Shown here: piece after piece, positions 1-64,000 of the stretch | Position numbering within the stretch: the stretch's first letter is position 1 | How the letters are laid out: every line of letters begins with the position of its first letter | Source: Carcharhinus longimanus | Lineage: Eukaryota | Direction of reading: 5' to 3' | Assembly: GCA_030264375.1 (NCBI GenBank) | Contig: JASCQW010000139.1 | Coordinates: 6,529,654-6,593,653, forward strand | DNA: 64,000 nt | The notes under the pieces: generated by a model | The model's database searches: none | Told to the model about the DNA's origin: nothing | What the model saw: the letters and a program-made list of their open reading frames with translations, nothing else | Position numbers and translations under genes: made by a program

Positions 1-115
1 GGATTGCAGCGATTCAAGAAGGCAGCTCACCACCACCTTCTCAAGGGCAACTAGGGATGGACAATAAATGCTGGCCAGCCAGCGATGCCCATGTCACACA
101 AATTAATAAAAAAAA
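1..115 (+). mobile_element. LINE 3' tail (CR1/L2 group) ending in an A-rich tract
   Basis: Same motif (ttcaagaaggcagctcaccaccac...aataaatgctgg) recurs at about 2280-2390 and 41520-41635. Confidence 0.7.
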
Positions 116-1039
116 GTATTTTGTACTCCATGATTCTATTCAATACAACCTAAATCTTTATTCATTAATCCTGTAGCCACCTCACATTGCTAATGTATCT
201 TCAATGGGTGATTCACCGATTATCTCAGACACTCTCTCATGCTTTCCTTTTAACAAGTGTAAATATACCTGGAAATATGCAACATGGAACCCATCTGTTC
301 ACAGTTAACACATATACTGTGAAGGAGCTTTTCTCTAATTTAAATCTGTCTAAGGTTTATTTCCTAAATGTCGTCAGCACTGACTGTGCTTTCTGGGAAG
401 CGAGTTTGAATATGGCAAGTCGAGAAAGTCAGAATGATGAACAAAGTGGATCCAGTTGTGATAAAGCAGTACTGGCACACAGGGTCTTTACTTCATGACC
501 TAATTTTTTATATATATATATGTGAATATATACACACACACATATATGTATAATTTAAGAAAATTAAAACTCAATCGGTCACTGCAAAAATAGATCTTAC
601 TTTAAGAGGAAAAAGATTCAATTATTTCTAAAATTACCACTAATTACTTTGTCCCTAATTATTTCCTGACATTGCTCCATCACGTAATTTTCGAGTCCTG
701 GGACTTAGAATCAGAATATTGAGCTAGTGAAGGTCACTTTCTGCCCAATATTTTCTCCCAGTATAAGTTACTCCAGTAATTTATATTTGACATGTGGTAC
801 AGTGCAGAACAAATCAGGGAGAGAAAGGTGCTTTGGAATGCAAACATGACCAGAGGCAATTTTAACTCAATTTCATTTGAATTCAGGGATTGCAAACACT
901 TGAAGAAGAGTTAAAAGGAGAAATCAAGAGTTTTTAAGTCAAAACTTTTACTCAACGGCCTTCTGAGAAACAGCCACACTGATGCCTGCGGAAATGTAAT
1001 TGTGGACCTGAATCACTTGTCACATTATAGCTGAATCCT

Positions 1040-1228
1040 GATGCCACAGAAGGCGGTGGAGGGCAGATTACTGAATGTAATTAAGATAGAGATAGATAGG
1101 TTTTTGATTAGTAAGGGGAATCAAAGGGTATGAGGAAAATGGGTTTGAAAAAAGTATCCGCCGTGATTGAACAGCAGAGCAAACTCGATGGGCCGAATGA
1201 TCTAATTCTGCTCCTCTATCTTATGGTC
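1040..1228 (+). mobile_element. CR1 LINE 3' end fragment
   Basis: gatagatagg...gatgggccgaatg...tctgctcct..tcttatgg terminus, shared with about 5060-5202 and 17330-17610. Confidence 0.7.
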
Positions 1229-1237
1229 TCCAGATCT

Positions 1238-1410
1238 TAAAGTTTATTTATTAGTCACAAGTTGGCTTACATTAACACTGCAATGAAGTTACTATGAAAA
1301 TCCCCTTTTCATACTCTGGCGCCTGTTCAGATACACAGAGGGAGAATTTAGCATTGCCAATGTACCTAACCAACAAATCTTTGGATCTGTGGGAGGAAAG
1401 CAGAGCACAT
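1238..1410 (-). mobile_element. V-SINE fragment (3' part)
   Basis: Reverse complement of the SINE tail at 2880-2970 and 6230-6324. Confidence 0.75.
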
Positions 1411-1444
1411 CTTTGCAGTGTGGGAGGATACTGTGCGTTATTTT

Positions 1445-1830
1445 TGTAAAAATATCCCATGGCACTATTTTGACTCACTTGAAGAGGCAGCGCTCTGAAA
1501 GCTTATGGCTCGTGCTACTTTAACCTGGTGTTGTGCTATTTCTTAATGTGCTGACCCCAGTCCAACACTGGCATCTCCACATCATGACTACCTAATAGAG
1601 CAGGGGAGAGCTCCCTGGTGTCCTATTCGATATTTATCTCTCATCAACATCAATTAAACAGATTATCTGGCCATTATTACTGTGCCTATTTGTGAGATTT
1701 TTCTATGTGCAAATTCATTGCCATATTCCTAATTACAACAGTGGCTACACTTCAAAAGTGGGTCATTGTCTGTATAGCTATCTTTTGATGTTCAAAAGTC
1801 ATAAAAAACACAACAGAAAATGCAAGTTAA
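1445..1830 (+). mobile_element. Deu-domain SINE (SacSINE1/AmnSINE1-like), interrupted by a Penelope-type fragment at about 1473-1590
   Basis: atcccatggcactattt...gagcagggga..ccctggtgtcct..atatttatc..cagattatctgg..acttcaaaagt resembles the recalled Deu-SINE consensus; a second copy lies at 5235-5435. Confidence 0.55.
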
Positions 1831-1849
1831 AAGCAAATTTAAAAGGAAA

Positions 1850-2160
1850 TTACTGCAGCTGCTGGAAACAAAATGGGAAAATGCTGGAAAATCTGACAGC
1901 ATCTATGGAGAGAGAAAAGAGCTGACGTTTAGGGTCCAGATGAATCTTCGTCAAAGCTTTGACAAACAGTCATCTGGACTCAAAAAGTCAGCTCTTATCT
2001 CTCTTTACAGATGCTGCCAGACCTGCTGAGATTTTCCAGCATTTTCTCCTTTAGTTAGAGCTAAGCTGACGTTTTGAATGTGGATGACCCTTCGACACAG
2101 CTCTGACAAAGTCATTCAGACCTGAAACCTTCCCTCTGTTCTCACTCCAGAAATGCGAGT
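1850..2160. mobile_element. Palindromic non-autonomous element(s), probably Penelope-derived
   Basis: 18-bp perfect inverted arms 1877-1894 / 2029-2046 and central palindrome gtcaaagctttgac 1950-1963; a half-copy lies at about 23820-23910. Confidence 0.6.
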
Positions 2161-2209
2161 TATTTTCTGTAAGCTGTTACATCAAATTAAAATAAAAATC
2201 TGACTCCTA

Positions 2210-2390
2210 TCTGGCACTGGCTCCTGGGCCATAAAGGCAATGTACTCCCTCCCTAGCAGCACGGTGGGTGTATCTACACCACATGGACTGCAGCGGTTCA
2301 AGGCGGCAGCTCACCACCACCTCCAAGGCAATTAGGGATAGACAATAAATGCTGGTGGAGCCAGCAGTGCCCACATCCTGTGAAAGAATG
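2210..2390 (+). mobile_element. LINE 3' tail (CR1/L2 group)
   Basis: Homologous to 1-115. Confidence 0.7.
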
Positions 2391-2567
2391 ATGCCAAACT
2401 CAGTATCCAGCTTTGCTGAGTTGGTAGAGGTGAAGGGAGACTTTAGGCAAAGATAGAAAATGGTCTCAGTGCCATCAGGAGAGATNNNNNNNNNNNNNNN
2501 NNNNNNNNNNNNNNNNNNNNNNNNNNNNNNNNNNNNNNNNNNNNNNNNNNNNNNNNNNNNNNNNNNN

Positions 2568-2748
2568 AATCAAGAAAGACCACATCCACCGGCTCTCCTC
2601 TATCCACCGCCCTAGACACATCCTCATAGAACTCCAATAAATTGGTCAGACACGACTTCCCCTTAACGAAACCGTGCTGCGTCTGCTCTACCAAACAATT
2701 CTCCTCAAGATGCCTCGTTATTTTCTCCTTGATCACTGATTCTAACAT
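2568..2748 (-). mobile_element. CR1 LINE reverse-transcriptase fragment
   Basis: Translates QHGFVKGKSCLTNLLEFYEDV...VDVVFLD. Confidence 0.9.
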
Positions 2749-2970
2749 TGTCACTGTCTGTGTGGAGTTTGCACGTTCTCCCTGCGTGGGTTTCCTCCGG
2801 GTCCTCCCATTTCCTCCCACTGTCTGAAAGTCATGCCGGTTAAGTGCAGTGGCTGTGCTAAATTCTCCTTCTGTGTACACGAACAGGCGCCAGAGTGTGG
2901 CGACTAGGAAATTTTCATAGTGACTTCATTGCAGTGTTAATGTAAGCCTACTTGTGATTAATAAACTTAA
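2749..2970 (+). mobile_element. V-SINE, 5'-truncated
   Basis: gtgtggagtttgcacgttctccc...ggtttcctccggg V-domain core. Confidence 0.8.
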
Positions 2971-3269
2971 GACTTATATAAGGTAACTCACAGGAGGTTT
3001 CACTGTGACGTCAATTAATTAACTACAGCATCATTGTCACCAACACACCCCATACTGAATAAGTCTCAGCTCCTCTCTGATGTTTTATATCCATGCATTA
3101 AGTCCTATCCAGTGCTCAGGGCTGAAGGAGCAACTGTTGCACTGAATGGAATTGCACTTCCTAGGAGCTGCGAGGGAGAGAGAATAAAGAATGCACAATT
3201 AGCCCATATATTAGCAATCTTTGCATCCATCTATCTCCTCTCCTACACTGCCCATTTACATAGCATGCC

Positions 3270-3813
3270 AAGGGTGGCACAGTGGTTAGCGCTGCTGCCT
3301 CATAGCAGGGACCCAGGCTCGATTCCAGTCTCAGGTCACTGTCTGTGTGGAGTTTGCACATTCTTGATTTGATTTATTATTGTCACAAGTATTAACATTT
3401 GGTGAAAAGTATTGTTTCTTGCGCGCTATACAGACAAAGCATACCGTTCACAGAGAAGGAAACGAGAGAGTACAGAATGTAGTGTTACAATCATAGCTAG
3501 GATGTAGAGAAAGATCAACTTAGTGCGAGGTAGGTTCATTCAAAAGTCTGACAGCAGTAGGGAAGANNNNNNNNNNNNNNNNNNNNNNNNNNNNNNNNNN
3601 NNNNNNNNNNNNNNNNNNNNNNNNNNNNNNNNNNNNNNNNNNNNNNNNNNNNNNNNNNNNNNNNNNNNNNNNNNNNNNNNNNNNNNNNNNNNNNNNNNNN
3701 NNNNNNNNNNNNNNNNNNNNNNNNNNNNNTGGAGTTATGGGGTAAGCTTGGGTAAGAGTCAGTATGGACTCGATGGGCTGATTAGCCTCCTTCTGCACTG
3801 TAGGGATTCCATG
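3270..3813 (+). mobile_element. HE1-type tRNA-derived V-SINE (head 3270-3363, tail 3730-3813) split by a LINE fragment and a gap
   Basis: A/B-box head ggtggcacagtggttagc...ggctcgattcc; tail cctccttctgcactgtagggattc. Confidence 0.75.
3364..3566 (-). mobile_element. Rex1/Babar-like LINE 3' end
   Basis: Encodes FPTAVRLLN C-terminus; reverse complement of about 9650-9820. Confidence 0.7.
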
Positions 3814-4109
3814 AAGGACAGCATAGCTGCAAGAACCCCCTCACTCCTGCTTTATTTTATGAGCTATTTCTTGTGTTTCCCTACCTTCCCTATAATTCTT
3901 CTTCAACATCATTGCCCTAAGTTTGCTCTCGAATTACCAATACTCTGGTTCCCGGAAGATCTGCAATTTTTCCCTTCTTTAGGTGCCAGCTGCAGTTCAG
4001 TGAGTAACACATTCCTTGCTGGACAGGAGGTTGTCCGACTCCGGAAGTACAAAAATCTAGGCTGATGCTCCAGAATTGAGGGACTGCTCGACATACAAAT
4101 GCCATTTCA

Positions 4110-4752
4110 AACTCAAAATCAAAGTGCTATCCATCAGAGTCAGCACGGTCTTATGAAAGACAAATCATGTTTGACTAATTTGCTAGAGTTCTTTGAGGAT
4201 GTAACAAGCAAAGTGGATAATGGGGATTCTGTAGTTGTAGTATATCTGGACTTCCAGAAGACATTTGATAAGATGCCGCACAAAAGGTTAATTCACAAGG
4301 TTAGATCACGTGGGATTTGGGGTAATTTATTAGACAGGGGATTGGCTGATGGACAGAAGACAGAAAGTCGGGATAAATGGTTTTTTCTGGATGGCAAAAA
4401 GTAACTGGTGGGATACCCACAGTTCGGTTCTTGGGCCCCAGCTATTTACAATCTATTTTAGTGACTTGCATACAGGGATAGAAGCCTCTACAGCCAAATT
4501 TGCAGATGACACAAAAGTAGGTGGTTCAGTAAGTTGTAATGAGGAAATAAGAATCTTACAAATGGATATAGATAGGAGAGTGAGCCAAAATGTGGCAGAT
4601 GGAGTTTAATGTGGGTAAGGGTGAGGTCATGCATTTTGGTCAGGAAAATGGGAAGACAGCTTATTATCTAATGGAGAGATACTTCAGGGTGCTCCGGTGC
4701 AGACAGATCTGCGTATCCTTGTTCATGAGTCATAGAAAACTAGCATGCAGGT
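4110..4752 (+). mobile_element. CR1 LINE RT fragment, frameshifted
   Basis: QHGLMKDKSCLTNLLEFFEDV...YLDFQKTFDK...SVLGPQLFTIY...KFADDTK. Confidence 0.9.
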
Positions 4753-5234
4753 TGTAGGGGGTCTTTTACTCCACACGTGGTGGTCTCCACCACCATTCTT
4801 GGACGTGTGTGTCTCTCCTGCCGGTGGAGGGAACGACGGAAGTGTCACACTGCGATGACTTCACAGGAGAGAGAAAAAATGAGCTACTGTTTATGCCTGA
4901 CCAGCGAACAAGCTTGAGTGAGCGTTTGAGGCACCCTATGGTTCAACACTTTGGAATTATGTTCTAGCTCTGTAACCACCAGAATTAAAAGAGAGAAGAG
5001 TGGGTGGCACAAAAGGCCAAATGTTATTTAGGAAGGAAGTGAGTAAACGTAAGGAGGAGTTAGACAGATTTTTAATTGGTAGTGAGTTGAAGGGTTATGG
5101 AGAGAAGGCAGGAAAATGGGGATGAGGAGAATATCAGTATTGGTCGAATAGCAGAGCAGACTGAATGGGCCGAATGGCCTAATTCTGTTCCTATATCTTA
5201 TGAACTTATTTACCCTCTGGAGCTGTATGTAGAG

Positions 5235-5435
5235 GATCCCTATTGCGAAGTACAAGGGAGTTCTCCCCAGTGTCCTGGCCAATATTTATCCCTCAAAACA
5301 GCAGTAAAAGCGGTCTGGTTGTTATCCCAGATGTAGGACCTTGCTACACACTAATTGCTTGCTGTATTTCCTGTATTACAGTGACTGCAATTCAAATTAC
5401 TTCATTGACTGTGCACTGCTTCTGGACGCCCCAAA
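5235..5435 (+). mobile_element. Deu-domain SINE fragment
   Basis: gggagttctccccagtgtcctggccaatatttatccctca core. Confidence 0.55.
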
Positions 5436-6094
5436 GCACTTTAGAATTTTTAATTAGTCTTCAATTGACTTTATCAACTGCAGCAAACTAAAAACGGAAC
5501 TGAAACTTTCTAAGTCCCAGAGCTTTCAATTATCTGAGGTCAGGGAACAAACTGCATCTCACTTGGGATCTGTCCATTCCCATTTATCACCTCAGCACAA
5601 GGTGCCACCTCACCCGAGACAGCAATGTAATAAACAGAACAGAAATTAATGCCAAAATCCCTGTAATTTATATAATCACCATATCATAACTCAGTGCACT
5701 TGTAATGAAACACTTTGCAGCGACTGTTATATAGTCAAACAAGCTGGCACTCTGAACCAATAATGTTCTATAACTCAAACATCATCAGAGACTTCTGTTG
5801 TTGCTGATTGCTGCAGTTCACTGCTGGAGCTGTTAGCTGCAGTTCTGTTGCTGATTATATACACCAACTAGTACTGAGTGCTGCTGCTACTGCTGAAGGG
5901 AGATAGGAGCTGGGTCTGGAGCTGCCTTGGGCCTAAGCCCGAAGACTTGGTAGCCCAACACAGAGGGAGGGCTGGAATTGCTGTCCCAACCACTGAGCAC
6001 TACTGCTTAGACGGGGAGAAGTGACAGGGAGAGGAGACAGTGTAATAAGAGGCCTGTGTATCTCCACTGTGAACACAGCATATGAAATTCTAAT

Positions 6095-6324
6095 GGGCGG
6101 CAAGGTGGCATAGTGGTTAGCACTGCTGCCTCTCAGCACCAGGGACCCAGGTTTGATTCCCAGCTTGGGGCAATGTCTGTATGGGCTTCCTCTCAGTCTG
6201 AAAGACATGCTAAGTAGGTGCATTGACCTGAACAGGTGCTGGAGTGTGGTGACTAGGGGAATTTTGCAGTAACTTCATTGCAGTGTTAATGTAAGCCTTA
6301 CTTATGACTAATAAATTAACTTTA
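6095..6324 (+). mobile_element. tRNA-derived V-SINE with internal deletion
   Basis: gggcggcaaggtggcatagtggttagcactgctgcctc head with B box ggtttgattcc; tail ...gactaataaattaacttta. Confidence 0.85.
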
Positions 6325-8100
6325 TGTTAAACCACTGCACCAGTCAGTCTTCTGTTTCTGTATTAGAAAGCCTATGCTTAGGAGCTGCACAGGCAATCCC
6401 AATTTATGATTCAGCTTTTACAACTGGGGGAAAAGTGAGTTGACCTTCACAAGAGTGAGTCACATCATTACATCTCAACAATCAAAGTACATCCTCAGTG
6501 ATCTTTATAGATCTATGGATTCACAGCATCATTGCTTATGCCTGCCAAAATTACCAAAGCTGGAGGTGCCAATACCCCCTGATATCCGAGAGATCATTCT
6601 ATAAATGTGGATAGGCATCAGCAAACCACTCCATAACCCATTCCTACTCTCAATCAACATACCCCCAAGCATTTTTCAGTAGAATTCTCTACAAGAGGTG
6701 ACTGTGTAAAGACCTCTATCAGGTCATTGCAGTAGTGAAAAGTTTGAAAAGATGTTTCTACATTTACCTGTTGTGGTTCACTGCAAAATTTTGCTTTTAT
6801 AATGCTCCCATCAAGCATCTTCGGACATTGTTTTCATGTAGGGAGATAGATTCTCACTTGTTGGTGGATGTCATTCATGCTACGAAAGTGCTATTTTTGC
6901 CATTTGTCAGCTCAAGCCTGGATATTGTTCAGGTCTTGCTGCATTTGGACAGTGTCAGAGGAGTCATGAATGGTGTTGAACATTGCACACTACCTCTGAT
7001 CTTGTCATGGATGAAGCAGCAACAGATTCTTGGACCTGGGACACTATCCAGAGGAATTTCAGAACTTTAACTTGGCAATTCAGTGTGTGACTGATTACAG
7101 CATTACAGGAGGGGCAGTTTACCAGAGCATTAAAGCCAAATTACAGGCGCTGGGGACTCCTCCAGGTTTGAGGACAATAATCACTTAAATCAAAACATAA
7201 ATATGAAGACTAGTGTAGATGATCAGGTACAAATTGATTGACATTTACCAAGTTTGATAATGTACTGCCTGCCTATAGACTAGAATCATAAGCACAGGAG
7301 ACCAATTCAGCCCACCTAGTGTGCTGGCTCTTTTGAACAGCATTTTTTTTTCCTTCCAGCATTTATCCAATTTCTTTTTGAATACCTTTTTCAGCAGCTT
7401 AGCAGACAGTGCTTTACAAATCCTAACTACGCATAGAAACTCTTTCCCCATTTTATCTGGTTCTTCTGCCAATAATTTTGTGCCTATTAACCCTTCATCC
7501 ATCAGAAACAATGGACTGTACAATGTAGGCCTGCTTGTTGTGATTACGAGCATTCTGCATAAAGTAAATTAGAGGCACAAACTGACCATTCATCCCAACC
7601 ATTCCACACTGGAATTAATTTTCAACTTGTGCCTCCTTTGGATTTTATCAAAACATGGGTTTAGTTACAAGGATAGCATGTTCACGCTCAGGCAGTGGAG
7701 GTGTCTACCATGTAATCAGTAAGTTAGTCTTAAAAACTTATTGCAGTAAAGCAAGCTGAAGCTTTTGCTCCTTCCTAGAATCAGCTGAGTGTTCCAACTT
7801 CCATCCATGTTTGGCATGTGGCAGCTCAGTTCTCATTGGTTTTGATGAATTAATAATTACTTGCCACTGAAATATTAAACAGGGTATTCTGTTCCTTGAT
7901 CCTATTACCAGATTAATGTTTAACAATGAGACTGACTGGGATAAATGATGCAAGTGAAAACAGATCAGAGCTATGCACCTATTTAATTCAAATAGTATTC
8001 CCAAACAAGCTTCAGCTGTCAGCCACCCTACTCACTGCTTTAAAAAGAATTTAAAGCTGGACATTACCCACTACCTTACCAATATTCTATTCTTATAGAA

Positions 8101-8264
8101 CAGGGGTCTCCAAACTACAGCCCGCAGCAACTTGAAATATTTATGAGACCACTCTGAAATGAGGCAAATCCTCATTTCCACGCAAAGCTTTCAGTTCTTT
8201 TCTTTGGCCTGTGAATGTATAAAATACACAATGTGGCTCTTGTACTGAAAAGTTTAGACTACTG
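8101..8264. mobile_element. hAT (Charlie-type) MITE
   Basis: TIRs CAGGGGTCTCCAAACT / AGTTTAGACTACTG; 8-bp flanks TTATAGAA / CTATAGAA (7 of 8 match, NTNTAGAN-like TSD). Confidence 0.7.
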
Positions 8265-8769
8265 CTATAGAATATAGGAGCTACTGCACCTTTTGGTTCA
8301 CTTCCCTCAAAAGGGCATCACCGTAGAGCAAGCATAAAGAAAATTGGGGACTTGTTCTAAGGTGGCAAGACTGTTGGAGGGATTGGGAGAACTTGGAGTT
8401 TAAGGCCAAGAGGTGATCTATTTAAGAACAGAAAAAAGATTGCTCCCCCCCCCTCTTAAAAAGCAGGAAGACACTTAGGACTGAGGGGAGAAATGAGAGT
8501 AGAGGGTTATGGAAGCTGAGTATTTAACAAAAAAGATTGGATAGCTCAATGCCTTTGGATTTCTGATCACTGAGCCATGATTTATTGAATGGTGGTGCAG
8601 TTGAGACCTACTACTGTCCTGTGTGTTCCTATAAACAAGAACATGGTGGAGGGGAAGGTTACAGGCTGAATGGAAAGTTACAGAAAAAGGAACTGGCGAG
8701 ATCAAGGTTGGTACAATATTCAGAGAAAGCATAGGAGGCAGAGTATTATTCTTACAAAACTCATCCCTA

Positions 8770-9820
8770 AACTGGCTTGGGCCTTGGCAAATGGATCCTG
8801 AGCTTACTAACCCACAGACCACAATCAGTAAGGATAAGCAACACCTCCATGACCACCCTCAACACCAATGCCCCAAAAGGCAGTGCAGCCCCCTCACTAT
8901 ACTCCTTATACACTTATGACTATGGCCAAATTCCCCCAAAACTTGATTCAAGTTTGAGAACCACTATAGTGATATCAGCAAAGACAGTACAAGAGAATCT
9001 GGTGCAACAATAAGCTCAATGCCAAAATGGAGATGGTCATTGACTTCAGGAAGCAGTGGATAATAGTCCCCATTGGTGTAGATGGGCATAAGTAGAAAAT
9101 GGTTGAGAGCTTCAAACTTAGGTGTCCAGATCACCAACTTGAACTGGTCCCCCCCCCTTGCTGACACTAGTTATGAAAGCCTACCTATGCCTTTACTTTC
9201 TCAAAAGACTGAGGAAATTTGGCAAGTCANNNNNNNNNNNNNNNNNNNNNNNNNNNNNNNNNNNNNNNNNNNNNNNNNNNNNNNNNNNNNNNNNNNNNNN
9301 NNNNNNNNNNNNNNNNNNNNNNNNNNNNNTACTTTCTCAAAAGACTGAGGAAATTTGGCAAGTCAACAATGACTAACTTTGAGTTGCACCATAGAAAGCA
9401 TTCTTTCTGGTTTTATCATTGCTTGGTCTGGCTCCTACTCTGCTGAAGACTGCAAGAAACAAAAAGGTTGTGAATGTAGCCCAAACCATTACACAAATCA
9501 GCCTTGCATCCACTGACTCTTGCACTTCACACCACCTTGGCAAAAGGAGCCAACATAGTTAAGGTTAAGGACCCCATGCATCCTAGACATTCTCTTCCAC
9601 CTTCTCCCATTGGGAAAGGGAGAAAGTCTGGTCATGTACCAACTGATGCAGCTTCCCTGCTGTCAGCCTTTTGACTGACCCTACCTCGCATCAAGTTGCT
9701 CTTCCTCTACACCCCAGCTATTACCAACTACATTCTGCACTTGTTTTCTCCATGAATGGTATGCTTTGGATATAAGCATAGAAGAAAATATTTTCCACTG
9801 TATGCCAATACATGACAATA
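8770..9820 (+). mobile_element. Rex1/Babar-like LINE, decayed RT and 3' end
   Basis: WILSLLTHRPQSVRI...LNTNAPKG...LYSLYTYD and LYFLKRLRKFG motifs. Confidence 0.75.
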
Positions 9821-10929
9821 GAGAAAAACAGTAGTGGGACAGGAAGCTCAGGGGCAGGTTCTGGCCTCAAAACACCATGGCCACAATGTTACTGTACAAC
9901 TATAGGTTTAAAAATCAGGTGACAAGTAACAATTTTTTTCTGCAAGCTAGTCCAGATATTTAGATTGAACTGTTCAGATTTTATAAAAGCATAGGCCAAG
10001 TAGAAGATTGTGCAGAAATGAAGAAAGGCAAAATATTTGGAAAAAGTAATGAGCCATTGCAGACATGTCAGAAGCACCTGAGCCCCAGTTTGACAGATGC
10101 ATCTATTACTGCAGAAGAATCAACCCAATAAGCAGATTAAAAAAAGTTTATTCATTGACATGAGTACAACACTGCTACACCAGCATTTATTGCCCATAGC
10201 AATTTGCCCCAGAGATGGTAGTATCCACCTTCTTGAAGCACAAAATCAGTCCATGGGTTGAAGGAAAGGTGCTGTTAGGAGGAAATTCAGCATTTTGACC
10301 CAGTGATAATAATTCCAAGATGGCAGTCTGCAAGAAGCTTGCAGCATGTTATGATTCAAGTCAGAAACTCATGTTCTGTGGAGCCCTCCTGGATCATAAA
10401 TTTTGTATCCTGAATTTGGCTAGGATAAGCATAATAGGTTTCACTTCAGGTATGATTCCAACAACCCATTTGGGAGATTAAAGTTTAAGAATATAGTTAG
10501 TGTAATAAGATTAGCAACTATTAGACACCACAATACCATGCATAACCCTTAAATGTGGGAGCTGTTGCAAACAAAACAGATGCGCAGAGACTAGTGCTCA
10601 TGAGGATTGAGTCATTGGGATGAAGCTTGCAGTTCTTTGGATAGACTACATTAAGTCTGAACTTCCCAAATCAGGGATTCTTGACAAACAGCAGACTCCC
10701 CCCCCCTCCAGAAAGGCAAGGTCTTGAATTTTCAGCTTGCTGCCCTTTAAGAAACCTGCAGCTCATAACTGAAGAGCTATCAACTGATCAGTTTTTCTCC
10801 TATTAGTCAGTCATAAATAGTCCAGTGAAAAAAATCCCCAAGCAACAATAAAGACTCCAAATTGGTGTCAATGAAAAACCTGAAGCCAAAAAAAGGACCT
10901 ACAATTGCAGAAAACATTGAGAAAAACCT

Positions 10930-11560
10930 CTTAACAGGTACACTATATAGTCTTGTCAGCTGCTCCTTTCCTTCTAGGTGACAGGTCACAGGTCCAGAAG
11001 GTGCTTCTGAACCTGTCACCTAGGAGTAGATCATGCACTGCTGCCACTGCATTGGCACCTTCTATCCCCCTCCCTCCACCAATTGTGGACTGCTTTATCC
11101 TGGACAGTGTGGTGCTTCAATGTTGTTGCATGTACATTATTCCACAGTCCAACTTTAGCACATTTAAAATGTCAGAATTCCCAGCCTCTGACCTGCTCTT
11201 GTAGCCACAGATTTTATAGCAGATCTAGTTCAAGTTCAATGGTAACTGCCAGGGAATTGCTAGTCAATGTTACAATGAAGGTAGTATCATTGAAAGGCAA
11301 AGGGAGGTTTGGATTCTCTTGTTAAAGCTGGTCATTGCAGGGGATAAATACTTGCCTCAGGAATGTTGGCCAGGTGTTACTGAAACAGTCTGGTGTCCAT
11401 CTGCAGCATTTGACAAGTTGCAATTGGTACCGAAACATTGCTCAGCAATGTCCCCATTTCTGACCTTAAGATCATGGATAAAGCAGCTGAAAGTGGTGTT
11501 CTAGGCCCAAGGAACTCTTGCAGTAATATCCCAGGGCAATGACAACTGATCAGCTCTACA
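10930..11560 (-). mobile_element. Highly decayed LINE fragment
   Basis: Shares segments with 6850-7060 (atggataaagcagctgaa..tt..ggcccaagga). Confidence 0.4.
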
Positions 11561-12776
11561 ACCAAGTAACAATCTACTTGCTGCAAAGCAAGGACTCTGA
11601 TAACAGTCAACCCCTTACATCACTTGAAAGAGAGGAGGGTTGTAGTTTGCAGGGTTGATTTGTTCTGCTTTTTATAAAAACTCTTCCCCTGGCCCCTTCA
11701 AAATGAACACTGCTGGCAAGGCAAAAAGCCATTTGTTGAGCAACCTTTGCACCAAGTCAAACCTGCCCTTGCAGTTTCCTGTCCTAAAAAGAAACCCTGT
11801 GTATAGGGTCTCAATTTGCCTTCAAGATCACATTGATACCCACTAAAGGTTGGCCATCTAACTTGCTTTCCTATCCCATGTTAGTGGATATTGTAAAGGA
11901 TTTCTCCAGCTTGAATTACTCCTCCATTCCTCAAAAAACCCAACTTGGGAAAAGTGTGGAGAATGCATTCCAATCAGCATCTCCATTTCATTGATCTTAT
12001 ACAGCTGACCACAACCATTCAGCTTCAACAGCTCCCCTGTCCAGGGAGTAGGATCACCAGTGTGATTCACTGCCTGATCATAGTGGACGACCTCTGTCCA
12101 ATATTGATGATCTTGCATTTAAAACCTGGTATCCAGGAGGAACAGAACAAAAAAGATTTCATATTGTTTATAAAATGACAATAAAGGCTGACCCAGATTT
12201 AGTGAATGCTCAAGAATGCTACTCAGGATAAGTACCCAGTGGCACAAGACTAAAAAAGGTGAAAGAACATGCCCAAAATTCAAATGGTTGGGAATGAAAA
12301 TGGGTCTGACATACAGCCAAAAAAAACTTTCATTGGCACATATCTTATTCACAAATGGACAGGGTTATGATCTGAGGATAGATTGGAGCACAATAGTAGA
12401 CATCCACTGCCCAAGGAAAACATCTTGAAGGTTTTAGTGCAACTTAGATAAACTGCAAAGTTAGGAAACTACACCCAAATTAGTGCTAACTCCATGATAC
12501 AGTTCATAAATTCTCAAATGCAGGTTCAACTTAGCACTTTTCCTTCACCCCCAGTTTTAGTTAGGAGACAGCATGTGCAATATCCTATGGACTGAGAAAT
12601 CAACTAAGGGGATACAGGCATATTTGCTGAATCCAATGAAATCTTAGATACCAATGTCCCATGTGAACATCTTAATAGGATGTTTCTAACTGGAATTCCT
12701 TTTGTCCCCTCCCATTTATCAAAGTCATGATTCAAGTAGTAAAAAAATAGTCAGCAGAAATTCATAGTCCTGTTAT

Positions 12777-12835
12777 TTTATTTTCAATCTGTTTTCAAAT
12801 TGCACAAAACTGACAGGACAGTTTAATTCTTTATT
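12777..12835 (-). terminator. Candidate distal polyadenylation signals (AATAAA at 12830-12835 and 12777-12782)
   Basis: Two tttatt on +; TGTA just upstream of the first on the minus strand. Confidence 0.55.
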
Positions 12836-13273
12836 CTGTACACTCAAAGACAGTGACCTAACACACCACAATATCCAGCAAATGCAAGACCTTACTTAGC
12901 ACAGGGTTGGAAACACAGACTGGGTTCAGGGAGTTTGTCAAAACAATGGTCCCACATCAGCACTGTATATTAGGACAAGGGGCCATCTTGAACCATGAGA
13001 AAGGGTGAACAATTGTAGTAGAAACTTTAAAAACCTTGACATGGTTTTAAAGAGCCTGCATAGATTGGGAAGAGTCCAAGTTTCAAATCAATGAGTCAGG
13101 TGAACATTTATACCTTCAAACCTTTTTACAGAACTACTCAAATTTCCAACTTTCAGATCATGGTGTTGGGTGCACTGTGATTAGTGTTTTTGTTGCTTAA
13201 CATACCAGATAAGCAGCCAAGTCCTGTACTCAACTTTTATCATAACTTTTATGAATACAATGAGATTTACTGC

Positions 13274-13279
13274 TTTATT
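13274..13279 (-). terminator. Candidate proximal polyadenylation signal AATAAA
   Basis: Minus strand reads ctgtataaaAATAAAgc, with an upstream TGTA element. Confidence 0.55.
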
Positions 13280-13623
13280 TTTATACAGCCCACAAGCTGT
13301 TCACACAGTTGGGAGTTACTACATCAAAAGTATTGTCTCACTAGAGTGCAAATCTTTACAACAGACTGTATTGCAGGACATGAGCTCGCACCAAGAGCTT
13401 TAAATGCGACAACCATTCCCCTTCAAAGAAAATCACAATCTAATTAACATGGAATGTGAAGGATGAGTTAGACAGCTGTGATCCAAACATTCAGAACTAG
13501 AAAAAACAAAAAGACTGAAGTCCTTCATGACATACAATATAAAGAGCTTTGCTTTCTCTTCCCCACTGAGATGGAGGGAAACTGGCAGATGCTGAGCAGG
13601 TGGGTAACTTGGGAACTGGTGTC

Positions 13624-13745
13624 TTACATACTATACCCATATGTGCCAGGCTGAGTGTATGGTTGGGCACCATAACCATAGCCATAGGCTGCCTGTGGAG
13701 GGACGCTCACACTGGGTCCTGCTGTCAACATGAGCTGCGACTGAC
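13624..13745 (-). CDS. CLTC: CLTC last coding exon ([11 protein letters not shown]...YGYSM*)
   Basis: gtgcag acceptor; QLMLT motif; TAA at 13624-13626. Confidence 0.96.
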
Positions 13746-14544
13746 CTGCACAGGAGGAGACAATAATTAGTACATTTCCGGGTTGCGATGACAGCAAGTG
13801 CCCCAAGATATGGGCCATTTGAAACAGAACTTCAAGAGACAATCCGGAATGTGGATCTACAGTCTAATTGCAAAAAACAGGTGACCAGTAAAAGCATTTT
13901 ATCTATATCTACTTGCCACTGCATTCAGGCATTACCCCAACTTGAAAACCATAAAGGCCTGTTAGATTAAACAAATGGGTGGCAGTGTGCAGTTGAGACA
14001 ATTATGCCTGTTTGAACCGAAAGCATTTAGCAGTTCATGTGGGCTGACAGGTATCATGGTGGTAATTGCTTGCTCCCAAGTGGCATTAGTGCTTCAGTAC
14101 GAGTGATCTTTCACTGATGTGCAAAATGGACCAGATGACAAATTTCACTAGCATTTGAATTTAAAATTATGGGGCAAGCAATTTGAACTGAAACCCCAGT
14201 AGTAGTTACAGCTTGGTTCAGGAGGTCACTGAAGTGAAACCATGGGTTTAAATACAATGTGAAGTCCAAAATGCTGAACTGGTCAAAATGACAATCAGAT
14301 GCAGCGAAAGGGAAGTTTGTGACCTCCAGGTCAGACTAGACCTGTGCAGACAGTCTAAGTGCTTCTGCCTATGTGTTNNNNNNNNNNNNNNNNNNNNNNN
14401 NNNNNNNNNNNNNNNNNNNNNNNNNNNNNNNNNNNNNNNNNNNNNNNNNNNNNNNNNNNNNNNNNNNNNNNNNNNNNTTCATATTTCTTTAAAATCTGAC
14501 AATTGAGTCCAAAAAAAAAGCAAATACTATTCAACAATACAGAC

Positions 14545-14620
14545 CATAAACAATGGGTGTCGTCTCAGTTGCCTGTTCCTCCTCTTTCCTCAGTGATTCA
14601 GATATGTCCAATTTATCCAC
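14545..14620 (-). CDS. CLTC: CLTC penultimate exon (76 nt; VDKLDISES...TPIVYG)
   Basis: tttcag acceptor, gtctgt donor. Confidence 0.95.
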
Positions 14621-15854
14621 CTGAAAAAGGGCCAAACAATTACCAGTCACTTGTCTCACACTGGAAATGTTTCTGCTGGTCAGAAGGAAAAGCCTTAAAA
14701 TGCTTAAAATTGTTAGAAATTTCCAAAACAGGAAACAAGTGACCATTCAATGGATTGCAAAACAAACCACAACTCATTCAAATATCTAAAGTATGGCAAA
14801 GATGATATTTCTGCATTCAGCAACTTGCAAAATATTAAGCAAAGGCCACAATGTTGCATTCTGTACACCTATGGAAAAGTGTCTGAATTATGAAGATCGT
14901 TCATACACAATAGTAAACTGCAGAACATGCAGGGCTTTGGGGGGGTGGGGGGGGAAAGAGAGGAGTATATGAAGCTTCCACCCAATGCAACACAAGTACA
15001 ATTGAGGAACACATTGAGGTGTGGGGCAAATGTGCTGGATTACAGGGATGTGGTGGGACATGAGGGTTGGTGCAGACTTGGGACCAGAGGGCCTCCTCCT
15101 GTGCCATAGTGATTCTATGGACAGGGAGCAGGTTTTCCTGTTTTCACTGATTCTTGTGAAGCAGGTGGTGAGAAGGAAAACATGGATGCTGATACAATTT
15201 CAGTTTCAACAGCTTCTGGATTGGGAACATCAAGATCAAAGCTACAAAGCACCTATTGCTTTGATCAAGGGATGAGCCAGGATAATCTACCCAATTCCAC
15301 AAGAGGCCAACCACAATCTTTCCAAAGCAAGCTGGCTCTTTGAAGTAATGTTCCTGTGAAACCTGTGCAAAGTATCCACAAGACCTCCAATGAATGCTTA
15401 TAGCAGCATTCGATTACCTTCTTTGCAATCAAGTAGCTTTGTGTGAACAAGTCCCAGAGAACCAAGCATGGCAGCAAAAGAATCCATTTTGCCACATCAG
15501 CAAATCTCTACAGACAGAACCACAGGCACAATCCAGGAAGGATATCCAAGTAAAGATGCAGAATTTCAGATTTAAAACTACATTGACCTCTAATCTTGCT
15601 TCCTAAAGAAAATCTACTCAAATGTTGCTTTGTCAGACTGTAAACCCAAAGTGTTTTGTTAAATGTCAGGATAAAGGTAGATTTTGAGACTGCAGCTTTA
15701 AATTGAGTAAAACAGGCAGATGGCCTGTAGGAGTCACCCTGGCAGTTAAAGGGCTCAAGAGTTTGAGACACAAGGTATATTCTGACTGCTACCACCACAG
15801 ACCGAGTCTCTCAAAATCCCAAATGTTATAGATATTGGGTTGTAAGTTATCCAA

Positions 15855-15990
15855 GGATGTGCATGTTAGGTTGACCCTTAGTGTCAGGGGAACTAACAGG
15901 GTAAATACAGGGATAGAATGTGGAGATTGTGGTCAGTGCAGACTATGGAACAAATGGTCTCCTTCTGCACTATAGAGGGGGGGTTCTATA
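15855..15990 (+). mobile_element. HE1-type SINE 3' part
   Basis: gggagattgtggtcagtgcagact...ctccttctgcact tail. Confidence 0.65.
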
Positions 15991-18124
15991 CTTCCAAGAT
16001 GTAAGGAGTTGGGATCAAAGATCACTTTAGCATTATTACCTGGATACAAGGTTGGTGCACTTCAAAAATGCCATGGGGGGCAGGTACAAGCATCCATACA
16101 AATTACTAATGGCAGTTTGGGAGTGGTCTACAGTCAGAGACACAGCAGGGGACAGGCCAGTCTTGACATGGAGCAGCAAATGCTGACAAATTGCACAGTA
16201 CAAAAACAGGTGGAACTTGCACTTAGAAACCAAGTTGAGGGGATTTAAAAAAGGACACTGGAAGATTCACCCAGCTTAGGCTAGAGGAAAAGTATCCACT
16301 GTATAACCTTCAGTGGAAACCAGTTCTGTAATCAGTACCCAGCTGGGAAAGTTAGCAGAAGCAAGCCATTGGGAGCAGAGAATAGTGCACCTATTAGGCA
16401 AATGACAGGTCGTCAGGTTAGAGAAGTTAAATGGGGAAATTTAGTTTCTGGTTCAGTAAAAGTTGCCCACAAAAAAAGTTTAATAATGAGTCATTTGAAA
16501 GTTCTAATTAAATCTAGTTATTTTGCGTAGTCTAGAGAACAGAAGGGCCATGTTCATATTGCCCTAGTTCTTTACTCTGGTGGTCATTCATGTGACCACT
16601 CAGGTTTGATAACAGCAAGTTTAGTCATTACAGCAAAACCTATGGAATCCTATATACATTCCCAGTGTGGCTCAATCCATGCAAGTGCCCTGGTTAATGA
16701 CCTCTGGAGGGGAGGGAAAAGACCAATTTGAGCATTTCAAACAGCCAACTCGAGGACCTTACTACTCAGCAACTCTGCCTGCCATCACTTGAACAATAAA
16801 CAAGCTGTTTAATCCTCAAAGGTTCAAGCAGTGTTAACAGATTTCAAATGTACTATGCACTGCTCAAGCTGTTAGTAACAGAGCTTGGATCACCACAGGG
16901 TATAAAAATGATTAACTGTTGCATGCAATACCTGCACCTGGACTTCATCCATTGAATGGTCTCCTGCCCCCATGCTTGTTAATGTTAACAGATTACTGTA
17001 TTAGTCAGAGGTATGCAGAGAAAGTTAGCCAAAAGGCAGATCCAGAACAAGCTAAAATCAAAGGCTACTGGCATGGGGCAAAACTGGTATTACAGCAACC
17101 AAACTGGTTAATAAGCTAAGTGACTTTTTTTGCTCATCTTTCCCATAGCTTTGTATTTTTAAATAAAACTTATTCCTTTCCAAAAAAGTTTCACCACTAG
17201 AGCCCTGGGCAGAAGTCTGTTTGATCCTGAATTGTTTCAATGATCTGAAGCACAAAAAAATTGACCCTCTCCCCTGTAAAAATAAACCATGAACTCAAGA
17301 ATGAGGGGCAACTTTATTGGAACATGATTCTCAGGGTAGATGTTGGAGGTTGTTCCCTCTTGAAGGGTCTAAGAGGGAATAAGGAGTCACCCATTAAAAG
17401 AAATGTCTTCATGAGGATAGTGAAACTGGAATCCTTTACCATAGGTATGGAGGCAGCTGAAACAGGTCAATTAGTAAGAGAATCAAGGGTTTGGGGATAA
17501 GGCTGGAAAGTGGAGTGGGGGAAATCAGATCAGTCATGGTCCCATTTGACTGGCAGAACAGGCTTGGTGGGTTGAATGACCTACTGCTCCACGTATTTGG
17601 TCTATGATCTTGAAAACAAATGTACTCAAATTGTGCAAAGTCTCAACATTGCTCGTGACATAGAAGCATTTGATTGACCCCATAAATTTTTTTTAGAAAT
17701 CTTGCTGTTCAGACCAATAACTGACAAGATTTAAAATATGATCAAGTTTAAAAACCACAAAGAACCAAGCACCAATGCAAACACAAGGGTCAAACCCCAA
17801 GACAAAAAAAATCCAAACCCAATTTGAAACAAAATAATTTCAAATGAAATCTTAAATTGGATTAGGAAGCATTTGTTTATTAACATGCCCTGGATTATAG
17901 CTTTAATGGGAATATATTTCATGGCAACCTGAGGCGACAGTAGATTCTTGTTAAAATTGACACCAATAGTTTATGAACTTCAGCCTGTGTCAGGATTCTG
18001 ACGAGAGTTCTTGCATATATTGTGTCAGTCTGTGTTCTGTCCTATTTAACTGCATTAGTGTAGATGTACTTATGGTAAATTTAATCTTAAAATGGGCATC
18101 AAGTGCACATTTGGTCAGTGAGTT

Positions 18125-18355
18125 CCAGGTGGCTCAGTGGTTAGCACTGCTGCCTCAACTCCTGGGACCCAGGTTTGATTCCCAGCTTGGGTCACACTGA
18201 TCGTGAGGAGTCTGCACGGGTTTCCTCTCGGTGCTCCCGTTTCCTCCCACAGTCTAAGACATGCCAGTTATGTGCATTGACCTGAACAGATGGAGTGTGA
18301 CAGCTAAGGGAATTTCATAGTAACTATTGCACTGTTAAAGCCTTCGACTAAAGTC
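18125..18355 (+). mobile_element. V-SINE (same tail type as 6095-6324)
   Basis: ggtggctcagtggttagcactgctgcctc head; gggaatttcatagtaact tail. Confidence 0.75.
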
Positions 18356-19737
18356 AAATTTTATATTCCACCCCCCAGTGCCTTCTATAGGCAACTCAAA
18401 ACTAATGCCCAAGTGAGGCCTCATTAGCTAGCAACTCCAATGAAGCCAATAATGCCACAAACATGGGAGAATGAACTGCTGTTAGTAAATTTCACCCAAA
18501 TCTCAGTATGCCTAATCATTTGGGGCACATTCCTCAAAGAATATTAGCATCTTTTAAAAGTATGCAAAAATCTACCCTGAAACTGAAACTTTATTGGACA
18601 GTACTTTGCCCAAGAGAATATTTTGTACACATCCAAACAGCCACAAGACCAGAGGAAGCACAAAATTACAAGCATCAACTCCTTGTGGGACTGGAATAAA
18701 ATTAGTTTTAAACTGATCTGCATGAAAAACAGTTTCAAATTCTTCACATACCCCTTTGTTAATAGCAGTTAGTAAGAGAATGCAGAACAGTAACTGCAGC
18801 ACAAAGGCTTTTCCACAAACTACAGCCAGCAAACTGCAGTTTTGGTCAAGAAAAACATGCTGATGTTTATTTTTAGCATTTGTGTGCATGAAAAAGAGGC
18901 AAAAGTACTGAAGCAAAAAAAATGGACCCCTGAGATGGTTCTGCCAAACAGGCTCTTTGAAAGCACACACTCAGCCAAGCAGAAATGCTTCATGGCCTCA
19001 AACGTGATTTCCCCTTGCAAATGGAGTTGCACATGCTCAAGTGTAAACAAACAGTTCCATTACCCATTTTTCACACACACTAGCTGGGAGGGGGCTACTG
19101 AATGGCCGTACCCACAACACTGCTGCACACTTGTCCCAAGAGTCCCTGTGGAAATATTTTCACTGAGCGCCACTTGGCTGTGACAAGTTAAACCCCTTAA
19201 TGTTGCATTAAATTCCAGCTGATTCATCTTAACTTGGGGGCATTAGATGTTAACATGGAAAGGCACCTGAGATAAAAGAGGGCTTTTCATCCTTGTAACA
19301 GTTGGCAAAAGCCAACATTGAGCAATGAGGCACCACAGGGACTAACTTCATGAGAAACAGTGTGGGGAACAGGTCCCATCATGAAACCCCTCAAGCTGCC
19401 TCATGTCTGTCAGAAATTATTAACAGAACGAGTTCATAAGCTGGTTCACAATCCTCTGGAAGAGGCAAGGTGGTTGCATCTTATCACCACAAGATTTGAA
19501 ATACTCACATTGGAAACTTTCACTATTTAAAGTTTAGGTCCAGTTTTAAGTTCTAAAAAAAGGCAGGGATTGTGAACCAGTCACCATATGACCACCTGCC
19601 CATTTCTGCCAATGACTCAAAAAAGTCACTGAAGGTCCTCACTAAACAGTTTCAACTGCTCTAACTCTGCTCGCAAGGATTTGCGGTGGATCTAGTGGAA
19701 TTAAAAAGCAGCAGTGTAAGATGGGAAGGAAACAATT

Positions 19738-19743
19738 CATGCA
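19738..19743 (-). promoter_or_regulatory. TGCATG (RBFOX-type) element about 55 nt downstream of the 21-nt microexon
   Basis: catgca on +; downstream position typical of RBFOX-enhanced exons. Confidence 0.5.
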
Positions 19744-19798
19744 GATATCCTGAGTTTCAGTCTCCAGAACTAAAGATGGAAAATGAGTCAACTTTCAC

Positions 19799-19819
19799 CT
19801 TTTTCTTTATTTCATCAAC
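19799..19819 (-). CDS. CLTC: 21-nt alternative microexon VDEIKKK (homolog of the mammalian muscle-included 7-aa CLTC exon)
   Basis: Minus strand reads ttctaagctgctaccctctgaattcccttgcag|GTT GAT GAA ATA AAG AAA AAG|gtgaaa; same position and length as the mammalian 21-nt exon (recalled as VDAIKEK). Confidence 0.85.
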
Positions 19820-22041
19820 CTGCAAGGGAATTCAGAGGGTAGCAGCTTAGAATCCAAACTCATCCAGCACAATAAAGCAGGTAGAAAACAGCAACAGAAA
19901 GGAGCAAAGTCAAGGAAAACCCAGAACAGGGAGATGGGAAGGGGAAGGAAGAAAGAACAGTAAATAGCAGCATTGTGTACTACAAAACATCAGGAAGGAC
20001 AAATATACAGATGAATAATGGCAGAATAAAATTGATCAAACTCACTCAACAACCACCTTGCTGGGATTAATTTTGACTAAGCAACAACCTATTCCAAAGT
20101 CAGACTCCACTAAATCCATGCAGCTTCTAAGGCTTCAGTACCCTATACCCAACTCTAACTATTCCCAAACCTCCACATTTGATGTTGCCATTTCCCCAAA
20201 CTAGACGGCAAGTCACACGAGATGCAATTAACCATTAAACTTCAAGGATAAAATCTTTGCTTCAAGATGAAGCAGAAAGCAAGCCCTGCTCATCCCCACT
20301 ATACTCCATAGAAGTGTCGCCCCAAGACAAATTTCCATTACTTAGCTGAAGAAAACTAGCCAACCTATGGCTGCATGGAATTTAAATTTACACTGGCTGC
20401 ATCAAGTTGGATTCCATACCAAGTTTTATTATGCCATTCATCTGCAAGCAAAGAACTTGCAACAGGTACAGAAAAACAATTAAATATCAAAATAAGACAC
20501 TGCAAGCATATTAAGAGGATCACAACTCTTGCACAGGAAAGTTTGGCCAGGAATGCAAGGTCATTAGATAAGGCATTAATGTAAACAAAGTGCTGCAGGT
20601 GTGGGTAGGGGGAACTGGATAAGTGTTAGCCACCTCAAGTTTGCCGTCACAATTTCAGCAGCTTCAGCATCTGATGTGATTCAAATCAAGAATTGCTATT
20701 CAAATCAAGTTTTGTACAGCAAGGACTAGAGAGAATGCCCACAATCAAATGCCCATGTCTGGGGATATGCACCAACATTCGTGCTGTGTAACAGTTGACA
20801 ATTCCAAAACCTCAAATTAGAGGCAACCCACTTATGGAATCCCATTCCATACAGCATTCAAGTAGTTAAATTATCACTTAAAGAACCATCAAAACTATAG
20901 CATAATTCTTGTCACATCCAAAAAAAGCACAAGTTATGGCAAGACACCCAATACAAGACTGAGAGCCAAGTCTTAGTTAAGCTAGTCAAACTTAGTTTAA
21001 CATTACCAAGTAAAACGAATGCCCTTCTACAGCAGGGAGTGTAACATCAGTGCACTGTTCAAAGTAGGACAGGAAAAATATAAAGGATAACAACTCCAAC
21101 AAGGGGACCTAGCAGAATTCCTTGAACAAGTTTTTGGTTTAGTTCTGCAAGCGAAAAAAATCTGCTGAGTCTCCAGTTATTGCTCAGTTTAATGCCAAAG
21201 GTATGTCATTGGAGTTATGCCAAGACAAACTCATTTATAACAGCTTTATAGTACTGTAGTATTACTTCATTAGGACAGGTCTGCCATTAAGCCAGCATTG
21301 ATTTTTAATTTTTAAAAATGTCCATCTGCAATCTTAGTTTAGGATCAGTTTTAAAAAGAGTCTGCACTGCAATGCATTCCAAAGGATGTTTAAACTGGAG
21401 ACCAGATTTAAGACTGATTTTTCAAACCAAAGAGGAGCTGCAATGCAACAATCTCAATTAGTACAATTTATGGCAGAGTTCAAGTGTTTAAGTGAAATGG
21501 AACAGGTTGTGCCAGTCTACAAGGGGTGGTTGGGCAAACTCAGCCACATTTGCAATGCAGCAAAGTCAAAATCTGAACTATTAAATGGTTTGATTAAGAG
21601 CTCTAAATATTTATCCTAGAATGGATGGTCAGAAGAACAGATATTTAGAATGATAGTTAGGAAAACATTTTTAGAATGAGAATGGGGAAACATGAGTACC
21701 AGAATTGGTTAATCTAGGTTAAATCAGTATTTTACTCTAGATGACAGGACCCAGACAACACAAATTTTACTAGGCCTGATAGCCTAGGATCAGCCATGAT
21801 TCAAGTCATTAGGTTGACTCGACTAGCAAAACAGCACAATTTTAGATCTGCTGAAAATTTGCTATGTACTGTAGGGTTCAAAACAATTCTAATCTCCATT
21901 GTAAACCTCACCAGAAATCATTTGACAATTTTGCAGTATAGTCATTATATCTCAAAACATGAGAACACTTCAAACACAAGCTGTTGAGTGCCTTGGAGCT
22001 ACACCAACCTCCTTCAAGCTCACTTGTGTACTGTCACATAC

Positions 22042-22263
22042 CTTTGTGAGATACTCCCTCATCACCTGGATGAAGTATGGCATAGAGAAATCCATTATGT
22101 TGTGCCTCCAAGAAAGCTCAAGCACAACATCTGGCCTCAGCAGGTCATAACAAGTAAATAGACAGGAAGCAAAGCACTCATTCTTCCCATCCTCAAGGAA
22201 CCACTGCAGCAATTCCTCTGCTAGCTCAGTATCCTTGGACTCCGATGCATATTGCATAGCATC
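22042..22263 (-). CDS. CLTC: CLTC exon 30 (222 nt; DAMQYASES...EYLTK), trimerization domain
   Basis: ttccag acceptor, gtatgt donor. Confidence 0.96.
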
Positions 22264-22919
22264 CTGGAAAATTGAACATAAGAGTACATTAACTTACTTG
22301 TGCAAGTACCACTGCAGTAACCAGACTGGCTTTAAAATTTACAACTGTCTGACCAAGAGCTACTCTCTAGGAGTACCCATCCCAAAGTTCAGTGAAGAAT
22401 GCATGCTGGAGTATTCCATATTACAAGGATGGGCACTAAGTGCAGAGTCAATCTACATGCATAGTTCACTCTTGAAAGCAATGTTGATGTTCCTCTGGTA
22501 ATCCTTGAACCCTCCATTTCAAGGTCAGTCTCATGGCAAGGTGGCCAGAACCAAGCATTGCACAAAGTACAAGTACTCTGGATTTATGTTCATATTCTCT
22601 GGGCCCCTCAAGTCACCCTATGCCATTCCAGTGTCTAGATTAAAAATGTGATAATACTTCTAAAATACAAATGCAATAATTTGCTGTAACTACAGTTTAG
22701 AGTGTCAAATAATGACAAGCTTGCATGCAGATTCCAGAGCATTAGCATTTTAGGTTTGATGGGACTTCAAGGTGACTGAAGGTATAAACTATTTAATCTT
22801 CAGTCATGTGGGACAAGTGAATAGGAGTCTGTTACACTGCTTTGAAAGTCTGACTGTCAGGTACTCCAACTCTGAGCTCAACCCCAGTGAGAAAAGCAAT
22901 CTTGGTGATACTTCCATCA

Positions 22920-23132
<213 letters not shown>

Positions 23133-23521
23133 CTAAGTATAAAGGACATTTGTTTAACTTACAGTACAGGTAGACAAACACCTATATACAAACCACAAGA
23201 ACCAGAACTGACCAGATGAACTATTGGTGGTAACTTGGGCCAAAAAGATAATCAAAAATGCATTATGATATTCATTCTTAATATAGTATGGCATGGACTC
23301 TTAACTGGTTACCTCCACTACAAACTCCCTTGTGGTAAGACTGGACCTGGAAAACCCTTACTGTCAGTCACAATACTCACTATATTACATGAAGATGCTT
23401 ACTATAATGCTAACAATAGGGTACAGTGGACACTACTAGTCTATCAAAGTGCAACTTCAGGATATAACACAACAATGATAACAGCTGCTCATTGAGCACC
23501 TTCCATTCAAGTTTCACCTAC

Positions 23522-23632
23522 CTGGTAGTCCTCCTCCTGGATGAACAGGTTATTCAATGACTCATTCACAGACTTGTTGTTGTTGCTTTGTACAGAACGC
23601 AGATAGGGTTTGACCAGATTCAGCTGCTTCAC
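23522..23632 (-). CDS. CLTC: CLTC exon 28 (111 nt; [10 protein letters not shown]...EEDYQ), absent from ORF track
   Basis: Manual translation; tttcag acceptor, gtaggt donor. Confidence 0.96.
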
Positions 23633-24274
23633 CTGAAAAAACAAGAAATGGTTTGCAACTACCCTATTGCTTAAAAGTCAAAACAGGAACAGATGCTCCA
23701 AAATAAATTTGATATCAGGTTAGAGTTGTCTGTTCATGAGAAATCATAAGCACCACTGCAATGCCAAATAGAATTTGTCATCTTTCATTCCTCATCCTGC
23801 AGTATAAATATCTTCCACTGTCTTTGACAGTGTCTCTGGACTCAAAATATTGGCTCTTTATATAGATGCTGCCAGACCTGCTGAGATTTTCCAGCATTTT
23901 CTTCTGTGGTTTGTGCACCACAGGTTCAAGATCAGCAACTTAGGTCCATCTTCAAAACACTAACTACTTCTTGAAAGTTAACTGAGCACATCTCAGTTTT
24001 GTTATTCTAGATGTTACTGTTGCCAGTCCCAATTTCACCCATACATTTCCACTACTGGGATATCCATACTCACCTCACTGGCAGGATAAGAGTTTACACA
24101 TCAAGCCATTTAAGACTAGCAAGTCCCACCTATCATTCTTTGAACAGTAAGGATAAACACTTGCCCATGAGAGATGGGCAGAGGGAACTGACAATGGAGG
24201 AAACAGGACCAGGCTAAGGCAAGACAGCCCCCATAAGGCCAAAGCTTGCTTGCACTAACAGCTGTAGAACAGGA

Positions 24275-24515
24275 CCCTGGATCCCTACAGTGCAGGTGGC
24301 AGCCATTTGGCCCATCAAGCCTGCACTGAACAATCCCACCCAAGTGCTATCCATGTAACCCCACATTTACCCTGCTAATCCTCTTGGGGGAATAATTGCA
24401 TATCAACCTAACCCCCATGAACTGTGAAGGGGAAACATGCAGCTAGGGACAATATGCAAACTCTCCAGTATTTAACTGGGTTTGCTGGCACTGAGGCAGG
24501 TAGTGCTAGCCACTT
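24275..24515 (-). mobile_element. HE1-type SINE, decayed
   Basis: atccctacagtgcag...cactgaggcag..agtgctagccac is the reverse complement of the HE1 tail and head. Confidence 0.7.
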
Positions 24516-24617
24516 GACAGGGATGCAGGGTTCCCCTTTCCTTTAGTTTCTCAGCATTTCCTTTCAGGTTTCTAGTATGGTAGTATTTTGCAATTTATTT
24601 GCATCAAACTGAAGTAC

Positions 24618-24749
24618 CTTAGTAAAGTAGTTGACAGCACGTGTATGATCCAGACGAGGAGATAGCACCATGAGCAGATCATTCAGTAATAAAGGCTTAA
24701 ACTCCAAGTAGAACTGCGTTGCTTTGTAATAGAGCTCCACATTGGCCAC
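24618..24749 (-). CDS. CLTC: CLTC exon 27 (132 nt; VANVELYY...NYFTK)
   Basis: tctaag acceptor, gtactt donor. Confidence 0.96.
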
Positions 24750-25199
24750 CTTAGAAAAATGCAAGTTAAATATTAGTTTAAGCAAGGTTACTTGACAGGA
24801 ACCAAAACTTTGGCTCTAGCAAATTAAGGCTAAAAGCAAAATTTACAGCAAGGTTGGAATAAAATACAATATGCTTTGAATCAGTTTCTAGCTTCCTCTA
24901 GCCACTAGGTGGCATTTTATACAAGAGATATGGTTGCTAGTGTCACCCAGTGGGTAGAGCTAGTATTAAAACTCCATATTACAGCCTTATAATCTTGGCC
25001 AGATTTAGCCTGTTTCTAAAACAGTCTGACTGAATGCCTGTGCATTTGTGAACTTGCCACCAGGCCATAAATGCTCCTTACAAGAAAAAGGCTAATCTTT
25101 TGCTGGTTTGAAAGTCACTGTTTTGGGTATGTGACAAATAGCATGTTGACAGATTAAGAAAACATCCTTCATACAAACCACATGACAAAACTGAATCAT

Positions 25200-25450
25200 A
25201 TCACCGAATCCCTACAGTTCGGAAGGCCATTTCAGCCTGCACTGACCACAATCCCATCCAGGTCCCATTTCCATAACCTCTCATATTACCCCTGACTAGT
25301 GTTAGTTTTAGCATGGCTAAATCAACTCAACGTGTACATCTTTGGACTGAGGGAGGAAACCCATGCAGACATGGAGAATGTGCAAACTCTAGTGACCTGA
25401 AGCCAGAATTGAACCCAAGTCCCTGGTGCTGCAAGGAAGCAATGCTAATC
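25200..25450 (-). mobile_element. HE1-type SINE, decayed
   Basis: gaatccctacag...gaggaaacccatgcagac..gagaatgtgcaaactc..aattgaaccc. Confidence 0.75.
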
Positions 25451-25501
25451 CTTATTGGAGGTAAATGGTCCACAGACTTGCCCTAGGTGAGGATAAATTC
25501 A

Positions 25502-25699
<198 letters not shown>

Positions 25700-25732
25700 T
25701 TAGTACTCATTGAAAGTACATAGCTTCCATCA

Positions 25733-25936
<204 letters not shown>

Positions 25937-26139
25937 TTACATTGAGAGCTCAGTGCAAGCAGAACCAACTTACAGGAGTAATGTCAAATACCTATGGTTT
26001 CTTTACAAGAGTTGAAAATTGCTTACAGATTGCTATTGAGGGGTACAATAAGCTGTTTTCAGCACAATTTTTATAGTTGATACACAAAATCAGAGGAAAC
26101 TTTTGCAACTACCTTAAGATACGTAATCTGATGAGGCTA

Positions 26140-26340
<201 letters not shown>

Positions 26341-26536
26341 TCACTTGGAAGCTAATGTCCAGTTATAGGAGATATCAAAACAATTCTTGTTATTCTGACT
26401 TTTGTTTTTAGAGGGAGCCATTTTGCCTCAACTTTAGGGAAAATTCACCATGTGTCCAAAGAACATGCAAGCAATCCTAACAGATGATTAACTGGTTCAC
26501 TATCACTGAGGGGGAGGCGGAGACAACTTCCACTCA

Positions 26537-26869
<333 letters not shown>

Positions 26870-27227
26870 CTACAATACACAGGAAAATACTTACCTACAA
26901 GAGTTTCTATCTTTTCATCTGGCTCTGAAGATTCTCAAACTGAAGAGACTGACATCCTGTCACTGACCAATTAAAACCTGGAGGTCAGAGGCCATCAGGA
27001 TGCATCAATAGCAGAGACAGTCAAGGCAACAAGTAGTGACCCACATCGAAAAGGTCACATTCAATCCCTAACCCAGTCAGTAGATCTCTACCAAACCCAA
27101 CAGCATAACTCAATGGCTGTAGCCAATTGTAAAGGGAAGGTGTTTGATCACTGTATTATGTTCATTCAGACCCTCAAGCTGCAATTTCAAACTTAGGAGT
27201 TGTGTATTTTAGCTTCACTACACATCA

Positions 27228-27801
<574 letters not shown>

Positions 27802-27837
27802 CTATTTAAAAAGGTAGTGTGAAATATCCATATTTCA

Positions 27838-28080
<243 letters not shown>

Positions 28081-28349
28081 CTAGAGGATACCACAATAGT
28101 TCACTTGGATATGGGTTTACAGCAATTAGCATACTTTACTATATCCTAATGCAGTATAGATGGACTTCCTTTCCCAGTCTGAAATAGGAAAATCAGAACC
28201 TCAACTATTTTCAAAGATTTACAGCAAGCACTGCAGGATAATCTGGGTGTTGGGCAAAAATCAGCCACTTACCAAGTATGTAGGTCTGTTCTAGTGATTA
28301 CCAATCAGAAAAATAGTTTGATATATAATCTTCTACAATTCATGGGTTA

Positions 28350-28640
28350 TTAAACCTGCATGAAACTGGTTCAGTGTTAATTCTGGGCACCACACTTTTG
28401 GGAAGGTGGCTATGAAAGCATTGGAGGGTGCAGGAATGTCTCATGACTGAGTAGTAAAAGTAACTGGAGAAGTTTGGACTGGTCTTGAGGCCAAGAGGAG
28501 ATTTGGTGATGTATTCAAAATCCAAGGGGTTTGCACATAACAGGTAGGAAGAAATTGTTCCCATTGGAAGAGTTGAGAACCAGGAGGGCATAGATTTAAG
28601 GCACTGGCAAGAACAGCAATAGTGACAAGCTTTCCCCCCT
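28350..28640 (+). mobile_element. CR1 LINE 3' ORF2 fragment
   Basis: ttctgggcaccacactt...gaggagatttggtgatgtattcaaaat...gggcatagatttaagg. Confidence 0.65.
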
Positions 28641-29244
28641 GCCAAAACAAGTCCAACATGGACTCTGGTATCCTTCCATACTGTACCCAATTCATGTACT
28701 TAGAATGATAAACCTGATTCTAGAGTGCAAAAGCTATGAAATGTTTTGTCTGCCAAATCCATTACTGCATTGCTTAAATTGGAGAGTGTTCTTTGGATTT
28801 GTAGGTTTGAGCTCCTACAGGTTTGATGCTGCTTCTGCCCATCCAGGACAATTGCAAAAACCAAAAAAGGTGGCAGCAGGCAAACACCAGAAGTTCTAAA
28901 TCCAGCCTTGGTGACCCAGCAGCCAGTAAATTGGTTGACACCAGGCATAGTAGGCCAGAGATGGGAACCATGTTGAGGTGAGGACAAAACCAAAAATAGT
29001 TCTTATCTAGTGCAAAGGGGAGCCATTGTTGTAAAAGCTAGATTCAAATGGCATCTAATGCCAAAACTAGCAAACCAAGTTACAACTCTAAACCATCACC
29101 ACTGGCTTAAGTGTGCTCATCTTTAAAAGCAAAATATTAAATNNNNNNNNNNNNNNNNNNNNNNNNNNNNNNNNNNNNNNNNNNNNNNNNNNNNNNNNNN
29201 NNNNNNNNNNNNNNNNNNNNNNNNNNNNNNNNNNNNNNNNNNTA

Positions 29245-29400
<156 letters not shown>

Positions 29401-30128
29401 TCAATTGTAAACTTCAGCACAAAATACAAGTTAGATTTCCTACAGATTATTCTTGAAAGTATGCACATTTTATGCAGATAATCAGGATTTCTGTAGGGAA
29501 GAAAAAAGTGGCATGTGCTGCAACTCCAACCAACCTTCCACAGACAGCCAGAGAATAGATAATGAATCAGTTGAATTGATTCAAAAGGACAATGTTGTAT
29601 GATTGTCAATGGCATAGCTAAGCTTAGAAAGATTGTCTTACACTTCTCAAAAGCAGTGTTCTAAGCACAAGGAAGCTGGACTGCCATAAACGACAGAAGT
29701 GCAAAGCATCAAGGACTGCATACTACCCTTCAGCAGACACTAAAGAACTTGAACTATAGGAACCAACTCCATTTAAATCATTTCATGGCTTTGTCTAACT
29801 ATTGCTTTGGGTTTTCCTCATTGCTGGGCTTGGAGGTTTCTTAAGACTTATTCAATGTATGGTATTTTAATCTAGGGTCATTTACTATTAGTTATGCTTT
29901 ACCCTCAAGACTACAAGTGCATCAATACAAATCTTGAAGCCAATTTCCAAGTGGATCTATGTTTGTGTGACCAATTATGGTCATGACATGATGAACAATG
30001 ACTAAGTAAAATTAATGTTGAAACCTGCAGGCTTTCACAAGCTTCCAAATGCTACCAAGGAGGTTGGTTTATGTTTTAAAAAAATCAGTAACCTCTTACA
30101 GATAATGCAATTCTGTATTAGGATTTCA

Positions 30129-30347
<219 letters not shown>

Positions 30348-30519
30348 TTAAAAGGTAAAAAAGAATCTCAAGGACAGTTCCAGGGCAAGCATTTCCACCC
30401 CACCAAACCCCTGAAACTTGAAGTGAAGCAAATATGGAATTTCAAAAATCAAAACGTATTTTTCATATTGAAGCCAGCTACAATGAACTTTAGGTCATCT
30501 TTACAGTGTGGTAAAATTT

Positions 30520-30780
30520 TAGTTGAAGGGTCTGTTGTTACAAGGAGACAAATTAAAAGTGAGGGGGGATAATTGGAGGAAAACCTCTACCCAGAAGACA
30601 GTGATGGTCTGGAATGCACTGCCTGGGAGGGTGGAAGAGGCAGGATGCCTCAAAAGTACCTGGATGAGTACTTACACACCATAACATTCAAGGCGATGGG
30701 CCAAGTGGGCAGGTCAGAGCATTTCATGTGTCGCTGCAGACTCAGTGGGCTGAAGGGCTCTTCTGCACTCTAGTATTGTG
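30520..30780 (+). mobile_element. CR1 LINE 3' end
   Basis: tggaatgcactgcctgggagggtgg...gggctgaagggc..ttctgcact. Confidence 0.65.
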
Positions 30781-31063
30781 AAATTCCCACTGAATAATAG
30801 TGGTTAGCTCAAATAGTTGCACACATCCTCAAGGCCAGAGTACAAATTTATAGACATTCCTTGTACAGGGACGTAGCTATATTGGTTACTTTCAAGAGGA
30901 CCATTTAACTATCCCATTTGCACCACAAGAATCATCCCTATGAAATGTTCCAAAAACAATGTTTTTTTTTTTAAAAAAGGTAAACTGCTGTTGAGTTCTT
31001 GCTATGCTCAAAATGGCTGCAACATTGGATGATACCTGTTCTTCACAAGCCCTAAACTGGCTA

Positions 31064-31462
<399 letters not shown>

Positions 31463-31966
31463 TCATACAAAAGCCTCACAAATAGGAATCAGTAGTGTAG
31501 TGTAAAGGCTTAGGACAAACCCTCAAAAACAAAAAAAAAGTGGTGGTAGAGGCAGGAACAGTCATTTGAATTCTCTACACTAGGGAGCAGTGAAGACTGG
31601 GTCACTGAATATACTTCAAGGTAAAAAGTTCTATTTACAAGGGTTTATAGGAAGACAGGAAAATAGAATTCAAGACACAGATCACCCATGTCGAATGGCA
31701 GTACAGAGACAACAATTGGTCTCCTGCTCATTTAATCCTCAGATGTCTAAACTAAAAATTTAGACTAGAATCAGATGGACTGCCAGGGATGGTGTTTGAC
31801 TGAAGTTGGACCAGTCTGGCACATTTGCTAATTTCAAAAGGGATTGATGGGCAGAGTGAGAAATCAGAAATCAAACTAGGTTTGTCCCAATTACCCAAGT
31901 CCTTCAGTGGCCCAGTTTGGAAAGTCTGTCACTGGTACTTACCATTTCACAACTGTTACAAATTTA

Positions 31967-32182
<216 letters not shown>

Positions 32183-32259
32183 CTATCAAAGTAAAAGATC
32201 ATTGTTAGTTGTAAATGGATGCATATTAGGACTGAATAATTTGAGAATGATCATTTAGA

Positions 32260-32523
32260 AACAGCAGTGCCAGGGATCTGGGTTTGAGTCTGGCCTTGGG
32301 TGACTAGTTTACATGTTCTCCATGTCTGTGGGTTTCCTCCAGGTGCTCTGGTGGTTTCCTCCTACAGTCCAAAAAGATGTTTGGTGGTGGTGGTGGAGAA
32401 ATTGGGCATGGTAAACTGCCTCTTAGTCTCAAAAGGAGATTAAGAGTTAATGGATTAGGATTGTGGTTGGTATAAGCTTGATGTATCAAAATGGCCTCCT
32501 TCTGCACTATAGGGATTCTATGA
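32260..32523 (+). mobile_element. HE1-type SINE
   Basis: V-domain gtgggtttcctccaggtgctctgg and tail cctccttctgcactatagggattctatga. Confidence 0.75.
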
Positions 32524-32806
32524 TGCTCAAAGCCTGTTACATGAATTAATGCAAAATCATTTATCCTTCCCCATTCTGGCTTGCAACTCCAGACCCCATA
32601 ACAAGGCTCAACTATCCTCTGCAATGGCCTAAGCTACACAAGGGCAGCTAGGAATGGGCAGATGCTGGCCTTGCCAGCAATGCCTACATAAAAACCAAGT
32701 TCAGCTTGTGGACATGGAAAATTACTGCCACCCCACCCCCCCCCAGAAATGTAACAAACCACCTGCCCAAGTTACAAAAGACAGAACCAAAACATTTCCA
32801 GTTCTA

Positions 32807-32947
<141 letters not shown>

Positions 32948-35151
32948 CTATGAAAACAATGGTTTAAAAAAAAAAAGGGTGTCAGTCTTGTGCATGAAAT
33001 GTATTTGAACGGATGTATAAACAGACTTCCTACAACTGCTCTGAATCTCCCTTTGACAGAACCAAGTGCCATATACATTCTCATAATGAGAAATGCTACC
33101 ACTTGATGTTTGGTCAAATGCACAGCCTTGATTGAATTTTAAATATTTTGATCTGACTTGCCAATTAAGACAAAACTACAGCAAAAGTAGCCATGTCTTT
33201 AGATGCATCCACAAGTGGTTTATTCAGGTATGGAATCTAGAAGATACTGATGTAGATCAGTACTTGATCTTTCACATAACCTACCAGCCTTTAAAACTAC
33301 AAACTCTTTAAAATCTACACATCATGATTGCGATGATAGTTCAGATGTTGAAAGATCCAAAAAAGAACTATTCACTAATCTCTTGCTGTGTGCACGTACA
33401 GAAAATATGACTCAAAAATTGCTGAGTGCAAACACTTTGGGCTGCACCAAGGCTCAAACCGAATGGATTGAGCTTTAGTTTATACACCAAAACTGGGTTG
33501 AATTTTAGTTTACATTCCTTTCAAGCATGAGCACACAGTTTGAGCAAAGAATGGGAAAAACAAGCTATGTGCCTGGGAGCAAGAACTACAAAACATTTCT
33601 AGTCTACTCAGCTGTCAAAATAGGTTGAATATCAAACAATGCTTAAATCTTCAATATCAATGCAACATGGCATATGTATTGCTTTGATTCATTAAGGGCC
33701 ATCTCAACACAAATTGGATTCATTTGAAACTCGGGATTAACCACCCTGGAATGTGGGACTTGAATACTAATCTTCATTCCCAAGATGTTATGAGATCTAG
33801 TGAAAACTTCATAGCAATTATTGGTTGAACACAACAAAGGTTAAAAACCCTACATCTACTACAGTAGTGATGGTTTTGAAGCTAGCAGTTACTGCAGGAA
33901 TAGCACTCTGGGATTGGGAAGCAGACAGTGCTCTGATTTATACTAGCTTTAATCCACAGTTTCAGCTCATTAAGCAAATTTACTCTCCTGAACAGATGGA
34001 CTCCAATAAATTCCATAATTTCTTCTTCAAAGCCTAGCAGCATTATTGCTGACACTTGCAACAGTGGAATAATGCTGGGGTCAGAATAGACCAAAGTGAG
34101 CTTTCACAACTTCAGCAGTTTTGCCCTACTCCCATTGTGAAACTAAGAGACCAACATCTGTACCTAAAACAAGGCCATACTGAAAGCACAGTGTTCAAAT
34201 TCCACTGCATCACATCCTGCTTTAGGTAAAAATGAACAAGTAACTTACTCCTGTAGTTCCAACACCACCACACAATGGCCCAAGTCATAAGGACATGTGC
34301 ACTGGTATCCAGTGAGCTGCATAATCTGCAATGGTTTGAGGCCTACCACCCATGGGGCAACTACTGAAAAGAACAGCTGTCTGCATTCCCCACAATTAAT
34401 GAGTTGCAGACTACCTTCCAAATTCATAGTTTAGCTTTTGCTAATGCCAAATGGAGATATCCATGTTAATTCAAGACTAGAGCAATTAAGTGGCCAACTC
34501 CCAACTTACTGCCACTTGTGATTGAAAGCTATGCAGATGTAGCTACATCTGCCACACTAGTCTTGTCTTAGCCTTTTGGCACAAGTACCCACCAAGAAAA
34601 CTACCAAATCTTAGTTCATGATTTGGCATGAAGCCAGATCAGTTCTAAAATCATTGTACTTGCACTCAGCTAGGAGCAAGGTAAAAGCAATTCTAACCAC
34701 ATCTCTCCACCTTGATATGCAAAGACACTAATTTACATCAAAAAGAGCAAGAATTTCCTTAATGTGAACCAAGCCACCATCCGTTAGTATGGGAGTTCAC
34801 AAGTCCAGAGCAAGATGAAAATCCTCTTCAACAGGCCCTAGCAAACAGTTACATTTCTATTTCGATCTTCACTTAAAGCAGACCAAACAACTTTAGAATG
34901 CACTTTACAACAGTGGCTTTCCTTGAAGTTGGGCTGATATCAGCCACATTTCCACAAGTTTTAGATTATATTCTGAGAAGTTACTACAAAATCAAAACAG
35001 CAAGATCATTTTAAGCTGGCTTTACAAATGATATTCTGCCAATGTCTTGCCATATCCAAGAGCACTGTCCTGCACAAATAGGATAGGATATAGTCTTATG
35101 GAAATAAGGGGGAGGGGATGGGGAGGAAAGGCCTGCGCTGCAAACATTTAC

Positions 35152-35163
35152 CTGGTACATGTC
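35152..35163 (-). CDS. CLTC: Candidate 12-nt alternative microexon GAC ATG TAC CAG (DMYQ)
   Basis: Minus strand reads ttttttgtgctgttccttatctggaatgagcag|GACATGTACCAG|gtaaat; open and frame-preserving in phase-0 intron 14. Confidence 0.4.
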
Positions 35164-36022
35164 CTGCTCATTCCAGATAAGGAACAGCACAAAAAATAAT
35201 AGCTTCCATCAACAGCTGGTCACTCAGTTCAACATTATACAAACCAATAAGCAGTTGAACAAGTTTAACATGGTCATTTAATGCACAGCTGACAGATTAA
35301 TTCAGCAAAACAGATTTAACCCATTTTATATTTTTGTAGAAGCTTTATGGATCTTCAGTTGAGAAAGCAGCTAGGATTTGGTTTTGTTTAAAGCCTATTT
35401 GCTGTTACTTATTACTTGGCACCCTGCAACTGCTTTCTTAAAATCAGTCCAATAACTGACATTAGACCATTATATTGCTAACATTATACTTCCAGTTTAG
35501 AGCAGCTAATTGAGACCAGCTTTGCTTTTCAATCATTTATCGCATCCCAGTTAAAAAGCTGCTTGCAGTCAAGCCTTTGTTTTTCACATGACAAATTGCA
35601 TATTGCAATTACAAGACAGTGAATTGTGTGGGGATTAACAGGTTTAGAAGCAGATATCCAGCTTAGTTATGGCCTTCACAAATTTGAGAATGTTCAAAGT
35701 TTGGACAGGCACCAAGTGCTCATTTAAGATGGAATGTGATGGAGTTTAGAACAAGATATTGCCATGTCCAATTACAGTATTGATGCCCTGTATTGCCCAC
35801 ACAACTGCCAGGAATAATCAGAAAGCAGTAATTACACATTTACATATATAGCTAATGATAGTAAAAATGCAGTTGTTTTCATGGCAAGAGCACAAGACAG
35901 CTTCCTTAAAAAAGTCACAGGAAAACTGATTGTCAGCTATTAATTAGTTTTGTATTTCTACCCAGACAGCTTAAAACTCTGCATTGCTTAAATATTTTAA
36001 GTACACTGGTATGTATAGTATA

Positions 36023-36483
<461 letters not shown>

Positions 36484-36879
36484 TTACAAACAAAGCAAAG
36501 TTGTTGTCACAGGGATAAAATGAGAATCTGTTTGGGTGAAGGTAGCCAGCAACATTCCTGGGTAAAGTCATGGAAAACCAATACCCCAATTATCTCATAG
36601 CCCTGCCTCATGAATTGCTACTGAAACAGCCTGACTAATTTCAAACATCACGCCAACCTCCATCCATTTAGTCAGGCTTCCAAAATCAAAGATGGCAACA
36701 AAGGAACAACTAGGACAACTAGCACTTGCTGCACCATTTAATGCAGTCCTTACACTTTCAGCTCCCAATGAAAAATTGGGATGGGCACTTGTGCCAAGAA
36801 TGACAAATGCATCTGTATACTGATGCTCGCATGAATTTAAGGATTTTTGTTGAATAGTGTGGCAGCTATTCAATCAAGC

Positions 36880-37432
36880 ATACTACCATTTAGAAAATTG
36901 TTTGATTGAGCAGATGCAGCACGGATTTGTTAAGGGGAAGTCATGTTTGACAAATTTATTGGATTTCTATGATGTGACTCGTGCAGTAGACAGGAGGAGA
37001 ACCGGTGGATGTGGCGTTTTTAGATTTCCAAAAAGGTGTTTGATAAAGGTGCCTCAAAGGTTGATACAGAAGGTTAGGGTGCACAGAGTTGGGGATAAGG
37101 TGTTAGCATGGATAGAGGATTGGTCATCTAAGAGGAAGCAGAGAGTTGGTATCAATGGGTGCTATTCTGGTTGGCAACTAGTGGAGTGCTGCAGGATTAG
37201 TGCTGGGGCCTCAACTATTTACCATTTATATAGATGATCTGGAGGAGGGGGCTGAGTGTAGGGTGACAAAATTTGCNNNNNNNNNNNNNNNNNNNNNNNN
37301 NNNNNNNNNNNNNNNNNNNNNNNNNNNNNNNNNNNNNNNNNNNNNNNNNNNNNNNNNNNNNNNNNNNNNNNNNNNNGGGGGTGGGCTCAAAGGGCTAGAT
37401 GGCTTACTCCTGCTCATATTTCTATGTTCTTA
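36880..37432 (+). mobile_element. CR1 LINE RT fragment plus 3' end
   Basis: QHGFVKGKSCLTNLLDFY...LAWIEDW...KQRVGING...LGPQLFTIYIDDL. Confidence 0.9.
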
Positions 37433-37992
37433 CTAGTTCAAACTTGTAAAAGACCCAAAAGACAATTCAAAGAATGAGGGGAACTGGTAGATTTGAGCTG
37501 CTTTCTCTTGAAAGCATTGGTGAGAAGAGGTAGGGGAGGATAGAGGAGTAGATCAGGAAGGCACAGTATGAGAGCTTGGAGATTTCAAATAGAAAAGGCA
37601 ACCAAAGCACAGCAGCTTATAAAGGGTAAGGATTTAGAATTTAAACAACCTAGGTCAGTAAGGACAGAATGACAATGATGAGTTGTGGAAATTTCTTACT
37701 GGGACATAGGATAGAAAGAACCTCTGAATAGTATGCAGTACACCATTATGTACTTGGAAAACAAGCAAGGTGCTTTATACAAAGATAGTGAGCCTGTTTG
37801 TTGCCATACCAACATTTGCAAAACTTTGATGAGTCTCTTGTCCAATTACTTCAAAAAGGATTGGAAAAAACAAGTACACTTTATGCTGTTTCAACATGCA
37901 CAAAATACTAAACTGCAAAAATGATCCTGCACAAAAATTTGTGATAGACAGGATGTGGCATCACCCATTCTTAGCTGGTTATGGATTATTTA

Positions 37993-38244
<252 letters not shown>

Positions 38245-38329
38245 TTACAATGGCAAAATGATTTTAGAATGTCAAAGCTAAAATAGTTTAAGATTAAGTG
38301 ACACGAGTTACATTACCAAATAGAATCTA

Positions 38330-38503
<174 letters not shown>

Positions 38504-38739
38504 CTAAAAACCAAAATCGATTTAATGTACCAGCTCAAGAGAAATAAAAGCTATATTGACACAAGTTGTTTTGCATCAGCATAAATGCTTACTTCAGGTG
38601 AAAATAAGCATTTCTATATTAAAAACAGTAAATATCAGCACAAGTAGCCAGGGAAATCTAATGAATATATTGAATGCAAATGATATTGCCAATTACCAGC
38701 TAATGGCATGTGTCTGACAAGGTTCACTCACTTGCCTGG

Positions 38740-39195
38740 GTTTGCAAAACCTCACTTACTGTACCTGTCTGGAGACAATACACATCTCTTTAAACTGTGA
38801 TCAGTGCTCCTTCCACTCATTGTCAGCCACTTCAGGTCTTGAACAGCAGGTTAGGTGTAAGGATTCGCATTCTAATCAGTAATCTCTAAACTGTNNNNNN
38901 NNNNNNNNNNNNNNNNNNNNNNNNNNNNNNNNNNNNNNNNNNNNNNNNNNNNNNNNNNNNNNNNNNNNNNNNNNNNNNNNNNNNNNNNNNNNNNGTCAGC
39001 CACTTCAGGTCTTGAACAGCAGGTTAGGTGTAAGGATTCGCATTCTAATCAGTAATCTCTAAACTGTCTGTACTTTATATGCTGTCTGAGGCCAGAACTC
39101 TCCATTCACCTGACAAAGGGGCTAACCCCGAAAGCTTGAGAGTCTATTATCAAATAAATAGGTTAGACTAAAACCTGGTGTTGTCAGACTTTTTA
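38740..39195 (+). mobile_element. Penelope-type element 3' part
   Basis: Ends in the same aaataaatagg..gactaaaacctggtgttgtcagactttt terminus as 36023-36265; contains a hammerhead-like core. Confidence 0.6.
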
Positions 39196-39577
39196 AACAA
39201 GGTTGTATAATACAAATGGCTGATATGTACACCATTCATGTGACCACTAGAGGGCTTGAAGTGACAACCACAAGTTGCATTGTAGTGGTACCAGCTGCAG
39301 AAAAACCATGAAGCAGCAGCCAGTTTGAGTCAAGAACAAGTTTAAAAATAAAGCACCTTAAAATTCTCTACAAATTCAAAAGGGTGATACTGAGCAAATA
39401 TCTTCAACTGAAAGGAGATCTATATAGTGATAGCATGAGAAATTTGTACAGATGAAAAACAGGTTTAGCTTAAATGGCTTGTGCTGTATCTATTTAGATG
39501 AATAGCCAGTATTGGTGTTTCGCTTTGAACACCCCTTTGTTAACTCCAACAGCATGTCACATTTTACACAACTTCCA

Positions 39578-39853
39578 TTGGCAGTGGTTAGCACTGCTGC
39601 CTCAGTGCCAGAGGCCCAAGTTCAATTCCAGCCATGGGTGAGTGTGGAGTTTGCATGGGTTTCCTTCAGGTGCTCCAGTTTTTCCCCAGTCCAAAGATAT
39701 GGGGGTTAGGTTGATTGGCCATGCTAAATAGACCTTTACTGTCAGGGCATTAGCAGGGCAAGTATCTTAAGGGGATAGGGCCTGGGTGGGATTGTGGTCA
39801 GTGCAGATTTGATGGGCCAAAAGGCCTCCTTCTGCACTGTGGGGATTGTATGA
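39578..39853 (+). mobile_element. HE1-type SINE
   Basis: Head gcagtggttagcactgctgcctc, V core and HE1 tail. Confidence 0.8.
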
Positions 39854-39949
39854 AGTACCACATTGTGGCAAGAAAATTGACTGGCTCAGACCTCATGTTT
39901 CCCATGCTATGTTGTTCTTTGTTCTTTAAATGGCAGGCCTATTAAGAGT

Positions 39950-40347
39950 ATAGAAAAGTACACAAGTCCTTGAAGGTGGCAGTACAGGTGGAGAAGGTGA
40001 AGGCAGCCGATGGTATGCTTGCCTTTTAGGGTGGGGTATAGAATATAAAGCTGGCATCTGATGTTGCCGTTGTAGATTGTTTGCCTGCATTTGGAGTACT
40101 GTGTCCAGTTCTGGTTACCTTACTACCAGAAGGACGTGGAGACCCTGGAGTGCAGAGGAGGTTTACCAGGATGTTGCCTGGTATAGAAGGACTGGGTTAT
40201 GAGGAAACATTGGGTAAACTGGGGCTCTTTTCCTTAGAAAGACGGAGATTAAGGGGGGATCTGATAGAGATGTATAAAATAATGAAGGGTATAGATAGAG
40301 TAAACAGTGGCAGGCTTTTTCCTAGATTGGAGACAAATATCACGAGG
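39950..40347 (+). mobile_element. CR1 LINE ORF2 C-terminal fragment
   Basis: VQRRFTRMLPG...LGLFSLERRRLRGDLIEMYKIMKG. Confidence 0.9.
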
Positions 40348-40447
40348 NNNNNNNNNNNNNNNNNNNNNNNNNNNNNNNNNNNNNNNNNNNNNNNNNNNNN
40401 NNNNNNNNNNNNNNNNNNNNNNNNNNNNNNNNNNNNNNNNNNNNNNN

Positions 40448-40880
40448 TTCCGGCACTTCCCCGGAATCCAGCGACGTTTGGAAAATAACCACCAAGGCAT
40501 CCACTATCACCTCCGCCATTTCTTGATTATTAACCTTGTCCCTAATTATTGTTTCTAAAATGCTTCCCCATCACTGAAGTTAAACTGATTGACCTGTAGA
40601 TGCTGGGCTTGTGACTCCATCCTTTTTTGAACAAGGGTATTTCGTTTGCGTTCTCCTGTCCTCTGGCACCACTCCGGGTCTGAAGAACTGAAATATTATG
40701 GCCAGTGTCTTTGCAATTTCCACTCTCAATTCCTTCAGTGTCCGTGGTTGCATAACATCTGGCCCTGGTACCTGAGCTATTTTAAGTACAGACAGCCGAT
40801 TCAATGCCACCTCCTTCCGAAAAACCTACTCTTTCGCCTTGACCTGGGTAGCATCTTCTTCCTTGGTAAAGACATGTAAA
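40448..40880 (-). mobile_element. CR1 LINE ORF2 fragments
   Basis: PGPD..PRTLKEL..EIAKTLAIIFQ...VPED. Confidence 0.75.
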
Positions 40881-40889
40881 CTAGCTATC

Positions 40890-41635
40890 TAAATACTATG
40901 GCTATAAGAGCAGGTAAGGGACTAAGAATCCTGTGGCAAGTCACTCGCTTCCTGACTCACAAAAGTCTTTCCACCATCCACAGGCACAAGCCAGGAGTAT
41001 GACAGAGTATTCTCCACTTGCCTGGATAAGTACAACTTCAACTAGACATAAATATTAACTCCCTTGAACAAGTGTAAACAAGAACAAAGAACAGTACAGC
41101 ACAGGAACAGACCCCTTCAGCTCACCAAACCTGCACAATAACAGCATTATACACCAGTTACAAGGTGCGTAGAAAATAGAAGTAGGTGTAGGCCGTTCAG
41201 CCCTTGGAGCCTGCTGATTATGGCTGATCATCAAAGTCAATACTTGATCCTGCATTCCCTCCATATCCCTTGATTCCTTAAGCCCCTAGATCTATATCAA
41301 ATTTCTTCTTGTAGCAACTCACCAAGTCTCCTTAGATAGCACCTCCCAAATCCACAACTACTACCAGCTAGAAGGACAAAAGCAGCTAACACCATACCTG
41401 GAAGTTTTTCTTCAAGCCACTTACCAACCTGACTTGGAAATATTTCACCATTCCTTCATTGTCACTGGGTCAAAATCCTGGAACTCTCTCCCTCTCAGCA
41501 CCATGAGTGTATCTACCTCAGGGACTGCAGTGGTTCAAGAATGCAATTCATCACCAGCTTAAAGGCAGTTATGAATGGGCAATAAATGCTGGGCTCGCCA
41601 GCAAGATCCACATTCAACAAAAGAATTTAAAAAAT
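40890..41635 (+). mobile_element. Decayed LINE 3' region and tail (CR1/L2 group) with nested antisense CR1 3' ends at about 41075-41310
   Basis: Tail homologous to 1-115; aacaagaacaaagaacagtacagcacagg is an inverted CR1 terminus. Confidence 0.6.
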
Positions 41636-41659
41636 TAATTTAATAACCTAGGTTGGATA

Positions 41660-41870
41660 CAATAATTACGAGGGGCCACGGGCTTAGCGTGAGGGGGGAT
41701 AAGGTATAACTCGGATGTTAGAGGGAGGTTTTTCACACAGAGGGTGGTGGGGGCCTGGAATGCATCGTCAAGTAGGGTGGTGGAGGCAGGCACACTAGGG
41801 TTGTTTAAGGCTTACTTGGACAGGCACATGAGCGGACTACAGATGGAGGGATACAGGAGACTTTTCTAAA
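41660..41870 (+). mobile_element. CR1 LINE 3' end
   Basis: TRGH...FFTQRVVGAWN-coding segment. Confidence 0.75.
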
Positions 41871-42164
41871 TAAAGATCAAGAGCTTTGGGACATCCCTGG
41901 GAATCAATTGATTCCTATGGACCTTCCAAAATATTTCATAGCTCACTTGCTTTGTGCTTCTGGGGATTCTGTAAATGTCTAAGTTTTGCATGTTTATTGA
42001 TGTCTTTGTTACTTATTAGGTGATTTGGTCCACTTTGTTGGCCAAGGGGCGTACACAGTGGGTCGTGCGATGGCTGCTCTTGGATGTGGCTTTGAAAGTT
42101 GCTTAGTGCTTCATGTCATTAGTGTATACTTAAACTGGACCATCTGACAAGCAACATGACAGCT

Positions 42165-42450
42165 CAGGTGACTATCACTTTGCTGTGCAGATACCTGGCT
42201 TTGGGCTGGTGTCTGTGGGGGTTTGCACATTCTCCGTGATTGTGTGGGTTTGCTCTGGCTTCCTCCCACATCCCAAAAATGTGCTCTTAGGCTGATTAGG
42301 GGCAATTTGTTACACCAAATTAGCCTTCCCTCAAATCTTCCCCAGTAGGTGTAGACAAAGGTCATGGGTAGAGGAGGGCACTCAAATGTTAAAATGGCAG
42401 TGAGAGAGTGTGTTGGGCTAAAGGGCCTGTTTCCCATGCTGTGTTGTTCT
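42165..42450 (+). mobile_element. V-SINE, decayed
   Basis: gtctgtgggggtttgcacattctcc...ttcctcccacatcccaaa. Confidence 0.6.
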
Positions 42451-42610
42451 TTAAAGTTATACAGCCCTTCAGACCAGATACCACAAACAATTAAATCCAT
42501 TCAGCTGGATCACTAGATAAAAAAGGACAAGGATATTGCCAACAGGGCAAGTGCAACTTTCAATTATACCACTCCCACCCAGAGAGTTAAAAACAGTTCT
42601 CCACAACCTA

Positions 42611-42883
<273 letters not shown>

Positions 42884-43668
42884 CTATTACCAGAAAAAGG
42901 GATGCACTTGAGGGCCAGTGTGTTTTCACCTTGTTTGACCAAGCCACCACAAAATGATACTTGATACCTGTCAGGCTCAACTCCCAAGGTTGAGACTGAT
43001 GTGCTAAAATCCTTTTGTAACAAAAGGACAATTCATAAGATGGGTAGACCCATCCTTCATCCGCATTCAGTTCTATTAAACCAAAAGCTGTATTTTCCCC
43101 CCCTTTTCAGCATGTACCAAATTTCCCTTTTGAATGTTACCAATTAATTGGCTTCCAACACCCTTCAAAGCACTACATTTCAGATAACTCAAATACTGCA
43201 AAAGTAGTGCCAAAAAAGGGCAAATGTACATTTTGTAAGGGTTCAAACAATCCAGAGCTAGTTCCACCACTTTTTCCTGGTATGAGCACCAATTGTGCCC
43301 CCCCCACTTCCAATACTTGGCATCCAATTCAGAATAGGAGGAACTTTCAGGCTCAGAGTCCACTTCTATTGGATTAATTTGTGGCATGGTCCCCTTATGT
43401 TAATTGGAAATTTGGTACTTAGTTTCCTTAGTGTATTAAAATTCAAGGTCCTCTTGTGAACAAGTCACATTAGTGAGCACTGCAGAATGATCAAAGTTCA
43501 GTCCATTAATTCAGGTTAACATTAAAATATATAGTGTTAAACATTCAAGTAATTTTAGACATTGAGATCAAAAGACATGGAAAGACATTCTTGCAATATA
43601 ACAAGGTTAACTGAAGTACAAGGGTTCTTTTCTGCATTGACTCACTTTCAAAGAGAAAATTCCCTTAC

Positions 43669-43791
43669 CTGGGTGATATCTGCAAGAGGTTCTTCATCCT
43701 GAACCAACATCTGAGCAAACTGAAGTCCTTGATCAGGACCAACTCTCATTACGTTCCTCAGCAGAAAGATCCAGTCTGGCGAGTAACCAAC
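43669..43791 (-). CDS. CLTC: CLTC exon 10 (123 nt; VGYSPDW...ADITQ)
   Basis: gttcag acceptor, gtaagg donor. Confidence 0.96.
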
Positions 43792-44119
43792 CTGAACAAG
43801 GATGGGCCACAGTTGAGCAATAAACAAATACACACCTACAACAGTCAACTATCTAGCTACATCAATTACAAGCCTACAGCTTTAAATGGATTCTTGAGAA
43901 AAAAGGCAGAACTTCTGCATCACACAAATCTTATAAACACATTTTAGATGATGTGGCTTAACTTTGATAAGAGCCACTTTTTGTAGCTGATCCCAATACA
44001 AATCTAAAATTCTACATTTTGATAAAGGTTGCTGAGACTCAGACTCACTAAAGCTTTAGATTAAAGGCAAACAGACACACATAGCAATGTCATTTTCAGT
44101 TTGCAATCAAGACATTGCA

Positions 44120-44850
44120 AGAATCAATGCTTGGGCATCAGTCAAGTGCAATACAATCTATAATTAATGACTTGGATGAGGGAAACAGTGTGATGTATCC
44201 AAGTTTAGTTTGTGGACAAAAATGAAGTGGGAAAGTGGCAAGGAGGACACGAGGCAGAAAAATTGTAATATTTGAACATGGCAGATGGTATAGAAGAATT
44301 CAGAAACTGAAATTATCCACTAATAGAAAAACCTGAATTTAAGTGCACTAGTAAATGCAGACAGGCAGAGGAATGGGAGGACTCTTGCACATGAAATCAA
44401 ATATGAAAATGCAATAAGAAAATCAAATTGTCCATCACTGTCAGGGGCTGAGTACAAAAAGCACAAGTTTTAACCCCACAAAAGCACCATATAGTTTAGC
44501 TCAAGTAATGAGGAGCACAGATTCACTGGATTAATCCCCAAATTATGACTACCTTACTGTACTAACAAGGACATCATGGGAAACAAATCTAGTTTTAAAG
44601 TAGATTGCACTGGCCAAAACATTAACTAGCAGTCTCAGGACAAGAGATTCATTGGAAACTGAGCTGAAATTTAAGGGTTGTGAAATTTTCTACCCAGAAG
44701 GGATGCAGATGCTCAGTCATCAACCCTCAAACTAAGTAGATTTACCATCAAGGGCTCTGGGACTAGGATGGGAAAAGAGATAGATGAGCCAGCCATTCTT
44801 TAAATGAAGCTGACTGGTAGGGCTGTGGCCCATTCCTGCCTGTGTCCCAG
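44120..44850 (+). mobile_element. Old CR1 LINE remnant
   Basis: acaatctataattaatgacttggatgag...tccaagttt; heavily eroded. Confidence 0.5.
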
Positions 44851-45059
44851 GAGCAGTGAAGGATTATGCACAGCTCTGAAAATTAGTTTTAGGTTGAAGG
44901 CAGTTAGGACTTGGAGTTGAAGGACCTTCCAACTAGTTCAACAGTACTCCCAGAAAGAACAGAACTGAATGAATAAAGGAGATCGGTCAAATCCTTAGAA
45001 GGAAAAGCAGATTTAATAAAGTTTATAATTGTCTCCTGTCCAAGCTGAACAAATAGTTA

Positions 45060-45230
<171 letters not shown>

Positions 45231-46149
45231 CTACAAGAACAAAAACAGACCCATTAGATCACAAACTACTAAAAAGTTCAGCTTACTAGTGCACGACCAC
45301 TTATAAAATCAGGAGAACATTCTTACCCAACTGTGACACAGGCACGTGAAAATAAGGGGGAATTGTTACATGGAGCCACAGCTCTGGAGTTGATTTACAA
45401 ACCAACTACAATTTAAATTGAGTACTAATTCTTGGCAAGTTTAATTCTGCTAAAGCCTCTGATTCAGCATTTTTCCTATCATTAGGCAAAAAAGTTGAAT
45501 GTTATTAGGTCTGATACAATGTGCTAGCTACAAAAATTAATGGCCTACAATTTAGATTTGGTAAATATGGTTGACTAATACTAGGACAGTAGGAAGTCAG
45601 TTAGTTCACACTTGAGGCAAGACATCAAGTTTGAACAAAGAGGCAGGTATAATAGAAAACTGCAATCATTTCAGAAACAATGAATTAATATTTCCACTCA
45701 TTTGGAAAAATCTACTCAACTTCAAATGGAAGTAGTCAAATCAGGATTGTGCCACTTAGGAACAGTAAGATTATGGTGGTCCTACACTTCATAGAGGCTA
45801 CATGGCAGATAAAGCAAGCTTGGCAAGGTGTTGCCATGCATCACCTGTGCATGCTGCATCCATCTGTTGGTGGAGGGTGATTAGTCCAGTTAATCAAGTA
45901 ACCCATTTGGTCCTGGGTTAACTTGCATTAAAACTCCATTCAGAAGCACAACATTCCAGCCTTGTAGATGGAGGCTCTAAAGTGCCAAGTTATGAATTAC
46001 ATAGTTCAAGGTAGTAGCTTTCAGAGCAACACAGCCCATCACATCAGCTATTTAACAATGTCATTAACCAACAGAAGCTTCTAGTGAAGAGCAGATCTGG
46101 GCAGCCTTCCAACTTTACTGTAAAAAAAAAATGCAACTTGGAAGAATTG

Positions 46150-46440
46150 GATACCTGGAATTCATGCTAACAGCATGCTGCAGGGAGAGGATGGCACTGT
46201 CACTGGCTTAAACTCTGCCACAGTAAATGGTGAATTAAAAGCTCATGATTGTTGACTGACATTAAAATCTATCTAGTTCACCAACATCCTTTAGGATAGG
46301 AAATATGCCACCCTTACCTGATCTGGCCTACGTTTGACTCCCCAAATTGCCCTCTGAAATGACCAGCAGGCTGCTCAATACAAGGGTAATTATGGGTGGG
46401 CAATAAATGCAGGCCCAGCCAGTGCCCAAATTGAATGCAT
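46150..46440 (+). mobile_element. SINE-like element sharing the gggcaataaatgc LINE tail
   Basis: tttagg..aggaaat.tgcc.cccttacctg.tctggcctac core; similar copy at about 32560-32690. Confidence 0.5.
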
Positions 46441-46468
46441 GACACAGTAAAGCCTGTAGGACAAATTA

Positions 46469-46792
<324 letters not shown>

Positions 46793-47139
46793 TTAAGTCA
46801 AAGCAAAGTAAACTGAATGAAGTCCACATATTGACATTATGGAAAACTACTGAACAAGACAATAGTCAAAAATGTCTACACTTCATTATATCTGCCATTA
46901 AACAGATTTAGTTCTTACACATGATTGAAGCAGAGTCAAATCAGTATCACAATGACTAAGGCTGCCACTGAAGTGGTTCCAAACTACTTGTGCATTAAAC
47001 TGGAAATATCTTCTGCAATTTTCAAATGAGAAAAATATGTACAAAGCTTCAATTTGTTAATGCACCTGTTGCATTTAACAAACCATGGATCCACTTTTTG
47101 GCAAAAGCAAACTATTTCATCTCAACTTAATTTTTACTA

Positions 47140-47427
<288 letters not shown>

Positions 47428-50400
47428 TTAGTAAAAAACTTTAATGTTGAACTGATATGAAACTTGAGCTTTATGGGGGAACTACCAGTCCAATGCAATA
47501 TTTTAACATTGCCAAAGCAATTTATTGAAATGCAGAGTTCTACAAATATCTTTAGTGGCAAAATGACAAATCATTCTGGACAGCTTAGGCACTGGTGTCT
47601 TTTCACAACAGCATTGTACTGGTACAAGCAAGGTTGATGATACCTGGAGCAAAGTTTGGATGTTTGATTTGTTCATAAGCCCTTGGGATTAAAACTTTAA
47701 AAACCTTGTTCACCAGCTTAGTGTTTCCTCAAATCACTTATGATGCCATCTCATTTCAAATTTTACCTGTTCAAATCACCCAAGTTATTCAATATTCACA
47801 TTGAATGTGGTTTTTAAAAGCAAGGCCAACTGGATGGCAAATATTGATCTGGTTAATCCATCACAAGATGTTCTAGATGTAATCAAATCCAGAAATTATG
47901 TTGCCTGCAGTGCTCAACTCAAAATACCCAGTATTTGATACAAGAATGAGAGGGTTTCTCAGGTGTTAGTGCCCAGTCAGGTCACCATAGTACAAAGTCC
48001 TTGAAGGGTGCAGAGGTGATTCACCAGGATGGCTCTGTGATCAGGCATTTGAGTTATAAAGCATTGGTCAAAGAGGCCATGGTTGTCTTCCTTGAAGCAA
48101 AGGAGATTTGATACCAGATTGACAGGTTTGAATAAGCAAAAAATTCTTAGCTGAAGGGCTTGAGCCAAGAGGCAGAATTGTGGGAAAACGAAAATGAAAT
48201 TGCCTGGAGCTCATGGCCCATAGGGGTGGTGGAAACAGGACAGTGATTGAAAAAATAGACCAGCACTTCAAAATAAGCTTTTAGGGAATCTGGGACTGAC
48301 TTGGGTTTATGTCATTTACAGCACAGCAGTACATTTGTAAACTGTTGATACAAATCAACTCCAATCCTTCAATAATCAGCCTACTCATTACAACACAACT
48401 TAGCAACTAGAATGGGAAGAATAATGAGTTCACAAGTTTTTAAATGCTGAAATGGACCCAGGCTAGGTCTAGTGTGCACTGGCTGATTCATATTGTTGAC
48501 TGGGTACAAAAGGTCCCAAGGACAGCCATTGCAGATGTAATATCATCCATAGCTACAACATGAATTTACTTTGAAAAAAAAAGAGATTGTAGGATTCAGG
48601 ATAGTAATTTTTCCAACTATTTAAATCTATGCTATATAGTTATGATATGCTTGCATTTTTTTAATGCCAGGATATAAAATTCAAATCATGAAGGAAGTTC
48701 AAGGTCACAGCAAAGCAAATACTAATCTAATCTGTCAACATAGACAAACTCCAGCCTTGATCCTAGCCCATTTCTGGTGCTCCCTACACAGGAGATAAGA
48801 GTGGCAATTAGCTCAGACAACACCAAAATTTGCAAGTAACAGCATATGTGGTAGGGTTTATACTGGTGGAAAATGGCTTGTAAGCAAATATCAATACATT
48901 TTCTCTTGCATAAATAGATCTGTAATTTGTGGAATGGGCAATTAACTGTAACAAAATGTTGATTTCAAATACAAACATGCTCAAAAACATGGCCTTTTAC
49001 AGTTAGACATTCAAAAGGGAAGGGGGTTGCATTACCAATCCACACATGCAATGAAATAGCAAGATCAATGTTACAGGCACCATGGCAGTGCAGTTATGCA
49101 CATGCAAGAAATTCCAGGCTGCACAGATTGATGCAAGACAACTCAACCTGGAAGGTGAGGTTGAAATTAAATATCTAAAACCATAGTTATTTGCAACTAA
49201 ATTAGGAGCAGCAGTAGACCATTCAGCCTCAGTCTGCTGTCATTTGGTAGGTCATGGCTAATGCCATTGTGGCCTCACTTTGCTGTCTCCCCTCCTTAAC
49301 CTATGCAGACTGACATTAACAAACAAGTCAAATGCTGCCTCTAGACCAAATTTTAGAAATTCTCCATCTTAAATATGAGTCATCCTTATTTTAAAACTCT
49401 CCTAGCCCTAATGCCCCATGGGCAAGACAACCTCTAAGCACCTACCCTGCCCAGCTCCTATTGTAATGGATATAGGCCTACTTGTCCTTCAAGTGATCCT
49501 TCTGAACTGCTTCTAATGCAATTATATCCCAAGTAAGATCAAAACAGTACGCAGCAGCCTCACCACATTATTGCAAGGAGTATTAACATTGCATTCACCT
49601 TCTGTATGCTGAACAAGATTTGTGTACCAAAACATTCAAATCCCTCTACTGCAATCTCTTCATTTCAACTAGATAAAGTTGAAAATTCCAGTTCTTCAAC
49701 ACAAAAATCTAGGCTGACTGTCTCAGATGAGACATGATACAAGTCTCTTTCCTTTCAGGTTGGTGCAAGAGATCTGGCCCAATTTGTCTTTTCAAAAATT
49801 CTTTGAAAATTAAGCAAAGTGCCTTGGGATAGAAAATTGTATTTCATTTTGAATAATACACTAACAAAAAAAAAAAGAATATTCCCCCACTGTCTGCCAA
49901 AAGGAACACTGAACAAAGATGACCTTTGGTTAAATACAATGGCTGCCAACACTGATCACATTTCCACATTAAAAATTAATGTTGCTATAACTGGCAAGTG
50001 ATGGATCAATTGACTGATTCTTGTATTAACACTTCCTCTTCACAAACCTGCTGCCACTGCCACCTGAACTTTGCTCCAAAACTGCCCTACATGTTAGTTC
50101 TATGTATTTCAAAACCATGAAAGGTCACTGACTCACCACATGCCATAGAAAATAGGTCAAATCAGCCAAACAGTCCACTACCTGCTCAAAATTTAAAAAT
50201 GGAAACCCAGAAGCACATTTATAATTTATGAAGCAATAGGCTGGCTAACTGAGCAGGGCACTTTATGCCTCTAAATTACACCAATGTAGCTTTATTCAGA
50301 AGATAAAGTTCAACTTTAAAAAGGTATTAAGGCACTTTAGTGATGCAATGAAAACATGCTGTGCCAAATTTGAGGGGTTGCTAAAACTCAGTTGAAGATT

Positions 50401-50580
50401 TAAGATTGTGGAATCAGGTTTCAGCTTTGTGGGCAGGGAAGGGACTGGGATATACAGGTGTTTGTGGCAAGGGCTTGCCACCAATGTCAAACTGGTTGAA
50501 CAGGCTCACCTTAGACACACTAACAGGGCAAGCTGAGCCACATCGGCCTGGGAGCTGACATTTCTATGAAGGACCCACTA

Positions 50581-50877
<297 letters not shown>

Positions 50878-51509
50878 TCAGGGAAGAAAAAAGGTTCATT
50901 AAGTTACTGCATACCACTCAGACAAAACTAATTTTTGTAGGCACTAAAAAAGTAGACTAGTCTTCAAATTGTGCAATGATTTGTTTCACCCAAATTTTAG
51001 CTAGGTTGTGCATACAGGACCTCTGGAGGAACTGTCCCAGACCACAAGAACCAATTAGTCAGTGTGCTGTAGGAATATATTGGTGGAAAGGGATAAGGCA
51101 GCCAGTATCAAAATCTTGTGCAAGGTAGAAGAATGCAGGTGTTAGTGTACAAACAGTAAATACAATGTTGATAAGGAAAGGAAATTCTGTACACATTTGA
51201 CAGAATTGTGGTACCATTAGTTTGGAATTCAAGTGCACTGAAGCTAATATTTACTAACAGCCAATGCCATGTTCCATGAATGAATTAAACCAATTTAATG
51301 TCAGATACCATTTTGGCACACAAGCAGCCAACATGCACAGGTATGTACCATGCAAGTGCTGAAGGAACAGAAGGCTCAGCCATTTTAATTCTTCATGTTG
51401 ATCTATTTTGTGCATAGAAAATCTTAATGTTAATCCAACCTGCAGGTGGCAAGAGTACCTTCAGTTTCCCAAACCTGCACAATGGCTTGGATATTATTCT
51501 ACATTAACA

Positions 51510-52015
51510 TAGGGATCTGAAGTGTGAAGGTCCATATAGTTCCACAAGTGGCAACAAAGGCAGCCAAGGTGATTAAGCATATAGCATGCTCGCCTTCATT
51601 TACCAGTGCATTGAGTAGGGAGTTGGGAAATCATGTTGCATACAGGCCACGGGGAGTATTGTGTCCAATTCTGGTCACCACACTAGAGGAATGTGGAAGC
51701 TTTGGAGAGAATGTGCGTACTTAGCTTTCTCCCCCACCCTAGAATGGAAGTTCCAATTACAAAAAGGAGGCACAGGTTCAAAGTGAGGGGGGGTGGGGAG
51801 AGAATGTTTTACTGCAGACTGATGGGTGCCTGGAATGCACTGCCAGGGGTTGCAGTGGAAAAACAGGCAGATTAGCAATGTTTGAGGCATCTGAATGGAT
51901 ACATGAATAGGGAGGGGTTAGAGTGATGCAAACCAAGTAATGGCAGATTTTGAGTTAAGGCACCATGATCAGCACAGGCTTGGAGGGCTGAAGGGCCTGT
52001 TCTGTACTTCATTCC
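51510..52015 (+). mobile_element. CR1 LINE 3' fragment with internal deletion
   Basis: ggagtattgtgtccaattctggtcacca...tgcctggaatgcactgcc...gggctgaagggcctgttctgt. Confidence 0.7.
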
Positions 52016-52064
52016 AGAACACAGTTGAAGAAACTAGATAAAAAGTGGCATAGTACTCAATTAC

Positions 52065-52178
52065 CTGCATTGCAACAGGGAAGTCATTTTGTGCTTCTGG
52101 TGGGAAAAAGACATCCACTGCCTTTTTGGCAAAAGGCTGGTTCCCTGTAGGAGGAGTACCCACTTCGATAATGTGAAG
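52065..52178 (-). CDS. CLTC: CLTC exon 5 (114 nt; [10 protein letters not shown]...PVAMQ)
   Basis: ttctag acceptor, gtaatt donor. Confidence 0.96.
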
Positions 52179-52870
52179 CTAGAAGAAAACCAGACAGGAG
52201 TATACATACAGGTAACAGAATCACAAATCAAGTTCATTAAATACTGGAGTTAGCATTATACTAGATTCAAACCATGTTGGCTCATTGAGATTAATTACTG
52301 CAGAGTCAAGTACTAACTGAAAGAAACTGGGTTATGTTTTTCATTGGTTGTGTTCAGTTGGAAATAAAACAAAGTCACAGTTACACAAGTACAAATGTAG
52401 TCACAGCACAAGTTACTTCAGGCTTGGAAGATTTATGGCTAACCTGAGTCAGAAATATTAGGCAGTTTTATGCACTCAGCTGTTAAATGGTAAAATACGG
52501 AACTAGAAACATTCCAAACCTCCTGTGGCTATTGCAGGCACTATGGATCAATGGGCTAGAAATAGAAAACTTCAAATCTGTTACTGGAGCTGAAGGACAA
52601 GTCCACAGAACCCTAGTGCAGAAGGCCATTGTGTCTGCACAAACTCTGAAAGAACACTCTACAACTCTTGTTCCCTGTTTGTTTCTTTCTTCCCTTCCTC
52701 CTCCCCCCACCACCCTGTCATGGTGCTGCCCTCATTCATGGCTTCTACTCAGTCCACAGAACTGAACAATCAGTGCTTCTAGGGTCAGAAAGTGAAAGAA
52801 TGGCATGGGTATTAGTGCCACCCCCACACCCCACTGGTGTTTGCAAACCACATTTGACAAAATCACCTTA

Positions 52871-53170
<300 letters not shown>

Positions 53171-53631
53171 TTAGAGGAACCTAAAGCTCTTGTGCTTTCT
53201 TCTCCAGTTTGGGAGCAAAAAAAAGGATGCCAAAGATGCATTAAGCCCAGTTGGTGCACAGCTGCCACAATTTTTTTTTTTAAATGGTGAATTTCAAAAA
53301 ATAATTGTAACCCCAAAAGCAATTGTGGGTAGTTCAGCTACTTCTGCAGTTAAACAGCAAGCACAAGGCCAGCTCTCAACTGTAGTACATTTGCCCTCTG
53401 GCAGGATGTAGCCACACCTGTTTACTCCCTGCCCTTCCTCAACCCCACCAGTATCTTTGTACAGCATTAAGGCAATGCTTAGAGAAACCAGCAATTGTTG
53501 AATGGGGTATAAATGCCAAAGATGTAATGAGGGACACTATGCCACCACATAGCCCCAAAATAAGCAGTGGGACACAGTTGACACCTTAAGCCAACATCCA
53601 CATGCAAGCAATATAGGAAAAACTTTACTCA

Positions 53632-54012
<381 letters not shown>

Positions 54013-55268
54013 TCAATCCTCCCCTTAGACTTTTAGATAGCAGGCCAGTAAAGCTCACTTGCAGGTTTCCCTTCTTAAAATGGTGTAATAGTAGTAGATT
54101 TGATGCCCTACAATTTAACCAAGTGATTGTATAGCTTGAACAAACATTTGTAATTTCTTACTGAATTGCAAATGTTAAAAATCAAGTTAATTTGAGTCAG
54201 TCAAGAAACTAATCACAGGACTACTTGTCCAGTTGATACTAGGTATAAGCCAGAGCAATGCAGTATCTGTCTATAGTTGTTTTGTAAAAAGATAACTTTT
54301 TACAAGATTGCAGTACATGTGAATGGTAGCAGGTCTGAACCAAACAGCATTCATTTGTATGCGTTTCTGGAGCACAACACAGCACTCAAAAGGATGGGAA
54401 CATCTACAACTAGCACTCAATGAGATTAAAGTTTTCCCACTTGTAACAAATAATTGGTGGTGTTCTGTGGCTATGAGAATTTTTGAAAACACTACAATCT
54501 AAGCCAAGCATTTTGCTGAACTGCATTTAAGTTTTCTTGGTGCAAAAGCTCATCCACAATTCACTACAAGGTTGGGTCAAAGTGTTGAGTGCCTAAAGAC
54601 ACTTAACAGGGATCAGAATAAAAAAGGTACACTAGTAGACTCAAACCAACTTTTCCTATCGAGCCTGACAAGTGAAGACTGAGAAAAAAATTGTTAAACT
54701 CTTGGATTTATGTACAGGGGAAAAACCCAACTGCTTAGTGCTTGTTCCCATCCCAAATATCCAGTTGTACACAACACTACATAGAATTCAAAATGCAAAA
54801 ATTCAGGCTCATGGTTGTTCTGATCCAGTTCATAATGTGCAATTTGCATTCCCTCACCCTGTTTCAGAATTCAGACCTATGGAGACAAAGAATTGTGCAT
54901 TGCAAGCTGTGGGGATGTAACCAGTGTTATAATCAGCACAAGCTAAAAATTGATGAAGATGCCTGACATTACCAGGACTCGGTTGTATTTTTAAATTACC
55001 CCCAAGCTGCTAGGAACCAGAAAGGTAACTCTTCATACTCAGCTATTCATAAAGAGGCCTCAAGCCTTCACGTAGGTGGTTGAAGCACAAGAATATCAAA
55101 TCAGTACTGACAAAGAAAAACACCAAAATGTTCAGGCTTGTCAGTTTAATTCATAGGGCCCTTCAATTTTTAAATAAAGGAACAGTTTAGTCTTCCAGTA
55201 CAACACCTGGAAACCCAACAGTTTATAAACTGGACCAGAATCATGTGTCTAGATTTAAAGTAACTCAC

Positions 55269-55271
55269 CAT
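55269..55271 (-). CDS. CLTC: Candidate 3-nt alternative microexon ATG (ALK-D-AGK)
   Basis: Minus strand reads tttgcatttctttactgctttctttgtataagcag|ATG|gtgagt; frame-preserving in a phase-1 intron. Confidence 0.6.
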
Positions 55272-56856
55272 CTGCTTATACAAAGAAAGCAGTAAAGAAA
55301 TGCAAAGTAATTGAATCAGTAAAACAAGCTCCAGATATTAAGCGTCACAAAAAGCTATAATAAAAAGTTAACCTTTTGCAGGCTGCCTGGAGATTTAAAT
55401 CTCCAACTGCTTTGTGAACAGATGCAAGATAAAGCAGTCACTGCATTTCACTAGTAGACTTAATTTCATACCTAGCTGGTGAAAAATTCTTGAATACATA
55501 TGTACGCAAGTTTGGAGCAATTATGCATTTACACAAAATAGACATCCAGGGAATAGGTAGGGGAAGCTAAGTGAATAGCTAAAGCAAAGCTTTTTTAAAA
55601 TAGCTTTAAAAATAAAGTCCTGATGTAAATCAGCACTCCTGCTGAAGGAAGAAAGTTTTTTTCCACAAATTAGGGTTCATGGGTTTTGCAGCTCAATTGT
55701 GCATTTAAAATAATTCAGCTGTCAGAAATAGAGGGTTTTTTTTTTTAAAAACTTAAGTTTACCAAGTGATAAATTTAAATCTGCCCAAGATGAGTGCAGC
55801 TTTTATTCTGATCATATGGCAAGACTATATCTTGTGTCTAGATGGGATAGGGAGAATCCTATTTACTTTTAGGACTTCCAGGTTACAGCATCAAATTAGT
55901 TTGCAAGGCTAAAGTAGTACTTAGGATTTCTGTAATTTGGAAGTGGCACACCATACATCACCCCAGTTTATTTTGCAAGATGGTTCCAACTAGAAGAAAC
56001 ATTTGTACACATCACTGCATTCACATGTTATTAGCTCACTGAAAGTTAATGTTGTACTACCACTGCATCCACTAAATACACTACTGAGGCTACTTTCAAT
56101 GAGCTAACTACATTTACACAGTATGCAAAGGAACCTCCAAGAACAGGGAAGGAGATCATTTGTCATTTTCCCTTTTACATTGTGATGGAGCAGACTAACA
56201 GGATTATCCTATGACACCAAGTGTTCCTTCACTAGGGAGCACAGGTATCTTGAGATTAGCTTTTTCATTCAAAATGTGTTCCTGGCAAAGTTGCCATTCA
56301 GTACCCACCCTTCAAGGGAGACAGAACCAATAGCAGTTTAAGTACCAACCACATTGTGAAACTAGTTGCGCACAAGCCAGACCAGTTAACAGTGAGGTTT
56401 TTTCAAGATTCCAGTTATGAAACCCAGGATCTAAAGCTTCCTGTGTGGGTCACCAGTTTAAAGGTTAATAGGTCTCCCATTTAAGTTAGAAGTTGAGGTT
56501 CATGTCCCTGGGAAGATGGTGAATATTAAGTGGATAGATTCTTGACTAAGGGAGTCAAAGATTACCAGGGGTAAGAAAGTGAACTAAAACCACAATGACC
56601 ACCTTAATGAAAATGGGAGAACAAGCTGAGCAGTCAAATGCCCTAATCCTGCTTCATATGAATGCTAAGATTGTTCATGTCCTCAAGTGCATGCACTGGG
56701 ACAATATTCTAAATTTGTTTTCAGTCTTTTGCCAAGTAATGGAAATTTCCAATTAAAAAGTTAAGATAATTCAATAAATTTAGTGTGGTTTAAGTCTAGT
56801 GCGAACTGGAAGTTTAATAAATACACATTCTCAGCTCATTGACCAAAATGGTAGAC

Positions 56857-56930
56857 TAAGTAGTCTCACAACACCATGTTGTAAGGCTTCTTACTGTGTT
56901 TACCCCAGTCCAATATCAGCACCTCTACAT
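56857..56930. mobile_element. Collapsed Penelope-type insertion (74 bp) with 13-bp TSD
   Basis: CAAAATGGTAGAC at 56844-56856 and 56931-56943; internal short inversion and ttactgtgtttaccccagtcc terminus. Confidence 0.65.
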
Positions 56931-57288
56931 CAAAATGGTAGACAGGAGTTGATGGATAGAGATGGAGGATGCGTTTAGACACCAAATTAAAATCTTTGAG
57001 ATGGAGTTTATTTCAAGTGTTACTTCCTAGATGCTTCCAGCCAAAGGTGCCTTGCTCTTCATTTTTACTTTAATCAGCTTGGTTCCATGTGCATCCAACC
57101 ATTGAAAGGCATGCACTTGCTTTAGTCAAAGTGGACAAGCTCATGAAGGAAACCATTTAGTTGAATTGCAATGCAGTGACAAGGCTGAGTCTGCACAAAC
57201 TTGTATTTTAAAGACCAAAAGAAAAACCCATCTAAACCAAATACAATACCCAATGAAAAAACTAAAAACATTATGAACTCATTCTTAC

Positions 57289-57496
57289 CTTTTAATGCAA
57301 TAACCTTGCTAGCTGGGTTCATAATAGCACTATCAGCAGAGATTGGACGGCGAATGGGATTGTTGGGTTCATTCATATCAATGATGACCACCTGGGCTTG
57401 CTCACCAACTTTCTCCCGAATGCAAATGAATTTGTCAGACTCCATTGTTAGAGTGCTGAACCCAATATTTGCAGGATTAATGCCCAGGTTTTGGAG
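57289..57496 (-). CDS. CLTC: CLTC exon 2 (208 nt; [12 protein letters not shown]...KVIALK)
   Basis: tttcag acceptor, G|gtaaga donor; terminal-domain sequence. Confidence 0.97.
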
Positions 57497-59169
57497 CTGA
57501 AACAAAAATGGCAATGAATCAGAAATGCATCAATGTCAAAAGCTAGGCTACTGGACAGGTGTGGAAACAATGAAAAATTTCTACAATGTTACAACTGCTT
57601 ATAATAAACCATTATTCTTTGGCTCAATTATGCCTCTAACCAAGTTTCACTTTTTACTGGTGGCCCACAAAATGAGGAAAAAGGGAAGCTAGTTCATAAG
57701 GGCATCCAAGCATGCAAGAATTGAAAAATGATTGGTCCTTTTACTTAAAGCATGTGCACCAGTTAGCGTTGACAATTAGTTCCACTTTCATGGCTCTTAA
57801 GTATTATGGGCAGGAATTGGTTTTGCCTTTCAGGGCTAATGCAATAAGATTGCCTGCCAGAGCAGGCTTGAAGAAATGGCTGAAGGCCAGAATACAATAC
57901 TCAAGCAAATGTTTGATACTTGCAGTATCAATGGAAAAGTTGCAATGACGATGCCTGGATACAAGTGGAAATATTTAAAATGATCAAGACAGATTTGGTT
58001 CTAGGTCTAAATTATGCAATTTGATCAGAATCAAAGGGAAACCAGAGAATCTAAAAATCCAGTCAAAATTAAGTAGAAGTGAATATCTGGTATTTAAGGT
58101 TTAAAATAATTCACATCTCAAAGTTACCAATCTTTAAAAGAATGAGAACTCATCCTGCTGATGGATAAAATGGGTGCAATCTACTGCATTCATATAAATC
58201 TAAAACTGCAGAAGTTCCAAACTGCAACAGGAAGCTGCAGGATATCAGATTAGAGTTGAGAGCAACAGGTGTTTAGACAATTTTTAACTGAAATGCCCCA
58301 GTCAGTCATGAATGATCAATACTCCATTTTAGAGCACTGACCCAAATACTAAAATTCTCTCACCACAGAAGTATTTTTGATTTGTGGAATCATGCTCAAG
58401 TTGAGGGGTTGGAGTTGGATGAGATTCTTTTCAATTTAGGTGGGCAGTGGCAAGTTACCACTTCTGGAATGAATATATGCACAACACCAGAGTTCAGATG
58501 TCAAACAGTACTAAATCTGAACATGAGTCATTAATATGGCATTCTTCCAGATCTCATTCTAATTGATGCATAGATGGCATTTAGGACATGAATTTCAGTG
58601 GAATACAGAAGTTAAATTAGAGGATACATTTAATGTTATTGAAACATTCCCATCTTACTGTAGAAGACAGTCACAATTGGTTGTACTTTATGAAGACCCA
58701 CTCAACATGGCAGTTTTGCATTTGAGATATATTCCACTTGCAAAATGTAGAATTTAAACAAAGCAAGCTGAAGCAATTTTGTAACTGAGCTACACATGGA
58801 GATCAAGAAAGCTGTCCTTGGTCACTTTGGAGAGCTAGCAGTTGAGTACTACATTATTCATGGTTAACAATACTGAAAAGTTATCTGGCAGACAGTCATA
58901 ACTCTAGTCAGCTGGTAAAAGATAAATATCCCTTCAGTGACTGCTGTGAAAATTCAAATTGTTTTACCAATTTTGATTCAGTCACATGTCTTTTGCAAAG
59001 ACATCTTGCATCAGAGGACAGACAGCATGCTGTTTTTGCCATCTGTCTGCATTATTCAAAGAATCAGATTGCTTTGACGCATTGTACATTTATTCCAATT
59101 AAATTGCAGATGTCAAGATCAAACTTTGATTGGGAGCTTGGTCAAACCAGTTGGGAATTATGTTATTTA

Positions 59170-59355
59170 GGTTGGCACAGTGGCTAGCACTGTTGCCTCA
59201 GCACCAGGGTTCAATTCCCACTTCAGGTCAGTGTGGAGTTTGCAGTGTGCATTTCCTCAGAATCCAAAAGTGGTGGGGTTAGCTGATAGGGGATAATTGT
59301 GCACCAGGTGTAGGCTCAAGGGTTGAATGGCCTCCTGCACTGTGGGGGGTTCTTG
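59170..59355 (+). mobile_element. HE1-type SINE, strongly eroded
   Basis: ggcacagtggctagcactgttgcctca...gggttcaattcc...gtgtggagtttgca. Confidence 0.65.
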
Positions 59356-59679
59356 AGCTTGCTACATTTCCATGCACTGACTTGTCAATTCTGAAGATAG
59401 AGGGGAGGGTGGGCGTCAACACTCCATTGCCTCAAATATTTATGCAGTTAACAACTGCAGTGTTTGAGTAAAACTATTTCAAAGTCAGATTGTACAAAAA
59501 TCAGGAACTCTACCAAACCAGACAACTGCATTTAGAAATATTAAGTGAGGGAATGCTGGCACTGAGGAAACACTAATTTGTGCTGTTGCACCAGTCATCT
59601 TCTACATTTCCTGCCCTTTTCATAGGGGCAAGTAACCTTGAATGATTGCTTTAGTCACCTGCATTTCAAACTTAGTTCA

Positions 59680-59900
59680 GGCATGAAGAACAAAATGCAC
59701 TTGCAGTTTAGTCACTAATATCACAAGTAATTTACACTCAGCAGGCTCCTACAAATAGGATGAAACGAGTGACTAGAACATCTGCTTCAGGTTGAGGGAT
59801 AACATGTTGGCCAGGACACTAGTGAATTTATTTTTGAACAGCGCTGTGGCATCTTCATGCAAAAAAGATTTGATAAACACTGCACTGAAGTCAGTCACAA
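59680..59900 (-). mobile_element. Deu-domain SINE remnant
   Basis: gttgagggataa.atgttggccaggacac is the reverse complement of the core at 5260-5295. Confidence 0.45.
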
Positions 59901-60379
59901 GTGTTGAATGCACAAACTTGGAATATCACTGATCCATGGTTAGAAACTTGAGAATGAGAATCTACATCCCAATATGATCATTCTGCACTGAAGCTATTTT
60001 CCATTCAAGGCAATTAATCCAAGACCACAGCACAAGAATGTCATATTTACATTAGAATTCCACTGCATTCAGATCAAAAATGACATAAGGATACAATGGT
60101 CGTACTTTCTAACTTCCACACAATTAAAACTCAAGCAGCTGTTAACGCCACTTTCCATAATACANNNNNNNNNNGTCTCCAGGCTGTTCCATTCAAGTTC
60201 AAGCAGCTACCAAAAATTTCAAACATTGACAGCAGAGAAGTTGGAACAGGCATTATTTCTTGCAAACCAAAAGAGCTAAACTTGAAAGGTTGTATTTGTC
60301 ACCATGGAAGATTTGGTGGGTTTTAAAAATCCAAAGTAATCAAGTCCAGCCAGCCACCAAATTGACATCCTTGATCCTA

Positions 60380-60925
60380 TTAGTCAAAAATCAATCTTTC
60401 AGAAAGGCTGGTGAGAAAAATCCAGCACAGGGACTGTTATATAAAAAAGTGGCCTAGATTTTTGATCCTTGAGTACTGTTTGCAAGTTTGGCATGTCTGT
60501 TACTACTTTCACCAGCTTCTACAGATGCACCATAGAAAGAATTTTCTGCTTTGTCACAGCTTGGTATGGCTCTTGTTGTGTCAAAGACTGCAAGAAACTC
60601 AAGGGTTATGAATGAAGCCCAGTCCATTCAAACCAGCCTCCCATCCGCTGACTCCATCTACCCTTCCCACTGCTTTGGAAAAAAGCAGCCAGCATAATCA
60701 AGGACCCCATGCAGTCCAGACACTTCCAACTTCTGTCAGGAAAAAAAAAGAGATAGAAAAGTTGATCTGTACCAACTGACTAAACAGCTTCTTCCCTGCT
60801 GCCAGATTTTTGAATGGCTCTACCTTGCATTAAGCTGCACCCTAGTTATAACTGCAACATTATATTCTGCACCCTCCATGAATGGTGTGCTTTGACTTAG
60901 TGTGCAAACAACTTTTCACTAATGA
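60380..60925 (+). mobile_element. Rex1/Babar-like LINE 3' part
   Basis: Colinear with 9385-9800 (caccatagaaag...aagactgcaagaaac...cttcttccctgctg). Confidence 0.65.
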
Positions 60926-63900
60926 CTCTGTACAAATACAATTCTTTGTTAATACCATAGACTGAAATAGGTGCTCTAGCCAAGATGCTTTATTACTTGC
61001 ACAACCATCTGCCTTCAACTTTTGAAAACAGGACACTGACTGAATTACAAAATTGAATAGCTAGGTGTCAGAACAGAAATGCAATTAATTCAGAAGTTAG
61101 TAGTAACAGTAATGTTTAATTTCTTCAACTAAACCAAAGTCTGAGGAAGGATTACCAGTTCTTTAGGCAAATTGATGGCTTGGTTGAACAGATGTCCAGC
61201 AAATTCTGGGTTTTTTGGATGAAACCCAAACTAAAATCATCCCTGCAGAGCTCAGCAACAGCCTAGGAAATTCTTGGAAGTTTAACTAAAGCCTTTTTCA
61301 CTACCCTACAAACCAGAAAATACTTGGCATTTCTACTTCCCAGCAGAAAACAGCATAGGTCAATAAAAATTGTTCTGTTTGGCACTGATGCGATTAACTA
61401 AGGTTTGCATGACCTTCACAAGTAACATTGTGACCACACCTTTTCTTGCATGGTTACAAGAGAAACTAAACATGGAACAAAAGTTGGGTGTGGTTACATT
61501 GGTCATCTCCCACCAATGCTAGATAAACTTGTACTTTCCAACAGGCCCAGAAGCTTGTATTTGATTACTGATTTGAAAAGTTCATAGATTTCCACTGCAG
61601 TGCAAGTTCTACAGCTAACTTCTAGCCTTTCCACTGCAAAATCAAGTAAAAGGATAAAAATCAAATGCAGCTATGCTGCTAACTCCAAGCATCAGGTACT
61701 GAGTCCAGCACGAGTAACCTTCAAGGGTGAAGATTTGGAATCAAACTATTGAAGCAAACTTTGTTTTGACTAAACAAGAAAATGACCTAAAACAAAAAAG
61801 TTAATCCAGGAACTTTAGCATACAAGATTAAAGCTGGAATAGTGAGCCAAACAAAAGGGGCTCGGGTGGCATTCTGCAAAGCTCTCTCCAGTGCTGGTTT
61901 GAACCTTTCATCCCTTTACCTACCAGGGATGAAACAGCACATTATCCACCAACTTGGTTATGTCCAAGAATCACCTTAAGGAAATTACCTCATGTTCCCA
62001 ATTTTCTGATTGGTGGGTTACATTAGTTCAAAATTTGCACCCGTGAACATCTTTGATCCCCACTGCAGAAGGAAAAATGGCAACTTCACAGGCAAAAGTG
62101 AAGTCTTGTAATACAAGTTGTCAAAGATGCTTTCAATTACCAAAAATGGAGTCAAAATGGAAAAAAGAGTATTCTAGTACTTATGAACAGGCTAGGAATC
62201 AGGACCAATGCTCCAACCTCACTGATGAAGGCTTGTCCTACTACTAAAGCCATTTCTGAACAATGTTAATTAGAACACTTACAAGCAGTAAATTGTTTGT
62301 TGTACGAGTTAGGATTTTAGCAACAGCATGGATATCAAAAAGGCAATTAAAGGGCTAGTCAATATAGCTCCACACTTGACACAGGGCCACTCAATCAGTA
62401 TACAGGAGGACTGAAACAGTGGTTCATTTAGTAAAATCTGTCTTGTTCTTAGTGCTGGCTAATCCATAAATTGCCCCAAGGTGCTAACAGGCTTTAGGTG
62501 ATTTTCAGTGTCCACAGTCAGCTTTATTATGGGATCACCACCTAGGGTCAGGTATAGGAAGGACTCAGGTACTCTAAGATGTTCACCATTATTCAATTTA
62601 AATTGAGAAAATTGAACTGGAATTACTATTGCTCAATGTTATGAGCAAGTGAAACAGGACTTGCCCATCCCTAGAAAAGTAATCCAGTTTGTTTAGTTGT
62701 ATTTAAACAAAAAAAACTTTACCAATGAAAATACAGTACTAGTTTTGAATGGGGAATCCAATGCATCTATTGTATTCATGGCAACCATGATCAGGTCATG
62801 CTGCCCCCACACTACTTTACAATTCTTAAAAATTTACCCCAATATGTAGGTTTGGTTTGCTGCTGCATGTTAACCCATTGATTCTTTCCTTTAATAAAGA
62901 TTACCTGTTTGGAAGGTATGTACTATACTTCAGTAACAATTTATGGTAAACTTACAACCACAACTGAGCCATTTTAAAAATGGCTTCATTATGACACAGC
63001 AAGATAATCTGCATCATTGGTAAGACTGCAACTGTGCAAAGTAACTAACTAGGCAAACAATTCCACAGTTGGTTGCATAGACAATGAGTACAACAGGTAA
63101 CAAAAAAATTGGCAAATGGTGGCTAACTATGGGAATGGTTTATAGTTTAGATAAGGGCTGAAGTGACAAGGTGGGTCAATAATCTAGTTTTGCTGATGTG
63201 GATCATAGCTCCAGGTGGATTGTTAAGCTTAGAGAAGCTTGATACAAAAAGGAGAGATGTTGGTGGGAGCAGCTAATGGATTACAAACACTAGCAACATT
63301 AAAGCACACTGTTAAAATGGAGTTTAAATGTGAACTTAAGACTTCTGATTTGTATGCAAGGTCCCAAATCAAAGTGAAACAAGATGGGTCTGGTAGGGAA
63401 ATGGGGTAGACACCACATGGGATATAGAAGTTCTTGCATGTCCTCTCCTACTTCTTACCAGTATAGCACTGAGGGACAGTGCAGCAAGGTCAGACTAGTG
63501 ATTAAAACAAATCAAGTTAGAACTAAAACTATGAATAAAGGGCCAGTTAATGCCAAGCTTTGTGATCTGTAAGCTATGTTTGTTCAAGATAAGTGCAGNN
63601 NNNNNNNNNNNNNNNNNNNNNNNNNNNNNNNNNNNNNNNNNNNNNNNNNNNNNNNNNNNNNNNNNNNNNNNNNNNNNNNNNNNNNNNNNNNNNNNNNNNN
63701 NNNNNNNNNNNNNNNNNNNNNNNNNNNNNNNNNNNNNNNNNNNNNNNNNNNNNNNNNNNNNNNNNNNNNNNNNNNNNNNNNNNNNNNNNNNNNNNNNNNN
63801 NNNNNNNNTGGACTCCAATGCAGACAAACTGGTATATTTTGGGAAGTGTCAAGAACATGCCCCAAAGCTTAATCTATAATCACTTTGTTCTTGGTTTTAA

Positions 63901-64000
63901 GTGATGTCTACACTAAACAGTAACAAACATTTTAGCAAGCCAGTGACCAAACAGGTATCTTGCATGTACTCCTTCACCTCAGACAGCCAATACTCAAATG

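Follow-up and report, generated by a model that had tools for sequence, protein, structure and literature searches.

Ciampi et al. (PMC9303857 / bioRxiv 10.1101/2021.09.08.459463) described HsaEX0015816, a highly retina-specific and conserved 3-nt microexon of CLTC. It adds an Asp after K83 and before A84, within the clathrin-box groove, and in their account likely affects adaptor binding. According to their tables (PMC9303857), the human exon is included at 57.82% in retina, 0.05% in other tissues and 1.11% in neural samples, with corresponding values of 63.29, 0.25 and 6.49% in mouse and 58.17, 0 and 0.01% in chicken. In zebrafish eyes at 5 dpf, inclusion is 72.5% in the wild type vs. 34.69% in the srrm3 mutant for cltca and 86.74% vs. 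48.32% for cltcb, so that about half of it remains in mutant eyes. Over-expression of SRRM4 raised inclusion of the human exon by 2.9-34.7 points across seven cell lines, while SRRM3 alone added 2.45 points in HEK293 and MSI1 added 0 in two lines (PMC9303857).

Two further bodies of work frame the comparison. For microexons regulated by SRRM3/4, a UGC between the branch point and the AG is found in 74-79% of targets, and it is neither strictly required nor proof of SRRM3/4 control (bioRxiv 10.1101/2024.09.17.613571). On the protein side, clathrin-box site 1 comprises I80, T87, Q89, F91, K96 and K98, with a pocket at L82 (PMC8805674).

A 3-nt element in intron 2 of CLTC

The window, the whole 64-kb stretch of DNA analysed here, contains most of a CLTC gene. 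Its coding exons from 57496 to 13625 give 1660 stop-free codons that are 95.2% identical to mammalian CLTC (P0033); exon 1 was not located within the 64 kb. We placed the gene with a quick tree (maximum likelihood, 31 rows), which included no named cartilaginous fish and carried SH-aLRT support without bootstrap. The window gene fell inside the 13-row CLTC group (SH-aLRT 97) and not with CLTCL1, as sister of the other 12 CLTC rows (SH-aLRT 95), 11 of which come from bony vertebrates. This placement makes a cartilaginous fish the likely host. Inspection by eye of the open reading frames in 1-13700 revealed no recognisable neighbour gene for synteny, just LINE-like fragments. Fragments resembling what we take to be LINE reverse-transcriptase sequence lie at 2443-2925, 4066-4609 and 36854-37234. 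The end of exon 19 at 29246 (minus strand) has a donor and last codon that look atypical, with the lowest donor score (-9.1); it adjoins a run of N, and the sequence beside this gap may be in error.

A first-pass annotation of this DNA had proposed that a 3-nt microexon adds one Asp beside clathrin-box site 1, and its sequence, frame and position were confirmed. The element lies in phase-1 intron 2, which is 3355 nt long. The last G of exon 2 joins the AT of the microexon to form GAT (Asp), and the G of the microexon passes to the Ala codon. In alignments with clathrin chains of solved structure, exon 2 covers residues 15-83, which puts the insertion point at K83/A84. In-silico splicing yielded ALK-AGK when the element is skipped, ALK-D-AGK with 3 nt and ALK-AD-AGK with 6 nt, with no stop in any of them. 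The interval 55269-55274 given in the annotation corresponds to the 6-nt form, whereas the 3-nt exon itself is the shorter segment listed in Table 1. All of the seven site-1 residues (I80, L82, T87, Q89, F91, K96 and K98) are present in the window translation.

Table 1. Positions of CLTC features, microexon signals and microexon candidates in the window
Feature	Position	Strand	Remark
Host gene CLTC (CHC17)	13625..57496	minus	31 constitutive coding exons in the window
CLTC exon 2, 5' flank of the microexon	57289..57496	minus	residues 15-83 plus one base
CLTC exon 3, 3' flank of the microexon	53665..53933	minus	codes T87, Q89, F91, K96, K98
TACTGAT, branch-point-like	55321-55315	minus	putative branch A at 55316 (-45); consensus match only
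Second TGC, at -33	55302..55304	minus	TGC at -34 in L023; none there in L001
TGCTTTCT block from -20	55284..55291	minus	8 invariant columns across window, L001 and L023
Tandem AG (AAG), further upstream	55276-55275	minus	6-nt exon possible; not conserved
Acceptor AG (CAG) of the 3-nt exon	55273-55272	minus	invariant in window, L001 and L023
3-nt microexon ATG	55271-55269	minus	also L001:2863-2865 (ATG) and L023:810-812 (ACG)
Donor GTGAGT	55268-55263	minus	GTGAGTT invariant in window, L001 and L023
12-nt exon candidate (DMYQ)	35163-35152	minus	intron 14, between NFLK and EAKL; rank 4 of 1108
21-nt exon (VDEIKKK)	19819-19799	minus	top of 1108 candidates

The local signals that the annotation had listed (TACTGAT, two TGC, AAG-CAG and GTGAGT) are all present, with the TGC motifs starting at -20 (55291) and -33 (55304) relative to the 3-nt exon, and the stretch from -59 to -5 is free of AG. 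The pyrimidine tract, described there as long, proved moderate, with a C+T content of 0.74-0.80 depending on the span counted; the microexon itself failed our preset tract filter (C+T of at least 0.8 over 25 nt). The intron has a single AG-AYG-GTRAG in its 3355 nt, a count reached by 19 of 2000 dinucleotide shuffles, while the looser AG-NNN-GTRAG is within chance, being matched by 26.5% of 2000 shuffles. Using a splice-site matrix derived from the sites of the window itself, we scored 1108 frame-preserving candidates of 3-27 nt, among which the 3-nt exon ranked 19th and the 6-nt form fifth. Because these ranks are unremarkable, the case for the microexon rests on conservation, and on that footing we hold the 3-nt element to be almost certainly a genuine exon.

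Conservation in introns and proteins

We scanned metagenomes with exon 2 as the query and recovered 80 loci, of which 36 span the intron, 20 are intronless at this point and 24 stop before exon 3. One of them, L001, is a tetrapod-type CLTC (closest to P0029 and P0033) that carries AG-ATG-GTGAGTT. When its whole intron was aligned with that of the window, the best local match (55297-55261) fell on the microexon with a score of 48, which none of 200 shuffles equalled (shuffle maximum 41), and defined a conserved island of 37 nt centred on the microexon. A second locus, L023, is closest to the teleost CLTCL1-group proteins P0103 and P0086 and carries AG-ACG-GTGAGTT, encoding Asp by the synonymous codon GAC; its best alignment with the window intron is also on the microexon, but is weak, with 18 of 200 shuffles matching the score. 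Invariant across the three sequences are TGCTTTCT near -20, the AG, A.G and GTGAGTT, and all three have a TGC near the acceptor (at -20 in the window, -19 in L001 and -20 in L023). Conservation of the intron flanks was judged on these comparisons of the window with L001 and L023. The annotation had named the lack of a conserved ag-ATG-gt in orthologous introns among its refuting conditions; L001 has ATG at this place and L023 has ACG.

Among 35 further complete introns from more distant loci (32,888 bases), one AG-A.G-GTRA match was rejected for its purine-rich context. In three distant loci (L065, L066 and L079) the intron at K83/A84 opens with GC instead of GT, and an intron at this position is common to many non-vertebrate-like loci.

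At the protein level, 120 matches were examined at K83/A84; 10 have one acidic insert, 70 lack it and 40 are uninformative. The insert is Asp in eight proteins and Glu in two: six teleost proteins read DAAK, confirming the teleost ALKDAAKTLQ isoforms mentioned in the annotation, two read DAGK (one of them from a lungfish) and two from lamprey read EAGK. The lamprey is represented by three isoforms (P0117-P0119), two with Glu and the third without an insert. Another 115 proteins from a second search, for the most part non-vertebrate or without a name, brought no additional insertion. The combined set of 235 proteins includes 156 that cross the junction, and 10 have the one-residue insert.

In the tree, insert-bearing rows occur in both the CLTC group (P0057, P0058, P0061, P0062 and P0066) and the CLTCL1 group (P0086 and P0083). 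A turtle model named CLTCL1 (P0053) runs on as ALK-DGEL, which would fit exon 2 plus AYG followed by read-through into GTGAG. The microexon is thus seen in CLTCL1-type (CHC22) sequences as well (L023:810-812, P0086 and P0083, with turtle P0053 by its read-through pattern). Since the CLTC/CLTCL1 duplication has been dated (bioRxiv 10.1101/307264) to a time after jawless fish had branched off, the presence of the insert in CLTC, CLTCL1 and lamprey suggests that the microexon is likely older than the duplication. We lean towards a broader scenario, in which the acidic insert predates both jawed vertebrates and the CLTC/CLTCL1 duplication and, paired with a 12-nt microexon, formed a 'photoreceptor clathrin' of the early vertebrate eye with altered adaptor choice, the same switch being retained in CHC22.

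Regulation and predicted effect on the clathrin-box groove

The window exon shows features of the SRRM3/4 class, namely its length (3 nt, for a class of 3-27 nt) and UGC motifs at -20 and -33. The conserved TGC at -20 is likely the SRRM3/4 UGC enhancer. The downstream intron was also inspected for the UAG-rich sequence typical of MSI1 targets, which was not found (1 TAG in 200 nt, 2.87 expected). SRRM3/4-type regulation, as the annotation had suggested, agrees with the published responses of the human and zebrafish orthologues, and control of the window microexon by SRRM3/4 is highly probable. Weighing against it are the inclusion left in srrm3-mutant zebrafish eyes and the small effect of SRRM3 alone in HEK293. 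An exon of 3 nt would most likely escape ordinary exon definition and, as established for the class, would be skipped unless SRRM3/4 act at the conserved UGC. By extension from other species, we propose that most tissues skip the window exon and that its inclusion is largely a matter of photoreceptors.

The tissue range is the point at which another reading fares best. The exon may be genuine and broadly neural or neuro-endocrine in this fish, as in zebrafish, with the strict retina bias arising later, in amniotes. Zebrafish heads at 24 hpf already include it at 24.91% (cltca) and 51.17% (cltcb), and the cltca and cltcb exons are missing from the zebrafish retina-specific sheet (PMC9303857); the Asp in 6 of the 120 protein matches, all teleost models, likewise suggests common inclusion in fish. 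However, zebrafish inclusion climbs to 72-87% as the eye matures, and the retina bias holds in three amniotes in the published tables. We consider a broadly neural exon possible, with the balance tilted against it. The label 'probably neural' in the annotation needs correcting for human, mouse and chicken, in which the exon is retina-enriched and neural inclusion is low, although zebrafish has the wider pattern; because of this enrichment, brain RNA-seq would be the wrong first choice.

Under the mainly photoreceptor reading, inclusion would put Asp beside A84, at the edge of site 1 where a strand gives way to a turn, and the predicted outcome is weaker or re-tuned binding of adaptors in the clathrin-box groove. 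A84 contacts the clathrin-box peptide of AP2B1 in PDB 5M5R (Ciampi et al., bioRxiv 10.1101/2021.09.08.459463). Clathrin boxes terminate in D or E (PMC8805674), and weaker or altered binding is therefore predicted for an acidic insert. Endocytosis persists when terminal-domain sites 1-3 are mutated together (PMC8805674); given this redundancy, a shift in adaptor choice is likelier than an on/off switch. Our literature search, which lacked most subscription papers, returned no binding measurement for the Asp form, and it turned up no published test of whether a single acidic residue alters the set of adaptors recruited by photoreceptor clathrin. AlphaFold models were obtained for a protein with the Asp (P0083; mean pLDDT 56.6, with residues 66-98 below 50) and one without it (P0023; mean pLDDT 60.4, pTM 0.41). 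An apparent loss of strands in the model with Asp was set aside, as the models are too poor and the two proteins differ elsewhere too.

The exon could instead be spliced in without much consequence for clathrin-box binding, its acidic residue sitting in a surface turn, with the A and G kept for splicing or with another partner affected. Residues 80-83 are given as EEET in the published table (PMC9303857), that is, a strand end entering a turn; the split codon must begin with G, which leaves just five residues to choose from; and the endocytosis that survives joint mutation of sites 1-3 points the same way. Yet the residue is acidic throughout, encoded by GAT in the window and L001 and by GAC in L023 and appearing as Glu in lamprey, and A84 touches the AP2B1 peptide. 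We regard an insert of little effect as rather unlikely.

A third reading concerns the product itself. If the upstream AG were frequently used in this species, a two-residue Ala-Asp isoform would be a major product. The 6-nt form keeps the frame and scores above the 3-nt exon with the window-trained matrix (13.1 vs. 10.7). Against this, the upstream AG is present in the window alone and is missing from L001 and L023, and the two-residue form occurs in none of the 156 junction-spanning proteins. AAG acceptors are, moreover, generally weaker than CAG. No publication combining NAGNAG acceptors with 3-nt microexons was found in our literature search. The annotation had offered ALK-D-AGK and ALK-AD-AGK as alternatives; both are in frame, but the AD form is without support in these loci and proteins, and it is very improbable as a major product. 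That the element arose by chance or is a dead motif of the intron that this species never splices in has next to no standing, for although AG-NNN-GTRAG arises by chance in about a quarter of shuffled introns of equal size, the Asp-coding pattern does so far more rarely, the 37-nt island is shared with a tetrapod-type intron and the published event sits at the same codon.

We thus favour, with fair confidence in the reading as a whole, an orthologous CLTC microexon that would be skipped mostly, be included in photoreceptors through SRRM3/4 and the UGC, and add an Asp predicted to re-tune adaptor binding.

Other microexons in the window and comparison with known systems

The scored candidates include likely counterparts of two other regulated CLTC exons. 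In mouse, a 12-nt Cltc exon is included at 47% in rods, and its validation primers translate to residues 755 and 782 (PMC6952364); intron 14 is the sole intron between these residues in the window gene. The 12-nt candidate in this intron has the donor GTAAAT and a TGC at -26, and is one of two such 12-nt candidates there. It was unconfirmed by homologues, as none of 58 junction-spanning proteins has a four-residue insert. From its intron and length, it is likely the orthologue of the second CLTC retina microexon, HsaEX0015815 / MmuEX0011806. The 21-nt exon agrees in length and position with a seven-residue insert of homologues and likely corresponds to exon 31 of CLTC, known for its regulation in muscle (PMC13676984).

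A 24-nt in-frame candidate in intron 18 (29490-29467, minus strand) ranked third of 1108 and may be due to chance. Intron 18 is the intron where lamprey has four extra residues: P0117-P0119 all carry them at about position 973, where PLIDQ and VVQ meet at an exon boundary, and they may represent a lamprey microexon.

Judged by its length, position and residue, the window microexon is the orthologue of human HsaEX0015816, and so an already published event. The core is accordingly not new, since the exon has been published along with the effect proposed for it. What is novel here is modest: we found no mention of the likely cartilaginous-fish copy, the CLTCL1-type copies or the lamprey Glu form. 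The words 'shark' and 'lamprey' are absent from the main text of Ciampi et al. (PMC9303857), and their Figure S3 may list these species. With a cartilaginous fish as host, the microexon would date back at least to the jawed-vertebrate ancestor, and the CLTCL1 and lamprey forms place its origin deeper still. The natural variants (Asp, Glu and possibly Ala-Asp) provide a ready series for adaptor-recruitment experiments on clathrin.

The closest system is the published retina microexon (HsaEX0015816, MmuEX0011805, GgaEX1065990, and DreEX0022256 in cltca and DreEX0022266 in cltcb), with which the window exon shares the gene, the 3-nt length, the Asp at K83/A84, the frame and conserved intron flanks. 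The published rows for mouse, chicken and zebrafish give coordinates only (PMC9303857); from the gene, the length and the teleost Asp proteins, we infer that these events fall at the same codon. The window copy differs from the published event by its extra upstream AG and its likely cartilaginous-fish lineage, which lies outside the four profiled species. With the neural microexons controlled by SRRM3/4 (Bonnal et al., bioRxiv 10.1101/2024.09.17.613571) it shares a UGC before the AG, and its GTGAGT donor and putative distant branch point would fit their pattern, but unlike them, amniote orthologues of the CLTC exon are hardly included in neural samples outside the retina. The other CLTC microexons, the 12-nt HsaEX0015815 / MmuEX0011806 of retina and the 21-nt exon 31 of muscle (PMC13676984), belong to the same gene, preserve the frame and are tissue-regulated, and both have candidates in the window. 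Those two alter the leg and the part that precedes the C-terminal tail, whereas the 3-nt microexon would alter the terminal domain.
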